Shown here piece by piece: positions 1 to 64,000 of a stretch of DNA of 64,000 nt. The DNA lies in assembly GCA_965197415.1 (NCBI GenBank), contig OZ240207.1, positions 2,197,853 to 2,261,852 of the forward strand. The letters run 5' to 3'. The translations under genes were made by a program, and so were the position numbers. The stretch's first letter is position 1. Every line of letters begins with the position of its first letter. Origin of the DNA: Dehalococcoidia bacterium (GTDB taxonomy: Bacteria > Chloroflexota > Dehalococcoidia > Lucifugimonadales > JAGWBF01). The notes under the pieces are model-generated. The model was not told where the DNA came from, did no database searches, and saw only the letters and a program-made list of their open reading frames with translations.

Positions 1-530
1 TGGCTTCCCGCGTCGTTGACGTAATACTCCGTGGTCACGTCGTACCCCGCCGCTTCCATCACGGAGGCAAGGCTGGAGCCTAGGACGGCTCCTCGGGTAT
101 GGCCAACATGGACGGGACCCGTGGGGTTCACGCTGACAAACTCTATGAGGACCTTCCGGCCCTGGCCAACGGTGCGCCTCCCGTAGTCGCCCCCGTCCTG
201 GAGGATGGACTCAATCTGGGAAACCAGCCACGCATCGTCAAGGCGGAAGTTGACGAAGCCCGGAGCCGCAGCCCACACTTCCTTCACCTCTCGGCCTGTA
301 TCTATCCGAGAGGCGATCTCCTCGGCGATTTTCAGCGGGTTGACGCGATGGGACTTGGCCAGCCGGAGAGGCAGGCTGGTGGCGAAATCTCCATGTTCAG
401 GGTTTGCGGGACGCTCGACGGCGATATCGGGCAGCGTCTCCAGGTTGAGGACACCCGCGTCGCGGGCTTCCGCCAGGGCGGTGCGGACTTTCTCGACGAT
501 GAGGTCTCGGTGGACAGGCGCGGCAGGCAT
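1..530 (-). CDS. argS: Arginine--tRNA ligase, N-terminal part (gene runs off the left edge)
   Basis: Reverse translation from ATG 530-528 reads MPAAPVHRDLIVEKVRTALAEA...VSVNPTGPVHVGHTRGAVLG...EYYVNDAGSQ. It has a class-I HIGH-type motif (HVGH) and the ArgRS YYVNDAG block. It is absent from the ORF track because no stop lies in the window. Confidence 0.85.
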   Translation of the reverse strand, partial: MPAAPVHRDLIVEKVRTALAEARDAGVLNLETLPDIAVERPANPEHGDFATSLPLRLAKSHRVNPLKIAEEIASRIDTGREVKEVWAAAPGFVNFRLDDAWLVSQIESILQDGGDYGRRTVGQGRKVLIEFVSVNPTGPVHVGHTRGAVLGSSLASVMEAAGYDVTTEYYVNDAGS

Positions 531-558
531 GTCTGTATGCAACCCGACAGAGGTTAGC

Positions 559-957
559 CTATCCCTCGGACATCTGGAACCAGAGGCCCAGGGACGACTC
601 AGGTTCGATGTTGGCGGCCAGGTAGCCACGCGGGCTGTTGGTGACTCCGCCCTCACCCCTCATCTTGTTGCCCTTTGCGGCCAGGCCCGCTGACACTTCC
701 CGGATGTTGTCCACGGCCCAGGACACATGGTAGACACCCGGCCCATTCTTCTGCAGGAACTGGGCCAGTCCGCTATTGGGGTCTCCCGGCTCGGTTATCT
801 CAATCAGCGTGGGGCCGACTTTGTAGAGGGCGTCTTTCCCCATGTCTCCCAGGTCTTCCAGCTTTTCAGGCTTGAGGCCGAAGTTCTCTTCGATATAGGC
901 CACCATGTCGTCCCGGTTGTGGACGGCGTAGTGGACATGATGAACATTCTTGAACAT
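559..957 (-). CDS. VOC/glyoxalase-family protein (methylmalonyl-CoA epimerase-like)
   Basis: 132-aa ORF. The HHVHYAV start and the later GVYHVSWAVDN block are typical of the paired beta-alpha-beta-beta-beta metal-binding VOC fold. Confidence 0.65.
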   Translation of the reverse strand: MFKNVHHVHYAVHNRDDMVAYIEENFGLKPEKLEDLGDMGKDALYKVGPTLIEITEPGDPNSGLAQFLQKNGPGVYHVSWAVDNIREVSAGLAAKGNKMRGEGGVTNSPRGYLAANIEPESSLGLWFQMSEG

Positions 958-1096
958 TCAGGGCCTCCTTACTGACTATGGCCAAGGGCGCTGGATGCGT
1001 CTCCAGCGACAAGAGGCATAATTCTACTTCACGCCCACGGGAGCGTCAAACGGTTGGGGCGCGACAAAAACTATCCTGTCTTTAAGGTGGCTCTTC

Positions 1097-3604
1097 CTAG
1101 CTGGGATCGGCGCCGACGGCTTCCATGAACTTTGTGGCGGCGGAAGCCAGTGGGGCATGGTCGGGGGCCTGGAGGTCGGGGTCTTCGTCCAGGAGCCTGG
1201 CGGCCTCGGTGCGGGCGGACTGGAGAAGGTCCCTGTCTGAAGGACGGGCCACCCGCAGATCGGGGAGCCCGCTCTGGCGGGTGCCAAAGGCGTCGCCGGG
1301 GCCTCTAATTTCCAGATCAACCTCGGCCAGCCGGAACCCGTCATGGATGCGTTCGACTGCCGCGAGACGCTGGTTTGCGTCAGCAGTCGAGACGTCGGCG
1401 AGCAGCAGGCAGTAGCTCTTGTGCTCGCCACGACCCACACGCCCCCGGAACTGGTGCAGCTGGGCTACCCCAAACCTGTGGGCCGCCTCCACCAGCATGA
1501 CCGTTGCGTTGGGAACGTCTATACCCACCTCCACCACGGCAGTAGACACTAGGACGTCTGTCTCGCCGTCTCGAAACTTGGACATGACCTGTTCCTTCTG
1601 CCGCGAACTCATCTTGCCGTGGAGCAGGTCCACCCGCAGGTCGGGGAAGACCTCAGTGGCCAGGCGTTCGTATTCCGCCGTGGCCGCCCGTGCCTCCACG
1701 GCTTCCGACTCCTCTATAAGCGGGCATACCACGAAGGCTTGACGCCCGTTCTTGACCTCTTTACGAACGAAGCCGTAGGCGCCGTCTCTCCGTTCCTCCG
1801 GGACTCGGCGGGTCATGATTTCCTGGCGGCCTGGCGGAAGCTCGTCCAGGGTGGACACGTCCAGGTCTCCATAGAGAGTCAAGGCCAGAGTACGGGGAAT
1901 GGGAGTCGCCGACAATGCAATCAGGTGAGGGCTTATCTCCCCCTTCTGCCTTAAAGCCGCCCTCTGCATGACCCCGAACCTGTGCTGCTCGTCCACCACC
2001 GCCAAGGCCAGCTTGGGAAGGTCCACACCCTGCTGGATAATGGCGTGGGTGCCCACCAGGATGTCCAGGCTGCCCTCCGCCGCCTTCTTCCTGAGGGTCC
2101 GCTTGGTGGAAGCCTTGACGCTTCCGGTCATAAGCCCCACGGTCACGGGCCTGGGGAATCCGTCCAACTCTACGCCAATCAGGTTTTCGCTCTCCTCCGA
2201 CAACGCGAGGCCGCCCAGCAGTTTGGTCACCGTGGCGAAATGCTGCTCGGCCAACACTTCGGTTGGGGCCATAATGGAGCCTTGGAAGCCGCTGGCAGCG
2301 GCGGCGAGAAGAGCAGCTAGAGCCACCACCGTCTTGCCGCTGCCCACGTCCCCCTGCAGGAGCCTGTTCATGGGTGGAGCGGCGTTGCGCATGTCATTCA
2401 TTACTTCAGTCACACACCGTTCCTGAGCCTTGGTCAGCGGGAAGGGCAGGGAGCCAAAGAACCCGCCAAGCATCCCCGGCGGCGGGGCGACCGATACGCC
2501 GTCTGCCTGTTCCTGCCAGGACTTCCGGCGGGTGAGCAATACCAGTTGCATCATGAAAAGCTCGTCGAAGGCTAGCCGCTTTCGGGCCGATTCGAAAGCG
2601 GCCATATCCGGCGGGTAGTGGGCTTGGCGCAAGGCCGCATGGAGCGGTTGCAGCTTTAGTCGCTTGTTGATCTCTTCGGGCAAAGGGTCTTCCAGCAGGT
2701 GGGACCACTCCTCCAAAGCCTGCCATACTATGGTCCGGATTCGCCGGGGAGTCAGCCCATCCGTGGAGGGGTAGACGGGGACGAGCCTCCCGGTGTGAAT
2801 TGACACGTCACCTCGGTCGAGTATCTCGAATTCGGGGGAGTTGAACTGACGTTGGCCCTTGAAGATGTCCACCTTGCCGCTGACTGCGATCCTGGTATTG
2901 GGCTTCAACGTGCGGGCAAGGTATGGCTGCCCGAACCACACGGCGCGGATGTTGCCCGTTTCGTCGGACAACACGGCCTCAGCAGCTTTCAGCTTACGGC
3001 CTAGCGAGGTCTCCCTGGCCTCCCAGACCGTGGCGATTACGGTCTGCTCCACACCCGGGACCAGCCCACTGATTTTGGCCGTCGTGGCGAAGTCGTTGTG
3101 CCTACGGGGCATGAGGAACAGCAGGTCTCTGATGGTGGAGACGCCAATACGCTTCAGCTTTGCCGAGAGCTTTACGTCGACACCCCGCAGCCTGCTTGCG
3201 GGGGAGTCCAGTCCCAACCCGACTGCCCCTATAACATCCGAGCGCATCGGGTCCGGCTCGGCGCCGGGTTCCCTATAAGGGGGCTGCGGAGTCGTGGGAG
3301 TTCTAGGGGCTTTAGGCTCCGGGGCGGCGCCGTTCAGCTTGGCCAGCCAGCCCTCCACCCATGCCTTGCGTTTTGCCTTGGACAGACGGGAATAGGAGCC
3401 GTTGGGCGGCTTCTTTCCCCAAAGGGCGGGGAGGTCGTCGGCCCAGTGTTTGAGGAAGAGGTCCATGCCGCCTCCGACGGCTTTGTCGTCAAAACTCCGG
3501 CTTACCTCCAGCAGGAGGATTTTCCGGAAGGTTTCAGCGTCGAGACCAGCCATGTCAGTGGACGTCGGAAGGGGAGACCAACCCCACGTCCACCGTCTCC
3601 GCAC
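1097..3604 (-). CDS. recG: ATP-dependent DNA helicase RecG (true start possibly MAGLD at 3553)
   Basis: Walker A GDVGSGKT, DEQHRFGV box, wedge-domain region and RGRVGRG motif VI. About 130 aa of extra N-terminal sequence precede the usual RecG start. Confidence 0.9.
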   Translation of the reverse strand: MRRRWTWGWSPLPTSTDMAGLDAETFRKILLLEVSRSFDDKAVGGGMDLFLKHWADDLPALWGKKPPNGSYSRLSKAKRKAWVEGWLAKLNGAAPEPKAPRTPTTPQPPYREPGAEPDPMRSDVIGAVGLGLDSPASRLRGVDVKLSAKLKRIGVSTIRDLLFLMPRRHNDFATTAKISGLVPGVEQTVIATVWEARETSLGRKLKAAEAVLSDETGNIRAVWFGQPYLARTLKPNTRIAVSGKVDIFKGQRQFNSPEFEILDRGDVSIHTGRLVPVYPSTDGLTPRRIRTIVWQALEEWSHLLEDPLPEEINKRLKLQPLHAALRQAHYPPDMAAFESARKRLAFDELFMMQLVLLTRRKSWQEQADGVSVAPPPGMLGGFFGSLPFPLTKAQERCVTEVMNDMRNAAPPMNRLLQGDVGSGKTVVALAALLAAAASGFQGSIMAPTEVLAEQHFATVTKLLGGLALSEESENLIGVELDGFPRPVTVGLMTGSVKASTKRTLRKKAAEGSLDILVGTHAIIQQGVDLPKLALAVVDEQHRFGVMQRAALRQKGEISPHLIALSATPIPRTLALTLYGDLDVSTLDELPPGRQEIMTRRVPEERRDGAYGFVRKEVKNGRQAFVVCPLIEESEAVEARAATAEYERLATEVFPDLRVDLLHGKMSSRQKEQVMSKFRDGETDVLVSTAVVEVGIDVPNATVMLVEAAHRFGVAQLHQFRGRVGRGEHKSYCLLLADVSTADANQRLAAVERIHDGFRLAEVDLEIRGPGDAFGTRQSGLPDLRVARPSDRDLLQSARTEAARLLDEDPDLQAPDHAPLASAATKFMEAVGADPS

Positions 3605-3679
3605 CGATATGCACGCCCGTCAGCGGGCCACATGCACGATTCACCACGCTTATCACCGCCACCCTAACACTCCCGGCCG

Positions 3680-5347
<1,668 letters not shown>

Positions 5348-5451
5348 AGTCCCATTTTCCTTGCTGTCAGCTTTCGGGCTATGGTATCCTATAGCCCGTT
5401 GGTTTTCAATTTGCTGCCCTCATCCCTTCGGCAAGCTCAGGGCAGGCTCCA

Positions 5452-5472
5452 CCCTCTCCCAGGGGGAGAGGG
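5452..5472. repeat. GC-rich palindromic repeat (CCCTCTCCC-AGG-GGGAGAGGG), member of a dispersed family
   Basis: Perfect 9-bp stem read in the yloV/rpmB intergenic region. It is related to the copies at 28483 and 49284. Confidence 0.7.
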
Positions 5473-5501
5473 GGTACGGGTCGCCCCAACAAGGAAACAT
5501 C

Positions 5502-5687
5502 ATGAAGTGCGAACTCTGCGGGAAAGCCGGGATGTCCGGCAACAACGTCAGCCACTCCAAGCGGCGGACCAAGACCCGGTTTCTAGCCAACGTCCACAAG
5601 CAGACACTGACCATCGACGGGACCAACAAGCGGGTCAAGATATGCACCCGCTGCCTGCGAACGCTCCACAAGCCCGCCAGGGCCTAA
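5502..5687 (+). CDS. rpmB: 50S ribosomal protein L28
   Basis: MKCELCGKAGMSGNNVSHSKRRTKTRFLANVHK... is a canonical L28 sequence. The start was taken at an internal ATG of the longer track ORF. Confidence 0.9.
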   Translation: MKCELCGKAGMSGNNVSHSKRRTKTRFLANVHKQTLTIDGTNKRVKICTRCLRTLHKPARA

Positions 5688-6376
5688 GGGTCGGCCTCCA
5701 CGCCCTGGATGCTGGCGCGCAGCCTGTCCATCGCTTCCTGGACCGACTCCCTGTCGTTGAAGATGGCCGATCCCGCCACTAAGATGGTCGCCCCCGCCCG
5801 CACACAGTCCGCCGCCGTGTCCGCATTGATTCCGCCGTCCATTTGTATCTCCGGGGTGTAGCCCCGCTCCGCCAACACCCGCCTTAGCCGCGCCGTCTTT
5901 GCCAGGGTTTCCGGTATCAGCTTCTGCCCTCCGAACCCCGGGTTCACCGAACCTATGAGGGCTATGTCCACGTAGACCAGCATCTCCTCCAGAGCCGACA
6001 AGGGGGTCGCGGGGTTGATGGCCACGCCGACCTGGGCGCCCTGGTCTTTGATCTGGTGCACCAGCCTGTGCAGGTGATAGGTGGACTCGCTGTGGACGAT
6101 GATCTGGTCAGAGCCTGCCTTCACGAAATCGGAGATGAACTCCTCCGGTTTCTCTATCTGGAGATGGACGTTGAGGGGCAGGTGGGTCGCGGCCCTGATG
6201 CCCTCGACGACGATAGGGCCCATCGTGATGTTGGGGACGAAGTGGCCGTCCATGACGTCTACGTGGATATAGTCGGCGCCTGCCGCCGTCACCTCGGCCA
6301 CCTGCTCTCCCAAGCGGGCGAAGTCAGCCGTGAGGATGGATGGGGCCAACTTTACTGTACTGCTGGACTCGGTCAA
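5684..6376 (-). CDS. rpe: Ribulose-phosphate 3-epimerase
   Basis: APSILTADF, HVDVMDGHFVPN and NPGFGGQK blocks. Confidence 0.9.
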   Translation of the reverse strand: MTESSSTVKLAPSILTADFARLGEQVAEVTAAGADYIHVDVMDGHFVPNITMGPIVVEGIRAATHLPLNVHLQIEKPEEFISDFVKAGSDQIIVHSESTYHLHRLVHQIKDQGAQVGVAINPATPLSALEEMLVYVDIALIGSVNPGFGGQKLIPETLAKTARLRRVLAERGYTPEIQMDGGINADTAADCVRAGATILVAGSAIFNDRESVQEAMDRLRASIQGVEADP

Positions 6377-7752
6377 TTCTCTCCTCCTGGACTTTGGTTG
6401 CTGTTGGGGTCGCGGTCCAGAGCGGTCCTGGCCCGGTCTAGGGCGTCCCGGACCTGGGCCGGGGCTGTGCCTCCGTAGACGTTTCTGGCAGCCGCTGAAC
6501 TCTGGGCGGTAATGTTCTTCACGTCCTCTCTGAATTCGGTCGAGAAAGCGTGAAGCTCCTCCATTGTAAGCTCATCGAGGCCTTTCCCGTGGTCCGCGGC
6601 GTAGTCGCAGAGGCGCGACACCACGCCGTGGGCTTCTCTAAAGGGCGTTCCTCGTTCAGTCACGAGGTAGTCAGCCAAGTCGGTGGCCAACATGTGGCCG
6701 CCGGAAGAAGCACGGGCCATGTTCTCGGCATCCACCTCCAGGGTGGAGACCATTCCCGTGAACACGTCCAAGGTGGCGAGCAGCGTGTCCACGGTGTCGA
6801 AGAGGCCTTCCTTGTCCTCCTGGAGGTCCCGGTTGTAGGTCATGGGCAGGCCCTTCATGGTCGTCAGGACGCCCACCAGATGTCCGTACACCCGGCCCGT
6901 CTTGCCCCGGGCCAGCTCGGCAAAGTCGGGGTTTCGTTTCTGGGGCATGATGCTGCTGCCCGTCACGTACTCCGGGGACAGGCGGACATACCCGAACTCC
7001 TGGGAAGTCCACAAAGCCAGCTCCTCGGCCAGCCTTGAGAGGTGCATCATGCAGATGGAAGCCGCGGACTGGTACTCCACGATGAAGTCCCGGTCGGAGA
7101 CGGCGTCCATGGAGTTCTCGCTTATGGCCGAGAAGCCCAACTCACGGGCCAGGAACTCCCTGTCCGTGGGATAGGGGACACCGGCTAGCGCCCCGCTGCC
7201 GAGGGGCAGCACGTCGGTGCGTTTGCGGCAGTCGGCAAAGCGTGACTTGTCCCGCTCAAGCATCTGAAAGTAGGCCAGAAGGTGGTGGGCGAGCAGCACG
7301 GGCTGAGCCCTCTGGAGATGGGTGTACCCGGGCATGAGGGTGTCCTTGTGGGACTCCGCCAACTCCAACAGCGCTCCTTGCAGTCGCGCCAGGCCGGCCA
7401 GCGTGTCTCCTATGGCGTCCTTTACGAACATTCGGAGGTCCAGGGCTATCTGGTCGTTGCGGGAGCGGCCCGTGTGCATCCGGCCCGCCGTTTCCCCTCC
7501 TATCAGTTGGGCCAGCCGGGACTCCACGTTCATGTGGATGTCCTCAAGCCCTTCGTCCCAGGGGAATGATCCGTTCTCGATTTCTGCACGGACGGTCTCC
7601 AAGCCGGAGACTATTCTTTGGAAGTCGTCCTCGTCGATGATGCCCTGTTTGGCCAACATGCGGACGTGCACTATGGAGCCGGCTATGTCCTGCGGGTAGA
7701 GTCGCCGGTCGTAGTGTATGGAGACAGTGTAGTTGCGGACTCTATCGTCCAT
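6373..7752 (-). CDS. argH: Argininosuccinate lyase
   Basis: HTGRSRNDQ, GYTHLQRAQP and the fumarate-lyase signature GSSIMPQKRNPD. Confidence 0.95.
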   Translation of the reverse strand: MDDRVRNYTVSIHYDRRLYPQDIAGSIVHVRMLAKQGIIDEDDFQRIVSGLETVRAEIENGSFPWDEGLEDIHMNVESRLAQLIGGETAGRMHTGRSRNDQIALDLRMFVKDAIGDTLAGLARLQGALLELAESHKDTLMPGYTHLQRAQPVLLAHHLLAYFQMLERDKSRFADCRKRTDVLPLGSGALAGVPYPTDREFLARELGFSAISENSMDAVSDRDFIVEYQSAASICMMHLSRLAEELALWTSQEFGYVRLSPEYVTGSSIMPQKRNPDFAELARGKTGRVYGHLVGVLTTMKGLPMTYNRDLQEDKEGLFDTVDTLLATLDVFTGMVSTLEVDAENMARASSGGHMLATDLADYLVTERGTPFREAHGVVSRLCDYAADHGKGLDELTMEELHAFSTEFREDVKNITAQSSAAARNVYGGTAPAQVRDALDRARTALDRDPNSNQSPGGEN

Positions 7753-7827
7753 GAATCTCTCGCAGACAAGAGCTTAACGCAACCCTCAGGCGGTCTTCCC
7801 ACACCACCCCGTTCACCCCCATCTCAA

Positions 7828-7848
7828 TCTTCCCCCTGAGGGGGAAGA
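7828..7848. repeat. Palindromic hairpin TCTTCCCC-CTGA-GGGGAAGA between argG and argH
   Basis: Read directly from the sequence. It is a variant of the CCCTCTCCC..GGGAGAGGG family. Confidence 0.6.
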
Positions 7849-7905
7849 GGGCTTGCAACAGTCTCACTTACCCCTGAGTCTTCCTTGCAGATTGATTGGG
7901 GCCGA

Positions 7906-9141
7906 TTATACTCCCTCGGACCCCGTCGTCTCCCGCCGCACCTGGGCCTGGTTGCGCACAGGCAAACCGTAAATGGCTATGAACCCTTCGGCGGACTTGT
8001 GGTCGAATGCGTCAGCCCGGTCGTAGGTGGCCAAGCCGTAGTTGTAGAGGGAGTTGGGAGACTTGCGGCCAACGACGGTGCACGTCCCCTTGTGGAAGCG
8101 CATCCGCACGGTCCCGTCCACCACTCGCTGTGTGGACTCGACGTATGCATCCATGTCCCGACGGTGCTGGGTGAACCATAGGCCGTTGTACACGACGTCG
8201 GCATACTCCTGGGCGATTCGGGCTTTCAGGCGAAGCTGCTCCTTGCCCAGGGTTATTGCTTCCAACCCCTTATGGGCCGTGTGGAGCGCCACCGCCGCGG
8301 GGGACTCGTAGACCTCCCTTGACTTAATGCCCACCAGCCTGTTCTCCACGTGGTCGATGCGCCCGACGCCATGCTCGCCCGCCGTCCGGTTCAGATGCCA
8401 GACCAGGTCCACCCCCTGCATCTCCTCACCGTCCACCGACACGGGCAAGCCTTCCCTGAAGCCAATCACCACGTAGGCAGGTTCGTCGGGTGTCTCGGAG
8501 ACGGGCTTTGTCCATTCGTAAGCCGCTTCCGGGGGCTCAGCCCAGGGGTCTTCCAGGTCTCCCGCCTCGATGCTACGGCCCCAGAGGTTTTCGTCGGTGG
8601 AGTAGGGACCTTTTCCGGTGGGAACCGGAATGTCCCGCTGGCGGGCGTACTCTATCTCTTCCTCCCGGCTCATGCCCCAATCGCGAATGGGAGCTATCAC
8701 TCTCAGGTCGGGAGCCAACGCTGCCACGCCCACGTCAAGCCTGACCTGGTCGTTGCCCTTGCCCGTGCAGCCGTGGGCCACAGCCGTGGCACCCACCTGC
8801 CGGGCCGCTTTCACGAGATGACGCGCTATAAGGGGCCTGCCCAAGGCCGTGGCCAGAGGGTATTGCTCCTCGTATATTGCTCCGGCTCGGAGGGCGGGGC
8901 AGATGTAGTCGCTGTAGAACTCGTCCTTCGCGTCGGCGACCAAGGCGTCAACAGCCCCTATCTGAAGGGCTTTCTCCCTGACGGGACCCAGGTCCACCAT
9001 CCCCAAGTCGACGGTAAAGGTGACGATGTCGGAACCGTACTCCTCCTTGAGCCAGCGGACTGCCACAGAGGTGTCCAGGCCGCCGCTGTAGGCGAGAACT
9101 ATCTTGTCGGGCTTGTCGGGTTTGTCGGACTTATCGGCCAT
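7906..9141 (-). CDS. argG: Argininosuccinate synthase
   Basis: AYSGGLDTS P-loop-like motif and the GCTGKGNDQVR block. Confidence 0.95.
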   Translation of the reverse strand: MADKSDKPDKPDKIVLAYSGGLDTSVAVRWLKEEYGSDIVTFTVDLGMVDLGPVREKALQIGAVDALVADAKDEFYSDYICPALRAGAIYEEQYPLATALGRPLIARHLVKAARQVGATAVAHGCTGKGNDQVRLDVGVAALAPDLRVIAPIRDWGMSREEEIEYARQRDIPVPTGKGPYSTDENLWGRSIEAGDLEDPWAEPPEAAYEWTKPVSETPDEPAYVVIGFREGLPVSVDGEEMQGVDLVWHLNRTAGEHGVGRIDHVENRLVGIKSREVYESPAAVALHTAHKGLEAITLGKEQLRLKARIAQEYADVVYNGLWFTQHRRDMDAYVESTQRVVDGTVRMRFHKGTCTVVGRKSPNSLYNYGLATYDRADAFDHKSAEGFIAIYGLPVRNQAQVRRETTGSEGV

Positions 9142-9155
9142 GCACGCCGCCTCGG

Positions 9156-10361
9156 TTAGATTTTACCCAGGGCTGTCTCGAACCTGGAGAGGGCCCCGTC
9201 TATTTCGTCGGCATTCACGTTAAGAGGCGGCATGAACCTGATGGCGTTGGGGCGCACCGGGTTCAAAAGCAGCCCCTCCTTGTTGCACTGGCCCACCACC
9301 TGGGCCGAGATTTCGTCTGGAAACTCGGCGGCGATGAGCAATCCTTTGCCCCTAACGTCCTTTATCTTTCCAGTCCTGGAGCCCACCGCCTCCAGTCCTT
9401 CCATCAGCCTCTGCCCCATGACACGGGCGTTGGCTGATAGGTCATGGTCGATGATGACCTTGGTTGAGGCATAGGCGGCGGCGCAGGTGAGGGCGTTGCC
9501 GCCGTAGGTAGAACCGTGGTCTCCCGGTTCCAGGGCCATGCATGCGTCCTTGGACATGAAGGCGCCTATGGGCACTCCGCCGCCGAGGCCCTTACCGAGG
9601 GCCATTGCATCGGGCTCGATGCCGAACTGCTCGTAGCCGAACAGGCTTCCCAGGCGCCCGAACCCCGTCTGGACCTCGTCGAGGACCAAGAGAAGCCCCT
9701 GGCTGTCGCACCAGTCCCGGATCCGCTTGAAGTAGTCGTCGGCGGGCACATTCACGCCACCCTCGCCCTGCACCGGCTCCAGGAGCACTGCGGCAGTGCG
9801 GTCGTTGGTGGCTTCCATTATGGCCTCGACGTTGTCGTAGTCCACGTGGACGAAGCCGGGAGTCACAGGCTGGAAAGGCTCCTGGTAGTGGGGGTTGCCC
9901 GTGGCGGACAGGGCCGTCAGCGTGCGGCCATGGAAGGAGTGGTTGGCGGTGATGACCTCATAGGCGCCGTCGCGGGTCTTTTTTCCATGCTTCCTGGCCA
10001 GCTTGATGGCCCCCTCAACGGCCTCGGCTCCGCTGTTGCTGAAGAACACTTTGTCCAAGGCGCTGTTTTCCACCAGCAGTTGGGCAAGGCGCAGCTGGGG
10101 CAGGGTGTAGAACTGGTTGGACGTCTGGAGCAGCGTTGATGCCTGCTCCATGATAGCGGAGGTGATGGCCGGGTGGCTGTGGCCCAGGTTGTCCACGGCC
10201 CATCCGGCGCAGAAGTCCAGGTACTCGTTGCCCTCCACGTCCCAGACCCAACTCCCGTCGCCCTTCTCTATCACCACCGGCTGCCGCCGCACGGTGAACA
10301 TGTAGTACTTCTTTTCAAGCTCCATCCAGTCATTGGACGAGCGAGGTTCCACGTCGCTCAT
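9156..10361 (-). CDS. argD: Acetylornithine aminotransferase (class III PLP aminotransferase)
   Basis: SGAEAVEGAIKLARK, LDEVQTGFGRLG and LGKGLGGG blocks. It lies in the arg cluster. Confidence 0.85.
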   Translation of the reverse strand: MSDVEPRSSNDWMELEKKYYMFTVRRQPVVIEKGDGSWVWDVEGNEYLDFCAGWAVDNLGHSHPAITSAIMEQASTLLQTSNQFYTLPQLRLAQLLVENSALDKVFFSNSGAEAVEGAIKLARKHGKKTRDGAYEVITANHSFHGRTLTALSATGNPHYQEPFQPVTPGFVHVDYDNVEAIMEATNDRTAAVLLEPVQGEGGVNVPADDYFKRIRDWCDSQGLLLVLDEVQTGFGRLGSLFGYEQFGIEPDAMALGKGLGGGVPIGAFMSKDACMALEPGDHGSTYGGNALTCAAAYASTKVIIDHDLSANARVMGQRLMEGLEAVGSRTGKIKDVRGKGLLIAAEFPDEISAQVVGQCNKEGLLLNPVRPNAIRFMPPLNVNADEIDGALSRFETALGKI

Positions 10362-10395
10362 TGGGCGCCTCCTTCCGTTTTCCTGTGGAGCATGG

Positions 10396-13215
10396 TCATT
10401 GCCCCGAATCTTCCGCCTGCATCCGTTCTATGGTCTGCCTCAAGCGTTCGAGGCTTTCCAACAGGCCCTCGACGGAGCCCTCCAGATTTTGGACTTCGCC
10501 GATTATGGCGTCAATTGCCTCCTGGGACAGGGCCGGTCTCTGGCCGTCGACGCCGTCCGTCGGAGTTGTAGGGCGAGGAATCTGCGGCGTCAAGGTGTCA
10601 GCGCAAGCCTCAGCACCGTTGACCAGTATACACAAGCTCTCCTCGAGGGTGTCCGACATTACTACCTGCCGGTTGTCGGCGACAATCACCTTTTTCAGCT
10701 CGGGGAGGGGCAGGTTCTCGGCGCGGATGTAGAGAGGTTCTACATAGAGCAGGGTCTGGCTTTCACTGCCGTCTTCCCTAGCGACCTGCATGGGAATGGC
10801 CAGCAGGTTGCCCCGCACACAGACCTTCCCTTCCGGGCAGAGCAGGCTGAGCTCCCTTCCTATGTCCTCGTCGCTGGTTATCCGGCCCTCGATCTGCTCG
10901 GGGCCGTCCACCTGGCCTTTGGGGAAAAGGAACGTAATCAGCTTGCCGTAGTTCTCTCCGTCGCTGCGGGCAGCCATCCACCCGACCATGTTCTTCCGCT
11001 CCTCCCCCGCCGGAGTGAAGGGCAACAGAAGTACATACTCGACGTTTTCCTCGCCGGGCAGCTTCATGATGATGTAGTAAGGTTCGATGTCCTGGGTGTT
11101 GGTGGGAGTCTCAAAGACCTCCCGAGCCCTGGCCCACAGGTCGTCCCGGAGGAAGAATTTCTGCGGCTCTTTCATGTGGTACCTGAGGTTTAGTTCGGAT
11201 TGAGCCTGGAACAGGTCGAACCCGTACCGGATGTGGTCCCTGAGGGAGGGGTCCAGTTGGTCGATGGCGTCAAAGTCCTGGAAGAGGTCCGGGAACGCGT
11301 TCCGGTACATTTGAATCATGGGGTCGCTGGGTTCTCTGACGAAGAAGTGGACGTCCCCGTTGTAAGCGTCAACCACGACCTTCACACTGTTGCGAATGTA
11401 GTTATAGTCCTCGAACCGTTGGGAGTAGGCATAGCGGTCCGTGGTTGTGTAAGCGTCGATTATCCACCAGAGCTTGCCGCCATCGCCTATAACAACGTAG
11501 GGGTCGCTGTCCAGCTTTAGGAAGGGCGCCATCACGGAGACTCGCTCGGTTATTTCTCTGTGGAACATGACCTTGCTGCCAGAGCTGAGCTCGCCGCTGA
11601 TGAGGAGGTTGAAGTCCAAGAACCTCCATGCAAATGCGGCCCGCCGGAAGAAGGAGCCGAGGGCCACGCCGCCGTCCCCCTCATAGTTTTTCAGGACGGG
11701 TTCACCCTGGCTTCCGGGGAAATCGAATTCCCGGGTTTCCGTATCCACGACGACGTAGTTGCTTGTGTTCTCACCGAAGTAGATTTCGGGCCGGTCCACC
11801 GTCAGGTCGCCCACAGGGGGCAGTCCTTCGACGAAGAATTCGGGCCTGCCCTCGTCGGTGTAGGAGCTTACCGGGCTTACGGTGACACCAAACCCGTGGG
11901 TGTAGGCGAGAGTGCGGTTGACCCAGTTCTGGGCGTCCTCCTCCAAGCGTTCGGGGAACAACTCCCTGGCAGCCAGCATCACCTGCTGCAACTCGCCGTC
12001 CTGGAATCGGTAACGGTCTACGTCTACGCCGACGAAGTTGTAGTACTGGCGGAAAGTTTGTATCTGGTTGTAAGTCTGCAGGAGCGGCCTGTGGTCCCAG
12101 AGCCGGATGTTCCGGACTGTCTGGTCGTTGTCGGCAATGGTCTGGCTATCGAGAGAGGGCTCGTAGTCGAAGACCGTCTCTTCAATCAGATTGAGGTTGT
12201 ATGCATCCCGCGTGGCGACGATGGCCCTGTCGATGTACTGCTCTTCACGCACGAACTCGTTGGGCGCAACCCGTAGACGTTGGAAGGCGGAGGGATAGAT
12301 GACCCCGGCCACGATGGCTATGACCGCCCATAGCGTGAAGGCGGCGACCATCAATCGCCCGCCGCCGTAGAATATGGAGGTCACGAAACCCACCGCCGAG
12401 ACCAGTGAGATGGCCACCAGCAGCCACAGCACGGGAACCCGAGCGTTGACGTCAGTGTAGCCTGCGCCGGGGGCCGCGCCCCGTCCGGAAAACACCAGTT
12501 CGTAGATATCCAGATAGTGGGCGACGGATATGGTCAACATCAGAACGGCGCCCAGCACAGCCAGGTGGGTCCTCAGCCTGGGGGTCAAGCCGAAGGTGAG
12601 GCCCCGGATGCCGAAGTTGACCAGATAGAGGGCCGCCGACGTTACAATAGCGGCTATCACCAGTCCCATCATCCAGCCTTGTACGAAATGGAGGATAGGC
12701 ATCACCGCCACGTGGAATGTCATGTCTTTGGTGAACTGGGGGTCCTCGATGCCGAAGGGGACCCTGTTCATGAAGATTAGAATAGTCTCCCACCTGCCCT
12801 GGGCCACCGCTCCGAACACGATGGCAGCTATAAAAACGGTGAGCGCCGCTCCTGCGAGAATGGCGATGCGCCCAAAGCGGATGACCTCCGGAGGCACGGG
12901 CAGAGTTGATTCCCCCCTGGAGAAACGGTGGGCCAAGTGGAGGTTGGCGGCCATTACTGTAGCGGCCAAGACCGCCCCGCCGAAGAACAGCCATATTCGT
13001 GTGCCGAGTATAGTCTTGTACACGCTCAGGATGCCGACTTTGTCGAACCAAAGCCAGTCGGTGTAGATGGTCTTGATCACCGACAGGGCAATGATGACGA
13101 TGACGATGACCCCGATGACGCCGGCAATCTTTCCGATGGCCTTGAAGTTGGTAGTGCTGGGCAGTCCTGCGTACCTACTGTAATCGGGCGGTGGCGCGCC
13201 TCCGTTGGTCGTCAA
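10396..13215 (-). CDS. UPF0182-family large membrane protein
   Basis: 939 aa. There are about 7 N-terminal hydrophobic segments followed by a large soluble region with IRLWD...YNQIQTFRQYY, as remembered for the COG1615/UPF0182 family. Confidence 0.7.
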   Translation of the reverse strand: MTTNGGAPPPDYSRYAGLPSTTNFKAIGKIAGVIGVIVIVIIALSVIKTIYTDWLWFDKVGILSVYKTILGTRIWLFFGGAVLAATVMAANLHLAHRFSRGESTLPVPPEVIRFGRIAILAGAALTVFIAAIVFGAVAQGRWETILIFMNRVPFGIEDPQFTKDMTFHVAVMPILHFVQGWMMGLVIAAIVTSAALYLVNFGIRGLTFGLTPRLRTHLAVLGAVLMLTISVAHYLDIYELVFSGRGAAPGAGYTDVNARVPVLWLLVAISLVSAVGFVTSIFYGGGRLMVAAFTLWAVIAIVAGVIYPSAFQRLRVAPNEFVREEQYIDRAIVATRDAYNLNLIEETVFDYEPSLDSQTIADNDQTVRNIRLWDHRPLLQTYNQIQTFRQYYNFVGVDVDRYRFQDGELQQVMLAARELFPERLEEDAQNWVNRTLAYTHGFGVTVSPVSSYTDEGRPEFFVEGLPPVGDLTVDRPEIYFGENTSNYVVVDTETREFDFPGSQGEPVLKNYEGDGGVALGSFFRRAAFAWRFLDFNLLISGELSSGSKVMFHREITERVSVMAPFLKLDSDPYVVIGDGGKLWWIIDAYTTTDRYAYSQRFEDYNYIRNSVKVVVDAYNGDVHFFVREPSDPMIQMYRNAFPDLFQDFDAIDQLDPSLRDHIRYGFDLFQAQSELNLRYHMKEPQKFFLRDDLWARAREVFETPTNTQDIEPYYIIMKLPGEENVEYVLLLPFTPAGEERKNMVGWMAARSDGENYGKLITFLFPKGQVDGPEQIEGRITSDEDIGRELSLLCPEGKVCVRGNLLAIPMQVAREDGSESQTLLYVEPLYIRAENLPLPELKKVIVADNRQVVMSDTLEESLCILVNGAEACADTLTPQIPRPTTPTDGVDGQRPALSQEAIDAIIGEVQNLEGSVEGLLESLERLRQTIERMQAEDSGQ

Positions 13216-13252
13216 ATTATGCTCCTAACTGTCCCGTCTCGAACTAACCCAC

Positions 13253-14116
13253 CTAAACTCGCCCAGATGAGCCGCTCCTTACAATCTGGGTGCCCGTGAC
13301 CCGGCCCTCAATGCAATCGATGAGGGCCCCGGGGCGGCGGCCGTCCACAATGTTGGCCGCCTGCACCCCGTCCAACGCGCTGAGGCAAGCCTGCAGCTTC
13401 GGTATCATACCGCCCTTTACCACTCCCGAGGAAAGCAGGATTCTGCCGTTCCTAGAGTTGAGCCTGTGAATAAGTCTACCTGAGCCGTCCAGTATCCCGT
13501 CCACGTCGGTCAAGAAAATCAGCCTATCTCCACCCAACGCCCTGGCCAACTCGCCCGCCGCGGTGTCCCCGTTGATGTTGAGCAGGGAGCCGGCCATAGC
13601 AGAGCCGTCGAGCCTATGCATCCCTATCGGGGCTATCATGGGCATATAGCCAGCTTCCAGGGAGGTCCACACTGCGTCAGGATTTACGTCGGTGATCTCG
13701 CCTACATATCCTAACTCCTCATTGGCGGCGCGGGCTTGAAGCAACCCTCCGTCGACACCGCTGAAGCCAACCGCCTTGACTCCCAAGCCTATGAGCGATG
13801 CCACCAGCTGCTTGTTGACGAGTCCCGTCAGCACCGCAGTGGCAATCTCCAGACTGGGTGCGTCGGTGACCCTCAACCCTCCTACAAACCTGGGAACTGT
13901 CCCCTGCTTCTCCATCCACTGGGATATTATGCTGCCGCCCCCGTGGACCACCACCAATGGTACTCCATCCTGCTGCAATGCGGCCAGGTCTTCCAGCGTG
14001 GTGTCATGGGCGCCCAGAGTCGAACCTCCGATCTTCACCACTATCGGAGTGGGCGTCGTGGAAGATCTAGCGTCCAAGGGAAACTGGGGCCTCCGTAGGG
14101 AAATGCGGACCGACAC
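13253..14116 (-). CDS. argB: Acetylglutamate kinase
   Basis: VVKIGGS, VVVHGGG and NINGDTAAGELA motifs. Confidence 0.9.
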   Translation of the reverse strand: MSVRISLRRPQFPLDARSSTTPTPIVVKIGGSTLGAHDTTLEDLAALQQDGVPLVVVHGGGSIISQWMEKQGTVPRFVGGLRVTDAPSLEIATAVLTGLVNKQLVASLIGLGVKAVGFSGVDGGLLQARAANEELGYVGEITDVNPDAVWTSLEAGYMPMIAPIGMHRLDGSAMAGSLLNINGDTAAGELARALGGDRLIFLTDVDGILDGSGRLIHRLNSRNGRILLSSGVVKGGMIPKLQACLSALDGVQAANIVDGRRPGALIDCIEGRVTGTQIVRSGSSGRV

Positions 14117-14150
14117 GCGGGCGTTTCGGGCAGCTTATGGCCATGACAGT

Positions 14151-15368
14151 CTAGGTTGTGTAGGCGCTGTTGAATGTTACGTAGTCTTCGCTGAGATCGC
14201 AGCCCCAGGCCGTGGCGGCGCCGTCGCCCAACCCCAGCCTGATCCTGAAGGACACCTCGCCGCCCCGCATCAACACTATGACCGAGTCCTTATGGAAAGG
14301 AATAGGCCGTCCGTCCTCCATGATGCACACGTCGTTCACGTACAGTGCTATCTTCTCTTCCACCACCTGGGCTCCGCTTCTTCCCAGGGCGGCTATGATT
14401 CTTCCCCAGTTGGGGTCCGCGCCGTGTACGGCTGACTTGACCAGGGTGGAGGATACAACAGTCCTGGCGGCTCGGCGGGCTTCCCCGTTGGAAACAGCCC
14501 CGTCGACAGTAACTTCGATGAGTCGTGTCGCGCCCTCACCGTCTAAGGCCAGTTCCTTGGTCAGATGGATGCACAGAGCCTCCAGGGCTTCCTGGAAGCT
14601 GGCGGCGGCGGGCGAGCCTTCCCGAATGGTGGGAGCTTCCGCAGCTCCGTTGGCGAAAATCAGGACTGTGTCGTTGGTGCTGGAGTCCCCGTCGATGGAC
14701 AGGTTGTTGAAGGAAGCGTCGGCGGCCATCTTCAGGGCTTTCTGGAGAAAGGCCGTATCCACGTCGGCGTCGGTGGTCAGGTAGGACAGCATCGTGGCCA
14801 TGTCGGGATGAATCATGCCTGCGCCCTTGGCGATGCCTCCGACGTGGACCTCTTTGTCGCCTTGCCGGAAGGATACAGCCGCCTGCTTGGGGTGGGAGTC
14901 GGTCGTGGTGATGGCGCTGGCCAGACCGCCGCCCCCGTCGCGGGTGAGGCTGATGTTCCCCAGGTTCGCTCTAATGAGAGCCATGGGAAGCTCGACACCG
15001 ATGAGGCCGGTGCTTCCTATCACCACCTCGTCCGGCGACAGGCCCAGACAACCGGCCGCCAGGGACGTGGCTTCCAGGGCGTCGGTGTAGCCCTGGGTTC
15101 CAACGCAGGCGTTGGCTATGCCGCTGTTCACGACCAGGCCGCGGACTCCCTGTCTCGACACACGTTCTCTAGTCAAGGTCACGGAGGGGGAGACGATGGC
15201 GCTGGTGGTATAGACTCCGGCGGTCGCCGCGGGCCTCTCTGACAGGAGCAGGCCCAGGTCCAGCTTGTCCTCGGCGTAGGTCTTTATGCCCGCGTAAGTG
15301 GCGCCGGCCAGAAAACCCAGGGGCGTGGTTATTGCGCCTCCTTCTATGAAGGTCACTGAGGCGGGCAT
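14151..15368 (-). CDS. argJ: Bifunctional ornithine acetyltransferase / N-acetylglutamate synthase
   Basis: GIAKGAGMIHPDMATMLSYLTTDA autoprocessing region with the ATML site. Confidence 0.9.
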   Translation of the reverse strand: MPASVTFIEGGAITTPLGFLAGATYAGIKTYAEDKLDLGLLLSERPAATAGVYTTSAIVSPSVTLTRERVSRQGVRGLVVNSGIANACVGTQGYTDALEATSLAAGCLGLSPDEVVIGSTGLIGVELPMALIRANLGNISLTRDGGGGLASAITTTDSHPKQAAVSFRQGDKEVHVGGIAKGAGMIHPDMATMLSYLTTDADVDTAFLQKALKMAADASFNNLSIDGDSSTNDTVLIFANGAAEAPTIREGSPAAASFQEALEALCIHLTKELALDGEGATRLIEVTVDGAVSNGEARRAARTVVSSTLVKSAVHGADPNWGRIIAALGRSGAQVVEEKIALYVNDVCIMEDGRPIPFHKDSVIVLMRGGEVSFRIRLGLGDGAATAWGCDLSEDYVTFNSAYTT

Positions 15369-15488
15369 CTTCTACGTTCCTTCCTGCAAACTATTCAGGC
15401 ATGACGGGGCCTTTTTCGGCTCCCGTTTATCGTATGCAGGAGTATATCATAAGACACTGTCCCGTTCCTGTGCTATGATGTTCATAAC

Positions 15489-15764
15489 ATGGCCCAGGGA
15501 ACCCGGCAAGGCGTCAAAGTGGCTGTCCGATTCTTTGCCCTCTACAGAGAACGGGCGGGCCGGACTTCCATGCCCCTGGAGCTTCCCGAAAACTCCACAG
15601 TGGGCGACCTGATTGCCCACGTGCGCGACATCTTCCCACAGCTTGCCCCGCCCGACGTGGACATCGTGGCGGCGGTAAACGCCGAGTACGTCGAGGGGAG
15701 CACGGTGTTGCACCAAGGAGATGAAGTGGCCCTCATTCCCCCCGTAAGCGGAGGTCAGCCATGA
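15489..15764 (+). CDS. moaD: MoaD/ThiS-family sulfur-carrier protein with a 2-residue tail after the GG
   Basis: Ubiquitin-like size. It ends ...ALIPPVSGGQP and overlaps the moaE start by 4 nt. Confidence 0.7.
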   Translation: MAQGTRQGVKVAVRFFALYRERAGRTSMPLELPENSTVGDLIAHVRDIFPQLAPPDVDIVAAVNAEYVEGSTVLHQGDEVALIPPVSGGQP

Positions 15765-16213
15765 TTACAGTGACCCGCGAACCGCTGGACCCTGAACAAA
15801 TCACCGCCCTGATGCGGAAGGACTCCAACGGAGCGGTGGTCACCTTTCTGGGCGTCACCCGGAACCACGCCGACGGCAGGCAGGTGCTTGGGCTGGAGTA
15901 CGAGGCCTACGAGGAGATGGCGGTCAATGAGCTGGAAAAGGTCCGGCTCGAAGTCCTGGCCAAGTACGGCATAGAGGACATGGCCATATCCCACCGCATA
16001 GGCAAGGTGGACATCGGCCAAATCAGCCTGGTGGTGGCGACGGCTTCACCACACCGCAAAGAAGCGTTCCACGCCTGCCACGAGGCCGTGGACCTGCTCA
16101 AGGAGCGGGTCCCCATCTGGAAAAAGGAACATTTCGAGGACGGCGAGGCCCGCTGGGTGGCCTGCGAGTCCCACGAACACGCCCCGTCCCCCCAGCCCAT
16201 ACAGGCGGAGTAG
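15761..16213 (+). CDS. moaE: Molybdopterin synthase catalytic subunit
   Basis: GAVVTFLGVTRN..., SHRIG...GQISLVVA.ASPHRKEAF and PIWKKE blocks. Confidence 0.85.
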   Translation: MITVTREPLDPEQITALMRKDSNGAVVTFLGVTRNHADGRQVLGLEYEAYEEMAVNELEKVRLEVLAKYGIEDMAISHRIGKVDIGQISLVVATASPHRKEAFHACHEAVDLLKERVPIWKKEHFEDGEARWVACESHEHAPSPQPIQAE

Positions 16214-16255
16214 GGCATTACGGCTTCCTTCCTCTCTTAGCACCCACTTGGAAAC

Positions 16256-19200
16256 ATGCCAAGAACAACCGCCCAACTGACGAAAGCCGTTGAAGACTAC
16301 CTTACCTATCTCCGCGTAATACGGGCGTCGGGAGGGGGCACCAATGAACTTTCCTACTACCCCCCACTGACCAACTTGCTGGATGCCGTGGGCGGCACAC
16401 TCAAACCTAAAGTGTTCTGCGTCAGCCAACTGGCGCAGCAGGGCGCAGGCCACCCCGACTTTGGCCTGTATGGCGCCAAGCAGGTGCAAAAGGGCCAACC
16501 CAAGGCCGGGCAGCTTCCGGAGCGCGGCGTGGTCGAGGTGAAGTCCGCCGGCGACGACGCCTGGCTCACCGCCGACAGCGAGCAGGTCAGCAAGTATTGG
16601 AACAAATACCGGCTTGTGCTGGTCACCAACACCCGCGACTTCGTTCTCTTGGGAGAGGATGCGACTGGCCAGCCCGTCAAGCTGGAGACCTTCCGGCTCG
16701 CGGAGTCCGAGGAAGCGTTCGAGTCCCGGCTGGAAAAACCCCGCGCTTTTGCAAAGGACGTGGGTCCCGGTCTGGGAGAATACCTGTGCCGTGCGCTGAC
16801 CCAACAAGCATCCATTGCCGAGCCAAAGGACCTGGCATGGCTGCTGGCCTCATATGCCAGAGACGGGCTGGCACGGGTGGAAGCCGCAGGGGACGCGTCA
16901 TCCCTCAACACCGTAAGGTCCGCGTTGGAAGAGGCCTTGGGTGTACGTTTCGAAGGCGAACGCGGCGCGGCGTTCTTCCGGTCGACGCTAGTGCAGACTC
17001 TCTTCTATGGCATCTTCTCCGCATGGGTTCTCTGGGCGCGGCAGACGCCGCCGCCAACCAGCTCCTTCAACTGGCACGACGCTGCCTGGCATCTCCGCGT
17101 CCCCGTACTACAGGCGTTGTTCCAGCAGGTATCATCCCCCAGCCAGTTGCAGCCCCTGGGGTTGGTGGAAGTTCTGGACTGGGCGGCTGCAGCCCTGGAC
17201 CGCGTAGACCGCACCGCCTTCTTCGACAAGTTCAACGAGGGCGAGGCAGTTCCGTACTTCTACGAGCCCTTCCTGGAAGCGTTCGACCCTGAGCTGCGCA
17301 AGCAGCTTGGAGTCTGGTACACGCCTCCTGAGATAGTGCGTTACATGGTCGCCCGCGTAGACAAGGCCCTGAAAGACGATCTCGAAATCCCCGATGGGCT
17401 GGCAGCGGAGAACGTCTACGTCCTGGACCCCTGCTGCGGCACCGGCGCCTACCTGGCAGAGGTCCTGCGACGCATCGCAGCCAACCTGAAGGGGCACGGC
17501 CTGGGAGCGCTGGCCGGGGCAAAGGTGAAACAGGCCGCCACTGAACGGGTTTTTGGGTTCGAAATCATGCCCGCCCCCTTCGTGGTAGCCCATCTACAAG
17601 TTGGCTTGACGATGCAAGACCTTGACGCGCCGCTGTCTGAAGACGGCGCCGAACGGGCAGGAATATTCCTCACCAACGCGCTCACCGGCTGGGAGCCGAC
17701 GGTGCAGAAGCCTCTGCCGTTCCCGGAGCTCGAAGAGGAGCGCGACCGCGCCGAGCGGGTGAAGCAGGACACCCCAGTCCTGGTCATTCTGGGCAATCCG
17801 CCCTACAACGGCTTCGCGGGCATGGCAGTGGAAGAGGAGCGAGAGCTTTCGACAGCTTATCGAACAACCAAACAAGTGCGTCGGCCGGAAGGGCAGGGGC
17901 TGAACGACCTCTACGTCCGGTTCTTCCGTATGGCGGAGCGGCGCATCGCTGAAAAGACTGGCCGAGGAGTGGTCTGCTTTATCTCGAACTATTCGTGGTT
18001 GGACGGGCTTTCATTTACGGGCATGAGAGAGCGCTACCTGGAGGCGTTCGACGAAATACGCATCGACTGTCTCAACGGAGACAAGTACAAGACCGGCAAG
18101 ACGACACCGGACGGCGCCCCGGACCCCAGCATCTTTTCGACGCCGGAGGACCCGGTAGGCATCCAGGTCGGGACAGCAATCACGACGCTGGTGCGGAAGG
18201 CTGACCACTCGCCCTCGGAGACAGTCGGTTTTCGGCATCTGTGGGGTCAAGCCAAACGTGAGGAGCTTACCGTAACAGCTGAAACCGAGCCAGCCGCACT
18301 CTACGACAGCTTCGAGGCGAACCTAGCTCTCGGACTGCCCTTCACAAAAATGGAGGTCAATGACGCTTGGCAAGACTGGCCGTCGCTGACTGACCTATTT
18401 CCGGTATCGTTTCCAGGCGTTAAGAGTGGCCGTGACCCATTTGTCGTCGATATCGACCTCGACAGCCTGAAAGTTCGCATGACGGATTATTTCAACTCTA
18501 ACCTGAGCCATCAGGAAATCGAACGCAGGTACCGAACCGCCATGCGTAACCCCAGAGAGTACGACTCCCGTGGAGTGCGTGACGCCCTACTCAAGCACGG
18601 CGGTCCCACTAAGCTGGGGTTTATCCGTTACGCATACCGCCCCTTCGACAACCGATGGCTCTATTGGGAGCCCAGAGAGAAATTGGTGGATCGTCCGCGA
18701 GTCGACTACAAGCCGCATGTGTTCGACGGGAACTTGTGGATGGTTACACAGCAGAAACCGCGTCGGGAATGGTCGTGTCCGCAAGTGATTTCGAGTATCG
18801 GGTGCATCGATCTCATGGACCGCAGTGCTACTTGTATTTCGGCCTGGCTCCGGGATGAAGGACTAGGACTCGACAGCGACCGCGCCGGTCGTCGTCCTAA
18901 CCTATCGGAGGCCGCCCAGCACTACCTCAACTACCTTGGCCTCGGCGTAGAAGATTTGTTCCACCACGTCCTGGCTGTGCTGCACGACCCCTCCTACCGC
19001 GAGGCCAACGCCGGGGCACTAAGGATGGAGTGGCCTCGCATCCCGCTGCCAGGCTGGCCCGACGGCGACAGGGAAGGCGCAGCGGAGGAGCTTGCCGCAT
19101 CCGCTGCTCGCGGTCGCAAGCTGGCGGCGCTGCTTGACTCGGAGAAGCCCGTTCCGGGCGTCACGGAAGGCACTCTGCGCCCAGACATCGCCGCGATTGC

Positions 19201-19582
19201 TGTGCCGTCCACCTCCGACGGCGGCAACATGTCCGGCAACGACTTCGCACTGACGGCGGGCTGGGGCCATTTCGGGCAGGGAGAGGCGGTCATGCCGGGC
19301 CAAGGCCGGGTCGTCGAACGTCCCTACACCACAAACGAGCGAACCGCCTTGGGCGAAACCATACAGACTCTCGGCGACACGACGTTCGACGTTTACCTGA
19401 ACGACCGCGCCTACTGGCGCAACGTCCCAGCCGCCGTCTGGAGCTACAAGCTGGGCGGATACCAGGTCCTCAAAAAGTGGCTGTCGTATCGGGAAGACAA
19501 GGTCCTGAGTAGGGCACTAAAGCCGGAGGAAGTGCAGCACTTCACCGACACAGCGCGGCGGATAGGGGCGATCTTACGATGA
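16256..19582 (+). CDS. Single-chain Type IIG (MmeI-like) restriction endonuclease / N6-adenine DNA methyltransferase candidate
   Basis: N-terminal PD..ExK-like signature (HPDF at 16451-16462, VEVK at 16532-16543, then YRLVLVTNTRDFVLL). Methyltransferase motif IV GNPPY (NPPY at 17795-17806). The C-terminal region contains YKLGGYQVLKKWLSYRE. No helicase module is present. Confidence 0.7.
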   Translation: MPRTTAQLTKAVEDYLTYLRVIRASGGGTNELSYYPPLTNLLDAVGGTLKPKVFCVSQLAQQGAGHPDFGLYGAKQVQKGQPKAGQLPERGVVEVKSAGDDAWLTADSEQVSKYWNKYRLVLVTNTRDFVLLGEDATGQPVKLETFRLAESEEAFESRLEKPRAFAKDVGPGLGEYLCRALTQQASIAEPKDLAWLLASYARDGLARVEAAGDASSLNTVRSALEEALGVRFEGERGAAFFRSTLVQTLFYGIFSAWVLWARQTPPPTSSFNWHDAAWHLRVPVLQALFQQVSSPSQLQPLGLVEVLDWAAAALDRVDRTAFFDKFNEGEAVPYFYEPFLEAFDPELRKQLGVWYTPPEIVRYMVARVDKALKDDLEIPDGLAAENVYVLDPCCGTGAYLAEVLRRIAANLKGHGLGALAGAKVKQAATERVFGFEIMPAPFVVAHLQVGLTMQDLDAPLSEDGAERAGIFLTNALTGWEPTVQKPLPFPELEEERDRAERVKQDTPVLVILGNPPYNGFAGMAVEEERELSTAYRTTKQVRRPEGQGLNDLYVRFFRMAERRIAEKTGRGVVCFISNYSWLDGLSFTGMRERYLEAFDEIRIDCLNGDKYKTGKTTPDGAPDPSIFSTPEDPVGIQVGTAITTLVRKADHSPSETVGFRHLWGQAKREELTVTAETEPAALYDSFEANLALGLPFTKMEVNDAWQDWPSLTDLFPVSFPGVKSGRDPFVVDIDLDSLKVRMTDYFNSNLSHQEIERRYRTAMRNPREYDSRGVRDALLKHGGPTKLGFIRYAYRPFDNRWLYWEPREKLVDRPRVDYKPHVFDGNLWMVTQQKPRREWSCPQVISSIGCIDLMDRSATCISAWLRDEGLGLDSDRAGRRPNLSEAAQHYLNYLGLGVEDLFHHVLAVLHDPSYREANAGALRMEWPRIPLPGWPDGDREGAAEELAASAARGRKLAALLDSEKPVPGVTEGTLRPDIAAIAVPSTSDGGNMSGNDFALTAGWGHFGQGEAVMPGQGRVVERPYTTNERTALGETIQTLGDTTFDVYLNDRAYWRNVPAAVWSYKLGGYQVLKKWLSYREDKVLSRALKPEEVQHFTDTARRIGAILR

Positions 19583-20433
19583 CGATCCGTTCAAATCACG
19601 GAATTTTGACCGAGATGTGCGATCTCGTCATAGACTTCCTGAACGAAAAAGGATTGGACCTCAAAGACGATTCCTTTTTCGCACAGGAGGTTGGCAAGAT
19701 CCAGTCGCCGGAAAGGCGTGAGTGGCTCAAGACGTACTTATCTGAGAACGCTTATTTTCTATTACATGGCATCGTTAACCTGGCGTATTCGTTGGATTTC
19801 ATCCTATCCCAACGCAATCGTGCAATCGTATCAATAAGTGGGCAGGTTCTGCTCCGAACCATACTAGAATATAGTGGCAAACTAACCTATCTTGCTGACC
19901 CTGAGATTAGTCCTAATCAGCGAATCAAGCGGGCCCTTAAGACATACTATACTGACCTTGACGAATACGAACGTCTACTTCCGGAGCTTAAAGCGGAGCC
20001 TAGCCAGAACCTAAAGGAGTTCGCTCAGGAATGGTATGCAGAAGTAGCTGAAGGCAAAGAACTGAAGCGGTACAGAGGACCACGGAGCATCTTTGACTCG
20101 ATTGGTGACCCGGAGTTCGAGGAATGGCCTATAGATAGAACCGGAAAATCTGTAAATCCAGTATACGCTCTGGGTTACCAAGTAAACTCTACGATCACAC
20201 ATGGCAACCTTTGGGCAATAAAGCACTATGGATTGACTCATGTTAACAAGTCAGGCGGCATAACTACGGCGTTGCCGGGTTTGGATGCAGACGGAATACT
20301 TTCTCTCCAAAGAGCAGCGGCTACCGTGCTCCAGTTATCATTTGGCTTTGCAGTCCAGTTCATGCACGGTCGTCTCCCTTCGGGCGTCATGAATAGGCTG
20401 GGAGCCCGTATCCAATCGCTCACGAATTCTTGA
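19579..20433 (+). CDS. Hypothetical protein (284 aa), translationally coupled to the RM candidate
   Basis: Long clean ORF. An ATGA stop/start overlap lies at 19579-19582. It is visibly more A/T-rich than its neighbour and I recognise no motif with confidence. Confidence 0.65.
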   Translation: MTIRSNHGILTEMCDLVIDFLNEKGLDLKDDSFFAQEVGKIQSPERREWLKTYLSENAYFLLHGIVNLAYSLDFILSQRNRAIVSISGQVLLRTILEYSGKLTYLADPEISPNQRIKRALKTYYTDLDEYERLLPELKAEPSQNLKEFAQEWYAEVAEGKELKRYRGPRSIFDSIGDPEFEEWPIDRTGKSVNPVYALGYQVNSTITHGNLWAIKHYGLTHVNKSGGITTALPGLDADGILSLQRAAATVLQLSFGFAVQFMHGRLPSGVMNRLGARIQSLTNS

Positions 20434-20506
20434 GTCCGATTATCCGTACAGTGGACCGGTTCCGCAGCGGAAGGATGCATCTGTGTATCTGTCTACGGGA
20501 CAGAAC

Positions 20507-20532
20507 ATCGGTTAGTATAATCGGTTAGTATA
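20507..20532 (+). promoter_or_regulatory. Tandem 13-bp repeat (ATCGGTTAGTATA x2) creating TAGTATAAT, a possible -10 element
   Basis: Two exact adjacent copies were read. The junction gives TATAAT about 40 nt upstream of the GTG at 20566. Confidence 0.35.
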
Positions 20533-20565
20533 AGATGTATAGAGCGTAAAGAGAGGTCTGTACCT

Positions 20566-20922
20566 GTGGGAACATTCAAGTGGCCGTTGCGGATTTCCAG
20601 CATGGACGGCCAGCATGTCAGGGAGATAGAAGCGACGGTGGACACCGGCGCCGCCTACACCACGTTGCCAACCCGTCTGCTGCGTGAACTGGGGGTGACA
20701 CCGATGGGCAAGCGCAGGTTTCTGTTGGCCGACGGGCGGCGGATTGAGATGGACTACGGGGAGGCCCGGGCGACCGTCGACGGCGAGAGTGTGACGACTC
20801 TAGTGGTCTTTGGGGAAGACGACGCCCCACCCCTGCTGGGGGCCTATACACTGGAAGGTCTGGCCTTGGCGGTGGACCCGGTGGAGCAGCGATTGGTCCC
20901 AACTCACCTCATCATGTACTAG
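20566..20922 (+). CDS. Retropepsin-like (clan AA) aspartyl protease, single domain
   Basis: 118 aa with a GTG start. It has the VDTGA catalytic triplet context (ATVDTGAAYTTLP) and a size typical of homodimeric retropepsin-like proteins. Confidence 0.65.
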   Translation: MGTFKWPLRISSMDGQHVREIEATVDTGAAYTTLPTRLLRELGVTPMGKRRFLLADGRRIEMDYGEARATVDGESVTTLVVFGEDDAPPLLGAYTLEGLALAVDPVEQRLVPTHLIMY

Positions 20923-21034
20923 ATGTATTAGGACCGGCTCCGCTCTTGGGCCATACCTGACCATGATGTCGCAAGCAGCATCTAGCAGCCCTTGAAATTC
21001 GGGTTTCATAGGTGCATAATTATTGATGTCAGTC

Positions 21035-21151
21035 CCTTGGCGGTTTTAGCGGTGCGGACCCACCCGTTCCCATCCCGAACACGGAAGTGAAACGCTCCAG
21101 CGCTCACGATACTGCTCCGGCGACGGAGTGGGAAAATAGGCCACTGCCGGG
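21035..21151 (+). rRNA. rrf: 5S ribosomal RNA (isolated copy)
   Basis: CCCACCCGTTCCCATCCCGAACACGGAAGTGAAACGCTCCAGCGC...GGGAAAATAGGCCACTGCCGGGG. The terminal helix pairs CCTTGGCGG with CCACTGCCGGGG, and a T-rich run follows. Confidence 0.9.
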
Positions 21152-21327
21152 GGGCTTTTCTTTTGTAGACAACCCGGCAAATTTTACCGCTCTCAGGCCT
21201 GGAATTGCCGCCCTCGAACCCTTCCATTTGGGGTTTAGGTGTGATAAAGTTATAGCGTTCTCATCGATTGTTAAATAATTCACATACTCACTGCCTCTGA
21301 ACACCGTAGAAAAGAAACCTCGGAACC

Positions 21328-21357
21328 TTTACACCAATCGCGTAAGCGACCTATAAT
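21328..21357 (+). promoter_or_regulatory. Sigma-70-like promoter candidate upstream of clpC (TTTACA - 18 nt - TATAAT)
   Basis: The hexamers were read directly. This would give a leader of about 160 nt containing a hairpin at 21427-21447. Confidence 0.35.
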
Positions 21358-21523
21358 GGGAACATCTAAGCCCCGACGATTGATAAGGAGTTCCCGGGGT
21401 TTCCGCTTGATGTTCCCACGATACGTATAAAGGGCCTTGCGCCCTTTACAATGAGGGTTCACGGGTAGGCTTCAGGAATGACCGTGCCGGAAGGCCAACC
21501 GGCGTAATGAGGGGGTACCTAAA

Positions 21524-24025
21524 ATGGGCAGCAGATTCGAAAAGTTTTCGGAGCGTGCACGCCGGGTCCTCTCCCTGGCCCAGGAAGAGGCCCAAAGGTT
21601 CAACCACAACTACATCGGCACCGAGCACATATTGCTGGGACTGGTGCGTGAAACCGAAGGTGTAGCCGCCCGAGTCCTCTCCAACCTGGGAGTGGACTTG
21701 AGCAAGGTCCGCTCCGCGGTGGAGTTCATCATCGGTCGCGGGGAACGGCCCGCCCAGGGCGAGATAGGTCTGACCCCCAGGGCCAAGAAGGTTGTGGAAC
21801 TGGCGGTGGACGAAGCCCGCCGCATGAACCACACCTACATCGGCACCGAACACCTGCTCATCGGCCTCCTCCGGGAGGGCGAAGGTGTGGCCGCCGGAGT
21901 CCTGGAAAGCCTCAGCGTAACCCTGGACAAGGTGCGCTCCGAGACCCACAGAATCCTCAGCCAGAGTTCTCCCCAGTCGTCTTCCGGCGGATACGGCGCT
22001 AAAAGCTCAACGCGGACCCCCACGCTGGACCAGCTGGGCATCGACCTCACCAAGGCCGCCAGGGACAAGAAACTGGACCCGGTGGTGGGCCGCGACCAGG
22101 AAATCCAGCGGGTCATCCAGATACTCAGCCGCAGGACCAAGAACAATCCCGTGCTGATGGGCGAACCCGGAGTCGGCAAGACTGCCATAGTGGAAGCCCT
22201 GGCACAGCGAATCTCCACGAACGACATTCCAATCACTCTCCAGGACAAGCGCCTGGTCACCCTGGACATGGGCGCCCTGGTTGCGGGCACCAAGTACCGG
22301 GGCGAGTTCGAAGAGCGCCTCAAGAAAGTCGTGGAAGAAATCAAAAACTCTGGCAATTGTGTGCTGTTCATCGACGAGATGCACACCATCGTCGGAGCCG
22401 GAGCCGCCGAAGGGGCAGTGGACGCGGCCAACATCCTGAAGCCTTCGCTGGCCCGCGGAGAGCTACAGTGCATCGGCGCCACCACCATGGACGACTACAG
22501 GAAGCACGTGGAGAGGGACCCCGCCCTCGAACGCCGCTTCCAACCAGTAGTCGTATCCGAGCCCTCGGTGGACGAAACCGTGAGCATCCTTCATGGCATC
22601 AAAGGCCAGTACGAGATACACCACGACTTGACCATATCCGACGACGCGATATCGGCCGCGGCCAGTCTGGCCTCCCGCTTCATCGCCGACCGGTTTCTGC
22701 CCGACAAGGCCATAGACCTGATGGACGAGGCGTCTTCCAGGGTTCGGCTAAGGAACGCCTCTACTCCCCTCTCCGTGCAACAGTCCGAGATGGTGCTGGA
22801 GAACGTGCGGAAAGAGAAGGACGACGCCATAGCCGCTCAGCAGTACGAACATGCGGCTGAACTCCGGGAGAGGGAACTCCGTCTGCTGGAGAGCCTGGAA
22901 AACGACAAAAAAGAGTGGCACGACGAGCTGGGCAGCAACAAGCCCGTGGTCGGCGCCGAGGACATAGCTGAAGTGGTGAGCATGTGGACCGGCATACCCG
23001 TCACCCGGCTGGCCATGGAAGAGACCGAACGATTGCTGCACATGGAGCAGGAAGTCCACAAGAGGATCATCGGACAGGAAGAGGCCATCGTCAACGTATC
23101 CAAGGCGGTGCGCAGGGCCCGCGCCGGGCTAAAGGACCCGAGGCATCCCATAGGCGTGTTCCTGTTCCTGGGACCCACGGGAGTGGGGAAGACCGAGTTG
23201 GTCCGCGCACTGTCGGAGTTCATGTTTGGCAGCGAAGACTCAATGATTCGTCTGGATATGTCCGAGTTCCAGGAGCGGCACACCGTCGCCCGGCTCATCG
23301 GCGCCCCTCCGGGATATATCGGCTACGACGAGGGCGGCCAGCTTACGGAAGCTGTCCGGAGGAAGTCCTACAGCGCCATTCTTCTGGACGAAATCGAGAA
23401 GGCCCACCCCGAGGTGTTCAACGTCCTGCTGCAAATCTTCGACGACGGACATCTGAGCGACGCCAAGGGCCGCAAGGTGGACTTCCGCAACTCCATCATC
23501 GTGATGACCAGCAACCTGGGCTCCGACCTGATAAAGAGGGAGACCGCGCTGGGCTTCTCCATCAAGACGGACCAGGCGCAGTCGGACAAACAACAGTATG
23601 AGCGCATGAAGGACAAGGTGCTGGACGAGGTGAAGCGCTTCTTCAGGCCCGAGTTCCTGAACCGTATCGACGCCACCGTCGTCTTCCACTCTCTGGCTGA
23701 AGAACACATAGTCTCCATAGTGGACCTAATGATGGAACAGGTCAGGTCCGAGTTGAAGGAGAAGGATATCGGCCTTGAGACCACCCAGGCGGCCAAAGAG
23801 TGGCTGGCGGAACACGGCTACGACCCCAACTTCGGCGCAAGGCCGTTGCGCCGGCTTATCCAGGACACAGTCGAGGACAAGCTGTCCGAGGAGCTGCTGT
23901 CAGGGAAAATGGTCGCGGGAGACGTGGCGATTGTGGATGTCGAGGACGACGAGACGGTGATAAGGGTGAAGGGAAAAGAGGAAGCGGAGGACGTAGAAGA
24001 GGTGGCGGCTCTGCCCTCCGCCTGA
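21524..24025 (+). CDS. clpC: ATP-dependent Clp protease ATP-binding subunit ClpC
   Basis: Double Clp-N repeat, two AAA+ modules (GEPGVGKT and GPTGVGKT) and a UVR-like linker ([13 protein letters not shown]). Confidence 0.95.
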
Positions 24026-24053
24026 CCCCCACCCGAAACTAAACCCACACATG

Positions 24054-24082
24054 AATGCGGGGCGTCAATGACGCCCCGCATT
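24054..24082 (+). terminator. Rho-independent terminator after clpC
   Basis: AATGCGGGGCGTC-AAT-GACGCCCCGCATT forms a 13-bp stem, followed by TCGTTTCC. Confidence 0.65.
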
Positions 24083-24123
24083 TCGTTTCCCGGACTCAAC
24101 CCTCCGGGGCAGGAGAACACGGT

Positions 24124-24873
24124 ATGGTGCAGAGTAAATTCGTTGGCGTGGACGGCTGCCCTGAAGGCTGGTTCGTCGTGGGACTCGACGGACATGGCGG
24201 GTATGAAGTTGGCGTGTTCAAGACGTTCAACGAATTGCTGGACCGCTACGCCGGCGCCGAACTGGTCCTCGTGGACATCCCGATAGGACTTCCGGAAGGG
24301 GAGGGCGGGCGTGACTGCGACCGTGAGGCCCGGAAGCGGCTAGGAGGCCGCCGGTCGAGCGTATTCCCAACTCCGACCCGCCAGACCGTAAGGCAAGCAT
24401 CTGAATCACCTAGAGATTACCGTGCCGCCTGTGATGTTGAGCGCAGATTGACCGGTAAGAATATCAGCCAGCAGGCTTTTCGCATAGCTCCCAAGATTGC
24501 ACAAGTCGATATGGCGCTATTGGAGCGGGGTCCGAACGTCGCGCCCAGGGTCAGGGAGGTCCATCCGGAGCTTTGTCTCTGGGCGTTGAACCAAAGGAAG
24601 CCCATGAAGTACGGAAAGAAGAGGGCGGAAGGGCAGAGGGAACGACTCCGGGTCCTTCAAGGGATCGAGCTGCTTACACAAGAGATATTCGACAAGGCTT
24701 GTTCTCGGTTCCTACGGAAGGTCGTGGCCAGGGACGACATTGTGGACGCGCTGGCGCTTGCTGTGACGGCCCACCTAGGCCACCAGCGGTTGCAAACAGT
24801 CCCTGACCGCCCTCCGAGGGACGCCAAGGGATTGCCGATGGAGATTGTGTACTGGGACCCCGAGCTCGGATAG
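24124..24873 (+). CDS. DUF429-family protein (predicted RNase H-fold nuclease)
   Basis: FVGVDGCPEGWFVV N-terminus, then DIPIGLP, and DDIVDALALA near the C-terminus, as remembered for DUF429. The start was set at the internal ATG. Confidence 0.6.
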   Translation: MVQSKFVGVDGCPEGWFVVGLDGHGGYEVGVFKTFNELLDRYAGAELVLVDIPIGLPEGEGGRDCDREARKRLGGRRSSVFPTPTRQTVRQASESPRDYRAACDVERRLTGKNISQQAFRIAPKIAQVDMALLERGPNVAPRVREVHPELCLWALNQRKPMKYGKKRAEGQRERLRVLQGIELLTQEIFDKACSRFLRKVVARDDIVDALALAVTAHLGHQRLQTVPDRPPRDAKGLPMEIVYWDPELG

Positions 24874-24883
24874 GGATAAGGCT

Positions 24884-24903
24884 GGGCGACCGGCCGGTCG
24901 CCC
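24884..24903. repeat. GGGCGACC-GGCC-GGTCGCCC hairpin (dispersed-repeat type, terminator-like)
   Basis: Perfect 8-bp stem lying 10 nt after the DUF429 stop. Confidence 0.45.
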
Positions 24904-25052
24904 CTACACCGTTTGTTCCTCATAGTCTCCGCGAAATGTGCGTCTGCCTAGTGTGACAATGACAATTCTGAGTTGACGTTGGGCGCCTTGGCAAGGTTAA
25001 CTAAGGCGCCTGGGGAGCGTGAGCTTCATCCGGACCGTCCAATCTGGGGGGA

Positions 25053-26447
25053 GTGAAGAGGATGAGTGGAGAACGAAGCCGGACGGTTTTCTTCTGCCGG
25101 GACTGCGGCAACGAAAGCCTCAAATGGATGGGGTTCTGCCCAGCGTGCGGAAGCAAGAACCCGTTGTCGGAGGCCCCGCGCGCCGGTCCGACCACGACCC
25201 CTCGTCGGCGGGCTTTCCATCAGCCAGCAGAACTGGAAGAGCTTTCCGGAATCGAGCCTAACCGGCATCCCAGAATTTCCGTCGGGATTGGGGAGCTGGA
25301 CCGGGTGCTGGGCGGAGGGATCGTGCCGGGCTCGGCGGCGCTCATGGCGGGAGAACCCGGAGTGGGCAAGTCAACCCTGCTGCTCCAGACAGCGGGTCTA
25401 GCCGCGGCCCGGGGACTCAAAGTCGTCTATGTGAGCGGCGAAGAGTCGGCGCAGCAAATCAAAGTGCGCTCAGACCGGCTTGGGATTCAGGGGACGGACG
25501 TATTCCTGCTGTCCGAGACGGACGTGGACGAGGTCATCGAGCGGCTAGACCGTTCCGAGGCTTCGCTGGTCATAATAGACTCGATCCAGGCGCTGCACGC
25601 CGGAGACGTCCAGTCGGGACCCGGAAGCGTGGCGCAAGTCAGGGAGTGCGCGCTCCGGCTAATACGATGGTGCAAGGACATGACGGTCCCTCTGATTATG
25701 TCAGGCCACGTAACCAAGGACGGGGCGTTGGCGGGCCCACGCGCTCTGGAGCACATGGTGGATGTGTCGCTCCACATGGAGGGAGAGAACGCCACTTCCT
25801 ACCGCATCTTGAGAGGGGCTAAAAACCGTTTCGGCTCCACCGACGAGGTGGGCATCTTCAAGATGGACCGAGATGGACTTGTTGAAGTCGACGACCCATC
25901 CAGGGTGCTGCTGGCACACCGACAGCACGGCTCCATCGGGTCCGCCATAGCGCCGGTAATCGAAGGGAGCCGGCCGCTGCTGGTGGAGATTCAATCTCTC
26001 ACCTCACCGTCTATCCTGCCAGCCCCCCGCAGAGTCACCAACGGCACCGACTATAACCGACTGCTGATGTTGTCAGCGGTCCTGAGCCGCCGGGTTGGAC
26101 TAAGCCTGGCAGGCCAGGACATCATAGTGAACGTGGCGGGTGGCCTGCGAATACGAGAGCCGGGGGCAGACCTGGCCACGGCGTTGTCAATAGCATCCAG
26201 TTGCCTCAACTCGCCCCTTCCGGAGGACATGGCAGCCATCGGTGAAGTGGGACTAACCGGAGAGCTGAGGCCGGCGCCCCAACTGGAACGCCGCCTGGGA
26301 GAAGCGGCCCGTCTTGGCTTCCGCAAGGCCATCATTCCACCCGCCGGAGCAGGCAACGGGAGAATGCCTGCGCCTGAGGGAATGGAGTTGTCAATCACTC
26401 CTACCCTGGCCGCGGCCGTGCGGCAGAGTCTCGGCGTGGCGGCTTGA
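25053..26447 (+). CDS. radA: DNA repair protein RadA/Sms
   Basis: N-terminal zinc ribbon CRDCGN..CPACGS, RecA-like GEPGVGKST, the KNRFG motif and a Lon-like C-terminal domain. Confidence 0.95.
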   Translation: MKRMSGERSRTVFFCRDCGNESLKWMGFCPACGSKNPLSEAPRAGPTTTPRRRAFHQPAELEELSGIEPNRHPRISVGIGELDRVLGGGIVPGSAALMAGEPGVGKSTLLLQTAGLAAARGLKVVYVSGEESAQQIKVRSDRLGIQGTDVFLLSETDVDEVIERLDRSEASLVIIDSIQALHAGDVQSGPGSVAQVRECALRLIRWCKDMTVPLIMSGHVTKDGALAGPRALEHMVDVSLHMEGENATSYRILRGAKNRFGSTDEVGIFKMDRDGLVEVDDPSRVLLAHRQHGSIGSAIAPVIEGSRPLLVEIQSLTSPSILPAPRRVTNGTDYNRLLMLSAVLSRRVGLSLAGQDIIVNVAGGLRIREPGADLATALSIASSCLNSPLPEDMAAIGEVGLTGELRPAPQLERRLGEAARLGFRKAIIPPAGAGNGRMPAPEGMELSITPTLAAAVRQSLGVAA

Positions 26448-26541
26448 ATCTGCTGCGAGACGAGGGAGATTCAGACAACTCAGCTTCACCTTAACCTTCT
26501 CCCGACAAGGCAGAAGGAAAAGTGAGTGGCGCGTCCCAGGG

Positions 26542-26687
26542 CAGGGTCTTTCGATTGTCACCCCGAGCAGAGCGAGGGGTCTAAAGTCTTAGCCATTTCC
26601 ACCGTTCTGCTGCCAAAGGATTGTAGATTCCTCACTCCGTTTCGGAATGACTGTGGGCCAGGTCCTTCCCATAATCGAAAGACCCTG
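26542..26687. repeat. MITE-like or structured element bounded by perfect 15-bp inverted repeats
   Basis: CAGGGTCTTTCGATT (26542-26556) and AATCGAAAGACCCTG (26673-26687) are exact reverse complements. The interior carries two short repeat-family motifs. Confidence 0.5.
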
Positions 26688-26774
26688 CGTTCCGGGGCGG
26701 TCAGGTTGACGGAAGTTTCCGGCTAGCGTAGAATTCGCAAGGCAGCCCAACCCTCACCCTTCCCGGAGGAGCCT

Positions 26775-26954
26775 ATGTTCGACCGAGAAATGCTGGACCG
26801 GTACTTCACCGAGTTGCGCGACCAATACGCCAACGACCCCGACTGGGAACAGTTGGTCCGAGACTCACACCTGGGTATCGCCAGGTCAGACGCGTCCGTC
26901 GACCTTGGAGACATCGACAGCAGGATCAAGGGACTCATAGAAAAGCACAAGTAG
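26775..26954 (+). CDS. Small hypothetical protein (59 aa)
   Basis: MFDREMLDRYFTELRDQYANDPDWEQLV... GGAGGA lies 5 nt upstream of the ATG. The ORF is below the track size cutoff, and the opposing 92-aa track ORF looks non-coding. Confidence 0.4.
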   Translation: MFDREMLDRYFTELRDQYANDPDWEQLVRDSHLGIARSDASVDLGDIDSRIKGLIEKHK

Positions 26955-27105
26955 TCCGGGCGGAGACAACAGCTCTGGTCCTTTTGCCGCCGACGCCGCA
27001 TTCATGGCCAGAATGAGCGTGCAAATCGCTTGACATAGCCATGCAAACGGCGTATAAACTTATTGTCAAGTATGCCTACTATGGAAGCTTTACGTTTATG
27101 GGAGG

Positions 27106-28410
27106 TTGTCCATGCTTAAGATAGGCCACAGTGTTAGAGTCCCTTCGACGCTGCGGGGGCCAATCCCCGAAGTTGGCGAAGACCCGATTATAGGAGTTCC
27201 CGAGGAGCTGGAGACCGTCCCTGGAGCCCCCCAGGACAAGAAGACGGTGGACTGGTACAGCGTCCACTATCCTCTCGAGAGTCACCAGGTCGAGAATTTC
27301 GTGTACAGGGCTTGGTCACGGGCAGTCAGTGACATCAAAGACACCCGCGAGGAGCACGAGCGGCTGAACAAGCCACTCATCCGTGAGGCCAACCTATCGG
27401 GCACCCTGGAGCCCGAAGGCGAAGCCGACTGGTCCAAGGACTATACGGACGAGATCAAGGATAAGGCCATGGAGTTGGGCTTCTCTATGGTTGGAATTAC
27501 CCCCTACGACAAACGATACGCCTACAAGAGCAAGAAGAACTGGATCAAGCCCTTCCCCAACGCCATATGCCTGGCGCTGGAGCAGCCCTACGAAGAGACC
27601 CAGACCATTCCCAGCGAGCCGGCGGAGGCCGCCGTGTTCGCCACCTACCGGAGAGAGACTGGGATAGCGCTGGCCTTCGCCGAGCACATTCGCTCTCTTG
27701 GGTTTCACGCCCAGATTCACGCGCCCACCGACGCCAGCACCGCCGTCATACCCATGTTCGTCGCGGCGGGTATGGGCCAGCAGGGAGCGATGGGTTACCT
27801 GCTGTCGCCCCACTTCGGCTCCCGACACCGTCTGATGATGATCACCACGGACATGCCTCTTGAAAACGACAGCCCGGTGGACTACGGCATTCACGCCTTC
27901 TGTTCTGTCTGCCAGGTGTGCGTGAACCGCTGCCCGGGCCGCGCCCTCATGCGGGAGAAGGTCTGGTGGAGGGGTGTCGAGAAGTTCAAGCTCATCGCGA
28001 AGAGGTGCCGCCCGGTGATGGCCCGGTATGCCGCATGCGGAATCTGCATGAAGGTATGCCCGATCCAGCGCTACGGCCTGCACAACGTGCTGGAGCACTA
28101 CGCTTCCACCGGAGAGGTGCTGGGCAAGGGCACGCACCTGCTGGAAGGCTTCGAGATGCACGACTCGGGTTACTTCGGCCCTGGCGAGCTTCCCAGGTTC
28201 GACGCTGACTTCTTCCACGTGCCGGAAGGCACCGCCAGCGAGTACCTTCTGAAGGACCTTACCGAGAAGATGACCTCAGGAGAGGTCCCTCAGGGAACAG
28301 ACGGCGACCCCGTATTCGCCGAGTTCCGCTCACGGTTGGAAAATGCAGTCAAAGGTCCCGTCAACGCCATGGACCTGGAGTGGGACGAGGAGGACATGGA
28401 CGAGTTCTAG
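27106..28410 (+). CDS. 4Fe-4S dicluster protein of the QueG / reductive-dehalogenase-like superfamily
   Basis: Two cysteine clusters, CSVCQVCVNRCP and CGICMKVCP, sit in the C-terminal half. The central region resembles the QueG/RdhA core. No TAT signal was seen. Confidence 0.6.
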   Translation: MSMLKIGHSVRVPSTLRGPIPEVGEDPIIGVPEELETVPGAPQDKKTVDWYSVHYPLESHQVENFVYRAWSRAVSDIKDTREEHERLNKPLIREANLSGTLEPEGEADWSKDYTDEIKDKAMELGFSMVGITPYDKRYAYKSKKNWIKPFPNAICLALEQPYEETQTIPSEPAEAAVFATYRRETGIALAFAEHIRSLGFHAQIHAPTDASTAVIPMFVAAGMGQQGAMGYLLSPHFGSRHRLMMITTDMPLENDSPVDYGIHAFCSVCQVCVNRCPGRALMREKVWWRGVEKFKLIAKRCRPVMARYAACGICMKVCPIQRYGLHNVLEHYASTGEVLGKGTHLLEGFEMHDSGYFGPGELPRFDADFFHVPEGTASEYLLKDLTEKMTSGEVPQGTDGDPVFAEFRSRLENAVKGPVNAMDLEWDEEDMDEF

Positions 28411-28440
28411 TCCAGAGTCCTGGAAAAGCGCCCAACGCAG

Positions 28441-28470
28441 AGGGGCGGCGTACTTGAATACGCCGCCCCT
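28441..28470 (+). terminator. Rho-independent terminator
   Basis: AGGGGCGGCGTA-CTTGAA-TACGCCGCCCCT forms a 12-bp stem, followed by TCTTATTG. Confidence 0.65.
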
Positions 28471-28482
28471 TCTTATTGTCTG

Positions 28483-28515
28483 CCCTCACCCCAACCCTCT
28501 CCCTGAGGGAGAGGG
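28483..28515. repeat. 33-nt dispersed palindromic repeat, copy A
   Basis: CCCTCACCCCAACCCTCTCCCTGAGGGAGAGGG is the exact reverse complement of 49284-49316. Confidence 0.9.
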
Positions 28516-28597
28516 AGTTTTGCTAGTGTATCTTCCTCAAGCCATGCCACCTGTCTGTTGACGCCGCAAAAAGCCGCTCCATAAACTGATATTCAAC

Positions 28598-28634
28598 GGG
28601 ACGGACCCGGGCTCCGGGTCCGTCCCCTTTTTTT
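28598..28634 (+). terminator. Strong hairpin plus T7 tract immediately upstream of the head module
   Basis: GGGACGGACCCGG-GCT-CCGGGTCCGTCCC followed by C and TTTTTTT. A sequence-related element lies at 34611-34646. Confidence 0.6.
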
Positions 28635-28647
28635 GTGGAGGGCATAC

Positions 28648-28803
28648 ATGGAATTGCATTGCCGACGCTGCGGAGATGTCCGCCTGATCAGGCTGGCTAA
28701 ACGGCTGGACAAAGACAACGAGGTCTACAGGTGCCGGGGATGCGGCTTCATCTTCAGCCCTTCTGACAGCAGTCCGACCCATGCTCCGGCGCTGGGCGCC
28801 TAG
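28648..28803 (+). CDS. Small zinc-ribbon protein (51 aa) in the position usually held by a small terminase
   Basis: MELHCRRCGDVRLIRLAKRLDKDNEVYRCRGCGFIFSP... has CxxC-x19-CxxC. GGAGGG lies 6 nt upstream. The ORF is below the track cutoff. Confidence 0.5.
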   Translation: MELHCRRCGDVRLIRLAKRLDKDNEVYRCRGCGFIFSPSDSSPTHAPALGA

Positions 28804-28812
28804 GACGGCCTG

Positions 28813-30171
28813 TTGAACAAGAAGCCATATAAATGCACCAAGCGGCACCGGGAAGACCCCGTCTATTTCGCTCGGAAAGTCCTGGGAGTGGAGCCTTGGT
28901 CAAAGCAGGTGGAGGCTCTAACCGCCGTCGCGGCTAACGAACGGGTGGCGGTGAAGTCGGGCAACGGGCTGGGAAAGGGGTTCTCGGCGGCGGCGGCAAT
29001 CCTCTGGTTCATGAGTTGCCACGAGCACGCTGTGGCGTTGAGCACGGCTCCGACCTTCAGGCAGGTCCGCCACATCCTCTGGAAAGAGGTGCACCGCCGC
29101 TACCGCAACGCCAAGTACGACCTGGGCGGGAAGTTGCTGGACACCCGCCTGGAGATGCCGGAAAGAGACAGCTTCGCCATGGGGCTGTCAGCGGACAGCC
29201 CCGATGAGTTCCAGGGTTTTCACAGCGCCAACATGCTCATAGTGGTGGATGAGGCAGAGGGAGTCGCCGAGCCCATCTACGAAGCCATAGAGGCTCTGAT
29301 GACCTCGGAGAACTGCCGGTTGCTGCTTATTGGCAACCCCACGACCGTCACCGGCTCCTTCCGCCGGGCGTTCCACGAGGACAGGGAGCTGTACCACACC
29401 ATAACTATATCGGCCTACGACAGCCCCAACGTGGCGGCGGGCGCACAGACGGTGCCCGGCCTGGTGACCGCGAGATGGGTGGAGCAGCGGCGGAAGATAT
29501 GGGGGGAGGACAACCCCATATTTCAAGCCAGGGTGTTGGGCGAGTTCCCAGAGCAGTCGGAGGACACGCTGATTCCTCTCTCCGCAATAGAAGGCGCGGC
29601 CAAGGTCTCGGGCGGGGCAGTGGAGCAGGACGACGCACCCCAGCCGACGGTGGTAGCCGTAGACGTAGCCCGGTTCGGCAGCGACAGAAGCGTAATCCTT
29701 GTGCGGCGTGGGGGCCAGGTACGACCAGTGCGGACATTCCGGGGCCTGGACACCATGAAGCTGACGGGCCTCGTGGTGGACGCCATCAAAGAGGCGGACC
29801 CGGAGGACGTGGTGGTGGACGAGGTGGGCATAGGAGCTGGAGTCGTGGACCGGCTGAAGGAACTGGGATACAGGGTGGACGGCGTGAACGTGGGACGGGC
29901 CGCCCATGACCCAAGCCGCTTTGCCAATCTTAGAGCGGAGGGATACTGGAACCTGCGCCAGATGATCACCAACGGCGAAGTGTTCCTGCCGTCGGATAAG
30001 GAATTGATGGGCGAATTGGCCGCCCTGAAGTACAGCTTCAACAGCGTCGGGCAGCTATTGGTGGAGAGCAAGGACGATATGCGCAAGAGGGGAGTCCGTT
30101 CGCCGGACAGAGCCGACGCACTAATGTTGGCCTTCCTGCCATATAGACGGAGGGTGAAGCTGTGGGGGTGA
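28813..30171 (+). CDS. Phage terminase large subunit
   Basis: Walker-A-like SGNGLGKG, Walker B LIVVDEAEGV and a C-terminal RNase H-like nuclease block VVAVDVARFGSDRSVI. TTG start. Confidence 0.85.
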   Translation: MNKKPYKCTKRHREDPVYFARKVLGVEPWSKQVEALTAVAANERVAVKSGNGLGKGFSAAAAILWFMSCHEHAVALSTAPTFRQVRHILWKEVHRRYRNAKYDLGGKLLDTRLEMPERDSFAMGLSADSPDEFQGFHSANMLIVVDEAEGVAEPIYEAIEALMTSENCRLLLIGNPTTVTGSFRRAFHEDRELYHTITISAYDSPNVAAGAQTVPGLVTARWVEQRRKIWGEDNPIFQARVLGEFPEQSEDTLIPLSAIEGAAKVSGGAVEQDDAPQPTVVAVDVARFGSDRSVILVRRGGQVRPVRTFRGLDTMKLTGLVVDAIKEADPEDVVVDEVGIGAGVVDRLKELGYRVDGVNVGRAAHDPSRFANLRAEGYWNLRQMITNGEVFLPSDKELMGELAALKYSFNSVGQLLVESKDDMRKRGVRSPDRADALMLAFLPYRRRVKLWG

Positions 30172-30199
30172 GGCTTGGGCGAAACATATCAAAGGGATA

Positions 30200-30250
30200 T
30201 CTCGGGGTGGTGTGCTTCGACAAGCTCAGCACGAACGGTATCCGAACCCC
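30200..30250. repeat. Dispersed host-type repeat (translation ...FDKLSTNG...) between terminase and portal
   Basis: GTGCTTCGACAAGCTCAGCACGAACGG was read directly. The reverse frame gives MLSLSKH..., the usual spurious ORF of this repeat family. Confidence 0.5.
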
Positions 30251-30299
30251 CCAGTTAGCCTTGGGCGAAGCGCAGTAGAAGAATCAAACGGAGGAAAGC

Positions 30300-31550
30300 A
30301 TGACAACCACAATCAAGTCCGCCAATCTGTTGCAGCACGCGCTGGGAGCGCTTGGCCGGAGGCAGGGTAAGAGCGATAACGGGCTAGGTCCCTCGCACGT
30401 TGCCAAAGCCAACCGCACCTCCCGGGTGGACGTGGACCGCTATAGCGAGACCTCGGGCGTCGGACAGGACTGGGCCAAAACGGTGTACGGGAGCTACTAC
30501 GCTTCTTCCGTGCCCGTATACTCGGCAATTCGGGTGCGGAGCGAAGCCCTGGCTCGGCCCGGCGTTACCGTGCTGGCCAGAGACGGCTCCTCGGGGTGGA
30601 TTCCGGTAAGTCCTGACCACCCGGTGCAGCAGCTTATAGACCGGGTGAACCCCTGGCACACCAGGGGCGACCTGTGGAGGGCTACAGAGACCTACCTGAG
30701 CCTGTGGGGTTCGGCCTTCTGGACGCTGGAGCCGGACGACGAGGGCCGGTGGGAAATCTGGCCTCTGCGTCCCGACCGGATGCGCGTGCTGCCAGACAGA
30801 CATCGGTACGTCAAAGGATACGTCTACATGGGAACGACAGGGCCTGTGCCGTATACGAGAGACGAGGTAATTTGGTTCCGCTACTTCAATCCCATGGACG
30901 AGTACGCCGGGCTGTCGCCAATGGCGCCCCTGCGTTTATCCGCCGACATGGGGGCGGACGCCATGCGCTTCAACCGGAACTTCTTCCGGAACTCGGCCCA
31001 GCCGGACGTCATCTTCACCACCGAGGAGGGGATGACCGACGACGAGGTGGAGGACTTTTACCAGCGTTGGGAGCGGCGGTTCAGAGGCCCGGGAAACGCC
31101 CACCGGCCCGCAATAGCCAGCTTCATAAAAGACATAAAGACCTTGGGGTTCACCCACAGGGAGATGGAGTTCGTCCAGGGCCTCCGCTGGAGCCTGGAGG
31201 ACGTGAGCCGCACCTTTGGAGTCCCCATGCCACTTCTGTCCGACTACCAGAACGCCACCTTCACGAACATCAACACAGCCGAGCGCATCTTCTGGCGCAA
31301 CACCATGATTCCGGAGATGAAGTTCCTGGAGGAGCATATCAACGAGAAGCTGCTTCCCATGCTGGGCCACTCCGCCGTCAGGGTGGAGTTTGACCTGGCC
31401 GACATCGAGGCGCTGAAAGAGGACGAGAACGACCGCGCAAACCGCGAAGCGCTGCTGCTGGACCGGGGAGTCCTCACGATAAACGAGGTGAGGCGGAGCA
31501 GAAACCTGCCCGACGTGCCCTGGGGCGACGCGCCGAGGGCCGTCCAATAA
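30300..31550 (+). CDS. Phage portal protein, HK97 family
   Basis: 416 aa, directly after TerL. The conserved central and C-terminal portal blocks (WPLRPDRM, NINTAERIFWRNTMIPE) match as remembered. Confidence 0.85.
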   Translation: MTTTIKSANLLQHALGALGRRQGKSDNGLGPSHVAKANRTSRVDVDRYSETSGVGQDWAKTVYGSYYASSVPVYSAIRVRSEALARPGVTVLARDGSSGWIPVSPDHPVQQLIDRVNPWHTRGDLWRATETYLSLWGSAFWTLEPDDEGRWEIWPLRPDRMRVLPDRHRYVKGYVYMGTTGPVPYTRDEVIWFRYFNPMDEYAGLSPMAPLRLSADMGADAMRFNRNFFRNSAQPDVIFTTEEGMTDDEVEDFYQRWERRFRGPGNAHRPAIASFIKDIKTLGFTHREMEFVQGLRWSLEDVSRTFGVPMPLLSDYQNATFTNINTAERIFWRNTMIPEMKFLEEHINEKLLPMLGHSAVRVEFDLADIEALKEDENDRANREALLLDRGVLTINEVRRSRNLPDVPWGDAPRAVQ

Positions 31551-31811
31551 GGGACCTCGAGCCGTCGCCCATCGAGATTCGGTCTTTCCGTGTTGGCCTA
31601 TGCTTGCAGGCGATGTTGGCTCCGTTACTGGTCGAGCAACCGACGCCGAAGGCTCTCCAACTCAGCACCCGGGCCTGCACGGGGTCCATTGACGATGGAT
31701 GGGGCAACCGCATCTACGTCCGGAGAGTAGGGCTTGTCCTTCGACGGACCCCTATCGGTTGCGCAAGAAAGGCTGAGCGAAGGTGATTCTGCAAGATGAG
31801 GCCGACAAGAC

Positions 31812-32045
31812 ATGAAGATGCCGACGAAGGGAACCTTTGGACACATGGGAACTGGGCTCGTGGCGGGCATCCTGATCGGACTGGGCTTTCTCCCCGAGGG
31901 ATGCGTCATCACTGGCTGGGTGGCGGTCCGGCAATCGGTTTCCTGGCTGCACAAGCGCGACGCGGTCGGAGTGGATATGATGGAGCACATGGGGGCATTG
32001 GTCCCCGCCATCATCGCGGCTCTGCTCTTCAGGGAGTTCATCTAG
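31812..32045 (+). CDS. Possible small two-TM membrane protein (77 aa)
   Basis: Two hydrophobic stretches (GLVAGILIGLGFL and ALVPAIIAALLF). No clear SD, and there is a competing antisense ORF. Confidence 0.3.
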   Translation: MKMPTKGTFGHMGTGLVAGILIGLGFLPEGCVITGWVAVRQSVSWLHKRDAVGVDMMEHMGALVPAIIAALLFREFI

Positions 32046-32429
32046 AGGCCAAAGAGATGATCCACTGGAGAATCGTCTAATTGTAGCAATGTCTTCACTT
32101 TTTTCCGTCGGCTCTCACAGACAGGTGGAGATAGGAGAGACGAAGCGACGCTTGCCAATATAGCGAGGCTATTCCAGATTACACGACATTCTATGCACAA
32201 CCGTTGGATTCGAAGACTGTGTGTTGGACAGGGAGCAATAAAACTTCAGCGGAGATTCTGGACACAGGCATTCGCCGGCATGACGACGTGAAAACAGCCC
32301 GCCGATGATAATGTCATTGCCATATGGGAACCTTTTCTTGAGCAGCTGCGTCTTGTCCATGGTGGGGCGCCTGACACGCATGTGAATGGGCCCCACAGAA
32401 GGACGTCTGTTTGACGAGGTCTGCCGAAA

Positions 32430-32882
32430 ATGAATCAGTATAAAACGGGGCTCAGAGTATTGGCGCTTAGCATCATTGGGGGACTGTTGATCCTCTTGTT
32501 GTCTATGGCCGCAGGATGCAGGGACTCTTCGGTTCCGACCACCCAACCAACATCTCCAACGGCGACGCCGGCGCCGATGCCCACAGTGGACCCAGAACTC
32601 CTTGAGAGACCGCCTCAAGGACCGGGCGCGGAAATCGGAAGCACGTACCCATACACTTTATACGTCCACTGCGGGGTCCGCGACGCTCACTTCGATGGAC
32701 GGTACTGGATGGCCGATCCAATGCTGGGCAACTACAATCCGCCGCCGGGTTGGACTTCTGACGATAGCAGGGGCACGATTGAACTGGTTAGAGATGACCT
32801 GGCCGTGTTTAAGTCCGTAAGCGGCCGCACGATCGAGTTCATACCCTGGCCATCAGATGTCGAATGGACTCCGTGCTACTAG
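32430..32882 (+). CDS. Putative lipoprotein (150 aa)
   Basis: Signal peptide ending in the lipobox LSMAAGC. Confidence 0.6.
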   Translation: MNQYKTGLRVLALSIIGGLLILLLSMAAGCRDSSVPTTQPTSPTATPAPMPTVDPELLERPPQGPGAEIGSTYPYTLYVHCGVRDAHFDGRYWMADPMLGNYNPPPGWTSDDSRGTIELVRDDLAVFKSVSGRTIEFIPWPSDVEWTPCY

Positions 32883-32948
32883 TCACTACGGGCAGAGAAC
32901 CACCCTTTTCGGGCGTCGTGAGGGCACACAGAGCGGCATGCGGTCCCT

Positions 32949-34400
32949 TCACTGGTCGAGCAGCTTGCCACGCAAGTTCTCAAACTCGGTTACTGCTCCA
33001 GCCCGTGCGCTGCCTTTCCAGTAGCCGGTGAACACCCCGATGTAACCGGGGTGAGACACGGAGCTGATGTCTATGTTGCCCCCAACCTGCTGGCCGTTTA
33101 TGTACAGGTTCGCGACGTTGCCAACCGTTCTCAATTTAACGTGGTTCGTCGACCCCGCCCCTGTCTGAATCGTTGATAAGGTCCCCCTCGCCAAGTGAGT
33201 GAAATATGGCTCCTGAAAAGCAACTTTGGACACTAGCCACTCTTGCCTGCTGTCAATCACAAACTTGATGTGGGGCAGCTTTCCCTCCTCGTCATCGTCG
33301 CTGCTGTCTGGGTCATAGCGGGCGGTTAATCCGTAGGACCACAGCTGTGTGCTGGCCGAGTATGGATTGGTAAAGGTTGCCTCGAGTTCTATATCAGCCC
33401 GCCCGTAGATATAGTTCAAATTGAACTCGCGTTGCACTATATTGGTATCGTCGGGTTGGTGGCGAAGCTCGCCAGAGATGTCCTCGAAAACGAACTCGCC
33501 GCCGGGCGTCATCAGTGCGTCCATGTGCTCCTGTATCGTCGCAACGGCTGCTCCATAACTCAGTCCATACCGGGGACGTTCGTCGCGCCCCTGCTCTGAA
33601 CGGGAATGAATGATGCCTGCTATAAGACCGTCGGCGGACAATATGGGGCCGCCGCTGTTGCCAGGATTGCTGGCGGCGTCGGTTTGCAGGATTATGCTAG
33701 CTCGGCTCCAGCGATATCGAATCGCTGAGACTATTCCCTTGGTCACCGTTGCCGTATCGTAGGACAACGGGTCCGGGTAGCCCATGACCGCCACGTCGTC
33801 TCCGACAGTGACGTCATCCGGCTCAGCAAAGTCCAAGGCCGTGAAGTCGTCGCAGCATATAGTGACCACGGCCAAGTCGCGAATTGGGTCAGCTCGCAGC
33901 AAAGTGGCAATGTACCACTCTCCGTCGTCGGTCCGGACCATCCAACCCTCGCCCTCATTGTCGTCCACGACGTGGGAGTTGGTCATCACGTACCCAGTCT
34001 GATCCTCTGCCTGGAAGATGACTCCGCTGCCTCCGTGATTGCCGCCGGTGTTCCAGACGTACACCACCGCCGGGCGCACATCCTCGATGACCTCGCTGAG
34101 GGGCCGAGTGAGCGACTCTGCCGGCAGCACGTCCTCCACCGAGGGAACAGGGTCTCCGCTGAAGTAGTACTGGACAATGACCAGGACCTGGTCTCTGGTG
34201 ATGACACCCGCGAAGTAGTCGGCGACGGCGGTTATCACCTCGTCCCTGTCAATCACGCCGTTGCCGTTTGAGTCGTAGAAGGGGCTGACATCCGGGTCTG
34301 AGCCTTGGGCCGTAGTCACGGCCAGACCGGCCAGGGCCAGCATGACCATGGCCAATACGGACGCCAGGGGAATAGCAAGCCTGCCAGTCACTGTCACCAT
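32949..34400 (-). CDS. Secreted trypsin-like (S1) serine protease with an EF-hand/dockerin-like N-terminal motif and a C-terminal beta-rich domain
   Basis: Signal or TM anchor, then DSNGNGVIDRDEVITAV, His context TNSHVV, and the active-site Ser context NPGNSGGPIL. About 170 aa of C-terminal extension of unknown fold follow. Confidence 0.8.
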   Translation of the reverse strand: MVTVTGRLAIPLASVLAMVMLALAGLAVTTAQGSDPDVSPFYDSNGNGVIDRDEVITAVADYFAGVITRDQVLVIVQYYFSGDPVPSVEDVLPAESLTRPLSEVIEDVRPAVVYVWNTGGNHGGSGVIFQAEDQTGYVMTNSHVVDDNEGEGWMVRTDDGEWYIATLLRADPIRDLAVVTICCDDFTALDFAEPDDVTVGDDVAVMGYPDPLSYDTATVTKGIVSAIRYRWSRASIILQTDAASNPGNSGGPILSADGLIAGIIHSRSEQGRDERPRYGLSYGAAVATIQEHMDALMTPGGEFVFEDISGELRHQPDDTNIVQREFNLNYIYGRADIELEATFTNPYSASTQLWSYGLTARYDPDSSDDDEEGKLPHIKFVIDSRQEWLVSKVAFQEPYFTHLARGTLSTIQTGAGSTNHVKLRTVGNVANLYINGQQVGGNIDISSVSHPGYIGVFTGYWKGSARAGAVTEFENLRGKLLDQ

Positions 34401-34610
34401 TGAGTCTCCGATGGGTGATTACGAGCGTGGTAATGGGGGGGCAACCTACGGATGCATTCTACCCTGCTTCATGCTTTTCGGAAACCAGAAGGGACAGGGA
34501 CTTGTAGGGGGGTGACATCGTCCCGTTGACCGCTTGAGAGTTGGCGGGTTAGCCTGAATTTGGAGCGTCACAAAAGGCCGGATTGCCAGCCCGGCCGCTT
34601 CAGAGCCAAA

Positions 34611-34646
34611 GGGACAGACCCTGAGTTGGGTCTGTCCCTCTTTTTT
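34611..34646 (+). terminator. Hairpin plus T6 tract upstream of the prohead protease (paralogue of 28598-28634)
   Basis: GGGACAGACCC-TGAGTT-GGGTCTGTCCC followed by TC and TTTTTT. Confidence 0.6.
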
Positions 34647-34695
34647 GCCCTGGCCCCGGAAGAGCGAAAACTAAATCGGAAGGGAGGCGCCCTGC

Positions 34696-35400
34696 ATGAA
34701 CGACATAGAGCAATGGGAACGGGAACGGCTGTTGGAGTCGCTGGACTCATACCGGCGGGGACTCAGCGACGCGCCCTATTTGCGGAAGTGGACCTCGGTC
34801 GCGGCCGCCGGTGAATCCGTCTCAGCTCCGGCCTTTCCGCAAGCGTCAGCAACGGACGCCGGAGAGCAGCAAATGGCGTTCGTCGTTTCCAACGACGACG
34901 TAGACCGCCACGGCGACGTGATTTCGCTGCAGGGATGGCGTCTCCAGTCCTATCTCAAGAACCCGGTGTTCCTGTGGGCCCACGACTACACCAGGCCTGC
35001 CATAGGCCGCACGAGGGAGCTGTGGGCCGAGGGGAACAACCTCGTGGCGCGGGTGCAGTTCGCACCAACAGACTTTGCCCGGGAGGTGGCCGCCCTCTAC
35101 CGGGACGGCTACCAGCGGGGCGTGTCGGTGGGTTTCAGGCCCATCAAGTACGAGCTGCGGAGGGACGCGGACACGGGCAAGGCGTTGGGTGTGCGGTTCT
35201 TGGAACAGGAACTGCTGGAGATAAGCGCGGCTCCCGTTCCGGCCAACCAGGGCGCCCTGAGGAAGGCCTTGAGCCGCTCGCCAAGGATGGAGGCCTATTA
35301 CGCCAGCCTGGGACTGGAGGAGATGGACCGGGTCCCCTGGGACGACGCCTTGCGGCAGGTAGTGGAGAGCCTACGGTTTGTCGCCCACCCCGCTGCTTAG
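34696..35400 (+). CDS. HK97-family phage prohead protease
   Basis: FVVSNDDVDRHGDVI...NPVFLWAHDY...PIG block. GGGAGG lies 9 nt upstream. The N-terminal extension is about 60 aa. Confidence 0.85.
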   Translation: MNDIEQWERERLLESLDSYRRGLSDAPYLRKWTSVAAAGESVSAPAFPQASATDAGEQQMAFVVSNDDVDRHGDVISLQGWRLQSYLKNPVFLWAHDYTRPAIGRTRELWAEGNNLVARVQFAPTDFAREVAALYRDGYQRGVSVGFRPIKYELRRDADTGKALGVRFLEQELLEISAAPVPANQGALRKALSRSPRMEAYYASLGLEEMDRVPWDDALRQVVESLRFVAHPAA

Positions 35401-35469
35401 GCGTCCCGGAAGAGCGACGAGGGACATTGGGAAACGGAAGGACAAAACTTACAAACTCAAGGAGGAGAG

Positions 35470-36804
35470 ATGACCATCAGCGCTCAAGACTTGGACCTAA
35501 TCAAGAAGGAAGTGGCCGGTGTGCGGGAGTTCTACAACGCCCGCATCGATAGTGAGCTTCCTCCGCTCAAGGAGGAGGTGAGCCGAGTTTCGGCCCAGAT
35601 TGCCCGCATCCGGGAGATGTGGAAGAACGGAGAGAAGCAGGCGCTCCTGGGCAAGTACGGCGGACAGGACCGGCCCAGGGTGCCCTATGGGAAGTACCAG
35701 GGCCTGGACTTGCTGGACCTGGCCTACATGCGGAGTCTGCTCAACGCCCAGATACGCCAACCCCTGGGCCTGAACCCTCGAATGCTGGAGGAGTGGCAGT
35801 CGAACCTGAAGGCGGCCATGGACTCCACCACTGCCGGCTCAGGGGATGAACTGGTACCCACCCAGGAAGCCTCGACCCTCTGGATGGACGTGAACCTGGA
35901 GACCATGGTGGCTCCGCTGTTCTCCAGGGTGGATATGCCCTCGGACCCCTTCGAGATACCGCTTCAGCTGGGCGACGTGAACTGGTATCCCGGCACCGAG
36001 AACCTGGCCGTGACCGCAACGGCGCTGAACACCGCCAAGCAGACGCTGACTTCATACGAGCTGGTGGGCCAGGTGCCCTGGTCCCTGACGTTGGACGAGG
36101 ACGCGGTGATTGCCATGGCCCAAGAGGTGCGCAGCGGGCTGGTGCGCAACGCCGCGGAGGTAATCGACGACGTGGTCCTCAACGGCGATGCGACGACGGT
36201 GAACAACATCAACGCTGACGAAGCCACCATATCAAAGTCCGACGTGGGCAAGGGACACTGGCTCTTGGGATTCGACGGGCTGCTTCATCTGCCGCTGGTG
36301 GACAACACCGGCCAGGCCAACGACCATAGCGCCGCCGTGTCCGACGGCATGTTCAACGAAGTGCGGGGCAAGCTCGGCAAGTACGGTGTGCGGCCGTCCG
36401 AACTGGCCTACCTCATGGACGTGAACACGTACATCCGGGCCTTGAGCGTGGACAACTTCCGCACACTGGACAAGCTGGGACCCAACGCCACTGTGCTCAG
36501 GGGACAGCTTGGCGCGGTTGAAGGGATCCCTGTCATCGTGTCGGAGCAGATGAAGCTCGCGGACACGGACGGACAAGTGACCGACGCAGGAAACGTGACA
36601 AACACCGGACGCCTGCTCATCGTTAACCGGTCCCAGTGGAGGGTCGGTTTCAGGCGGGAGCTGGCCATAGAAACGGACAGGGACATCCAAAAGCGGCAGA
36701 ACATCATGGTTGTGAGCCTGAGGATCGCCTTTGCCGAGCGAACGGGAAGCAGGTCCACGGCAACCCACACAGCTTTGCAGTACAACATAACGGGCGTGGC
36801 GTAG
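35470..36804 (+). CDS. HK97-family phage major capsid protein with an N-terminal coiled-coil (delta-like) region
   Basis: 444 aa in the position after the protease. The C-terminal block is LIVNRSQWRVGFRRELAIETDRDIQKRQNIMVVSLRIAF. Confidence 0.9.
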   Translation: MTISAQDLDLIKKEVAGVREFYNARIDSELPPLKEEVSRVSAQIARIREMWKNGEKQALLGKYGGQDRPRVPYGKYQGLDLLDLAYMRSLLNAQIRQPLGLNPRMLEEWQSNLKAAMDSTTAGSGDELVPTQEASTLWMDVNLETMVAPLFSRVDMPSDPFEIPLQLGDVNWYPGTENLAVTATALNTAKQTLTSYELVGQVPWSLTLDEDAVIAMAQEVRSGLVRNAAEVIDDVVLNGDATTVNNINADEATISKSDVGKGHWLLGFDGLLHLPLVDNTGQANDHSAAVSDGMFNEVRGKLGKYGVRPSELAYLMDVNTYIRALSVDNFRTLDKLGPNATVLRGQLGAVEGIPVIVSEQMKLADTDGQVTDAGNVTNTGRLLIVNRSQWRVGFRRELAIETDRDIQKRQNIMVVSLRIAFAERTGSRSTATHTALQYNITGVA

Positions 36805-36846
36805 ACCGCCGCGCCCACCGGGACTCTGCAATCCAAGGAGAAACGC

Positions 36847-37299
36847 GTGGCCAACCCGTCAAAAGACAGCCCCCTGGCCGAGCAGGTGAAGGACATGCTC
36901 ACCTCGGACGTCGCTCCTGCGGCCCTGAAGTGCGCCAAGGCTTCCCTGGGGAGCTCCGATGCCAGAGGAGGGGTGTTGGCCTGGCGAAACCCGGAGGCCG
37001 GTCCAATCATCGTGGTCCGGTTGGTCATAGACCGAACTGCCGGTTCCAGCGCCGCGTGCACCGTAGACTTCGGGGCCGCTTCCCGAGGGAACCGGTCATC
37101 GGACGACCTGATCGACGGACTGGACGTGAACGCCGCAAAGGGTGTGGAAGACAACATCGACCACACAGGGACCAACGGCAAGTCCATGCAGCGGCTGGAC
37201 GCCAAGGGCGGCAGGACGGACTACATCACCGGCAGTAAGGCGACAGGCGAGGCCACCGGACTTGCCGGCCACGCCTATATCTTCTACGTAGAAGTGTAG
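36847..37299 (+). CDS. Hypothetical protein in the head module (150 aa, GTG start)
   Basis: Co-directional ORF in the position of decoration or head-completion genes. No motif was recognised. Confidence 0.5.
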   Translation: MANPSKDSPLAEQVKDMLTSDVAPAALKCAKASLGSSDARGGVLAWRNPEAGPIIVVRLVIDRTAGSSAACTVDFGAASRGNRSSDDLIDGLDVNAAKGVEDNIDHTGTNGKSMQRLDAKGGRTDYITGSKATGEATGLAGHAYIFYVEV

Positions 37300-37386
37300 C
37301 GCAGGTCGCCGCCGCCATCTCCAGGACCTTGAGACCGATTTACCGGCTCCTTCCCTGAAACGGGAAGGAGCCGCGCGGAGGCTGCT

Positions 37387-38235
37387 ATGACCAACGCTTA
37401 CGCTGACCTGACGACTCTGAAATCGGCGGGCGTCCTGAACATATCAGGCGCCGCCTACGATTCCAGGCTGCTGGACCTTCTGGAGGCGGTGTCCAGGCTC
37501 ATCGACCACTACTGCAACCGGCGGTTCTATGTTGTGGAGGAGTCCCGATTCTTCGACGGCGACGGAGGGAAGGAGCTAGGAGTCCCCGACCTGATAAACG
37601 TAACCTCGCTCAGGACGGACGATGACCGAGACCGAACCTTCGAGGCAATATGGGCTGTTACTGACTATCTGCTCTATCCGCCAAACGCTCGACCAGACAA
37701 GCCCTGGGGCCGCCCCTATACCAGGGCGCTGGTGGATGTGGACGCGGGCAGCAAGACTCTCTTCCCCGCGGGACTCCGAACGGTGGAGGTGAACGGCAAG
37801 TGGGGATACAGGGAGGTTACGGAAGACACCGGCGCCGCTATAAACCAAGGAGCCGAGCTGTCGGCGGACGCCACCGCCGTTACGGTCACCGCCGCCGCGA
37901 ACCTATCAGCAGGCCAGACTCTCTCGATAGACAGTGAGCAGCTTTACGTCACTGAAGTATCAGTCAGCGAACTGACTGTCGTCCGGGGTGTGAACGGAAC
38001 GGCGGCAACGGCTCACTTTGACGTCTCGCCCATCGCTAGGCTGGTATACCCCAACGGGGTCGCCGAGGCCTGCCTTATACAGGCGTCTCGCCTGTGGAAG
38101 CGGCGGGACGGAGGCTTCCCAGCAGCGGAACAGCGTCGGACCAGGCTGGGCGGCGTGTCCAAAGCCTTGGACCCGGACGTGGCGCTGCTCCTGGCGGCCT
38201 ACCGCAAGAACCCGGTGGGAGGTCAGGGATGGTAG
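37387..38235 (+). CDS. gp6-like head-tail connector protein, unusually long (282 aa)
   Basis: N-terminal YADLTTLKSAGVLNI...DSRLLDLLEAVSRLIDHYCNRRF is typical of gp6-like connectors. Confidence 0.6.
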   Translation: MTNAYADLTTLKSAGVLNISGAAYDSRLLDLLEAVSRLIDHYCNRRFYVVEESRFFDGDGGKELGVPDLINVTSLRTDDDRDRTFEAIWAVTDYLLYPPNARPDKPWGRPYTRALVDVDAGSKTLFPAGLRTVEVNGKWGYREVTEDTGAAINQGAELSADATAVTVTAAANLSAGQTLSIDSEQLYVTEVSVSELTVVRGVNGTAATAHFDVSPIARLVYPNGVAEACLIQASRLWKRRDGGFPAAEQRRTRLGGVSKALDPDVALLLAAYRKNPVGGQGW

Positions 38236-38663
38236 CTCCAACGTCGGGGGAACTCAAAGCCATCATCGACGAGATGGCGGCCCAATTGGGGACGGTGGAA
38301 GGCCTTCGAGTGTACAATCACCCGCCGGACTGCATCCAGGAGTTTCCGGCGGCGGTGATACGAGACCTCCAGGCCTCCAACCACTCGGCGGCGGCGGAAT
38401 ACCGGGCCACCGACCCTCAATCGGTTTATAACCTGGAGGTGCTGGTCCTGGTTGACTTGTCCGACGATGCCGAAGCCTACGCAGAGCTGGAAAAGTATGT
38501 GTCAGCCAACAGTCCCTCTTCCGTAAAGAGCCTGATGCGCAGGGTCATCCTGGAAGGACTGCCTGCGGCCGAGTGCGTCAAGGCCGAGCCGAGGCGCAAG
38601 CATAAAATCGGCGGCGCCGAGCTGTGGGGATGCTCTTTCTGGGTGCAGTCCCTGGTCTATTGA
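38229..38663 (+). CDS. Hypothetical phage-module protein (144 aa), last gene of the module
   Basis: Start ATG 38229 overlaps the upstream stop (ATGGTAG). This is the position of head-completion or tail-terminator genes. No motif was recognised. Confidence 0.5.
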   Translation: MVAPTSGELKAIIDEMAAQLGTVEGLRVYNHPPDCIQEFPAAVIRDLQASNHSAAAEYRATDPQSVYNLEVLVLVDLSDDAEAYAELEKYVSANSPSSVKSLMRRVILEGLPAAECVKAEPRRKHKIGGAELWGCSFWVQSLVY

Positions 38664-38784
38664 TCCTCCAACCCGCTCCTTGAAGCGTAAACTGCCAGAC
38701 CAAGTCTGATATAGTACGCCGGAGATTCACACCTCGTTACGGAAAAGCTGGCGGAGAGACGTCGACGGAAAGGGGAGGTGCGGC

Positions 38785-40389
38785 TTGATTTTCGTCTTGG
38801 CAGTCTTGCGTCCGATACTGGGGTTGGTCCTTGCTGTAGTCGTTATCGTCGGGTTCCTGTGCTTTGTGGTTGTCAGCGGCTTCCGCAGCAATTTCCTGTC
38901 CGCCGATTTCTACGCCGAGAACATCTCTGAGAATTCAGTCTACGACCGGATTTATGACGAGGTCCTGCTGGACCCGGAGTTTGAGAAGCAAACAGACTAT
39001 CTGGTGGCCGGAGTCGAAGTCCCCCATGAAGATGTCGTGGAAGTCACGCGAAGCATCCTTCCCCCAGCGTATCTACAGGAACAAGTAGAGAAAGCCCTCG
39101 CGGGCGCCCTCGACTACCTGAATCGGGACTCGGACGAGGCTCTCGTATTCATCGAACTGGATACCCCCATAGACAACATCAAGCCCACCGTCCTCGCCTA
39201 CATCGACCGGCGCATCGACGAGATTCCCACCAAGGAGGTTGAGGACGTCGAAGAGATGGCGGACGAGTTGGCCGCCCTCTGGAAGGGGCTTGAAGAGGGC
39301 GAGCCTCCTCAAACTATCCCCGCGCTTCGGGACCCGTCATCCCTGAACAACAGCATCGCTGACTTTATCTTTGACCGAGCAATCGAGGAACTGGAGTCCG
39401 ACCCTGGGTTCCCCCAATCAGGCATCGACGGCCTGCTAAAGCAGGAAGACGCCATTAAGAAGTCCCTTGTCGCTGTCGACACGAAGGGTGTGCTCAAAAC
39501 GGCGGCATCTACAATCGCCACCCCGGTCATCAACAGAGCGCTTTCGGAAACCGTCGACGAGATTCCAACCAAGGAGGTCGACGGCGCCGTCGAGATGGCG
39601 GAGGAGCTGGCCTTTTTGTGGACGGAGCTAGCAGAGGGACGGATTCCTGAGACCATCCCGGAACTGCGTGGCCCCACGTCCCTGAGCGACAGCGTCGCTG
39701 ACCTGATCTTCGACCGAGCTATCGAAGAACTGGAGGCCGAACCCGAGTTCCCGCGCTCAGCCGTCAACGCTCTGCTGGAACAGGAGACCGCCATCAAGCT
39801 CCCGTTAGCGGACGGAGACATAAAAGGGGCGCTGAAAACGACGGCGGCCACCATTGCGGGCCCAGTCATAGACGAAGCAATCCAGGAGTTCGTGGAAGAG
39901 GAACTTGACGAAGACCGCCGCCTGGACCTGGTGGAGGTCGCCGCTGACGCCGATGACAAGACGCGGGAGGAATTTCTGGACGATCTGGAACCGGCCAGGG
40001 ACTATATCTCGACGACTCGACTGGGATTGACGCTGACCATAGTCGCCGTGGTTGTGGGATGCTTGCTGCTGGGCGCCTTGCAATATCCTCGCATGGCGTC
40101 TCTGTTCCGTATCCCAGGCATCGTCCTGTTCATCAGCGGCGCCATAGCGCTGATTATCTCCATAGTGGTGAAGACAGCGATTGAGAGTTTGTTGAACAAC
40201 ATCGTCATTGATGAACCGGATATACCCACAAGCATCGTCGACATCGTCTCGGATGTGTTCTCGTCCATGTCTTCAGACATGGTATCGGGAACTATTCCGA
40301 TAGCTGCGACGGCGATGGGAGTGGGCCTGGCATTGTTCGTGGTCTCGTTTTTTATAAGGAAGCTGCCCATCCCCATCTTCAGCCGCTAG
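38785..40389 (+). CDS. Membrane protein with an internal 113-aa tandem duplication
   Basis: N-terminal TM and three or more C-terminal TM segments. The two repeats start DEIPTKEV... at nt 39217 and 39556. TTG start. Confidence 0.65.
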   Translation: MIFVLAVLRPILGLVLAVVVIVGFLCFVVVSGFRSNFLSADFYAENISENSVYDRIYDEVLLDPEFEKQTDYLVAGVEVPHEDVVEVTRSILPPAYLQEQVEKALAGALDYLNRDSDEALVFIELDTPIDNIKPTVLAYIDRRIDEIPTKEVEDVEEMADELAALWKGLEEGEPPQTIPALRDPSSLNNSIADFIFDRAIEELESDPGFPQSGIDGLLKQEDAIKKSLVAVDTKGVLKTAASTIATPVINRALSETVDEIPTKEVDGAVEMAEELAFLWTELAEGRIPETIPELRGPTSLSDSVADLIFDRAIEELEAEPEFPRSAVNALLEQETAIKLPLADGDIKGALKTTAATIAGPVIDEAIQEFVEEELDEDRRLDLVEVAADADDKTREEFLDDLEPARDYISTTRLGLTLTIVAVVVGCLLLGALQYPRMASLFRIPGIVLFISGAIALIISIVVKTAIESLLNNIVIDEPDIPTSIVDIVSDVFSSMSSDMVSGTIPIAATAMGVGLALFVVSFFIRKLPIPIFSR

Positions 40390-40432
40390 CGTCAGCGTAG
40401 GGTCAATTTGTTGGGCTGCCGGATTGGGGGGT

Positions 40433-41392
40433 TCACCACCAGATTTTGCCGGTGGTGTCCTGGTCCATGTCACCGTAGTCCGTGGTCCAGAGCTGAGAGC
40501 TAAGGTACTTCCAGCCGCCGTCGGCCAGCAGGCAAACTATGTTCCCCTGCTCCAACCGTTGTGCAGCCTTCATGGCGCCGAATACCACGGCGCCTGAGGA
40601 TATTCCTGCGAATATCCCCTCACGGCTCAGGAGCTCCTTGGCCATGCGGAATGAGTCGGCGCTGGACACCATGATCCTGGAGTCCAGCATGGATATGTCG
40701 AGTATCGGCGGTATGAAACCCTCGTCCAGGTCCCTCAGGGCCTGAATGTAGTCCCCCGGCTCCGGCGCCACTGCGACAATCTTGACGTCGGGGTTATGCT
40801 CCCGCAGGCGGCGGCCAGTCCCCATGAGGGTGCCTCCGGTGCCTAGGCCGGCCACGAACATGTCCACGTCCGGGAGGTCGCGGGCTATCTCCGCACCCGT
40901 GGTCTCGTAGTGGGCGCCCGGATTGGCCTCGTTGCCGTATTGGTACAGCATGACGTACTCGTCGCCCTGCTTCTCGATTATCTCCTTGGCCACCTCTATG
41001 GAGCCGTTGGTTCCTCGAGTCCCGTCGGAGTATATGATTTCGGCGCCGAAGGCCCAGAGCAGTTCGGAGCGTTCATGGCTCACGTTCTCTGGCATGACTA
41101 CGGTGACCTTGTATCCCTTGAGGCTGGCCACGAAGGCCAGGGAGATCCCGGTGTTGCCGCTGGTGGGCTCCAGTATCCTCTTCTCAGGAGTGAGGAGGCC
41201 CTCTCGCTCGGCCCTGTCGATCATGTACTTGGCGATCCGGTCCTTCAAGCTGCCGGTGGGGTTCTGTCCCTCCAGTTTGGCAAAGACCCTCACTCCGGGT
41301 TTGAGCTCCATGTTGTTGAGCTCCACCAGGGGTGTGTTGCCGATGAGGTCGAGGACCGTACTTGCGTTGACGACTTTATGCGTTGCAGCCAT
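40433..41392 (-). CDS. Cysteine synthase (CysK/CysM family, PLP-dependent)
   Basis: QNPTGSLKDR lysine motif, SGNTG and GTGGT loops. Confidence 0.9.
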   Translation of the reverse strand: MAATHKVVNASTVLDLIGNTPLVELNNMELKPGVRVFAKLEGQNPTGSLKDRIAKYMIDRAEREGLLTPEKRILEPTSGNTGISLAFVASLKGYKVTVVMPENVSHERSELLWAFGAEIIYSDGTRGTNGSIEVAKEIIEKQGDEYVMLYQYGNEANPGAHYETTGAEIARDLPDVDMFVAGLGTGGTLMGTGRRLREHNPDVKIVAVAPEPGDYIQALRDLDEGFIPPILDISMLDSRIMVSSADSFRMAKELLSREGIFAGISSGAVVFGAMKAAQRLEQGNIVCLLADGGWKYLSSQLWTTDYGDMDQDTTGKIWW

Positions 41393-41398
41393 TGGCAG

Positions 41399-42283
41399 CT
41401 AGTCTGGGCTAGCGTCGCCGCCCGTCCCGTTTACTTCGGGGTGGGGGGCCACGCCGCAGAACACTTCGTAGTCGATGAGCTCCGTCACTGTGGGGTTGTC
41501 GCCGCACAACGGGCAGTTGGCGTTCCGTTTGATTTTAACTTCCCTGAAGTCCATGCTCAGGGCGTCGATCAGCAGCAGCCTGGAAGTGAGACTCTCACCG
41601 ATTCCCATTATCAGCTTGAGTGTTTCCACAGCCTGAATGCTCCCCACCAGACCGGTCAGAGCGCCGAGAACGCCGGCCTCCGCACAGTTGGGCACCATGC
41701 CCGGAGGCGGAGGAGAGGGGAACAAGCAACGGTAACAGCCAGCGCCAGGTTGGTACACGGTGGCCTGGCCGTCGAATATAAGGATGCTTCCGTCGATTAG
41801 GGGTTTTTCGGCGAGGTAGCAGGCGTCGTTGATAAGATACCGGGCCGGGAAGTTGTCGGCGCCGCTAACGACCATGTCGTACTGGGAGATGATTTCCATG
41901 GCGTTTTCGGAGGTGAGCCAAGCGTCGTGAATGACTACGTTGGTGTCTGGGTTGTAGGCGTTGATGGTCTCCTTCGCCGAGAGGGTCTTGGGGCGTCCCA
42001 CATCGTTGTTCTGGTGGAGTATCTGGCGTTGGAGGTTCGACACGTCCACCGTGTCGAAGTCCACGATGCCCAACGTCCCCACGCCCGCCAGGGAAAGATA
42101 GACCGCCACTGGAGAGCCGAGGCCTCCGGCGCCTACGATCAACACCTTGGACGCCAGCAGCTTTCGCTGTCCAGCGCTTCCCACCGGCGCCATGATGATG
42201 TGCCTGCTGTACCGTTGTATCTGGTCAGGCGTCAGTGTAACGGGCTGCTGGGTCATGGCCCACTCTCTTTCCGGCTCCGGCAA
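41399..42283 (-). CDS. ThiF/MoeB/HesA-family adenylyltransferase (E1-like); start may be MTQQ at 42256
   Basis: RYSRHI, GAGGLGSP nucleotide loop and two CxxC pairs (CYRC, CPLC). Confidence 0.85.
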   Translation of the reverse strand: MPEPEREWAMTQQPVTLTPDQIQRYSRHIIMAPVGSAGQRKLLASKVLIVGAGGLGSPVAVYLSLAGVGTLGIVDFDTVDVSNLQRQILHQNNDVGRPKTLSAKETINAYNPDTNVVIHDAWLTSENAMEIISQYDMVVSGADNFPARYLINDACYLAEKPLIDGSILIFDGQATVYQPGAGCYRCLFPSPPPPGMVPNCAEAGVLGALTGLVGSIQAVETLKLIMGIGESLTSRLLLIDALSMDFREVKIKRNANCPLCGDNPTVTELIDYEVFCGVAPHPEVNGTGGDASPD

Positions 42284-42574
42284 TTAAGCTGCGCCTTCCT
42301 ATCCCATACGTCGCAGGGAAATCCTGGGCGCAGAGGGTCTTGACTAATAATAACGCAGCTTCTGGCGGCTTTCAAATGATGCCGAGTCTCCAGGATGCTC
42401 CGTCTACCGAAACAGAGTGTCTGTTCGCGACTGCTTGTACATGGTCAGGGGGTTGCCAGTGGACATCCCCTATGCGGTCAGTTGCCCGCGACGGGATGCC
42501 TGGGCCGTTCCCATGCGGGCGCGCGAATGGTATCATAGCAGGGACCAGCCGCCCACCCTGCAAAGGAGTCTTTC

Positions 42575-43216
42575 GTGCCGGACAGGATTTCCCTCAAACT
42601 CCAACCTAGATCATCTTTTCGAAAGAAGAACAAGGCCCTGAGAAGGTCCGGGCTAACGCCGGTGCACCTGTACGGGCCAGGGATCGAGCCTAAAAGCCTT
42701 CAAATCACCAGCGCCGATCTGATAAAGGCGTTGGCCCAAGCAGGCGCCACCACCCCCGTCTCCATCACCGTCGACGGCGAGTCCGGCGAGCACCTCGCTT
42801 TCGCACGAGAGGTGCAGTGGGACCCGGTGAGAGGCGACCTGGTTCACGTTGATTTTCTCCGAACGGTAGCAACAGAGCTGATCTCAGCAGAGGCCCCCGT
42901 AGTCCTGGAAGGTGAGTCAGCTGGGGCGAGGGCCTCCTTTGGTTCAGTGGTCCAACTGCTCCGGCAGGTCACCGTGGAGGCCCTGCCTCTGGACATGCCC
43001 AGGGAAATCCTGGTGGACGTGGGCGTACTGGACCAACCGGACTCAGTCCTCCGCGCCGGGGACCTGCCCATACCGAGAGGGGTTACACTGCTCACGGACC
43101 GGGAAGAGATGGTGGCCCGCGTGGAAGCAGGAAGAACCACATTCGAAGCGGCCGCAGGGCCTCAGGAAGAGGCTCCGCCTGCTGCAGACGCCAGCCCAGA
43201 AGAAGAGAGCACTTAG
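42575..43216 (+). CDS. rplY: 50S ribosomal protein L25 / general stress protein Ctc
   Basis: GTG start, RRSGLTPVHLYG and DPVRGDLVHVDF blocks, and an acidic C-terminal tail. Confidence 0.8.
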   Translation: MPDRISLKLQPRSSFRKKNKALRRSGLTPVHLYGPGIEPKSLQITSADLIKALAQAGATTPVSITVDGESGEHLAFAREVQWDPVRGDLVHVDFLRTVATELISAEAPVVLEGESAGARASFGSVVQLLRQVTVEALPLDMPREILVDVGVLDQPDSVLRAGDLPIPRGVTLLTDREEMVARVEAGRTTFEAAAGPQEEAPPAADASPEEEST

Positions 43217-43963
43217 GTGTACCTGGTCTATGTCGGCCAGTCCGGCGTCCCAGGCGACCCCGCAAGTCCTCATCCCCCTTTGCACGTCACCACGGGGCTT
43301 ATGGTCCACGAGGAGTCTCTCCAAAGCATCAAGGCCCAGTTCGACGTGATTTGCCACGGCTTCTTTGGCGCCATGCTGGGGTCCCCAGGTGCTCCCGACA
43401 GCCTGTGCGCGTCGGACCTGGTCCTTGGGAGCGGTCCCTTCGAGTCCTGGCCCTTGGTACGCCGCGAAAGAATGGTCGAAAGCCTCGTGAACATCATGAC
43501 ACGCAGGGAGACTCCGGTGATTGCGGCATACGTGAGCTCGGAGAAGTTCACCGCCGGAGACGTCTGGAGCGAGCCTTGGCACGCCGCTTTTTCCCGGGTC
43601 GTCTACAGCCTCGACATGCTCATGGACGAAATCAACGTCGAGCAAGCGCCGCCGACCTTGAATCCCCACGACGCTGCCCCCATAGAGGTCAAAGAGCGGG
43701 CCGTCATAGTCGCCGAGTCTTCGATGGCTGCCCGGTCCCGGACTGTAGACGAACTGGTGCGGACATCCCTCGACCTGCCCACCGGCTCGGTGGCGGACAA
43801 CGTGTTGTACTCCGGACAGTTCTCTCATTGCCACCTGCTGGCCGACTTGTGCGCGTATTTCGTGGGGACCGGAGTCCAGGACACCTCCGACGGAGGGAAT
43901 ACGTTGACAGAACTCCAGGAAGCCCACGTCGTTCAGGTCGTCTATCCGGTAGAATTTTTCTAG
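43217..43963 (+). CDS. Hypothetical protein, tentatively DUF3800-like
   Basis: GTG start abuts the rplY stop. N-terminal VYLVYVGQSG and C-terminal HLLADLCAYF are reminiscent of the DUF3800 DESG and QlADl motifs. This is a weak call. Confidence 0.4.
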   Translation: MYLVYVGQSGVPGDPASPHPPLHVTTGLMVHEESLQSIKAQFDVICHGFFGAMLGSPGAPDSLCASDLVLGSGPFESWPLVRRERMVESLVNIMTRRETPVIAAYVSSEKFTAGDVWSEPWHAAFSRVVYSLDMLMDEINVEQAPPTLNPHDAAPIEVKERAVIVAESSMAARSRTVDELVRTSLDLPTGSVADNVLYSGQFSHCHLLADLCAYFVGTGVQDTSDGGNTLTELQEAHVVQVVYPVEFF

Positions 43964-44001
43964 CAAAACGCGCCGATGGGGTTAAGGCGATACACCCAGG
44001 C

Positions 44002-44976
44002 CTAACTTGGCAGCAGGGAACCCGGGAACTCTGGATAGCCGGCCAGAAACTCCCGACCGGATTGGGGCCGCCTTCCCTCGAGCTGGAGGGCCTCCAGCGC
44101 CAGCGTCCCGTTGCCGGTGACCACTCCCAAGGGTGCATCCCCTTCCAGCGGCATCACTGTCCCCGGTGAACCCTGCACAGCCAAATCCACGGCCCGAGCG
44201 GATATGATCTTGAGGGTCTTGCCGCGCCATTGGGTGTACAGGCTCGGCCAGGGAGTGAACGCCCGCAGCTTCCGGTCCAAGTCTACGGCCGCAGCGTTCC
44301 ATTCCGCCTTTCCGTCCTCTCTCTTGAGCAGCCTTGTGGTCGTGGCTCCGGCTTCCGCCTGGGCAACCGCCTCGATCCGCCCTTCCATCCAATCAGGCAA
44401 CCGGTCCCTCAGCATCCGGGCACCCAACTCGAACAGGCGGGCGGTAAGGGCCTCGGCGGTGTCACGAGGCCCTATAGGAGCCGCCTCGGCGGAGACTATA
44501 GGGCCCGTGTCCATCCCCTGGTCCAGGAGCATCAGCGACACACCGGTCTCGGTGCGGCCGTCAATGATTGCCGTGGCGACGGGCGACGGCCCGCGGTACA
44601 GCGGCAGCAACGACGGATGTATGTTGAGGCAGCCGTGCGCGGGTATCGACAAGAACTCGGCGGAGAGGAACTTTCCGTAGGCTGCAACCAGGACAACGTC
44701 CGGCGCCAGGGCCGCCATTTCCGCGGCCGCTGCTGGGTCCCGCAGGGATTCCGGCTGGAATACATCAAGTCCCAACTCCATAGCCCGCACCTTCACCGGG
44801 CTGGGGGCCGGAGCTTTCGACCGGCCCTTGGGGCGGTCCGGCTGCGTATAGATTGCGACAACCTTGCAGCCCATATCCATCAGGACCTCGAGGCCAGGAA
44901 CGGCAAAGTCGGGAGTCCCCATGAATACGGCTCGGACGCTGGATATGTCGTTTCTTGAAACGGCGTGGGACGTCAT
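44002..44976 (-). CDS. fmt: Methionyl-tRNA formyltransferase
   Basis: FMGTPDFAVP, NIHPSLLPLYRG (SLLP motif) and a C-terminal OB-like domain. Confidence 0.9.
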   Translation of the reverse strand: MTSHAVSRNDISSVRAVFMGTPDFAVPGLEVLMDMGCKVVAIYTQPDRPKGRSKAPAPSPVKVRAMELGLDVFQPESLRDPAAAAEMAALAPDVVLVAAYGKFLSAEFLSIPAHGCLNIHPSLLPLYRGPSPVATAIIDGRTETGVSLMLLDQGMDTGPIVSAEAAPIGPRDTAEALTARLFELGARMLRDRLPDWMEGRIEAVAQAEAGATTTRLLKREDGKAEWNAAAVDLDRKLRAFTPWPSLYTQWRGKTLKIISARAVDLAVQGSPGTVMPLEGDAPLGVVTGNGTLALEALQLEGRRPQSGREFLAGYPEFPGSLLPS

Positions 44977-45218
44977 CGTCGAATTCCAGAATGCGGGCTA
45001 CGTTCCCAATATACCATGTGTGATTGCACTTAGAGGTAGCGCGTTACGAAAAACGGAACATCAGCTTATTTGTACTAAACTAACATTAGAACATATCTCA
45101 GAATTATACTATGTTCGACGCCAATTTTGGTCCGGCGGCAGTTTTCAACGATTACCGCCTTGACAGCCCTTTCTATACCGCCCTTATCCTTTTTTACATA
45201 ACCTCTACAGGCCTTCAC

Positions 45219-46577
45219 ATGACCGACATCAAAGCTGTAAATGGATGGAAAGCCGCGCTTGGCGAGTTGCAAGTGCGTGTGGACAGACACGTCTTCGACA
45301 CATGGCTCAGAGATACCCGGGGCCTCTCCATCGAACGGGGAGTCTTGCTGGTGGGAGTGGCCACTCCCTTCTCTATTGAGTGGCTGGAGAGGCGAATGTA
45401 CCCCACCATTCGGGAGACTGTGCAGAGGGTCGTGGACGGGGCCCTGGACGTGGAGTTCAGATCCACGCCGGTCCTGGACACCGCCCGGTCTCCACTGGAG
45501 CATGCCCGGTCCGGCGCCGCCAACGGCCGCCGACCGGGCCAGTCTTCGTGGTCGGGACTTAACCGACATTACACCTTCCCTCGCTTCGTCGTGGGGTCGT
45601 CCAATCGGCTGCCCTACTCCGCGGCGATGACAGTGGCGGAGACCCCGGAGAACGCGTTCCAACCCTTGTTCATACATTCCCCGGCGGGGCTGGGGAAGAC
45701 CCACTTGTTGCAGGCCATCGGCCATACCTCCATCGAGCGAGGAGACCGCATCCTCTATGTGACCGCAGAGCAGTTCACCAGCGAGTTCATCGCCGCCATA
45801 CGCTCCAGGTCCACCGACGATTTCCGTGCAAAGTACAGAAGCGTGGACGTGCTTCTGGTGGACGACGTTCAGTTTCTTGCCGGCAAGGAGCAGACGCAGG
45901 AGGCCTTCTTCCACACCTTCAACGACCTCTACAACTCCTCAGGCCAGGTGGTGCTTGCGTCGGACAGGCCGCCTAGGGACTTCCTGGACCTGGAAGACAG
46001 GCTTCGCTCCCGGTTTGAGTGGGGTCTCACGGCGGACATATGCGTCCCCGACATGGAGACCCGCGCTGCTATCCTTCGTAACAAGGCTAGCGATATGTCC
46101 GTCTCTTTAGAGGAGCCCGTACTCCACTACGCAGCCAACTATCCGTATCGCAACGTCAGAGAGCTGGAGGGCTGCCTGAATCGAATCGTCGCGATGGCGA
46201 GGCTGTACAACTCTCCCATCACCATGGACCTAGTCGCTCAGGCCATCGCAGACCTGTTGCCCGACTTCACACGCGCCGCCGTCGGTCCTGAAACGATACT
46301 AGAACAAGTTGGCCTCCGCTTCTCCGTCGGACGTGAGAACTTGATTGGCACCAGCCGGAAAAAGGGCGTTCTGGAGCCCCGGAGAATAGCCATGTATCTC
46401 ATGCACGAAGAGCTTGCCATGAGCGACACAGACATAGGAAGGCTCATGGGCGGTCGCAACCACTCTACTGTCATCAGCGCTCTCTCTAAGGTCAATCGTT
46501 CACTGCACACAGACTCTGCAATCAAGAACCACATCATAGCCATAAAGGAAGCCCTCATAAGCGGCGCTCCCGACTAA
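45219..46577 (+). CDS. dnaA: Chromosomal replication initiator protein DnaA
   Basis: FDTWL domain I, AAA+ GLGKTHLL, LLVDDVQFL and the C-terminal DnaA signature (PRRIAMYL...GGRNHSTV). Confidence 0.9.
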   Translation: MTDIKAVNGWKAALGELQVRVDRHVFDTWLRDTRGLSIERGVLLVGVATPFSIEWLERRMYPTIRETVQRVVDGALDVEFRSTPVLDTARSPLEHARSGAANGRRPGQSSWSGLNRHYTFPRFVVGSSNRLPYSAAMTVAETPENAFQPLFIHSPAGLGKTHLLQAIGHTSIERGDRILYVTAEQFTSEFIAAIRSRSTDDFRAKYRSVDVLLVDDVQFLAGKEQTQEAFFHTFNDLYNSSGQVVLASDRPPRDFLDLEDRLRSRFEWGLTADICVPDMETRAAILRNKASDMSVSLEEPVLHYAANYPYRNVRELEGCLNRIVAMARLYNSPITMDLVAQAIADLLPDFTRAAVGPETILEQVGLRFSVGRENLIGTSRKKGVLEPRRIAMYLMHEELAMSDTDIGRLMGGRNHSTVISALSKVNRSLHTDSAIKNHIIAIKEALISGAPD

Positions 46578-46783
46578 TCCCGCCTCTTCAACACAACCAG
46601 CCCACCAAACCGCGCCCCTCGGTTCCTTCTAAACCCTGCTAACATGTACAATACTCATGACTTATCCCTTGGCTTTTGAACGAATCAACAAGACTTTCCA
46701 ACCATAGGCTCACACCTAACAGCCCCAGTTTTGAACATATCCAACGCCCTTATCACTACTATTAAACATCTCACAACACCAGA

Positions 46784-48064
46784 ATGATTGATTTAGCTAA
46801 GATAATCGTAATAGGCGGTTCAGGCGGCAACGGATGCGTCAGTTTTCGCCGAGAGAAGTTCGTTTCCAGAGGAGGCCCCGACGGCGGGGATGGGGGTCAT
46901 GGCGGGAGTGTTTACATCATTGGGGATGACTCGATAAACACTTTGCTTCACTTAAGGTACAACTCTAGGTGGAAGGGTTCCCGGGGAGTCCACGGTAGAG
47001 GCCAGAACAGACGAGGAGCTAACGGGGAAGATGTGAAGATAAGGGCTCCAATCGGCACGGTGATTTGGAAGATGGGAGATGGGGAGAGAGTCGCTATAGG
47101 GGAGGTGTCGGAAGGTGAGGAGGAGCTCCTGGTTGCTGGTGGAGGCCGCGGCGGTTCCGGCAACGCTCGATTCGCCACTGCGACGCAGCAAGAGCCTCTT
47201 CTGGCTGAGAAGGGAATGGAAGGAGAGCGCGCGGAGCTTTTGTTGGAGTTGAAACTGCTGGCCGATGTGGGGATAGTCGGCAAACCCAACGCCGGAAAGT
47301 CTACGCTCATGTCCGTATGTTCGCGGGCGACTCCCAAGGTGGCACCGTATCCATTCACCACGACGGAGCCAGCTCTGGGAGTGGTTGACCTCGGCGTTGG
47401 GTATGATCCTTTCGTGATGATGGAGGTCCCAGGGCTGATCCAGGGCGCTCACGAGGGATACGGTCTGGGACATGACTTCCTGAGGCACGCGGAGAGGGCT
47501 AGGTTGCTGGTCCACCTAGTGGACGGCAGCGCGGACGACCCCGCTGGGGACATGAAGCAGATAAACCGGGAGTTGAAGGCTTTCGACGATGACCTGGGAT
47601 CGAAGCCGCAGATTGTCGTGGTCAACAAGGTGGATATTCCGGATGTACAGGAGCTTGGAGACGTCCTTCAGGAGACGTTGACCGCAGCGAGCAAGGGCGG
47701 GCCTGCCACGGGCTCCGTGCATTTGGTCTCTGCTGCCACGGGCGAGGGCGTCGACGGCCTGATGCTCAAGGTCGTGGAAACTCTGAGCACACTTCCCAAG
47801 AGCGGACTGCGCATCAGCCCGGCGGTCCCTAAGGCGCCCGACGAACCCCCGCCGTTCACCATCACACGACGAGGAGCGGCATACCACGTATCGGCCCCGA
47901 AGATCGAGCGGATGCTTCCTATGGCGGATCTACGCGACTGGCGGGTGATGATCCAGGTCTGGAAGCAGTTGAGAGACCTGGGCGTAGCTGACGCCTTGGA
48001 AGACATGGGAGTCAAGCCAGGAGATGCGGTTCACATCGGCAGGGCCGAGCTGGAATGGCTTTAG
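46784..48064 (+). CDS. obgE: GTPase Obg
   Basis: Glycine-rich Obg fold (GGNGCVSFRREKF), G1 GKPNAGKST, NKVD and a C-terminal OCT-like domain. Confidence 0.95.
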   Translation: MIDLAKIIVIGGSGGNGCVSFRREKFVSRGGPDGGDGGHGGSVYIIGDDSINTLLHLRYNSRWKGSRGVHGRGQNRRGANGEDVKIRAPIGTVIWKMGDGERVAIGEVSEGEEELLVAGGGRGGSGNARFATATQQEPLLAEKGMEGERAELLLELKLLADVGIVGKPNAGKSTLMSVCSRATPKVAPYPFTTTEPALGVVDLGVGYDPFVMMEVPGLIQGAHEGYGLGHDFLRHAERARLLVHLVDGSADDPAGDMKQINRELKAFDDDLGSKPQIVVVNKVDIPDVQELGDVLQETLTAASKGGPATGSVHLVSAATGEGVDGLMLKVVETLSTLPKSGLRISPAVPKAPDEPPPFTITRRGAAYHVSAPKIERMLPMADLRDWRVMIQVWKQLRDLGVADALEDMGVKPGDAVHIGRAELEWL

Positions 48065-48095
48065 GATGGGAGCAAGCCCGGAGTTCGGGAAGTAG

Positions 48096-48731
48096 ATGCG
48101 GCTCGGATTGATGGGCGGCACCTTCGACCCGATCCACTTAGGGCATCTTCTGGCGGCGGAAGAGGCGTTGGCAAGGTGCCAACTGGACGAGGTGTTGTTT
48201 GTGCCGGCTGGGAGGCCCTGGATGAAGGACGGAGGAGGCGTCTCCCCCGCCCACCATCGCATGAACATGACGACCCTGGCCGTGGCCTACAATCCCCGCT
48301 TCTCGGTCTCCTCCATTGAGGTGGACAGGGAAGGCCCCACGTACACCGTGGACACGCTGGAAGAACTTCGTGACGAGGACTGTTCCAGGGAGATGTTCCT
48401 GATCGTGGGAGCGGACTCGGTGGCGCAGATGGACCGCTGGAAGAAACCGGAGCGTATTCAGGAACTTTGCACCGTTATAGCCGTCCCAAGGCCGGGATAC
48501 GATGCACCCGGCGTCTTGAAGGGAATGGATAAGTCCGCCCGCGTAATATACCTGGACGCCCCGCTTACGGCCATCAGCGCGACGGAAGCGAGAGAAAGGG
48601 TGTCCAGGGGACTTGCGGTGGGTGATTGTGTCCCGGAGGCCGTGGAGGAGTATATTCAGCGGTACGGTCTGTATCAGGTTTCGTCCCTCGCCGTGAATTC
48701 GAACGCGCCGGAGGAGAGTCATGGCGGCTGA
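48096..48731 (+). CDS. nadD: Nicotinate-nucleotide adenylyltransferase
   Basis: GGTFDPIHLGH motif and ISATEAR near the C-terminus. Confidence 0.9.
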   Translation: MRLGLMGGTFDPIHLGHLLAAEEALARCQLDEVLFVPAGRPWMKDGGGVSPAHHRMNMTTLAVAYNPRFSVSSIEVDREGPTYTVDTLEELRDEDCSREMFLIVGADSVAQMDRWKKPERIQELCTVIAVPRPGYDAPGVLKGMDKSARVIYLDAPLTAISATEARERVSRGLAVGDCVPEAVEEYIQRYGLYQVSSLAVNSNAPEESHGG

Positions 48732-49281
48732 GGCTGAACGTCTGCTTGAATTGGCCGTGCGCCTTGGGGCGCTGACGTACGGGGAGTTCACTCTCTCTTC
48801 AGGCAAAGTCAGCCCCTACTACTTCGATGGACGACTTTTGACGCTTGACCCGGAGGGCGCCTTCCTGGTTGGACGAGCTTTCCTACCGGTGGTTAGAGAG
48901 GCTGGAGCCGAGGCGGTTGGTGGCCCCACATTAGGCGCTGACCCCATGGCCACGGCCATTGCGTTGACCAGCCACGTGGAAGGTACTCCCATACCGGCTT
49001 TCATAGTCAGGAAAGAGACTAAGGGCCACGGCGCGGGCCGGGCCATCGAGGGGCCGTTGCCTGAGGGATGCAAGGTTGCTGTCGTGGACGATACGTGCAC
49101 GTTGGGAGGCTCTCTGATTAACGCCATAGAGGCCGCTGAGGCCGCCGGTTGCACAGTGGTCAAAGTGGCCACCATACTGGACAGGCAAGAGGGCGGGAGC
49201 CACGAGATTCGCCGCCGAGGTTATGACTACTGGACCCTGCTGGAGGCTACGCCCGACGGCAAGGTAAAGCCAGCAGTCTAG
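48721..49281 (+). CDS. pyrE: Orotate phosphoribosyltransferase
   Basis: GEFTLSSGK.SPYYFD and the PRPP loop VAVVDDTCTLGGS. Confidence 0.85.
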   Translation: MAAEAERLLELAVRLGALTYGEFTLSSGKVSPYYFDGRLLTLDPEGAFLVGRAFLPVVREAGAEAVGGPTLGADPMATAIALTSHVEGTPIPAFIVRKETKGHGAGRAIEGPLPEGCKVAVVDDTCTLGGSLINAIEAAEAAGCTVVKVATILDRQEGGSHEIRRRGYDYWTLLEATPDGKVKPAV

Positions 49282-49283
49282 CC

Positions 49284-49316
49284 CCCTCTCCCTCAGGGAG
49301 AGGGTTGGGGTGAGGG
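49284..49316. repeat. 33-nt dispersed palindromic repeat, copy B (inverted)
   Basis: CCCTCTCCCTCAGGGAGAGGGTTGGGGTGAGGG sits between the convergent pyrE and gyrB genes. Confidence 0.9.
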
Positions 49317-49317
49317 T

Positions 49318-51246
<1,929 letters not shown>

Positions 51247-51474
51247 CTACACTCCCCGATCCGAGTCCACCCCACACTTGAGAAATCTAAGAAACAGATA
51301 CGAAATACGCTTGTTTAATTATACCATTCAGCCCCATTTATTTCCTGTGATTTCAGCGTCGATTAAGCCCCATTTCTTTATGTAAGTTGAGTATTTGTCG
51401 TGTAGGCAAGATAATACGTGCTCCGGTTTATCATCCTATGAATTAAGAAGCGGCAGAGGACAAAGAGACGGACA

Positions 51475-52788
51475 TTGGAGACACGGGTTTGGTTTGACCG
51501 GATCACGGGAGGCCGTATTTTCTACGGCTGGTTCGTGCTCGGAATCTCCTCCCTCATAATCTTTGTAGCCAATGGAATCTTCTTCCGAGGCTTCAACGTC
51601 TTCTTTGTGCCCGTGCAGGAATCTCTGCGTCTCCGGCAAGAGCAGACGGCTTTGGTATTTTCCCTTGCCAGGGCCCAGGGAGAGGTCCTGGGGCCGGTTG
51701 CCGCCTGGCTGATAGACAAGTTCGGCGCCAAAGCAGTCATCATTTTGGGACTTGTGATAGCCGGAGTGGGGTATCTGGCCTTCTCCAGGGTCGACAACTA
51801 CCTGGGTTTCGCCCTCATCTACCTGGGCGTCATAGCCGCCCCCAACGCCATTTCAGTCCAGCACGGCTTGTTCAACATGATCAATATGTGGTTCATAAGG
51901 CACCGTGGTCTGGCTCTCGCGATATTCGCAACCATCGCTGCCGTAGGGGCCGCCGCGCTGGTCCCGCTGGTCAATGTCATGATCATCAAGTTCAGCTGGG
52001 AGCAGGTGTCGTTGATTATAGGGCTGGGCTACGTGGTCCTCATGGCCCCGCTGGGGCTGTGGCTGCACAGCGCCCCGGAAAACGTCGGTCTCCGCCCCGA
52101 CGGGGACAGGCCCAGGGCGCATGTTGCGGTGCCCGGCGCGGAGCCCCGCAGTCCGAGCAGGGGCAGCGTGGACTTCACTGTCAACGAGGCCGTCAGGACC
52201 TCGGCGTTTTGGATGATAGTCCTTGGCCAGATATTTCGCCGTGCCGGAGCCCTGGGAATTTTGATCAACCTCCAGCCCATCATGTTTACCAAGGGAGTGG
52301 GAGAGAGCGCCTTTGGGTTCCTCCTCGTAATTCTGTTCGTTGTCAACATAGTATCCCGCATACCAGTTGGCTGGGTTTCCGACAAGGTGCCAAGGAGCCT
52401 CGTCGTGTCGGGATGTCTGGCTCTGGAGGGCCTTGCGACCTTGTTCCTGCTAACCGGGGAGTGGAACGGGTCTGCGTGGGGCATATACCTGTACCTGATA
52501 TTGGCCGGAATAGGCGACGCTTCCGGTTTCTTGCTGTGGGCCACCGTGGGAGACATCTACGGGCGCACCAGGTTTGCGGCGTTGAGGGGAATGATTACCT
52601 TCTCTTCTTCGTGGATGATGATACTGGCCCCCTGGTTCGTGGGCTGGTGGGGAGAACGCCACACCACCTACGACTTTCCGTTGACGCTGGCTGTCATATT
52701 CATGGGAGCGGCAGCGGTGTGTTTGCTGTTTGTGCGGCGGCCTGTGAAAAGGGACCCGTTCACCATTTCGTCCAGCGCGTTGGGTTGA
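51475..52788 (+). CDS. MFS transporter
   Basis: About 12 hydrophobic segments with a central loop. Confidence 0.75.
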   Translation: METRVWFDRITGGRIFYGWFVLGISSLIIFVANGIFFRGFNVFFVPVQESLRLRQEQTALVFSLARAQGEVLGPVAAWLIDKFGAKAVIILGLVIAGVGYLAFSRVDNYLGFALIYLGVIAAPNAISVQHGLFNMINMWFIRHRGLALAIFATIAAVGAAALVPLVNVMIIKFSWEQVSLIIGLGYVVLMAPLGLWLHSAPENVGLRPDGDRPRAHVAVPGAEPRSPSRGSVDFTVNEAVRTSAFWMIVLGQIFRRAGALGILINLQPIMFTKGVGESAFGFLLVILFVVNIVSRIPVGWVSDKVPRSLVVSGCLALEGLATLFLLTGEWNGSAWGIYLYLILAGIGDASGFLLWATVGDIYGRTRFAALRGMITFSSSWMMILAPWFVGWWGERHTTYDFPLTLAVIFMGAAAVCLLFVRRPVKRDPFTISSSALG

Positions 52789-52861
52789 GCGCCGTTGCTT
52801 CTGACTGCGCGCCGCGGCGCCGGTGTATAATGGGCGGGCGCATACAGAAAGGGGGTCCAAA

Positions 52862-54355
52862 GTGGCCACACGCTCTTTCCTCGGCAACGTCAACGCTCCC
52901 GAGTTCCCGTCAGGCAAGGACTGGCTCAACACAGGCAGGCCCATCAGCATGAAAGACCTGCGGGGGAAAATCGTGATCCTGGACTTCTGGACGTCCTGTT
53001 GAGTCAACTGCATGCACGTATTTCCGCAGTTGCGGAAACTGGAGCAGAAATACGCGGCGGAGCTGGTTGTGGTGGGAGTCCACTCGGCCAAGTTCACCTC
53101 CGAGCGGGACACGAACAACCTGAGGAAGGCGGTGCTCAGGTTCGAGTTGCAGCACCCGGTTGTGAATGACGGGGACTTCAGCATCTGGCGGGAGTACGGC
53201 TGCCGCGCATGGCCCACGCTGATGTTCGTGGACCCCCAGGGCAAGGTCATTGGAAAGCATGAGGGAGAGATCAGCTTCGAGCAGTTCGACGTCGTGCTTG
53301 GTCGGATGGTCCAGGAGTTTGACGAGAAGGGGATATTGGACCGGACAGCCCGTTTGGACTTCCAGCTGGAAGTCCAAGAGTCCCCGGGCCTCTCCTTCCC
53401 GGGCAAGATACTGGCTGACGAGGCTTCCGGACGCCTGTTTATCGCTGACTCCAACAACAACCGGATCGTGGCTTCTGACCTGGACGGGAATGTGACCCAC
53501 GTCATCGGAAGCGGCCAACAGGGCTTGGCCGACGGGGACTTTGGCTCCGCGCAGTTCGATCACCCCCAGGGAATGGCCCTGTCGGAAGACGGGCACATCC
53601 TCTACGTCGCCGACACCGAGAACCATGCCATACGGAAGGTTGACCTGGAGACCGGGACCGTCGAGACGGTCGCAGGCACTGGCGAGCAGGCGCAGGGGCG
53701 TTCCGGGGGCGGACCTGCGCTGCAGACGGCCCTCAGTTCACCCTGGGACGTGGCTGTCCACAATGGGGTCGTGCACATTGCAATGGCGGGAGGCCACCAG
53801 CTCTGGGCGCTTCACTTGGAGTCGGGGCAGGTCGGCGTCTACGCAGGCAATGGTCGTGAGGCTCCCATCGACGGTCCTCTGTTGTCGGCCTCGCTAGACC
53901 AGCCTACAGGCATCACCTCGGACGGCCAGCGGCTCTACTTTGCCGACAGCGAGGCCAGCGCCGTCAGGTACGCCGACCTGGACCCGTCAGGACGGGTGGG
54001 AACCATCGTGGGCGAGGACCTGTTCGTGTGGGGCGACGTGGACGGAATTGGCGAGCAGGTCCGCCTTCAGCACGTCCAGGGCGTCGACTGGCACGACGGA
54101 GTCCTGTACATAGCCGACACCTACAACAACAAGATCAAGAAGGTCTACCCGGCCACGAGGAGCGTACTCACGTTCCTTGGAAGCGGCGAACATGGGCACG
54201 CGGACGGTCCCGCGTTCGAGGCACGCTTCCACGAGCCTTCGGGCGTCAGCGCCGCGGGAGGGAAACTCTACGTGGCCGACACCAACAACCACGCCATCCG
54301 TGTCGCCAGCCTGGAAACGGGCCATGTGGAGACCCTGGAGTTGCGGGGACTGTAG
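52862..54355 (+). CDS. Thioredoxin-fold + NHL-repeat protein; candidate selenoprotein (in-frame TGA at 53000-53002)
   Basis: The track ORF 53012-54355 is the certain part. The same frame upstream reads [59 protein letters not shown]. The TGA falls on the first Cys of the expected CxxC. A hairpin lies at 53021-53038, and a GTG at 52862 has AAGGGGG upstream. Confidence 0.55.
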
Positions 54356-54386
54356 AAGCGGCTCATCATGGCTCGTTGAGCAAGCC

Positions 54387-54929
54387 ATGACCGTTCGGAT
54401 AAGAGCGGCAGGTTCAGCCTACGCCGGTTCTATAGCAAGGGTTCATGTCGATGTGTGGCGGACGACATATGTCGGCATCGTTTCGGACCGTTATCTGGCC
54501 GACCTTTCATACCAGTCTAGCGAAACGTGGTGGGCTGACATTCTGGCGACTCCTCAGACAGCTGCGTGCACCTTTGTTGCCGAGACTGGTGAAGGTGAGG
54601 TCGTAGGCTTTGCGCGTGGCGGACTGGAAAGCGGAGGCGACCTGACGTACAAGGGTGAACTCTACACCGTATATCTGTTCAAAGACCATCAGCGTAAGGG
54701 TGTCGGTAAGAGCCTTGTGTCAGCCGTAGCTCGGAGCCTGCTAGCCAGCAAGGTCGACTCTATGTTGGTGTGGGTCTTCGAGGAAAATCGCCCGGCATGC
54801 CGATTCTACGAGTCGTTGGGAGGCCAGCAGATTGGTCGGAAGAATGTAGAGATCGGTGGTGCAAACGTCGCGGAAGTGTCGTACGGTTGGACGGACATCT
54901 TAGGCTTGGTGACCGATAGCGTAGTGTGA
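54387..54929 (+). CDS. GNAT-family N-acetyltransferase
   Basis: QRKGVGKSLV acetyl-CoA binding motif (Q/RxxGxG/A) and NRPACRFYESLG. Confidence 0.8.
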   Translation: MTVRIRAAGSAYAGSIARVHVDVWRTTYVGIVSDRYLADLSYQSSETWWADILATPQTAACTFVAETGEGEVVGFARGGLESGGDLTYKGELYTVYLFKDHQRKGVGKSLVSAVARSLLASKVDSMLVWVFEENRPACRFYESLGGQQIGRKNVEIGGANVAEVSYGWTDILGLVTDSVV

Positions 54930-54972
54930 TCGCTAGGGACGGTCACGGCACGAATCACCGCCATCCCAACTG

Positions 54973-56157
54973 CTACAAGCCGAACCGCTTTGCCGCCGCG
55001 GCGAACCCCTCCAGAGAGCCTTCCAGAACCTGGTCCTCCAGGCAGTAGGACACCCGGAAATGGCCCGGCTGCCCGAAGCCTCGTCCGGGCACCACCAGCA
55101 CGTTGTAACGCTGCAATTCATCCACGAAGGCCAGGTCGTCCTCTCCGGGAGCCTTTGGGAACAGGTAGAAAGCTCCCTGGGGTCTGAAGCAGTCGTACCC
55201 CAGGGCCGTCAAAGCGCCGTGGATGAAGTCCCGCTTCCGCTGGTAGTCCGACACGTCCACGGTGACCCCTTGCAGCGCCTTCACCACATGCTGCATTAGG
55301 GCGGGTGCGTTCACTATGCCCAGGATGCGGTTGCAGAAGGTCAGGCCGTCGGCCAGTTGAGTTTTCCCCTCGTAGGCCGGGTTGACGGCTATGTACCCGA
55401 TGCGCTCGCCGGGGAGGGCCAGGTCCTTGGCGTGGGAGTGGACCACCATGGAAGCTTCGTAGTGGGGGTAGACGTGGGGGTAGGATAGGCCGTCGTAGAT
55501 GATGCGGCGGTAGGGCTCGTCGCTAATCAGGAATATCTCCGAGTCGAACTGAGCGCTCTTCACGCGCAGAAGGTCTCCCAGCTCAGAAAGGATGTTGGAC
55601 CCATACACCGCCCCCGACGGGTTGTTGGGTGAGTTGATTAACACGGCCCTGGTTTTGGGCGTTATGAGGCCCTCCAGCGCCGCCAGGTCCGGCTGAAACG
55701 CGGCGTCGGTGGGCACCGTGATGGGTACACCGCCGTGGTTGTCGGTGTAGTAGACGTACTCCACGAAATAAGGGGCGAAGATAATTACCTCGTCCCCGGG
55801 ATTCAGGATGGTCTTGAGCGCCACGTTGAGGCCGGCGGCGGCGCCCGCCGTCATGACGATTTCGGCGCCGGTCATGTCCACCCCGGCCTCCTCCCGTATC
55901 CCTGCCGCCACCGCCTCCCGGGTGTCGGCGTAGCCCGCATTGGGCATGTAGCGGTGCATACCCGGAACCTCGCTGGCGGCGAGGCGTTGGAGCTCTGCCC
56001 TGAACTCGGCGGGCGGCTCCACTACGGGGTTGCCCAGAGAGAGGTCGAAGACCTTGTCGTCGCCGTACTGTTGCTTCAGGGCGATGCCCGCCTCGAACAT
56101 CTTCCTGATCCACCCGCCCTCTTCCACGAACTTCGCCACCTTCTCCGAAAGGGCCAT
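54973..56157 (-). CDS. Class I/II PLP-dependent aminotransferase (aspartate/alanine aminotransferase-like)
   Basis: LSLGNP, NSPNNPSG and SHAKDLALPGERIGY (Lys site) blocks. The start at 56157 has AGGAGG 8 nt upstream. Confidence 0.85.
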   Translation of the reverse strand: MALSEKVAKFVEEGGWIRKMFEAGIALKQQYGDDKVFDLSLGNPVVEPPAEFRAELQRLAASEVPGMHRYMPNAGYADTREAVAAGIREEAGVDMTGAEIVMTAGAAAGLNVALKTILNPGDEVIIFAPYFVEYVYYTDNHGGVPITVPTDAAFQPDLAALEGLITPKTRAVLINSPNNPSGAVYGSNILSELGDLLRVKSAQFDSEIFLISDEPYRRIIYDGLSYPHVYPHYEASMVVHSHAKDLALPGERIGYIAVNPAYEGKTQLADGLTFCNRILGIVNAPALMQHVVKALQGVTVDVSDYQRKRDFIHGALTALGYDCFRPQGAFYLFPKAPGEDDLAFVDELQRYNVLVVPGRGFGQPGHFRVSYCLEDQVLEGSLEGFAAAAKRFGL

Positions 56158-56346
56158 AGGGTACGCCTCCTGAAAGAGCCTGTTCAGCAGACTATAAAAC
56201 GGCGGCGGCAGGGTGTCCAGCAAAGGGGCGTTGTGCGCGTTGACACGCTTAAGGGTGTATGGTTACATTGGAAATCTGGGGACTGCCGGCGTCATGGCGG
56301 CAGCCCCTGTTCCAGCAGCCCCGTTTTCGGGCAGCCGTAAGGTTGT

Positions 56347-56421
56347 GGCAACGTAGCTCAGGGGCAGAGCGGGCGCTTCATAAGCGCTAGGTCGGTGGTT
56401 CGAACCCACCCGTTGCCACCA
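56347..56421 (+). tRNA. tRNA-Met (anticodon CAT; elongator or Ile2-type, not initiator), CCA encoded
   Basis: Cloverleaf folded by hand: acceptor GGCAACG/CGTTGCC, D arm GCTC/GAGC, anticodon loop TTCATAA, T arm GGTGG-TTCGAAC-CCACC. Confidence 0.9.
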
Positions 56422-56502
56422 GCAGTCCCCTCCTCGCCTCTCCGGAGCTTCTCCGGCCACCATCTGCAGTATACGCAGAACGTCCGTCTACCAGATCGTC
56501 TA

Positions 56503-56704
56503 AAAAGCAACGTAGGTTACATTTGTCCAACCAATTTGCAACTTTTAGGAGGATAAGTTACATTTGCTTCTATGCCGGACTATCATTTCTATTTGACTAG
56601 CGTCGACAGAAGTCGGGAGCCTAGTGAAGCGCGCAAGGCAAAAAGCAACTCAGGTTACATTTGCTATACCCATTTGCAACTTTTGCCTCAATAAGTTACA
56701 TTTG
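56503..56704 (+). repeat. Two 64-nt direct repeats (56503-56566 and 56641-56704), each holding two GTTACATTTG boxes
   Basis: AAAAGCAAC..AGGTTACATTTG....ACC.ATTTGCAACTTTT.......ATAAGTTACATTTG was read twice. The region is A/T-rich and lies between tRNA-Met and fic. Confidence 0.85.
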
Positions 56705-56736
56705 GTAGATGTTCTTGGAAAGCGATAACTCTGCGT

Positions 56737-57867
56737 ATGTCCAGCCAACTCCTTAGTGCAAGCCCAATCGGGCGAATGGTAGCGATTGAAAACGGAGTCG
56801 AAACCTACGTTCCGAACCCTCTTCCCCGAAGCCTTGACATCAATGGTCCGTTGCTAAAGAGGCTGGACGAGGCGTCTCGTTCGGTGTCGGTGCTGGCCGG
56901 AGTGGGCGAAACAATCCCCAATCCTAACCTGCTTATACGTCCCTTCATGCGGCGCGAGGCTGTATTATCTTCCAGCATCGAAGGGACCCAGGCATCAATA
57001 TCGGACTTATTCATCTATGAAGCGTCGGGGATTCGCAGAAGAGATGTCGTGGAAGTCTCAAACTATACCCGCGCTCTGGACCTGGGTCTGGACCTGTTGA
57101 ACATGCTGCCGATTTCGCTCAGACTGGTGAACCGTGTGCACGAGAGTCTCTTAACGGGTGTCCAAGGCGATGAAAAAAGACCGGGTGAATTAAGGAACGC
57201 CCAAGTTTGGATCGGCCACCAGGGAGCCGACATCAGGGACGCCAGATTTGTTCCCCCGCCGCCGCACATGTTGTCAGAGCTTCTGTTGGACTGGGAGAGG
57301 TTCGTAAACGAAGAGTCGGATCTCCCGCCGTTGGTCCAGTGCGCTCTGATGCACTACCAATTTGAAGCCATACATCCTTATTTGGACGGGAACGGCCGCG
57401 TGGGGCGCTTGCTTATAATCCTGTTTTTGTGTGCCAAAAGGGTGCTTTCAGAACCCTTGTTGTACCTTAGCGCCTATTTCGAGAAGGACAAGAACCAATA
57501 TTACGACCAACTGCTCGGCCTTAGCCAAACCGGAGAATGGAATGTCTGGCTTGATTATTTTCTCAAGGGAGTTGCCGAGCAATCGCAGGACGCCCTTGAC
57601 CGGGTCAGGCGTATACGCCAATTGCAAGACCGCTATAGGCTCGACTTCCAGGACCGACGTGCCTCCGCGAACACTTTGCGGCTGGTAGACCAGTTGTTTG
57701 CTTCGCCCTATGTCACTGGACCTTGGGCGGCTAGAGTCCTCAATGTGTCTCAGACGGGAGCTAGAAGAATCATCGACTCTCTAGTATCTTACGGTGTGCT
57801 TGAGGAAGTCGAAGGCATGTGGCCAAGGGTTTACGTGGCTAGAGAGCTTCTAGAAGCTATCGAGTAG
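56737..57867 (+). CDS. Fic-family protein (AMPylator-type), class II with N-terminal inhibitory motif
   Basis: Fic motif HPYLDGNGRVGR (57373-57408). The inhibitory (S/T)xxxE(G/N) motif is SSSIEG (56968-56985). The C-terminus is wHTH-like. Confidence 0.9.
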   Translation: MSSQLLSASPIGRMVAIENGVETYVPNPLPRSLDINGPLLKRLDEASRSVSVLAGVGETIPNPNLLIRPFMRREAVLSSSIEGTQASISDLFIYEASGIRRRDVVEVSNYTRALDLGLDLLNMLPISLRLVNRVHESLLTGVQGDEKRPGELRNAQVWIGHQGADIRDARFVPPPPHMLSELLLDWERFVNEESDLPPLVQCALMHYQFEAIHPYLDGNGRVGRLLIILFLCAKRVLSEPLLYLSAYFEKDKNQYYDQLLGLSQTGEWNVWLDYFLKGVAEQSQDALDRVRRIRQLQDRYRLDFQDRRASANTLRLVDQLFASPYVTGPWAARVLNVSQTGARRIIDSLVSYGVLEEVEGMWPRVYVARELLEAIE

Positions 57868-57942
57868 AGAGCGAATAAGGGCAATAACTGCGCCGGGTGT
57901 TGGTGATGATGCCAGCGTTCGCCAAAGAAACAGGTGAGATAG

Positions 57943-58740
57943 TTGAAGATACTGGTCACAAACGACGATGGATTCAGGGCCCCGGGGCTTTGGGCGGCTG
58001 TGGACGCCTTGAAGCTCCACGGCGACGTGTGCGTTGCGGCTCCCGACCGGGACCACAGCGGAGTCGGCGCTTCTCTGACGCTGCGGAGGCCCCTGCGAGT
58101 CTTTCAAGTAGATCCCCTGGTGGAAAAGGGGCCCCACGAAATCGACGCGTACTCCATCGAAGGCACTCCTGCCGACTCCGCTGTTCTGGCCCTGGAGCAG
58201 CTGGCCGGGCCTGTGGACCTGGTGGTGTCGGGGATAAACCAGGGGTCCAACCTGGGAGAGGACGTGCTTATCTCCGGCACTGTGGGGGCGGCGCTTCAGG
58301 GCTACGTCCGGGGATGCCCGTCCATCGCCATATCGGTGGGCGCCCTCCGGGACACCCGCTACGACGTTGCGGCGGCCTTCTTGGATGTGGTGGTCGAGGG
58401 CCTGAAGAATGGCGCGAGTCTGCCTCCAACGCTGGTCAACGTGAACCTGCCCAACGAGCCGGTCGAAAACCTGAAAGGTGTCAGGGTGACGAGGCTGGGG
58501 CGGCGTAGCTATGGGGAGTCGGTGAAGGAGGACGAGGACATCCGCAGCATGACCTACCGAATCAACCGGGACGTGCCTGTGTTCAAGGAACGGGAGCAGG
58601 AAGAAGGCACGGACCTGTGGGCGGTCCTCAACAACATGATTTCGGTGACGCCCATCAACACGGGACTCACCGACGACGCCAACATCCCCCTGCTGGAGGC
58701 GGCTCTGGCCGGGTGCGAGGGCAGGCTTCTCAGCGGCTGA
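57943..58740 (+). CDS. surE: 5'/3'-nucleotidase SurE
   Basis: MKILVTNDDG N-terminus and GINQGSNLG and SGTVGAA blocks. Confidence 0.9.
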   Translation: MKILVTNDDGFRAPGLWAAVDALKLHGDVCVAAPDRDHSGVGASLTLRRPLRVFQVDPLVEKGPHEIDAYSIEGTPADSAVLALEQLAGPVDLVVSGINQGSNLGEDVLISGTVGAALQGYVRGCPSIAISVGALRDTRYDVAAAFLDVVVEGLKNGASLPPTLVNVNLPNEPVENLKGVRVTRLGRRSYGESVKEDEDIRSMTYRINRDVPVFKEREQEEGTDLWAVLNNMISVTPINTGLTDDANIPLLEAALAGCEGRLLSG

Positions 58741-58844
58741 CGCCGGCGCGTCAGTGGCGCCTTTGCTTGACACCCTTCCGACGGGCGCTATAGCATTTCA
58801 TTCTGGACCCTGAAGTCGGAACCTCCCGAATTCAGGCGTTACTT

Positions 58845-58920
58845 GGGGATATAGCTCAACTGGGAGAGCGCGGCGTTCGCAATGCCGAGGTTGGGGGTTC
58901 GAGTCCCCCTATCTCCACCA
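58845..58920 (+). tRNA. tRNA-Ala (anticodon CGC), CCA encoded
   Basis: Acceptor GGGGATA/TATCTCC with the G3:U70 Ala identity pair, anticodon loop TTCGCAA, T arm GGGGG-TTCGAGT-CCCCC. Confidence 0.9.
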
Positions 58921-59112
58921 AACTAACCCATTCTCGCCCATTCCCTGCCCGCCTCTTCAGGTCTCAGCAAAGCTCCTATTAGTAGCTGTATTAGGCGTCG
59001 GCAACGCCGGAATCGTCTCCTTGAGGCCTCGCTCCCGGTCTCCCGCAATCCCTTGTTGTCTCGCTTCATGTGTGGTAATTTCTGTGGTAAGAGATTAAGG
59101 AGGCGGCATAGC

Positions 59113-60266
59113 GTGAAGCTCTCGGCGACAAGGGTGAAGGCGCTCAGGGACCCCGGCCGCTACTCGGACGGCGACGGCCTCCACCTGTTCATAAGCAAGA
59201 CGGGCGGCAAGAGCTGGGTGCAGCGGACAACCGTCGACGGCCGACGGCGCGACTTCGGCCTGGGCGGGTATCCGACTGTGTCGCTGGCCCGGGCGAGGAA
59301 GCGTGCATCCGACAACCGTGAGGCGATAGGCGACGGCAGGGACCCGGCGGCGGACAAGCGCAAGCCCGCGACCCTCACTTTCAGCGAGGCCGCCCATGCC
59401 GTCCACGAAGTCAACAAACCTCGTTGGCGCAACGAAAGCCACGCTAGAGCGTGGATTCAGACCCTCGAACGACATGCTTTCCCCAAGATCGGCGCCAAGC
59501 CCATCGACACGATAAGCCGCGCCGACGTGTTGACGGTCCTTGCGCCCATATGGTCGACGCGGCCCGAGACCGCCCGGCGTGTGCGGCAAAGGATGCGCAC
59601 GATATTCAGGTGGGCCATGGCGAATGAATTGATTGAGGCCAATCCGGCGGGGGAAGCCATAGACGGGGCCTTGCCGTCGATGCCCAAGGTCAAAGCGCAT
59701 CTCCGGGCGCTTCCCTACCAGGAGGCGGGCTCGGCTCGGCTCTCAAGACCGTGGATACGTCCCGGACGTCGCTTGCCGCCAAGCGTTGTCTGACGTTCCT
59801 GGTTTTCACGGCGGCGCGGTCCGGAGAGGCGAGGGGGGCTGTGTGGGGCGAAATCGACCTTGAGAGCGCAACATGGACGATCCCCGCCTCACGCATGAAG
59901 GGAGGGATGGAGCACCGGGTTCCCCTGAGCGACCAGGCCCTGGAGGTGTTGAAGCTGGCGCGTCAACTTGAAGACGGCGCCGGGCTCTGCTTCCCGTCCC
60001 CGCTGAAACCTGGCCGGACGCTGAGCGACATGACCCTGACGAAGACGCTCCGTTCCACGGGCCTTGCGGACCGGACGACGGTGCACGGGTTCAGAACGTC
60101 CTTCAAGACCTGGACCATGGAACGGACGGATGCGCCCTGGGCGGTCGGGGAGTCGGCCCTGGCGCATCAGCTGGGCGGGAGCGTCGAGCAAGCGTATGCG
60201 CGTTCCGATCTGCTCGCCCGCCGCCGCACTCTCATGCAACAGTGGGCGGACTACCTCACAGCCTAG
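59113..60266 (+). pseudogene. int: P4-type tyrosine integrase, frameshifted within a (GGCTC)3 run
   Basis: It has a DUF4102-like arm-binding N-terminus (LSATRVKALRDPGRYSDGDGLHL) and a catalytic C-terminal half (ARSGEARGAVWGEIDL, HGFRTSFKTW, ...AY). Track ORFs 59053-59793 and 59751-60266 are in different frames. Removing one GGCTC at 59728-59742 restores a single frame. Confidence 0.8.
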
Positions 60267-60291
60267 TCGCACCATGACGGCCAAGGGATTC

Positions 60292-60507
60292 CTAGGAGGC
60301 GGTGGATGAGCCGCGCTCACTCGTCGCCGTCGGCAGGGACTGTATCCAAGCGGTGATGTCGCTTTCTTTCCACCTGACCGCCATGGAGCCGACCCTGACA
60401 GGCGGAGGGAATTTCCCGTCGCCAATCCGTCTGTAGATCGAGGCGCGGCTCAATCCGGTGCGTTCTTCAACCTCTCGACGACGCAGCAGTATGTCGCTCA
60501 TTCTCAT
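60292..60507 (-). CDS. alpA: AlpA-family phage regulatory protein / excisionase-like HTH
   Basis: ILLRRREVEERTGLSRASIYRRIGDGKFPPPVRVG...VRWKESDITAWI is a canonical AlpA pattern. Confidence 0.8.
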   Translation of the reverse strand: MRMSDILLRRREVEERTGLSRASIYRRIGDGKFPPPVRVGSMAVRWKESDITAWIQSLPTATSERGSSTAS

Positions 60508-60886
60508 GCTCCTTGATGAATTGAATTCGCATCTGTAAATGGGCCGCCGGCGCTGTGGTTCGGGTCCGGCGCTTGTCCTCCCGGAGGGTCATCTGAGCGC
60601 CCTCGCCCGTGAGAATGCGCCGGCCTCCGGGCGTCCGGTCAGCGAACCGGAAGATGGAGCGCATGGCGCCCCAGCAGGGCTCGACGCCCTTGCGCCGCCT
60701 GAGCGACTGCTTGGAGTCGACGCCGAGGGCCCTTGCGAGGCCGCCGGCCTCCTTGAGACGCTCAAGGCGCTCGCCGAAGTCCTCCGGCGGGACGCCCTGA
60801 CTCGGGAGGCGGCGTCCCCTCCTCTTTTTCCCGCCGGTGTTGTGGATGCGCCCGTTGATGCGGGACGAGTCGTTAGGGTTGTCCAT
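60467..60886 (-). CDS. HTH-domain protein of mobile-element type (possibly degraded)
   Basis: DFGERLERLKEAGGLARALGVDSKQSLRRRKGVEP..GAM resembles island-borne HTH proteins. The start was taken at MDNPND, and the tail overlaps alpA by 41 nt. Confidence 0.4.
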   Translation of the reverse strand: MDNPNDSSRINGRIHNTGGKKRRGRRLPSQGVPPEDFGERLERLKEAGGLARALGVDSKQSLRRRKGVEPCWGAMRSIFRFADRTPGGRRILTGEGAQMTLREDKRRTRTTAPAAHLQMRIQFIKEHENERHTAASSRG

Positions 60887-61094
60887 GTCTATCCTCCAAT
60901 CTGAAAAGGTCGTCGAAGTCGTCCGCCCCAAGGACCTTCCGCATCCGACGGCGGATGCGGCCGGAAGGCGTGCGCCTGCCGTTGACCGGCGTTGCCATGC
61001 ATCCGGGGCTGACCCCTATCTCCCTGGCGAGCCGGTTCCGGGAGCGGTTCGGCGTCGTGACCCGCTCCCCGAGGGCCGTTGTGTTGAGGCGCAC
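60873..61094 (-). CDS. XRE-family HTH protein (73 aa)
   Basis: ALGERV....RNRLAREIGVSPGCMATPVNGRRTPS fits the XRE helix-turn-helix pattern. Confidence 0.5.
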   Translation of the reverse strand: MRLNTTALGERVTTPNRSRNRLAREIGVSPGCMATPVNGRRTPSGRIRRRMRKVLGADDFDDLFRLEDRHGQP

Positions 61095-61136
61095 AACGGT
61101 CCGTCCCCCGCCCCTCCGGGGGCCTTTCCGCTTGTC

Positions 61137-61379
61137 GGCGCACTGCCTTCACGTCCTCGCAGAGGCTTCGCACGTTGTGCACAACGTGGAGGGGGAAGCG
61201 CAGCCGCGTCTTGAGCCCTTCGATGCGGTCGTAGACGCCGGGCGGCTCCCAGCGTGCGTCGGCGAAGACGACGCAGTCCGGCATGCGGTCGGAGGCGCCC
61301 CCGCTTGCCATGAGCGCCATGACCAATGACTGGACGCCCCGCCCAGGTTGATGACTGTCAACGCTGGAGGTGCGCTCAT
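61137..61379 (-). pseudogene. PAPS-reductase-family fragment (frameshifted and truncated)
   Basis: MSAPPALTVINLGG in one frame continues as VQSLVMALMASGG....PDCVVFADARWEPPGVYDRIEGL in another. This resembles the N-terminal ATP-PPase-like part of phage PAPS-reductase-type proteins, and the remainder is missing. Confidence 0.4.
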
Positions 61380-61720
61380 TGGCTCTCCTCCTCGCTGCCG
61401 TCGCGCGGCGACGGGTCCGTCCCGGGAGAGGGCGGCTCCTCCTCAGCCGGCTTGACCAGGATGGTGAAGAGGCGGCGCAGCCGCTCCTCGGCGCCGGGTC
61501 CGGGTTGAAGTCGGTCCCGGCCGCCCTTATGTCTGAGGAACGGCGGTCGGCGGTCTTCGGTTTTCCTCGGTTCCTGCCGTTTTTCAAGTCGCTGCCCTCG
61601 TGGCGTTTGCGGGTGTTCGCCCTTGAACGTGACGGTTGGCGTCTTCGGCCGACCGCTCGTTCCGGCTCCGGTTTGGCCGGTTGAAGACAGATTAGAGGAT
61701 TCAGTGCAATAAGTCAAGCA

Positions 61721-61812
61721 TTATAATCGTATTCTCATAATATATACGGCATATACAGTAAGAATATATATAGATATCGTTAATAAATTACGATTATGAT
61801 AAATTATCACTA
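61721..61812. other. Extremely A/T-rich tract with 9-bp inverted repeats (ATAATCGTA 61723-61731 / TACGATTAT 61789-61797)
   Basis: I count 19 G/C in the 90 nt 61721-61810. The surrounding DNA is strongly GC-rich. Confidence 0.85.
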
Positions 61813-62356
61813 CAAAGACTGTGAGAGAGAAAAGAGAGAGAGAGTAAGCCGTCGCGCTGGAGTCTATTATTATATTGTGGGTGACCTTCATCCGGGTGCG
61901 TGGCGACTCTGTCAGGACATGGCTCAGGGAGTCGCGGGCTGGGGGAGGACTTCCATGTCGGCGGACCGCGGGGCCAAGGCAGCAGCCGGTCGGCTCCGCA
62001 TGATCGTCGATCGCTTCTTTGACGGCCTCGTCTGCATCTCTACGTTCCGCCTTCGAGGCGCCGGCGGCCTGGCGACGCGGCCCGAGATTCACGGGACCAA
62101 CCACAAAGACTGTGAGAGAGATAAAGAGAGAGAGAGAAAGCCGTCGCGCTGGAGTCTATTATTAGAGAGTGGGTGACCTTCATCCGGGTGCGTGGCGACT
62201 CTGTCAGGACATGGCGCAGGGAGTCGCGGGCTGGGGGAGGACCTCCATGTCGGCGGACCGCGGGGCCAAGGCAGCAGAAGGCAGCAGCCGGTCGGCTCCG
62301 CATGATCGTCGATCGCTTCTTTGACGGCCTCGTCTGCATCTCTACGCTCCGCCTTC
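61813..62356. repeat. Tandem duplication: copy 1 at 61813-62055 and copy 2 at 62103-62356, period about 290 bp, 47-bp spacer
   Basis: The copies aligned by eye are near-identical. Differences are a few substitutions, a 1-nt indel in the GAGAGAGA tract and a 10-nt insertion (AAGGCAGCAG-type) in copy 2. Confidence 0.9.
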
Positions 62357-62548
62357 GCTTCGACCCCAAGCAGAAGCGCCACGCCCTGTGGGACCGGGCG
62401 CACCGCTCCCACACCTTCAACCACGCTAAGTTCCCGGGCGCTGTCATAAGCGGTCGAACGTGGAAACCGCCTTCTCCATGACCAAGGCGAAGTTCGGCGG
62501 GGCCGTCTGACCCAAGGCTGGTGCAGACCGGCCTCAACTCGGAGGAGC

Positions 62549-62850
62549 ATGTCGCCGATGGCTGAGATAGGGCCGACAACTTCACGACGGATGAGGGCGG
62601 GGGGCAGCTACGCCAGCCAGTGGAACCGCTTCGTGGCATGGTCTCAGGAGTCGGGGAAGCGTTCGCTGCCCGCCTCTCCACAGGATGCGGCGGCCTACCT
62701 CGAAGACAGGTCGGGGACGGGCGCCAGGCCTTAGACCCTGCGGGCGGCGGCGGCGGCGATAGCGCGCAATCACAAGGACGCGGGGTTCGACGCGCCCGTC
62801 CACCACGGCGTCGCCAGGACCGTGCTGGGCGAGCTGACGCGGGACGACGC
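62549..62850 (+). pseudogene. N-terminal (SAM-like) fragment of a second tyrosine recombinase with an in-frame TAG at 62732-62734
   Basis: SYASQWNRFVAWSQESGKRSLPASPQDAAAYLEDRSGTGARP-stop-TLRAAAAAIARNHKDAGFDAPVHHGVARTVLGEL matches the usual integrase N-domain pattern. No catalytic domain follows. Confidence 0.5.
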
Positions 62851-63072
62851 CTCCAGGAGAGCTTCTTCGTCCGCCACGCCTACTTCCTGGGCGCCAACGA
62901 CCCCTACAAGTCGCTGAAGACCACCCTCAAGGCCGAAATCGACGAAGACGCCTGGGCCACTCTGAACAGAGCTGTCTCCCGCCCCTTCCCCAAGCCCGAG
63001 TCGGGCCGCATATCGGTCAAGATCATCAACCACCTGGGCGACGAGGCAATGAAGGTGTTCCGGGTGGGGTGA
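62851..63072 (+). pseudogene. C-terminal remnant of a DNA methyltransferase
   Basis: FFVRHAYFLGANDPYKSLKTTLKAEIDEDAWATLNRAVSRPFPKPESGRISVKIINHLGDEAMKVFRV matches, from memory, the conserved C-terminal tail of N4/N6 DNA methylases. The catalytic domain is absent. Confidence 0.45.
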
Positions 63073-63318
63073 TGGGGGGATTAGCCGGCATTTACGCCGG
63101 CACGTTTAGGATAGACGAATGCCCGTTGAGGAAATAGTAATCTGGTTAAACTCTCCCGAAGGTATCGCACTTGCAAGTACCTGCGGTATCTTGGGAGGCC
63201 TAGGAGTGATTTTCCCCTTGTTTCGCTCCATCAATATCACCAAGCCGCTGAGCGCGACATAAACGGCGATGGTGAACATGTAAGGAGCGACGTCATAGGT
63301 TGCCCACAGCGACGCATC

Positions 63319-63771
63319 TTACGTCAGCGGAACCCACGTGACAACGACGCTGACGATCAGCAGCACGAACAACGCGGCGGCGACAAGGCCAAGCCGGAGG
63401 GCCAATTGTCTTGTCATCTCGTGCTCAGCGCGCTCCTTGCGATACGCTTCCGTCACTTTCTCGTATGCGTCTCTGCTGCCGGACGCCGCTTGCCTGGCCT
63501 CGTCCCGTTCTCGCTCCAACTCGGATGCGGTCCGTTCGCTCTCGTCGAGATTGGCTATTGTGCGTTCCAGCAACTCCGGCCCGTGCATACGCACGTATAC
63601 CCGGCGGCCCTCCCTGAGAACCTCGATCTCTCCCTTCCTGATCTTCCGGTCCAGGGTCGAGAGAGACATCTCCAGTTCTTGCGCCGCCTCCGCTTTCGTG
63701 ACCCAGCGGCCAGGCTCATCCATCGCTTTTCCCTCGCTATCGGCTGACACGTCAGCGGCTGTGCTGGGCAT
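63319..63771 (-). CDS. Excisionase/MerR-like HTH protein with coiled coil and C-terminal TM anchor
   Basis: WVTKAEAAQELEMSLSTLDRKIRKGEIEV is HTH_17-like. It is followed by a charged helix and then LGLVAAALFVLLIVSVVVTWV. Confidence 0.55.
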   Translation of the reverse strand: MPSTAADVSADSEGKAMDEPGRWVTKAEAAQELEMSLSTLDRKIRKGEIEVLREGRRVYVRMHGPELLERTIANLDESERTASELERERDEARQAASGSRDAYEKVTEAYRKERAEHEMTRQLALRLGLVAAALFVLLIVSVVVTWVPLT

Positions 63772-64000
63772 GACAAATTGTCGCCGGACCCGCTGTTTAT
63801 TTTAGCGCAGATTCCCAATTGCCGGCATGTGCAAACTTTGACCGGTCAGGCGACGCGTCAGCCCGTTTCGCAGATGAAACAAGGTGATTCGGGTGTCGGC
63901 AGACCTTGAAAATCCCGCTGCCGCCCGCAACTTGCAGCCCCCATGCAATCGAATGGGTTGATAGGGCCGACACCCCCCTATCTATTCCCCTCTACAGAAC

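Follow-up and report, generated by a model that had tools for sequence, protein, structure and literature searches.

A DrdII/DrdV-like single-chain restriction-modification enzyme within a small accessory islet of a Dehalococcoidia bacterium

We analysed a three-gene locus within a 64,000-nucleotide stretch of Dehalococcoidia bacterium DNA (hereafter the window) and found that it is a known kind of restriction-modification (RM) gene in a small accessory islet. Judged by its sequence, the first gene, ORF1, is a Type IIG/IIL RM enzyme of the DrdII/DrdV lineage and is predicted to be enzymatically active. We favour, with a probability of roughly 0.55, the reading that ORF1 is an autonomous RM enzyme and that the two genes behind it, ORF2 and ORF3, are optional cargo and not its subunits.

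Results

Organization of the locus

The three ORFs reported by the first-pass annotation were present, all on the plus strand: ORF1 (16256..19582, 1108 aa) encodes the DrdII/DrdV-like single-chain Type IIG/IIL enzyme, ORF2 (19579..20433, 284 aa) is a compositionally foreign accessory gene for an all-alpha protein distantly related to DUF5677, and ORF3 (20566..20922, 118 aa) encodes a stand-alone clan AA (retropepsin-like) aspartic protease. The ORF1 stop and the ORF2 start overlap as ATGA, an arrangement retained in the sister locus L093. ORF2 and ORF3 are separated by a 132-bp spacer that contains a perfect 13-bp tandem duplication (20507..20533; ATCGGTTAGTATA in 2.1 copies, TRF score 54), of which L093 has a single unit only. 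The genes flanking ORF1 are MoaE upstream and ORF2 and ORF3 downstream, so the locus has no separate S or R gene, as had been noted, nor an M gene. A 5S rRNA gene (21036-21152, Rfam 87 bits) adjoins it, and no 16S or 23S rRNA gene was found within the 64-kb window, which bears out the earlier description of this 5S gene as an orphan.

Domains and relatives of ORF1

The assignment of ORF1 to Type IIG/IIL as a nuclease-methylase-TRD single chain, made in the first-pass annotation, was upheld by Pfam, PADLOC and the matches to DrdII and DrdV. A putative PD-(D/E)xK nuclease domain lies at the N-terminus (16256..16705, +, about aa 1-150, boundary approximate), with motif residues E31, P67-D68 (16454-16459), E94-x-K96 (16535-16543), Q110 and T124-N125. 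These include the motifs quoted previously, HPDF (H66-F69, 16451-16462) and VEVK (V93-K96, 16532-16543); YRLVLVTNTRDFVLL was likewise found in the translation. The domain is followed by a helical connector (16706..17245, +, about aa 151-330, boundary approximate), in which AF2 placed helices between residues 152 and 327 with pLDDT mostly 64-88. The gamma-class N6-adenine methyltransferase domain (17246..18355, +, Pfam N6_Mtase and Eco57I) carries motif I LDPCCGTGAY (17423-17452, +) and motif IV NPPY (N514-Y517, 17795-17806, +), the latter where it had been placed before. The C-terminal TRD (18392..19525, +, aa 713-1090), matched by Pfam Type_ISP_C with E 1.6e-42, includes YKLGGYQVLKKWLSYRE.

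These motifs are not chance matches, since they are invariant across 30-36 homologues: the nuclease residues E31, P67-D68, E94-x-K96, Q110 and T124-N125 in 36 (46-79% identity), LDPCCGTG (aa 390-397) and NPPY (514-517) in 30, and the C-terminal W1075-L-S-Y-R1079 across 30-36 (46-79% identity). PADLOC matched ORF1 to REase_MTase_IIG (E 6.6e-94 and 1.7e-74), with the Type IIG models spanning residues 15-935. BLASTP aligned it end to end with RM.DrdII at 34% identity (E 7e-157), and the ORF1 family profile matched DrdV (7lo5) over the methylase and TRD (E 2.1e-56). The NPPY motif aligns with the DrdV segment IIGNPPYRA, and the TRD with those of DrdV, LlaGI and LlaBIII. The absence of a helicase or translocase, also reported at first pass, was confirmed in that Pfam found no helicase or ATPase family in ORF1 (no DEAD, ResIII or Helicase_C match); the Type ISP gene in locus L005 does show these three families. 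Comparison with L093 gave a dN/dS of 0.11 for ORF1, indicating strongly purifying selection.

For the N-terminal region, the predicted order of elements (alpha-beta-beta-beta-alpha-beta) fits a nuclease, and the core of the AF2 model is of low confidence (pLDDT 23-55). Foldseek with this model, poor in its core, gave DrdV as the best match (E 0.026). No sequence in the PDB was matched by the N-terminal profile alone, and its weak colinear alignment with DrdV residues 4-76 (2.9 bits) is not significant by itself. The ORF1 N-terminus aligns colinearly with that of RM.DrdII, named as an RM enzyme in REBASE; PD and TN..(D/E)F are conserved between the two, and the ExK position falls in a gap of the alignment.

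The ORF2 and ORF3 proteins

ORF2 belongs to a small family; 25 homologues were found, and 66 representatives at 50% identity. Its AF2 model has ten helices (pLDDT 85, pTM 0.83) and found no fold match in the PDB or BFVD. The GC content of ORF2 is 0.478 against 0.60-0.63 in neighbouring genes, and in all 11 loci measured it lies 7-20 points below that of the flanks. Its dN/dS is 0.18-0.33. About 20 residues are invariant, many of them polar or aromatic (R93, Y98, R115, R118, D126, S204, H208); the protein lacks a P-loop, its invariant columns do not contain the canonical Rx4-6H HEPN motif, and PADLOC gave no match. The DUF5677 core (PF18928, approximately residues 85-219) was matched by 18 of 20 family members and by 5 of 10 distant relatives scanned, with family scores of 19-25 bits against a gathering threshold of 27.1 (19.4 bits for ORF2 itself; E 9.7e-5 for the best family member). 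By this profile comparison, ORF2 is a distant relative of DUF5677 and not a member. To our knowledge, DUF5677 has no known function.

ORF3 resembles clan AA proteases in its catalytic D26-T27-G28 (20641-20649; DTG is invariant in 5 homologues), in having the size of a retropepsin monomer (~100-130 aa), and in its match to Pfam Asp_protease_2 (PF13650), which at 27.9 bits exceeds the cutoff of 24.3 and agrees with the retropepsin-like label given at first pass. Its TIGR03698 score (49 bits) is below the cutoff of 57. The gene has a host-like GC content of 0.63. It accompanies ORF2 in L093, L094 and L006 and is missing from most ORF2 loci (L001-5, L007-12, L095-99).

Genomic contexts of the three families

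Searches of metagenomes found 307 relatives of ORF1, of which 80 loci were fetched; copies also exist on plasmids, in defence-island-like surroundings. None of the 80 loci contained an ORF2 homologue by tblastn, only L080 had an ORF3-like gene, a weak one, and no neighbouring gene family occurred in more than 6. The sequence reached far enough downstream in 69 loci, and 42 of them had a tightly following ORF on the same strand; these ORFs fall into 32 unrelated clusters, include pentapeptide-repeat, HNH, ApeA/HEPN, AAA_21/AAA_15, nSTAND and UbiD proteins, and gave no match to the ORF2 profile (hmmsearch --max). The lack of ORF2 homologues together with the highly variable following gene indicates that the RM enzyme needs no partner.

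ORF2 homologues do occur beside such enzymes, so that the complete lack of co-occurrence which the first-pass annotation had named as refuting its system idea was not observed. In 7 of about 15 independent contexts, a large N6-adenine methylase/RM gene is found no more than 5 kb from ORF2, and these genes represent three families. ORF2 is the next gene after a member of the ORF1 family, in differing surroundings, in the window, L093, L011, L012 and L007, where just a remnant of the RM gene is left. In L006 ORF2 and an ORF1-family gene converge, in L094 ORF2 comes immediately after an Eco57I-type methylase gene that is unrelated, and in L005 a Type ISP gene is 4.8 kb away. Adjacency of ORF2 to large single-chain N6-adenine methylase/RM genes is far more frequent than expected for a random gene. 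In the other contexts, about half, no RM or methylase enzyme was found within 8-10 kb (L001/L095, L002-4, L008-10, L096, L097, L098/99). ORF2 is also intact where the RM gene has decayed, having been broken by an IS element in L011 and reduced to its last 31 codons in L007, and its dN/dS in these RM-loss lineages (0.28) is the same as elsewhere. Between the window and L093, dS was 0.56 for ORF1, 0.21 for both ORF2 and ORF3, and 0.13 for ClpC; these unequal values point to separate gene histories.

Discussion

In the explanation we favour, ORF1 would act with neither an ATPase nor a partner protein. By analogy with DrdV, its C-terminal TRD would recognise an asymmetric site, its NPPY methylase domain would modify one adenine, and its N-terminal PD-(D/E)xK domain would cut unmodified DNA once several site-bound molecules had assembled. 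ORF2 and ORF3 would occupy a variable slot just downstream of the RM gene, a slot that in other genomes holds many unrelated genes, several of them of defence type. ORF2 itself would be a module with mobility and selection of its own, most likely with an independent accessory or second-line function of defence type. We infer that it is co-transcribed with ORF1 here, and the two are probably translationally coupled. ORF3 would be an aspartic protease, small and dimeric, that accompanies ORF2 in some lineages and may have a role in defence.

It is possible, albeit unlikely, that ORF2 is instead a functional partner of the RM enzyme in a two-gene system. It might then be a guard or abortive-infection effector triggered when a phage inhibits or evades restriction, following the logic of PrrC-EcoprrI, or it might modulate the self-toxicity of the RM enzyme. 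Such a partnership would account for the adjacency with three methylase/RM families in two gene orientations and for the start/stop overlap kept in the window and L093; the differing genomic surroundings of the RM-ORF2 pair imply that the two genes moved, or were retained, together, and the approximately 20 invariant residues of ORF2 would be compatible with an active site. Against this, ORF2 was found in none of the 80 RM-family loci, about half of its own contexts have no enzyme of this kind, and where the RM gene has been lost ORF2 is still whole and under the same constraint; nor does it have a P-loop, an Rx4-6H motif, or a PADLOC or fold match. Furthermore, experiments on a DUF5677 ORF, the only one tested, showed no protection from six E. 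faecalis phages (PMC12632615). The recurrent adjacency and the ATGA overlap fit a functional link as well as they fit a shared insertion niche.

The constancy of ORF2 followed by ORF3 in the window, L093 and L094 raises another, rather improbable, explanation: the two genes may form a module of their own that merely landed beside RM genes, such as a toxin-antitoxin-like pair or an effector that the protease processes or activates. In L094 the pair is preceded by a different methylase and followed by different genes, with identities of 54% for ORF2 and 66% for ORF3; in L006, ORF2 has an ORF3 homologue at a distance of 2 kb, and the equal dS of the two genes, distinct from that of ORF1, also fits. 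What weakens this explanation is that most ORF2 loci have no ORF3, that the GC contents differ (0.63 and host-like for ORF3, 0.48 for ORF2), and that 132 bp lie in between.

The first-pass annotation had proposed that all three genes form one defence system. As an obligate three-component unit this was not supported, given that ORF2 is missing from all 80 RM-family loci and RM-free in about half of its contexts, and we consider it very improbable. L093 keeps the gene order, and members of all three families occur together in L006; however, beyond the window lineage the complete trio with an ORF1-family enzyme was seen in L006 alone, in rearranged form. The RM genes of the fetched loci are solitary, apart from the weak ORF3-like gene in L080, and each of the three genes is found without the others. 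Least probable of all, and in our view hardly tenable, is that ORF1 is an orphan methyltransferase with an inactive N-terminal domain, as the missing PDB sequence match, the poor AF2 core and the gapped ExK position might suggest, when E31, P67-D68, E94-x-K96 and Q110 do not vary among homologues, an RM enzyme has a homologous N-terminal domain, Type IIG models cover the ORF1 domain from residue 15, and ORF1 is under such strong purifying selection.

ORF1 itself is of routine interest, as one more member of a family of single-chain restriction enzymes that is very widespread and already well characterised. The lead lies in ORF2, a small, compositionally foreign and structurally unmatched family found repeatedly directly behind methylase-nuclease genes of three families. 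If this adjacency reflects function and not a shared insertion niche, it would represent a new kind of restriction-system add-on and the first functional handle on DUF5677-like proteins. In that case the ORF2 family would provide single-chain N6-adenine RM enzymes (Type IIL, Eco57I-like and Type ISP) with an accessory partner not described before, a speculative and on balance doubtful proposition; one example would be a guard or abortive-infection effector set off by blocked restriction, sometimes with a retropepsin-like protease.

Comparison with known systems

PrrC-EcoprrI and its kin are abortive-infection genes embedded in RM loci, and, as small extra genes of RM operons that also occur elsewhere, they serve as the conceptual template should ORF2 act as a guard. 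Unlike PrrC, ORF2 lacks an ATPase domain, and neither a HEPN motif nor any other nuclease motif can be recognised in it. RM-linked anticodon nucleases of the PrrC/RloC type combine an N-terminal ABC-type ATPase with a C-terminal HEPN nuclease; for ORF2 this identity was rejected, as there was no ATPase or HEPN family match and no conserved R-x(4-6)-H. For ORF1, BREX PglX and MADS MAD2 were rejected on score (NF033451, 10.6 bits against 400; NF047738, 23 against 720), and no BREX or MADS partner genes were found in its flanks.

[quoted passage not shown] ORF1 differs in having no Mrr-type nuclease, SF2 ATPase or coupler, so it is not a translocating enzyme, and in being ~400-500 residues shorter; a LlaGI-like identity was rejected on these absent upstream domains and on length (1108 aa against 1400-1600 aa). 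With MmeI, the prototype Type IIL enzyme, ORF1 shares domain order and single-chain logic, and in this sense alone the earlier term MmeI-like stands. Membership of the MmeI family does not: MmeI_Mtase scored 20 bits against a cutoff of 27, the Pfam MmeI_N, helicase-like spacer, TRD and C-terminal domains had no match in ORF1, and MmeI was not among its PDB sequence matches at E <= 0.01.

Among the closest known enzymes is RM.DrdII, a Type IIG enzyme of Deinococcus wulumuqiensis NEB 479 plasmid pDrdII that recognises GAACCA with m6A modification (PMC6430315). It is of similar length (1102 aa against 1108), is colinear with ORF1 over residues 15-1085, and has in common with it the N-terminal PD, TN..(D/E)F, motif I, NPPY and the C-terminal LGGY.VLKKW; its gene is solitary, without ORF2-like or ORF3-like neighbours. 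At only 34% identity, the recognition sequence of ORF1 certainly differs from that of DrdII and is not predictable. The best solved-structure match is DrdV (Type IIL, cryo-EM, PDB 7lo5/7lvv), which shares the order nuclease, helical connector, methylase and TRD and likewise has no ATPase. The helical connector between the nuclease and methylase domains of DrdV, and its mechanism, have been described (bioRxiv 10.1101/2021.01.06.425610); in its structure N448 and Y451 touch the flipped adenine. By this analogy, ORF1 may also methylate one strand only and have its cleavage licensed by multiple sites.

Organization of the locus

The three ORFs lie on the forward strand, exactly where the first-pass annotation had placed them: ORF1, the restriction-modification (RM) enzyme (16256-19582, 1108 aa), ORF2, a DUF5677-like all-alpha protein (19579-20433, 284 aa), and ORF3, a retropepsin-like protease (20566-20922, 118 aa). 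The motifs reported for ORF1 were recovered on translation as H66-F69 (HPDF), V93-K96 (VEVK) and N514-Y517 (NPPY), as were the two longer peptides quoted with them. The stop codon of ORF1 overlaps the start codon of ORF2 in an ATGA tetranucleotide. The trio is preceded by moaD and moaE and followed by a 5S rRNA gene (21036-21152, Rfam 87 bits), past which lie clpC, a DUF429 gene and radA. The description of the 5S gene as an orphan was borne out, with 16S and 23S genes absent from the 64-kb window. The gene comes with a promoter-like site of its own (TTGAAA-17-CATAAT, 20992-21020), and its 3' end is followed directly by a T-rich run (feature range 20992-21165). A search for flanking repeats or insertion scars across 15700-21600 yielded only chance-level repeats.

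Among the loci examined, the flanking genes of the window were shared only by L093, a sister locus in a close relative, whose gene order (RM-ORF2-ORF3-5S-clpC) is identical. On this 2x-coverage contig, where sequencing errors may account for some differences, synonymous divergence from the window was 0.13 for clpC, 0.21 for ORF2 and ORF3, and 0.56 for ORF1, with nucleotide identities of 97.0%, 91-92% and 85.8%, respectively. The history of ORF1 therefore differs from that of ORF2 and ORF3, even within a conserved locus. Synonymous divergence thus spans an approximately four-fold range within 7 kb (window 16256-23100 against L093), a spread which suggests that recombination has replaced the allele of the RM gene. 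The ORF3-5S-clpC arrangement is conserved in L093, where the 5S gene is 97.5% identical. The ORF2-ORF3 spacer of the window contains a perfect 13-bp tandem duplication (ATCGGTTAGTATA, 2.1 copies, 20507-20533) that lies 33 bp upstream of the ORF3 GTG start and includes a TATAAT-like hexamer; because L093 has a single diverged copy, the duplication must be recent and specific to the strain.

Distribution and neighbours of the ORF1 family

The reading that we favour, with a probability of roughly 0.55, is that ORF1 is autonomous, that ORF2, probably co-transcribed and translationally coupled with it here, would nevertheless be an independent mobile accessory gene, and that ORF3 would be a loosely associated protease. 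Scanning public metagenome contigs for the enzyme yielded 307 relatives, and the best 80 of these were fetched with their flanks (48-78% identity, mostly full length). By tblastn, an ORF2 homologue was present in none of these best 80 of 307 RM-family loci, and an ORF3-like gene, a weak match, in one (L080). A same-strand ORF started between -60 and +80 nt of the RM stop in 42 of the 69 loci with enough downstream sequence, in several cases again with an ATGA overlap, and none of the 42 matched the ORF2 profile. These ORFs fell into 32 unrelated clusters that included pentapeptide-repeat proteins, HNH nucleases, an ApeA/HEPN protein, AAA_21/AAA_15 ATPases and an nSTAND NTPase, together with plain metabolic genes, and even the commonest neighbour family was limited to at most 6 of the 80 loci. 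Fifteen near full-length homologues were also found on PLSDB plasmids (tblastn), the closest of them, from Rhizobium rhizogenes and Sphingomonas, being 55% identical to ORF1. From the 0/80 result for ORF2, the variable neighbours and the plasmid copies, we conclude that the gene for the RM enzyme is solitary and horizontally mobile. Its surroundings are often defence-island-like, and the position behind it is variable. Upstream of the 55%-identical homologue on R. rhizogenes pC6.5b are genes for an HTH regulator, a reverse transcriptase and a UvrD helicase, and downstream are DUF5131 and TcmP genes; the region (L101 203-10904) resembles a compact defence island carried by a plasmid of the Ti/Ri type.

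N-terminal fragments annotated in Alpha- and Gammaproteobacteria MAGs matched the first 340 ORF1 residues at 73-74% identity, and full-length copies on Alphaproteobacteria plasmids were 35-56% identical; ORF2 relatives, by contrast, were found in Chloroflexota MAGs. Evidently, the RM gene has crossed phylum boundaries recently. In three loci the gene next downstream of the RM gene encodes a pentapeptide-repeat protein (L013 5301-6413, L057 9219-10208, L084 2483-4036), and in L013 and L057, the two in which the gap was measured, its start and the RM stop codon overlap in ATGA. The pentapeptide-repeat fold is known to mimic DNA in Qnr and MfpA, and such a mimic, when coupled to a restriction enzyme, could serve as a regulator and merits attention.

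The ORF2 family

ORF2 belongs to a small family. A search of 5.8 billion proteins returned 25 members; when the family profile was run against 1.84 billion cluster representatives, 66 matched, 29 of them at E < 1e-30; matches in genome collections came from Dehalococcoidia and Caldilineaceae MAGs. No relatives were found in IMG/VR viral contigs, JGI metagenome contigs or PLSDB plasmids. The family alignment has 21 invariant columns, and pairwise dN/dS values of 0.18-0.33 indicate that ORF2 is a real, constrained gene. Its AF2 model is confident (pLDDT 85, pTM 0.83) and all-alpha, with ten helices, and a Foldseek comparison with the PDB and BFVD gave nothing at E < 0.08, the top hits being generic helical bundles and GPCRs. 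The ORF2 profile matched no PDB sequence, and searches of PADLOC, NCBIfam and PHROG were likewise negative. DUF5677 (Pfam) was matched below threshold, over the same core, in 18 of 20 family members and in 5 of 10 distant relatives scanned. A Cas13-ApeA match from a single member of the family (E 0.028) was taken as stray, and the HEPN Rx4-6H motif is absent from the invariant columns. The only experimental mention of DUF5677 found in the literature is a preprint in which candidates were picked for significant domain enrichment in serine-recombinase-associated contigs and for predicted co-transcription with the recombinase gene; the DUF5677 ORF tested was not among the genes protective against six E. 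faecalis phages (PMC12632615).

ORF2 is compositionally foreign. Its GC content is 0.478 (GC3 0.505), against 0.60-0.63 (GC3 0.68-0.83) for all of its neighbours including ORF1 and ORF3, and every homologue examined (L001-L012) was 7-20 GC points below its flanks, in hosts with a GC of 0.53-0.67. This pattern suggests that transfer has been recent and repeated or that composition is under an intrinsic constraint.

We examined approximately 15 independent genomic contexts of ORF2. It lies directly downstream of an ORF1-family gene in the window and L093, of an IS-interrupted and frameshifted RM gene in L011, of an RM gene split across three frames in L012, and of an RM remnant in L007 that retains only the last 31 codons; nucleotide homology between L007 and the window begins 51 nt upstream of the ORF2 start codon. 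In L006, ORF2 and an intact ORF1-family gene (74% identity) converge on one another, and an ORF3 homologue lies at a distance of 2 kb. In L094, ORF2 directly follows the gene for a large, unrelated N6-adenine methylase of the Eco57I type, which has DFACGTG and NPPF motifs and matches ORF1 only at E 2.7e-4, and an ORF3 homologue comes after ORF2. In L005, a distance of 4.8 kb separates ORF2 from a Type ISP gene, and their island carries HEPN, ParA and IS genes as well. The remaining contexts (L001/L095, L002-4, L008-10, L096, L097 and L098/99, the last with an ORF2 copy truncated by an IS) have no such enzyme within 8-10 kb and often adjoin transposases or PIN toxin-antitoxin genes.

ORF2 is therefore near a large methylase or RM gene in 7 of 15 contexts, representing at least 3-4 independent associations. 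By our rough estimate, ~1-2% of genes picked at random would have such an enzyme within 5 kb, so the association is not due to chance. A true partnership of ORF1 and ORF2, for which PrrC/EcoprrI is the model of an RM system paired with a partner gene, would account for this recurrence and for the ATGA junction, and we consider it possible if unlikely. In L007 and L011, where the RM gene has been destroyed, ORF2 is still full length, and the dN/dS of this pair (0.28) is the same as that of pairs that keep the enzyme. A defence-island niche common to both genes, and not a joint function, could still explain the association. That a DUF5677-like, structurally unmatched gene should sit recurrently behind large methylase/RM genes of three kinds is undescribed in the literature searched and would be cheap to test.

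Two ORF2 loci have further features. The ORF2 homologue of L006 (P0015) carries a 60-residue N-terminal extension (L006 8001-8183) beginning MTLFGYIRTSRHLQ, which by eye resembles the start of a serine recombinase and has no Pfam match; a Resolvase gene lies 5 kb upstream (2610-3173). Beside the L002 homologue, a tandem duplication (106-aa ORF plus ISAZ013-type transposase) occurs with an NYN-domain gene in an IS-rich variable region (10063-12871).

ORF3 and its association with ORF2

ORF3 exceeds the Asp_protease_2 threshold (Pfam), has an invariant D26-T27-G28 and is the size of a retropepsin monomer. Its only NCBIfam match, TIGR03698, was close to the cutoff and under it; PADLOC and PHROG gave no match, and no relatives were found in IMG/VR viral contigs. 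A functional module of ORF2 and ORF3 would fit their co-occurrence in L093, L094 and L006 and is improbable, ORF3 being found in no other ORF2 locus. An obligate system of all three genes is more doubtful still. The three-gene order is kept in L093; the combination is lineage-restricted, is not an established system, and had no description in the literature that we found.

Identity of ORF1 and comparison with DrdII and DrdV

ORF1 contains a Type_ISP_C domain (E 1.6e-42, aa 713-1090), which is reflected in the PGAP name of every annotated plasmid homologue, and also matches N6_Mtase and Eco57I; no helicase/ATPase family was matched (Pfam). Two PADLOC REase_MTase_IIG models matched at E 6.6e-94 and 1.7e-74, the second spanning residues 15-935. 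Motif I (D391, P392, C393, G395-T396-G397) and N514-P-P-Y517 are invariant among homologues, and dN/dS between the window and L093 is 0.11. Assignment to Type ISP was ruled out because the ATPase is absent. The proposal of an MmeI-like single-chain RM enzyme held for the architecture and failed for the family, since the MmeI-specific domains were unmatched (Pfam) and the likeness to MmeI is one of architecture only.

The PLSDB matches to ORF1 included a 1102-aa gene of plasmid pDrdII (Deinococcus wulumuqiensis NEB 479), to which the strain's genome announcement assigns RM.DrdII (GAACCA, m6A, Type IIG), its gene having been cloned and its motif matched (PMC6430315). ORF1 and RM.DrdII align over residues 15-1085 (34% identity, E 7e-157), and both the N-terminal PD and a TN..(D/E)F segment are conserved between them. 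A 30-sequence ORF1-family profile matched the methylase and TRD (target-recognition domain) of the DrdV cryo-EM structure (E 2.1e-56) ahead of the Type ISP enzymes LlaBIII (4e-45) and LlaGI (7e-43). Given the homology to DrdII and DrdV, the unmatched MmeI domains and the absent ATPase, the correct label is DrdII/DrdV-like Type IIG/IIL, and on sequence grounds ORF1 is a putative new member of this known, characterised family.

The residues expected of a PD-(D/E)xK site in the putative N-terminal nuclease (E31, P67-D68, E94-x-K96, Q110) are invariant across 36 homologues of 46-79% identity. PDB sequence searches with the N-terminal 335 residues or with a 36-sequence profile of the region gave no match even at E 10. 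The first 80 positions of the family profile align weakly and colinearly with DrdV residues 4-76, pairing GGxTxE and PD. An AF2 model of residues 1-335, built on a shallow alignment (67-89% identity), had a pLDDT of 67 overall and 23-55 within the nuclease core; its top Foldseek match was DrdV, which at E 0.026 and TM 0.21 we did not count as evidence of fold. That ORF1 is an orphan methylase, as the empty PDB searches might imply, is hardly credible beside the invariant motif residues.

All proteins listed in a homologue search with the N-terminal third were 340-594 aa long, most of them coming from long-read ENA assemblies; the 1108-aa protein of the window itself was missed. We treated this bias as a length effect of the search or the result of split gene calls, not as biology; frameshift splitting of the RM gene, a possible cause, is seen in L011 and L012.

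DrdV has the domain order predicted for ORF1 (nuclease, helical connector, methylase, TRD), and its methylase-TRD module shares a common origin with those of Type ISP enzymes (10.1101/2021.01.06.425610). In our favoured reading, that of an autonomous enzyme, ORF1 would be a Type IIL enzyme that works without partners, as shown for DrdV: its TRD would read an asymmetric site, and the NPPY domain would methylate one adenine. Cleavage by the N-terminal nuclease would then be licensed by the assembly of several site-bound molecules, as has been shown for DrdV (10.1101/2021.01.06.425610).

Follow-up and report, generated by a model that had tools for sequence, protein, structure and literature searches.

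The head and DNA-packaging genes found in the window (i.e., the whole 64-kb stretch of DNA that was analysed) are probably an anciently domesticated, GTA-like remnant of an HK97-fold siphovirus, known from its genes alone and kept as a cellular gene set. The module presents phage capsid and packaging genes that hosts have kept and that are more conserved than their housekeeping neighbours. To our knowledge, no GTA is known in the Chloroflexota, and the module is likely a new GTA-like system of this group. A large Dehalococcoidia clade (SAR202 and its relatives) would retain these siphovirus head genes, with an origin independent of known GTAs. Among the options raised by an earlier note on this DNA, that of a domesticated GTA-like element fits the purifying selection, the fixed syntenic locus and the host genes between the parts of the module.

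The element would comprise a packaging unit (Zn-ribbon protein, large terminase and portal) and a head/neck unit (prohead protease, capsid, 150-aa accessory protein, adaptor and tail-terminator-like protein). The features are distributed as follows.

28545 to 28587, plus strand: promoter-like motif of the packaging unit (TGCCA-N9-TTGACG-N18-TAAACT; promoter scan)
28593 to 28637, plus strand: leader hairpin with T-run, copy 1 (GGGACGGACCC-GGGCTCC-GGGTCCGTCCC, then CTTTTTTT)
28648 to 28803, plus strand: Zn-ribbon ORF, 51 aa, CxxC...CxxC, conserved directly 5' of TerL
28813 to 30171, plus strand: TerL, large terminase with ATPase and nuclease (phrog_2, 1.8e-40)
30300 to 31550, plus strand: portal (PF04860, 3.4e-66)
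31551 to 34512, no strand: host insert between the units, outside the element (PF13365 in the HtrA ORF; GC drop)
32430 to 32882, plus strand: lipoprotein-like ORF in the insert
32949 to 34400, minus strand: HtrA/trypsin-like protease in the insert (PF13365, 2e-27)
34513 to 34555, plus strand: promoter-like motif of the head unit (TGACA-N9-TTGACC-N18-TAGCCT)
34606 to 34649, plus strand: leader hairpin with T-run, copy 2 (AGGGACAGACCC-TGAGTT-GGGTCTGTCCCT, then CTTTTTT)
34696 to 35400, plus strand: prohead serine protease, S78 (PF04586, 9e-9; phrog_80, 7e-20)
35470 to 36804, plus strand: major capsid protein, HK97-fold (PF05065, 32.3 bits against a cut-off of 24.2 bits; phrog_10, 3e-16)
36847 to 37299, plus strand: 150-aa conserved ORF (ortholog conservation, without family match)
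37387 to 38235, plus strand: head-tail adaptor (phrog_442, 8e-13)
38229 to 38663, plus strand: tail-terminator-like neck protein, 144 aa (phrog_17840, 8.6e-9)
38785 to 40389, plus strand: 534-aa membrane protein, membership in the element uncertain (TM prediction)

The head genes are full-length at the coordinates first proposed for them, present no internal stops and are matched by Pfam and PHROGs profiles. In TerL, Walker A Lys55, Walker B Glu147 and nuclease Asp284/336/435 are invariant in the family and its phage relatives. The portal has more than 1000 homologs, with 61-94% identity for the top 120. The capsid protein has a scaffold-like N-terminal region of about 115 aa, and the solved structures nearest to its profile in the PDB are the 458-aa major head protein chains 8ho3/8zvi and 5tjt. 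The proposed gp6-like connector is an adaptor according to phrog_442, its gp6-like part being N-terminal and followed by an additional C-terminal domain; between 47 and 62 related loci contain it, according to the method and the set of loci used. Ortholog alignment agrees with the ATGGTAG overlap as the start of the next ORF, which is translationally coupled to the adaptor through it, and the two are fused in P0392 and L002. This 144-aa protein belongs to a tail-terminator-like family of which 20/20 members are matched by phrog_17840 (best 2.7e-22), and a fold search with a low-confidence model gave lambda gpU matches that are concordant but not significant.

The 150-aa protein, listed as an unknown in the earlier note, indeed returned no match in family and PDB profile searches, yet its gene is kept in 21 to 31 related genome loci (range by BLAST, clustering and HMM) and in many IMG/VR fragments. 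It is predicted to be all-beta, and its poor AF2 model (pLDDT 52) gave no significant match in a fold search; it may decorate the capsid or serve as an accessory protein. The Zn-ribbon ORF, which the earlier note does not name, keeps its place beside TerL in 11 loci; its product measures 67 aa in L081 and L082, and a family search with it returned nothing informative. No small terminase (TerS) is recognisable in the 64-kb window, and the Zn-ribbon protein may take its place or assist TerL.

The two units are physically separable. The insert of about 3.1 kb, in which GC falls to 0.56 and whose content differs among the closest relatives, occupies the same portal/protease junction at which other lineages present 16-31 kb of host genes between the Zn-ribbon-TerL-portal unit and the protease-capsid unit. 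Portal and TerL are 31 kb from the capsid gene in OY763929.1 and 16 kb from it in OZ219860.1, in both cases on the same chromosome and the opposite strand with host genes between; twelve capsid/portal pairs, matched by the length of their contigs, appear to share a contig.

Both units are preceded by a leader with the same order, i.e., a sigma-70-like promoter with a TGACA element on its 5' side, a GC hairpin with a T-run, and a ribosome-binding site. The extended promoter motif occurs only twice in 64 kb, before the packaging unit and before the protease gene. The packaging-unit motif is conserved in L001, L002 and L004, a similar one lies 5' of the TerL unit in L081, and almost all lineages examined present TGACA-N~10-TTGAC(A/C)-N17/18-TAnnnT at 16-106 nt 5' of the hairpin. 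The covariance model R1 matches the window only at 34606 and 28593: copy 2, 57 nt from the protease ATG, scores 55 bits, and copy 1, which is outside the training set and 11 nt from the Zn-ribbon start codon, scores 37.3 bits (E 3.5e-9) and scores as a terminator too. The R1 hairpin is located 5' of the protease in 76/80 related loci, regardless of the upstream host gene, with compensatory changes at two pairs of the stem, and the stretch of about 170 nt from promoter to protease ATG is almost invariant in the window and L001-L004. The stem palindrome is not unique to the element, as it is also present in unrelated metagenome contigs. What had been described as host-type dispersed repeats inside the module is the promoter-hairpin leader of the element itself, present twice; the module genes contain no copy of the host REP-like hairpin CCTCTCCC..GGGAGAGG, which is found at 5453, 28496 and 49285.

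Judging from this architecture, the units are probably controlled by terminator read-through. The lambda late operon is governed by pR'-tR' with Q anti-termination, and the leaders resemble the lambdoid arrangement in having, ahead of head genes, a constitutive-looking promoter with an intrinsic terminator within a few to about 100 nt; the resemblance does not go beyond architecture, and no gene similar to Q was found. Transcription would start constitutively and end at the leader hairpin, and read-through would need a trans-acting factor. Working like Q at tR' in lambda or GafZ on CcGTA, this factor would coordinate the physically separated units. Capsids processed by the protease would form on the portal, TerL would load them with DNA, and the adaptor and terminator-like protein would seal the portal.

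The module is spread widely. A search with the capsid gene of the GTDB collection of one genome per species gave 264 matching stretches (a count of stretches rather than a prevalence), and the best 80 of these 264 come from 80 different Dehalococcoidia/SAR202/Chloroflexota MAGs at 71-100% identity. Protein clusters exceed 1500 for the capsid and 1000 for the portal, and each genome examined has a single copy of the module. It is kept intact in at least 80, and probably several hundred, Dehalococcoidia species. The protease adjoins the capsid gene in 77/80 loci. The host flanks named earlier, radA and cysteine synthase, are syntenic in relatives: the order ClpC-RadA-protease-capsid of L061, L068, L074 and L076 equals the radA side of the window, and CysK-ThiF lies downstream of the module in eight loci. 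A few relatives have broken genes (the L012 portal contains an in-frame stop, and TerL is split in L082), which may be assembly errors.

The long residence under selection proposed in the earlier note is borne out by these 80 genomes with common flanks, by the host genes between the parts, and by substitution rates. The dN/dS is 0.023-0.037 for the capsid, 0.036-0.05 for TerL and 0.057-0.088 for the portal; these values of 0.02-0.09 are as low as those of CysK (0.025-0.045), and dS of the module genes equals that of the host flanks. Presence in one strain only with neutral substitution is thus not what was found. The terminator-like protein presents 0.05-0.085, the 150-aa protein 0.09-0.19, and the adaptor 0.16-0.22 against L003 and L004 (against L002 the value is too high owing to a frameshifted end), in comparison with 0.15-0.24 for the host L25. 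Pairwise capsid identity correlates with host-neighbour identity and is higher: the capsid presents 82%, against 72% for GGT, 75% for CinA and 69% for FtsJ, and it reaches 73% where RadA has 60-63%. These values indicate that the module is probably vertically inherited.

In comparison with the GTAs of Alphaproteobacteria, RcGTA (Rhodobacter capsulatus) and CcGTA (Caulobacter crescentus), the module presents the same phage-derived order of TerL, portal, protease, HK97 capsid, adaptor and terminator, and is likewise chromosomal, vertical, under purifying selection, without replication or integration genes, and dispersed in its parts. The hairpins ahead of its units recall the CcGTA cluster, in which terminators within or ahead of the cluster require GafZ anti-termination (PMC11150451), although no GafA/GafYZ homolog was identified. 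The module differs in belonging to the Chloroflexota, in being known from genes alone, in lacking tube, tape measure, hub and megatron at its locus, and in having the Zn-ribbon protein in place of the TerS-like g1. Given that the capsid profile matches 8ho3/8zvi/5tjt and has no match to the RcGTA virion 6TBA at E <= 0.01, an origin independent of RcGTA is suggested. Deposited phages reach at best 23% identity for the capsid and 26-31% for the portal. The closest phage-like relatives found are the uncultured siphovirus-like contig L125 (IMGVR_UViG_3300008216_000113) and its group, with 50% capsid, 49% portal and 38% TerL identity and the same order of large adaptor, terminator-like and major-tail-like genes. 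However, in L125 the portal is fused to a head-morphogenesis domain, and the contig additionally encodes a DNA methyltransferase, Neck1, a tape measure and two major tail genes. It has no promoter-hairpin leader and resembles a genuine virus or prophage.

Profile searches of the ORFs found no tail tube, tape measure, baseplate, holin or endolysin in the 64-kb window, so the particles would be tail-less DNA-filled heads or would be completed by genes elsewhere or by tails in trans. The claim that tail genes are missing stands for tube, tape measure, baseplate and lysis, but not for the terminator-like ORF. A rather unlikely alternative is that the heads are finished by tails in trans, the module being a fixed and immobile counterpart of capsid-forming PICIs (cf-PICIs): released tail-less DNA-filled capsids would dock through the adaptor/terminator-like interface onto free tails of co-occurring siphoviruses. 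The gene content is that of the cf-PICI packaging set (HK97-type capsid, protease, portal, adaptor, connector and TerL, without tail or lysis genes), and the terminator-like gene is under purifying selection with no tube gene nearby. Moreover, protease and capsid are constant across lineages, whereas the neck genes change at a higher rate and are exchanged between lineages; the particles released by cf-PICIs are DNA-filled capsids with no tail (10.1101/2025.02.11.637232; PMC10085698), and their tail compatibility is set by adaptor and connector (10.1101/2025.02.11.637232). However, cf-PICIs are mobile islands of 10-18 kb that package themselves and carry an integrase, an alpA/merR regulator, a primase-replicase, HNH and TerS. 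This mobile half is absent here, no integrase accompanying the module and the window having no replication, regulator (alpA/merR), primase-replicase, HNH or TerS genes, and the Dehalococcoidia locus is vertically inherited, syntenic across species and split by host genes. There is also no sign that any DNA is packaged preferentially, compatible phages are not known, and some sister lineages still have genes for a tube-like and a 680-aa tail-tip-like protein.

Those sister-lineage genes, a major-tail-like gene (phrog_10528) and the 680-aa protein after the terminator-like gene, favour another reading, a complete GTA with tail, lysis and regulator genes at other chromosomal loci, like the scattered accessory loci of RcGTA, and only the head and packaging loci in the window. 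The conserved terminator-like gene, the 16-31 kb between units in other genomes and the precedent of scattered loci under one activator/anti-terminator (PMC11150451) are consistent with it. We nevertheless consider it unlikely, given that no homolog of the sister-lineage tail-like genes is present in the 64-kb window, and that no tape measure or baseplate was found in the 80 related genome loci (+/-10 kb), only in phage-like L125.

Neck gene content varies by lineage, some loci having only protease and capsid within 10 kb, and the neck may therefore be unnecessary, or the lineages may differ in what the module does. Since no pair other than protease and capsid is universally linked, the capsid is extremely conserved and tail and lysis genes are missing, repurposing as a protein/DNA compartment, as an anti-phage decoy titrating or mis-packaging phage DNA, or as a DNA-disposal device could be considered. 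This is quite improbable, however, as TerL and portal are retained on the capsid gene's chromosomes with intact catalytic residues and low dN/dS, which argues for DNA translocation into a portal-bearing head rather than an encapsulin-like shell.

A decaying prophage remnant or recently spread mobile satellite with no host function would suit the phage origin, the integrase fragment in the window and the many capsid-bearing IMG/VR fragments that are labelled viral, but is extremely improbable given the core-gene-like dN/dS, the one locus per genome with common host flanks in 80 genomes, a capsid more conserved than its housekeeping neighbours, and the interspersed host genes. Both corresponding options of the earlier note were rejected, the capsid-forming satellite because integrase, replication and regulator genes are missing from a fixed, syntenic, single-copy locus, and the well preserved prophage remnant because of purifying selection and phylogenetic breadth. 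IMG/VR contigs with capsid matches of at least 49% identity measure 4-32 kb (nearly all below 17 kb), and those of at least 66% identity present module genes only. Broken integrases had been reported about 20 kb off behind housekeeping genes; a single one was found, an N-terminal fragment (59053-59793) adjoining tRNA-Ala, 20 kb from the module behind dnaA and gyrB.

The remaining large ORFs of the window are all host genes (RecG, arg genes, ClpC, RadA, CysK, ThiF, L25, Fmt, DnaA, Obg, GyrB and others). The 534-aa membrane protein, which matches no Pfam or PHROG family, is predicted to have an N-terminal TM segment, a duplicated acidic helical region (internal repeat 39215-39459 / 39554-39798 in the gene) and C-terminal TM segments. 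Its gene adjoins the module in 19-23 loci, minimal protease-capsid loci included.

The ORFs that the earlier note had listed for the head module are all present without internal stops, and its head-gene calls were upheld by profile searches against Pfam and PHROGs. One gene was missing from that list, a Zn-ribbon ORF directly upstream of the large terminase (TerL) gene. The genes are as follows.

28648-28803: 51-aa Zn-ribbon ORF (CxxC...CxxC)
28813-30171: large terminase TerL (phrog_2, 1.8e-40)
30300-31550: portal (PF04860, 3.4e-66)
34696-35400: S78 prohead protease (PF04586, 9e-9; phrog_80, 7e-20)
35470-36804: HK97-family major capsid protein (PF05065, 32.3 bits against a cut-off of 24.2; phrog_10, 3e-16)
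36847-37299: 150-aa protein
37387-38235: head-tail adaptor (phrog_442, 8e-13)
38229-38663: 144-aa tail-terminator-like ORF (phrog_17840, "tail terminator", in 20/20 family members, best 2.7e-22)
38785-40389: 534-aa membrane protein

The Pfam matches of the module (capsid PF05065, S78 protease, portal PF04860) all lie above the curated cut-offs and, together with a TerL carrying ATPase and nuclease motifs, they are the components that define an HK97-fold Caudoviricetes head module. All lineages, and the phage relatives too, keep the Walker A lysine, the Walker B glutamate and the nuclease aspartates of TerL. The module is an intact phage-derived set of head, packaging and neck genes, which can be physically dispersed and which carries a conserved common leader.

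Neither Pfam nor PHROGs gave a match for the 150-aa protein, the 534-aa membrane protein, the Zn-ribbon protein or the lineage-specific small genes cl18, cl22, cl25 and cl31, and a family search with the Zn-ribbon protein returned neither TerS nor HNH. PDB profile searches with the 150-aa and 144-aa proteins returned nothing meaningful. AlphaFold2 models built from shallow alignments were poor (pLDDT 54.6 for the terminator-like and 52.3 for the 150-aa protein), and fold searches with them gave no match at E <= 0.001: the low-confidence model of the 150-aa protein drew generic beta-sandwiches only, and that of the terminator-like protein ranked lambda gpU first at E 0.03, which agrees with PHROGs and is no evidence by itself. 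The adaptor and terminator-like genes are fused in the homologous protein P0392 and in the closely related locus L002 (11915-13171), giving about 420 aa with loss of the ATGGTAG stop/start overlap. Given these fusions, the two proteins may act as one unit at the portal, or the junction may be prone to frameshifts. Since the 534-aa membrane protein accompanies the protease-capsid pair in 19-23 loci, minimal loci included, a functional link to the element is possible. Within its ORF, about 245 nt are duplicated at 75% identity (39215-39459 and 39554-39798), which corresponds to a repeated acidic helical segment.

The remaining large ORFs of the window are all host genes, including RecG, FakA, Rpe, ArgH/G/D/B/J, a Type ISP restriction enzyme, ClpC, DUF429, RadA, a QueG/RdhA-like Fe-S protein, CysK, ThiF, L25, Fmt, DnaA, Obg, an NadD-like protein and GyrB. 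Within the 64 kb, no gene was found for a tube, tape measure, baseplate, holin or endolysin. The statement that tail genes are absent accordingly holds for these functions and has to be amended for one tail-interface gene, the terminator-like one. The 3.1-kb gap between portal and protease has lower GC, and contains a lipoprotein-like ORF and a minus-strand trypsin/HtrA-like protease.

The module proved to be widespread. Homologs of the capsid fall into more than 1500 protein clusters, of which the best 120 are at 74-99% identity, many on megabase contigs; the portal has a matching spread (more than 1000 clusters, top 120 at 61-94%). In a collection with one genome per species, 264 stretches encode a capsid relative, and the best 80 of these come from 80 different Dehalococcoidia/SAR202/Chloroflexota MAGs, at 71-100% identity, ocean and sponge MAGs among them. 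The nearest species representative of the window is the MAG Dehalococcoidia bacterium OZ244780.1. Deposited phages reach at most 23% identity in the capsid and 26-31% in the portal.

The synteny comparison that the earlier note had called for finds ClpC-RadA-protease-capsid, the arrangement on the radA side of the window, in four distant genomes. The protease and capsid genes are adjacent in 77/80 genome loci, and CysK-ThiF follow downstream, as in the window, in 8 loci. The dN/dS values it had also asked for are well below 1 for TerL, portal and capsid, with dS equal to that of the flanks, as presented in the following table.

Table. dN/dS against the three closest relatives (dS 0.17-0.87, unsaturated).
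Capsid: 0.023-0.037
TerL: 0.036-0.05
Portal: 0.057-0.088
Terminator-like protein: 0.05-0.085
Protease: 0.08-0.16
150-aa protein: 0.09-0.19
Adaptor: 0.16-0.22
Flanking host genes at the same dS: CysK 0.025-0.045; ThiF 0.07; L25 0.15-0.24; Fmt 0.15-0.17

A value of 0.46 for the adaptor against L002 could be taken for positive selection, and is an artefact of a frameshifted C-terminus. Over all pairs of loci, the median identity of the capsid is 82%, versus 72% for GGT, 75% for CinA and 69% for the FtsJ-type methyltransferase, its neighbours in the same genomes. Rank correlations between the identity of the capsid and that of the host neighbours are positive, and in pairs whose RadA is 60-63% identical the capsid is 73% identical. 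These values indicate a module that is old, fixed in the chromosome, vertically inherited and under selection as strong as that on core genes. Broken genes do occur in relatives: TerL is split into ORFs of 350 aa and 93 aa in L082, the locus of a distant relative's TerL unit (8626-9971, OZ219860.1), and the portal of the related locus L012 is interrupted by an in-frame stop. Both cases reflect either errors of long-read assembly or occasional decay confined to a lineage.

The packaging and head units are not always neighbours. Only the window's wider clade has Zn-ribbon-TerL-portal at 10 kb or less from the capsid (11 loci). In 12 capsid/portal pairs the two genes share a contig, as judged from its length. 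In OY763929.1 and OZ219860.1, a trio of a 67-aa protein, TerL and portal is found about 31 kb and about 16 kb from the capsid, respectively, on the opposite strand and with host genes between. Given these separate trios, the portal-protease junction, which holds the 3.1-kb insert in the window, is the place of the split elsewhere. The content downstream of the capsid also varies by lineage, with four types: the 150-aa protein, adaptor, terminator-like and 534-aa protein, as in the window; adaptor, terminator-like, a major-tail-like protein (phrog_10528) and a 680-aa beta-rich protein; the 150-aa protein with four small unknowns and the adaptor; and nothing recognisable within 10 kb. The window has no homologs of the downstream genes specific to the other lineages.

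What the separated units share is a leader. Two similar hairpins, each with a T-run, came out of a terminator scan; they lie at 28598-28626 and 34610-34639, immediately preceding the Zn-ribbon/TerL unit and the protease/capsid unit, respectively. A covariance model (R1) trained on the hairpins upstream of the protease from 46 loci was run on the window with filters off, and yielded two significant sites only: the training copy at 55 bits and the TerL-unit copy, which is independent of the training, at 37 bits (E 3.5e-9). The third-best score in the window was 16 bits. Across 1.57 Mb of related loci, R1 matches the plus strand just upstream of the protease in 76/80 genome loci, irrespective of the upstream host gene; three of the four loci lacking a match there have no upstream sequence. 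It also matches the TerL-unit site in the close relatives L001, L002 and L004, plus one stray site.

The hairpin is preceded at 16-106 nt, in nearly every lineage, by TGACA-N~10-TTGAC(A/C)-N17/18-TAnnnT. This extended promoter motif occurs in the window exactly twice, at 28545-28587 and 34513-34555, and elsewhere in the window the core motif belongs to tRNA promoters. The window and L001-L004 hardly differ over the stretch of roughly 170 nt between the -35 element and the protease ATG, and the sequence farther upstream is unalignable. The TerL unit of the distant genome locus L081 has the same promoter-hairpin layout with a diverged hairpin. At the two stem positions left free in the selection pattern, 12 and 5 double (compensatory) changes were found, with few broken pairs. 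A double-stranded DNA operator was rejected as the role of the hairpin on the compensatory stem changes and on the loop length, which varies from about 3 to 10 nt and for that reason favours a hairpin in the transcript.

A metagenome scan for the palindrome returned at least 120 contigs from unrelated organisms, one of those listed having it beside module genes, and gave no further members of the regulon. The palindrome GGGACAGACC..GGTCTGTCCC also recurs in tandem, with a period of some 46-66 nt, in L202 (10127-10247), L214 (5248-5318), L235 and L256, which are unrelated, mostly high-GC metagenome contigs without module genes; it is apparently a widespread REP-like repeat family. Given this occurrence in unrelated contigs, the stem sequence alone is non-specific, and specificity lies in promoter, hairpin and T-run combined.

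Viral contigs bear on the origin of the module. IMG/VR contigs with a capsid at >=49% identity are 4-32 kb long, nearly all below 17 kb, and the next group, at about 30%, consists of longer phage contigs. L125, an IMG/VR contig whose capsid is 50% identical, encodes a methyltransferase, TerL, a portal-MuF fusion, protease, capsid, adaptor, terminator-like protein, two major tail proteins, Neck1 and a tape measure; it is a real siphovirus-like cluster and shows the kind of ancestor involved. Four other IMG/VR contigs (L108, L109, L111 and L121; capsid 59-63%) form a sister group with permuted gene orders, for example adjoining adaptor and portal upstream of protease-capsid, or a major-tail-like protein, a 680-aa protein, adaptor and portal downstream. 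The leader hairpin is absent from this sister group, as the leader is from the IMG/VR groups with 50-64% capsid identity, and the group possibly represents another branch of the element that evolves on its own.

Taken together, the element appears to be an independently domesticated, split, apparently tail-less system resembling gene transfer agents (GTAs). Like GTAs, it consists of chromosomal phage-derived structural and packaging genes without replication, integration or lysogeny genes, all its neighbours are host genes, and it is vertically inherited under purifying selection (synteny, dS equal to the flanks, dN/dS 0.02-0.2, the best 80 of 264 stretches in 80 genomes). Within the 64-kb window, it differs in lacking a host-encoded complete particle with tail and lysis function. 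At the level tested, with the head genes g2-g8 as the criterion, no homology to the Rhodobacter capsulatus GTA (RcGTA) family was detected: the capsid alignment retrieved from PDB only the chains 8ho3/8zvi and 5tjt, its closest solved capsids (458-aa major head protein chains), the RcGTA virion 6TBA did not match the capsid profile at E <= 0.01, and the low-confidence terminator-like model reached only E 0.23 against 6tba_4A.

Another candidate is a capsid-forming phage satellite (cf-PICI), defined here according to 10.1101/2025.02.11.637232 and PMC10085698 as an island of 10-18 kb with integrase/recombinase, alpA/merR regulation, primase-replicase, HNH and TerS. The capsid, protease, portal, adaptor, connector and TerL are present, and tail and lysis genes absent, as in such satellites. 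All of the listed mobile-element genes are, however, absent between radA and cysK, and instead of variable presence, att-site insertion and near-identical copies in different species, the locus is fixed and syntenic, with a divergence that follows host genes. In gene content the element corresponds to the packaging half of a cf-PICI, but it has none of the mobile-element genes and is not mobile, and the synteny and selection data argue against a mobile satellite. An encapsulin, i.e., an HK97-fold shell with a cargo-loading partner and without portal, terminase or protease, does not fit, given that the element retains a conserved portal, TerL and prohead protease and that its capsid matches PF05065 rather than the encapsulin family. 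A decaying prophage is ruled out by the synteny, the low dN/dS, the capsid conservation and the invariant TerL motifs.

Under the GTA-like reading, homology suggests that protease-matured HK97-type capsids would assemble on the portal, TerL would pump DNA into them, and closure would fall to the adaptor and the terminator-like protein. The architecture of the leader suggests transcription from a housekeeping-type promoter, gated at the leader terminator, which may give coordinated, rare expression of the separated units, similarly to lambda Q/tR' or to GafZ, which acts on transcription gating (anti-termination) in the Caulobacter GTA cluster (PMC11150451). Given the window has no tube, tape-measure, baseplate or lysis genes, three readings of delivery arise: tail genes may lie at other sites in the genome, the heads may be genuinely tail-less, or they might be finished by foreign tails, as cf-PICI heads are (10.1101/2025.02.11.637232).

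We tentatively propose, at slightly less than an even chance, that a whole clade at class level, comprising SAR202 and other Dehalococcoidia sampled from oceans, sponges and further metagenome sources, has long kept a tail-less capsid and DNA-packaging machine, with a capsid tighter than housekeeping genes and with scattered parts tied by a shared promoter and leader-terminator switch. We presume a retention of possibly hundreds of millions of years. Well-supported or bona fide GTAs are known in few lineages (Alphaproteobacteria, Bartonella, Brachyspira, Desulfovibrio and Methanococcus), and our literature search on GTA, capsid or HK97 in Chloroflexi, Dehalococcoidia and SAR202 found no prior description. 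If true, Chloroflexota would gain their first GTA-like system, one of a new type that evolved independently and would export DNA in heads that act without a tail or borrow the tails of environmental phages.

In the dark ocean, few bacteria are more abundant than SAR202 and other Dehalococcoidia, which are also common in sediments and sponges; to our knowledge, little is known of their gene exchange. A capsid kept at 71-100% identity in at least 80 species genomes, beyond RadA and other core genes, suggests that a virus-derived particle has a cellular function under strong selection. If it moves DNA, the element would provide these populations with a major route of gene flow that has gone unrecognised, and it would also confound viromics, given that IMG/VR already lists many such loci as viruses. 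The split, tail-less layout and shared promoter-terminator leader offer a motif for finding the regulon, an anti-termination switch open to test and a minimal head system for structures. Such experiments are feasible since SAR202 strains are in culture (PMC10444878).

Some features of the window lie outside the module. A REP-like intergenic hairpin, CCTCTCCC-N3-GGGAGAGG, occurs at 5453-5471, 28496-28514 and 49285-49303, versus zero copies expected by chance, with one copy about 100 bp before the module. It is a genuine host-type dispersed repeat, and similar hairpins occur in the related loci L030 and L039; the earlier note had placed such repeats inside the module, a view rejected here since all three copies are outside it. 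The module probably lies near the replication origin of this genome, given it is only about 6.5 kb from dnaA (45111-46577); gyrB is at 49318-51246 (minus strand), and GC dips to 0.55 at 45-47 kb. The stretch 16256-20433 (+), probably a small defence island, encodes a 1108-aa Type ISP restriction-modification enzyme (PF18135, N6_Mtase) and a 284-aa unknown protein, with GC down to 0.56. Between this low-GC region and clpC lies a lone 5S rRNA gene (21036-21152, +); the 64-kb window has no 16S or 23S rRNA. The only integrase of the window, where the earlier note had two broken ones, is an N-terminal fragment (59053-59793) with the arm-binding and central domains only, beside tRNA-Ala (58845-58920). 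In the region 56347-59793, tRNA-Met precedes a pair of 65-nt direct repeats (56502 and 56640) and, after these, a Fic/DOC gene (56737-57867). Together with a tandem duplication at 61809-62357 (period of about 300 nt, 96-99% identity), these features look like the leftover of an unrelated island at tRNA-Ala.

What the first reader, a model, noticed from the sequence alone, without database searches (positions are those of the whole stretch)
52862..54355. Candidate selenoprotein: thioredoxin-fold/NHL-repeat protein with TGA at the CxxC position and a downstream hairpin
Seen in the sequence: the annotated ORF starts at 53012 ([14 protein letters not shown]...), which is the middle of a thioredoxin fold. 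The same frame upstream is open from GTG 52862 (AAGGGGG SD-like) and reads ...[44 protein letters not shown]. Established knowledge, from memory of this family (NHLRC2-like Trx-NHL proteins): the corresponding segment is DFWTYCCINCMH, whose redox motif is CxxC. The TGA at 53000-53002 therefore aligns with the first redox Cys and gives UxxC, the classical Sec/Cys replacement pattern. Eighteen nt downstream lies a perfect hairpin TTTCCGC-AGTT-GCGGAAA (53021-53038) with GU in the loop, at a distance compatible with a bacterial SECIS. An alternative longer pairing is CGTATTTC (53017-53024) with GAAATACG (53049-53056). Inference: the TGA is read as selenocysteine, and the true protein is about 497 aa.
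Basis: partly seen in the sequence, partly recalled or inferred. Interest (0 to 1): 0.7.

Follow-up and report, generated by a model that had tools for sequence, protein, structure and literature searches.

The report
Selenocysteine form of bacterial NHLRC2/SOQ1 protein
The stop codon inside this gene is almost certainly read as selenocysteine, so one 497-residue redox protein (the bacterial relative of human NHLRC2 and plant SOQ1) has been split into two genes in every public annotation I could check.

Summary
Window 52862-54355 (+) is one reading frame with a single in-frame TGA (53000-53002), giving C-U-V-N-C where full-length relatives have CC(I/V)NC.

- **TGA conservation:** the same TGA occurs in 35 of 80 species-level genomes, 11 sibling contigs from 8 ENA samples, and at least 120 JGI metagenome stretches. 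Every homologue has either TGA or Cys at that codon.
- **Upstream coding:** the 46 upstream codons are conserved as coding sequence.
- **Hairpin:** the hairpin UUUCCGC-AGUU-GCGGAAA (53021-53038) meets all four published bacterial SECIS criteria. It pairs in 99% of cells across 34 sequences, with compensatory changes at 4 of 7 pairs. It is absent from all 44 Cys-type genes.
- **Origin:** all TGA forms that carry the hairpin are one clade centred on Chloroflexota.
- **Family:** closest structures are Arabidopsis SOQ1 (E = 1e-130) and human NHLRC2. The TGA aligns with SOQ1 Cys431, part of its proven redox pair.

Not shown: selA/B/C/D in this genome (only 64 kb is available), or selenium in the protein. 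The mechanism is conventional. The Sec form of this family is not named in the literature I could search. Interest is moderate.

The parts
52846..52855 (+). Shine-Dalgarno-like AGAAAGGGGG, 6 nt before the GTG start
   Evidence: Read directly from the sequence. Function inferred from position only.
52862..54355 (+). Full coding sequence of the selenoprotein: 497 aa plus TAG stop. Start is GTG 52862, Sec is codon 47.
   Evidence: One frame with a single internal TGA. The start matches the Met of homologues, for example L001 M-ATKRSF. Aligns over residues 11-496 to SOQ1 7djj, E = 1.2e-130.
52862..53002 (+). The piece that gene callers report as a separate 46-aa ORF (the N-terminal part of the Trx-like domain, ending at the TGA)
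   Evidence: This exact 46-aa peptide is on record as its own ORF on 10 contigs. It is always followed 9 nt later by the 447-aa ORF.
52892..53302 (+). Thioredoxin-like (TlpA / Thioredoxin_8 type) domain, about residues 11-147
   Evidence: Pfam PF13905 at 58 bits, PF00578 at 44 bits, PF08534 at 43 bits. PDB matches to SOQ1, NHLRC2, DipZ, ResA and TlpA.
52997..52999 (+). Cys46 (TGT), the first C of the family's CC(I/V)NC motif. It is dispensable in TGA-type genes.
   Evidence: The residue before U is C in 67, G in 11 and A in 2 of 80 metagenome copies.
53000..53002 (+). TGA read as selenocysteine (Sec47). It corresponds to the N-terminal Cys of the redox pair (SOQ1 Cys431, NHLRC2 Cys90).
   Evidence: TGA or Cys only at this column. 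The alignment places it on the second C of CCINC. The redox pair C431-C434 is from bioRxiv 10.1101/2024.11.01.621559.
53009..53011 (+). Cys50 (TGC), the partner of Sec47 in the U-x-x-C motif
   Evidence: Invariant TG[CT] in all 80 loci. Its role as resolving residue is inferred from CxxC chemistry.
53021..53038 (+). SECIS hairpin: 7-bp stem (53021-53027 with 53032-53038) and AGUU loop (53028-53031). It overlaps the codons for F-P-Q-L-R-K.
   Evidence: Hairpin -9.3 kcal/mol. 99.2% of cells paired, 4 of 7 pairs with compensatory changes, 0 of 500 shuffles as good. Third-codon-position entropy 0.38 bits in TGA-type against 1.53 in Cys-type genes. The 16-mer occurs 34 times in 1.56 Mb, 33 of them exactly 22 nt after this TGA. 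Meets the published bSECIS constraints.
53012..54355 (+). The truncated 447-aa ORF as it appears in public gene calls (starts at Met51)
   Evidence: 60 of the 120 best clusters are called in this truncated form.
53387..54349 (+). NHL-repeat beta-propeller, about residues 176-496. The protein ends here, with no C-terminal domain.
   Evidence: Pfam NHL 6.6e-27 and TEN_NHL. Residues 176-496 align to the SOQ1 NHL-CTD chains 7djm/7djl. Residues 177-492 align to the isolated NHLRC2 propeller 6g7w. The alignment to the 667-residue 7djj chain stops at chain residue 513.

Best explanation
This is a selenoprotein gene. The mRNA is translated from GTG 52862. At UGA 53000-53002 the hairpin 18 nt downstream (53021-53038) acts as a bacterial SECIS. 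It recruits SelB carrying GTP and Sec-tRNA(Sec), so selenocysteine is inserted as residue 47 and translation continues to TAG 54353-54355.

The product is a 497-residue cytoplasmic protein with two domains: a TlpA/Thioredoxin_8-type thioredoxin fold and an NHL beta-propeller. It is the bacterial orthologue of plant SOQ1 and human NHLRC2, without their C-terminal domain. Its active site is C-U-V-N-C.

Inferred mechanism: Sec47 is the attacking nucleophile and Cys50 resolves the intermediate into a selenenylsulfide. The propeller, which in the solved homologues forms a cleft with the motif, holds the substrate. The likely activity is substrate-specific reduction of an oxidised protein or small molecule (a disulfide, sulfenate or methionine sulfoxide), with re-reduction by a cellular thiol system.

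Shown: the TGA/Cys column, coding conservation on both sides, the conserved and covarying hairpin, and family membership.

Inferred: actual Sec insertion, the roles of Sec47 and Cys50, and the substrate.
For: 1. One frame, one internal TGA, in DFWTSC-U-VNC.
2. All 60 full-length relatives among the 120 best hits have DFWT[YF]CCINC. The 60 closest clusters (65-96% identity) are all called from the Met or the next start after the motif.
3. In 80 species-representative genomes the codon is TGA in 35 and TGC/TGT in 44. One locus, L028, was not resolved by the motif search. The upstream frame is conserved.
4. In an unbiased scan of all 4800 open TGA contexts in 1.56 Mb, this site is the only one whose aligned residue is exclusively '*' (35) or C (43).
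5. Upstream codons show coding selection: pairwise differences at codon positions 1:2:3 are 6315:3797:13746.
6. The TGA and hairpin are identical in 11 sibling contigs from 8 ENA samples. They occur in at least 120 JGI metagenome stretches. The 80 that were fetched are all in frame and stop-free upstream.
7. The hairpin has a 4-nt loop AGUU (G second, followed by U), a 7-bp stem and 25-nt spacing from the UGA. Its energy is -9.3 kcal/mol. This meets all four published bSECIS constraints (PMC13188914).
8. Across sequences the hairpin is 99.2% paired, with compensatory changes at 4 of 7 pairs. Synonymous sites are frozen only inside the hairpin and only in TGA-type genes.
9. All 7 pairs form in 32 of 36 TGA-type genes, and in 0 of 44 Cys-type genes. 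Cys-type genes encode IIPDLK[KR] where TGA-type genes encode [VI]FPQLRK.
10. TGA is an ordinary stop here: 12 of 32 long ORFs in the window end in TGA. This excludes genetic codes 4 and 25.
11. Every TGA form that carries the hairpin falls in one clade.
12. SOQ1 7djj matches at E = 1.2e-130 and NHLRC2 6gc1 at 7.3e-109, with CCINC aligned to C-U-V-N-C. The SOQ1 redox pair is C431-C434.
13. One TGA-type genome (UBA1141 = L004) is listed with 49 selenoprotein genes in a catalogue restricted to Sec-pathway-positive species (PMC13326102). A cultured member of the class has selC, the Sec-synthesis genes and selB (PMC4918011).
Against: - No selA, selB, selD or tRNA-Sec was found in the window or in any fetched flank. 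The rest of this genome could not be searched.
- There is no direct evidence of selenium in the protein.
- On the single sequence the hairpin is not more stable than shuffles once more than about 26 nt are folded.
- No Rfam family matches the hairpin, because none exists for it.
- One TGA-type locus (L078) lacks the hairpin, and one (L051) has a broken upstream frame.
- The homologous Trx-like domains of NHLRC2 and SOQ1 were inactive in the classical insulin-reduction assay (PMC6107167). The chemistry proposed for Sec47 is therefore inference.
Confidence: 0.92

Rival explanations
1. Two separate polypeptides. Translation ends at the TGA, giving a 46-residue peptide. A 447-residue protein is made independently from ATG 53012, which is how every public annotation reads it. 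The hairpin would serve some other role, such as pausing or reinitiation.
For: An ATG lies 9 nt after the TGA in the window and in most Dehalococcoidia copies. Gene callers produce exactly this split.
Against: - Many TGA-type genes have no Met there: they have AH, LH, IH, VH or SH after U-x-x-C. There the next start lies further inside the fold.
- The split would cut a thioredoxin fold at its active site and remove the catalytic residue.
- The TGA column is Cys in every non-TGA homologue.
- The hairpin fits the SECIS model in loop sequence and spacing.
Confidence: 0.03
2. The UGA is recoded, but not to selenocysteine. Options are Cys inserted by a tRNA(Sec)-like tRNA(Cys) through SelB, or near-cognate read-through such as Trp.
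For: The comparative data show only that the codon is read through and that Cys is the acceptable alternative. They cannot tell Sec from Cys insertion. SelB-dependent Cys-inserting tRNAs have been reported in some bacteria. That statement is from my own knowledge and was not checked here.
Against: - If Cys were wanted, a TGC/TGT codon would be simpler. Keeping a TGA plus a costly frozen hairpin across a whole clade is the usual signature of Sec.
- Members of this class have conventional Sec machinery and many selenoproteins.
- Trp or Gly never appears at this column in any homologue.
Confidence: 0.04
3. Pseudogene or sequencing error: the TGA is a nonsense mutation or a miscalled TGC/TGT.
For: A single-base change from TGC/TGT gives TGA. 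One relative (L051) does have a disrupted upstream frame. One (L078) has a TGA without the hairpin.
Against: - The same TGA occurs in 35 species-level genomes, 11 sibling contigs from 8 samples and at least 120 metagenome stretches.
- Both flanks are under purifying selection.
- The hairpin covaries.
Confidence: 0.01

Closest known systems
Arabidopsis SUPPRESSOR OF QUENCHING 1 (SOQ1), lumenal Trx-like / NHL / C-terminal domains (PDB 7DJJ)
   Same: It is the best solved match: E = 1.2e-130 over residues 11-496. It has the same Trx-like plus NHL-propeller architecture, and its CCINC motif aligns with C-U-V-N-C. In SOQ1 the redox pair is C431-C434, and the window's TGA sits on C431.
   Different: SOQ1 uses Cys, not Sec. 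It also carries a HAD domain, a transmembrane helix and a C-terminal domain with a second Cys pair. A preprint assigns the methionine sulfoxide reductase activity to that C-terminal domain. The window protein has none of these and ends after the propeller. It has no signal or anchor sequence.
Human NHLRC2 (PDB 6GC1), mutated in FINCA disease
   Same: E = 7.3e-109 over residues 9-492. It has the same two N-terminal domains, with CCINC at the start of helix alpha-1 facing the cleft with the propeller (PMC6107167).
   Different: NHLRC2 uses Cys, not Sec, and has an extra C-terminal beta-stranded domain. Its biochemical function is still undetermined, and no activity was seen in the insulin assay.
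Catalogued Trx-fold UxxC selenoprotein families: 'Thiol-disulfide isomerase-like protein' (PF13905 / cd02966), 'Redoxin family protein' (PF08534), 'Prx-like thiol:disulfide oxidoreductase' (PF00578)
   Same: They share the domain type and the UxxC motif. The window's N-terminal domain hits PF13905, PF00578 and PF08534 (family tables in PMC9312934 and PMC13188914). Homology-based catalogues such as BSepDB would probably file this gene under one of them.
   Different: Those families are described by the Trx-type domain alone. Neither review, nor the BSepDB or deep-Sep papers, mentions NHL. The two reviews also lack the word propeller, and the 2026 review lacks SOQ1, NHLRC2 and YncE. I could not fetch their representative sequences to test direct relatedness.
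Bacterial SECIS consensus (bSECISearch model; E. coli fdhF type)
   Same: It is a stem-loop inside the coding region just after the UGA. It has G then U in a small apical loop, and its spacing lies within the 16-37 nt range.
   Different: It is a short perfect 7-bp stem with a 4-nt loop and no conserved lower stem. From my own knowledge, the GU of the loop lies about 7 nt further from the UGA than in E. coli fdhF. Its sequence is almost invariant across phyla.
Mycobacterium tuberculosis DipZ C-terminal Trx-like domain (PDB 2HYX)
   Same: The Trx-like domain matches at E = 1.5e-21, with the related motif SCINC.
   Different: DipZ has no NHL propeller and no Sec. It is part of a membrane DsbD-like reductant transporter.

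Membership tests
Bacterial selenoprotein gene (SelB/SECIS-dependent UGA recoding) | In-frame UGA that aligns with Cys in homologues | tested here: met
   TGA in 35 and TGC/TGT in 44 of 80 genomes at the same codon. The aligned residue is only '*' or C.
Bacterial selenoprotein gene (SelB/SECIS-dependent UGA recoding) | Protein-coding conservation on both sides of the UGA in one frame | tested here: met
   The upstream 36 codons are conserved, with differences concentrated at third positions (6315:3797:13746). The upstream 40 codons are stop-free in 80 of 80 metagenome copies.
Bacterial selenoprotein gene (SelB/SECIS-dependent UGA recoding) | SECIS stem-loop just downstream: loop of 3-9 nt with G in its first two positions, stem of 4-16 bp, 16-37 nt from the UGA, MFE of -7.5 kcal/mol or lower | tested here: met
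   Loop AGUU, 7-bp stem, 25-nt spacing, -9.3 kcal/mol (criteria from PMC13188914). Conserved and covarying.
Bacterial selenoprotein gene (SelB/SECIS-dependent UGA recoding) | selA, selB, selC (tRNA-Sec) and selD in the same genome | not testable with these tools
   Only 64 kb of this genome is available. None of these genes is in the window or in the flanks of related loci. The single SelB-like hit was EF-Tu. Indirect support: the genome of L004 (UBA1141) is in BSepDB with 49 selenoprotein genes.
Bacterial selenoprotein gene (SelB/SECIS-dependent UGA recoding) | Selenium found in the protein (75Se labelling or mass spectrometry) | not testable with these tools
   This is an experiment. Ca. Fervidibacter sacchari PD1, which carries a TGA-type copy (L038), is cultured.
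NHLRC2 / SOQ1 Trx-like-NHL family | N-terminal Trx-like (Thioredoxin_8 / TlpA-type) domain directly followed by an NHL beta-propeller | tested here: met
   Pfam hits. Residues 11-496 align to SOQ1 7djj and residues 9-492 to NHLRC2 6gc1.
NHLRC2 / SOQ1 Trx-like-NHL family | CC(I/V)NC motif at the CxxC position | tested here: met
   C-U-V-N-C, with U in place of the second C.
NHLRC2 / SOQ1 Trx-like-NHL family | C-terminal beta-stranded domain with a conserved Cys pair (present in SOQ1 and mammalian NHLRC2) | tested here: not met
   The protein ends at residue 497, right after the propeller. The alignment to the 667-residue 7djj chain stops at chain residue 513. PMC6107167 states that only a small number of bacterial homologues have the mammalian architecture. 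This domain therefore does not define the bacterial branch.
'Thiol-disulfide isomerase-like protein' selenoprotein family (Sargasso Sea 2005) | Thioredoxin_8 / cd02966 domain with UxxC | tested here: met
   PF13905 is the best Trx-type Pfam hit at 58 bits. The motif is U-V-N-C. Family definition.
'Thiol-disulfide isomerase-like protein' selenoprotein family (Sargasso Sea 2005) | Direct sequence relatedness to the family's representatives (MAK15852.1, MGB1650493.1) | not testable with these tools
   Sequences cannot be fetched by accession here. The BSepDB supplement listing the families is not held.
NCBIfam NF041054 'ResA-like WAxxUGC motif-containing protein' (a curated selenoprotein model) | Score at or above the curated cutoff, and the WAxxUGC motif | tested here: not met
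   22 bits against a cutoff of 300, and the motif differs. No NCBIfam model reaches its cutoff for this protein.

The most novel reading that the evidence does not exclude
The Sec form marks a selenoprotein family that has not been recognised as such: the bacterial orthologues of human NHLRC2 and plant SOQ1. Natural Sec/Cys exchange is a hallmark of catalytic redox cysteines. The finding would therefore mean that the second Cys of CC(I/V)NC is a true catalytic nucleophile throughout the family. It would also mean that the Trx-like domain plus propeller alone, without the C-terminal domain, is a self-sufficient reductase acting on a substrate held by the propeller. That gives a direct handle on the still-unknown biochemistry of NHLRC2, the FINCA disease protein.
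Probability: 0.4. Interest if true: 0.6.

Novelty: new member of a known kind. Interest (0 to 1): 0.5.

Why it matters
**Annotation.** Every public record I could check splits this gene in two. They report a small 'hypothetical protein' and a truncated 'thioredoxin-like / YncE / alkyl hydroperoxide reductase' protein that lacks its active site. This includes GenBank and RefSeq for a cultured organism. It also includes 60 of the 120 closest protein clusters. The same error is implied for at least 35 species-level genomes and at least 120 metagenome contigs.

**Biology.** Selenocysteine normally replaces only catalytic redox cysteines. A whole clade with Sec at the second Cys of CC(I/V)NC therefore argues that this motif does redox catalysis in the NHLRC2/SOQ1 family. 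[quoted passage not shown] It agrees with the recent SOQ1 redox work.

**Se use in Chloroflexota.** The finding adds a widespread environmental selenoprotein to Chloroflexota, including the Dehalococcoidia already noted as selenoprotein-rich.

**Limit.** The recoding mechanism itself is conventional.

Tried and rejected
1. **Sec machinery near the gene.** ARAGORN on the window and 35 TGA-type loci found no tRNA-Sec. tblastn with E. coli SelA, SelB and SelD (fetched) against the window and all loci found nothing real. A weak GTPase hit in Cys-type locus L056 and a stronger one in L159 were followed up. The L159 hit is EF-Tu, lying next to nusG-rplKAJL.
2. **Other selenoprotein genes.** A Cys/TGA-pair scan of all 4800 open TGA contexts in 1.56 Mb found no other candidate in the window or flanks. 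Everything apart from this site was out-of-frame shadow noise.
3. **A nearby CMD/AhpD-like gene** in sibling contigs belongs to a family known to include selenoproteins. It is a normal complete gene with no in-frame TGA, and it is absent from the window.
As written, its coordinates give 41% pairing. Re-registered to 53017-53024 with 53047-53054 it gives 74%, no better than composition allows. Rejected as a conserved element.
5. **Rfam.** No family matches the hairpin at gathering or permissive thresholds.
6. **Exact look-up of the window's 447-aa ORF** found nothing on record. Full-length sequences containing 'U' are not accepted by the look-up tool. Whether any database holds a correctly annotated Sec form could therefore only be judged indirectly. 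No hit above 62% identity covers more than 90% of the query.
7. **The BSepDB family list.** The supplement is not held, so I could not confirm under which catalogue family, if any, this gene is already filed.
8. **Cluster look-up of NCBI-sourced truncated hits** gave no names or accessions.
Full report
**1. The observation**

The sequence is as described. The ORF that a gene caller would report starts at ATG 53012 ([14 protein letters not shown]...) and ends at TAG 54353-54355. The same frame is open upstream to GTG 52862, which is preceded by AGAAAGGGGG (52846-52855). It reads ...[45 protein letters not shown].

The TGA is at 53000-53002. The perfect hairpin TTTCCGC-AGTT-GCGGAAA is at 53021-53038, 18 nt after the TGA. 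Read through, the product is 497 aa.

On the single sequence the hairpin is only mildly unusual. The 26-nt piece gives z = -2.8. Windows of 46-74 nt are not different from shuffles. The case therefore rests on comparison with other sequences.

**2. What the protein is**

With the TGA replaced by Cys, Pfam finds two parts. Residues 15-137 are a thioredoxin-type domain: Thioredoxin_8 at 58 bits, AhpC-TSA at 44 bits, Redoxin at 43 bits. The remainder is NHL repeats (6.6e-27).

The best solved relatives are the lumenal region of Arabidopsis SOQ1 (7djj, E = 1.2e-130, residues 11-496) and human NHLRC2 (6gc1, E = 7.3e-109). The isolated Trx-like domain also matches M. tuberculosis DipZ, ResA and TlpA. 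In the SOQ1 alignment the motif CCINC lies on C-[TGA]-V-N-C.

The alignment to the 667-residue SOQ1 chain ends at chain residue 513. The window protein therefore lacks the C-terminal domain of SOQ1 and NHLRC2. No NCBIfam model reaches its cutoff. A curated model for a different ResA-like selenoprotein (WAxxUGC) scores 22 bits against a cutoff of 300.

**3. The TGA is conserved and aligns with Cys**

A search of 5.8 billion protein clusters returned 120 best hits. They split exactly in two:
- 60 full-length proteins at 58-62% identity, all with DFWT[YF]CCINC.
- 60 closer proteins at 65-96% identity. All cover only about 90% of the query and begin at MH[VI][FL]PQLRKLE or MRKLE, just after the motif.

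I then fetched the genomic DNA for 80 species-representative genomes. The codon at this position is TGA in 35 and TGC/TGT in 44; one locus, L028, was not resolved.

The TGA-type genomes are mostly Dehalococcoidia. They also include Thermomicrobia, Chloroflexia, Dormibacterota, Rokubacteria and the cultured Ca. Fervidibacter sacchari PD1. The upstream frame is conserved in them (NAPEFP..W.NT..L....L.GK.V.LDFWT..).

Differences in the 36 upstream codons fall mainly on third positions, 6315:3797:13746 for positions 1:2:3.

I also ran an unbiased scan of all 4800 TGA codons with open flanks in the 1.56 Mb held. This site was the only one whose aligned residue was exclusively '*' (35) or Cys (43).

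**4. Not an error**

Three close relatives (88-94% nucleotide identity) have the identical TGA and hairpin. The window's exact 46-aa N-terminal peptide is on record as a separate small ORF on 10 contigs. Eight further contigs from six further ENA samples, from both short- and long-read assemblies, show the same layout. A 46-aa ORF is followed by TGA plus 9 nt and then a 447-aa ORF.

In all 80 that were fetched, the gene is in frame and the upstream 40 codons are stop-free.

TGA is a normal stop in this genome: 12 of 32 long ORFs in the window end in TGA. A reassigned genetic code is therefore excluded.

**5. The hairpin is a conserved, covarying, Sec-specific element**

- **Pairing.** In 34 TGA-type sequences the 7-bp helix is paired in 99.2% of cells. 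Four of the seven pairs show changes on both sides that keep the pair. Examples are CCGC/GCGG becoming CCCC/GGGG in L036 and CCTC/GAGG in L044, and UU..AA becoming UG..CA in L038. None of 500 shuffles reaches any of the five measures. Sliding the partner by 1-3 nt drops pairing to 32-71%.
- **Loop.** The AGUU loop is invariant in those 34 sequences. RNAalifold predicts the same helix on its own.
- **Synonymous sites.** Third-codon-position entropy inside the hairpin averages 0.38 bits in TGA-type genes and 1.53 bits in Cys-type genes. Outside the hairpin the two groups are alike.
- **Presence and absence.** All 7 pairs form in 32 of 36 TGA-type genes, with a median of -8.7 kcal/mol. No Cys-type gene of 44 reaches even 6 pairs, with a median of +4.0 kcal/mol.
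- **Protein-level trace.** TGA-type genes encode [VI]FPQLRK over the hairpin. Cys-type genes encode IIPDLK[KR].
- **Specificity.** The 16-mer TTCCGCAGTTGCGGAA (up to 1 mismatch) occurs 34 times in 1.56 Mb. Of these, 33 lie exactly 22 nt after this TGA.
- **Fit to the published model.** The bacterial SECIS model (PMC13188914, Fig. 2A legend) sets four constraints:
  - a 3-9 nt loop;
  - a 4-16 bp stem;
  - G in the first two loop positions, usually followed by G or U;
  - 16-37 nt between the UGA and the loop, with an MFE of -7.5 kcal/mol or lower.

  Here the values are 4 nt, 7 bp, A-G-U-U, 25 nt and -9.3 kcal/mol.

**6. Evolution**

A neighbour-joining tree of the 82 proteins puts every TGA form that carries the hairpin into one clade, separate from all Cys forms. 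This fits a single Cys-to-Sec conversion followed by vertical descent in Chloroflexota, plus some transfer to other phyla. This is inference from a quick distance tree.

There are two oddities. L078 has a TGA but sits among Cys forms and has no hairpin. L051 has a variant hairpin with a 5-nt loop but a broken upstream frame.

In the metagenome copies the residue before U is C in 67, G in 11 and A in 2. The first Cys of 'CC' is therefore dispensable, and U-x-x-C is the functional pair.

**7. How it most likely works**

*Shown:* an in-frame UGA at the catalytic position of a thioredoxin fold, with a SECIS-type hairpin at the right distance.

*Inferred from established knowledge of bacterial Sec decoding:* SelB with GTP and Sec-tRNA(Sec) binds the hairpin and delivers Sec to the UGA.

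In SOQ1, C431 and C434 (the second and last Cys of CCINC) form the redox-active pair with Em = -274 mV. They pass electrons to a Cys pair in the C-terminal domain. The lumenal region reduces methionine sulfoxide in its target, the lipocalin LCNP (bioRxiv 10.1101/2024.11.01.621559). In NHLRC2 the motif sits at the start of helix alpha-1, in a cleft formed with the propeller (PMC6107167).

The window protein has no C-terminal domain and no signal sequence. My best reading is a cytoplasmic reductase. Sec47 attacks an oxidised substrate held by the propeller. Cys50 then resolves the intermediate to a selenenylsulfide. A cellular thiol system re-reduces it. The substrate is unknown.

The Fervidibacter copy has a hydrophobic N-terminal segment, so some Sec forms are probably membrane-anchored or exported.

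**8. Sec machinery**

The window has only tRNA-Met and tRNA-Ala. No tRNA-Sec lies in the flanks of 35 TGA-type loci. tblastn with E. coli SelA, SelB and SelD finds nothing real in any held DNA. The one promising hit was EF-Tu.

Two indirect lines of support exist:
- BSepDB is restricted to species with the Sec pathway. It lists 'Dehalococcoidia bacterium UBA1141', the genome of my TGA-type locus L004, with 49 selenoprotein genes. It lists another Dehalococcoidia MAG with 46 (PMC13326102, Table 2).
- The cultured Dehalogenimonas alkenigignens has selC, Sec-synthesis genes, selB and Sec-containing SelD and FdhA (PMC4918011).

**9. Comparison with what is known, and novelty**

Trx-fold UxxC proteins are the commonest type of bacterial selenoprotein. 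The family tables of the 2022 and 2026 reviews include 'Thiol-disulfide isomerase-like protein' (PF13905 / cd02966, UxxC; first seen in the Sargasso Sea in 2005). They also include 'Redoxin family protein' and 'Prx-like thiol:disulfide oxidoreductase'. The window's N-terminal domain hits these same Pfam families. A homology-based catalogue has therefore quite possibly already collected this gene under a generic name. I could not check this, because the supplement is not held.

None of these papers mentions NHL. The two reviews also lack the word propeller, and the 2026 review lacks SOQ1, NHLRC2 and YncE. No paper in the library holds both 'selenoprotein' and 'SOQ1'. The only paper with 'NHLRC2' and 'selenocysteine' is on an unrelated subject, by its title.

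Public protein records do not hold a full-length form. Even for cultured Ca. Fervidibacter sacchari PD1 the gene appears as two ORFs:
- a 76-aa 'hypothetical protein' (WKU16768.1 / WP_259097031.1);
- a 432- or 442-aa 'alkyl hydroperoxide reductase / thioredoxin-like domain-containing protein' (WKU16769.1 / WP_326522700.1).

I therefore rate it a new member of a known kind. The recoding mechanism is conventional and the active-site type is conventional. What is new is the recognition that the NHLRC2/SOQ1 family has a large natural Sec clade.

**10. Verdict**

Confidence that this is a genuine selenoprotein gene is 0.92.

Interest is moderate (0.5). A selenoprotein specialist would not be surprised. 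The finding does correct a systematic mis-annotation. It also gives independent evolutionary evidence that the CC(I/V)NC motif of a human disease protein of unknown biochemistry is a catalytic redox centre.

Noticed in passing
window 21036-21152: A 5S rRNA gene stands alone. No 16S or 23S match was found anywhere in the 64 kb at Rfam gathering thresholds, so the 5S appears unlinked from the other rRNA genes.
   Followed up: no
window 45111-51246: By length and synteny with annotated sibling contigs, the gene order here is:
- dnaA (45111-46577)
- obg (46784-48064)
- a nadD-like gene (48096-48731)
- a phosphoribosyltransferase (48721-49281)
- gyrB (49318-51246, minus strand)

The target gene therefore lies a few kb from the probable replication origin.
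   Followed up: partly
window 54356-54972 (GNAT ORF 54387-54929), compared with L083-L092: The slot between the selenoprotein gene and the aminotransferase (54973-56223, minus strand) holds a different small gene in different sibling contigs of the same population:
- a GNAT acetyltransferase in the window and L091
- a SocA_Panacea protein in L085-L088, L090 and L092
- a PDDEXK_4 nuclease in L089
- a DUF433 protein in L083 and L084

It looks like a variable hotspot for toxin-antitoxin or defence-type genes.
   Followed up: no
window 58845-60507: tRNA-Ala (58845-58920) is followed by an integrase that appears split into two overlapping ORFs (59053-59793 and 59751-60266). An AlpA-like gene follows (60292-60507, minus strand). 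This is probably an integrated element. Gene content beyond this point differs from the sibling contigs.
   Followed up: no
L078 (VFKD01000378.1), TGA at locus position 4457: This locus has a TGA at the same codon, but the protein groups with the Cys forms. The downstream sequence encodes IIPDLKRLE and has no hairpin (2 of 7 pairs). No canonical SECIS lies within 16-37 nt. It could be an independent Cys-to-Sec event with an unusual SECIS, a pseudogene or a sequencing error.
   Followed up: partly
L051 (CAVSAD010000008.1), around locus position 9989: This is a TGA-type copy whose hairpin has a 5-nt loop (TTCCGC-AGTTG-GCGGAA, about -13 kcal/mol). Its upstream frame is broken by stops. It is either a decaying gene or an indel error in a long-read MAG.
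   Followed up: no
L038 (Ca. Fervidibacter sacchari PD1, NZ_CP130454.1), locus positions 9761-11332: The TGA-type copy in this cultured organism has a hydrophobic N-terminal segment (MWRILTATAIITMILISVGMM). Some Sec forms are therefore probably membrane-anchored or exported, unlike the window's cytoplasmic form. GenBank and RefSeq annotate it as two ORFs, and JGI names cluster relatives 'YncE' or even 'endoglucanase'.
   Followed up: partly
L094-L173 (JGI metagenome copies): The residue just before Sec is C in 67, G in 11 and A in 2 of the 80 copies. The acidic residue of DFWT is H in 8 copies (HFWTY[CA]). This is variation in the active-site neighbourhood within the Sec clade.
   Followed up: no
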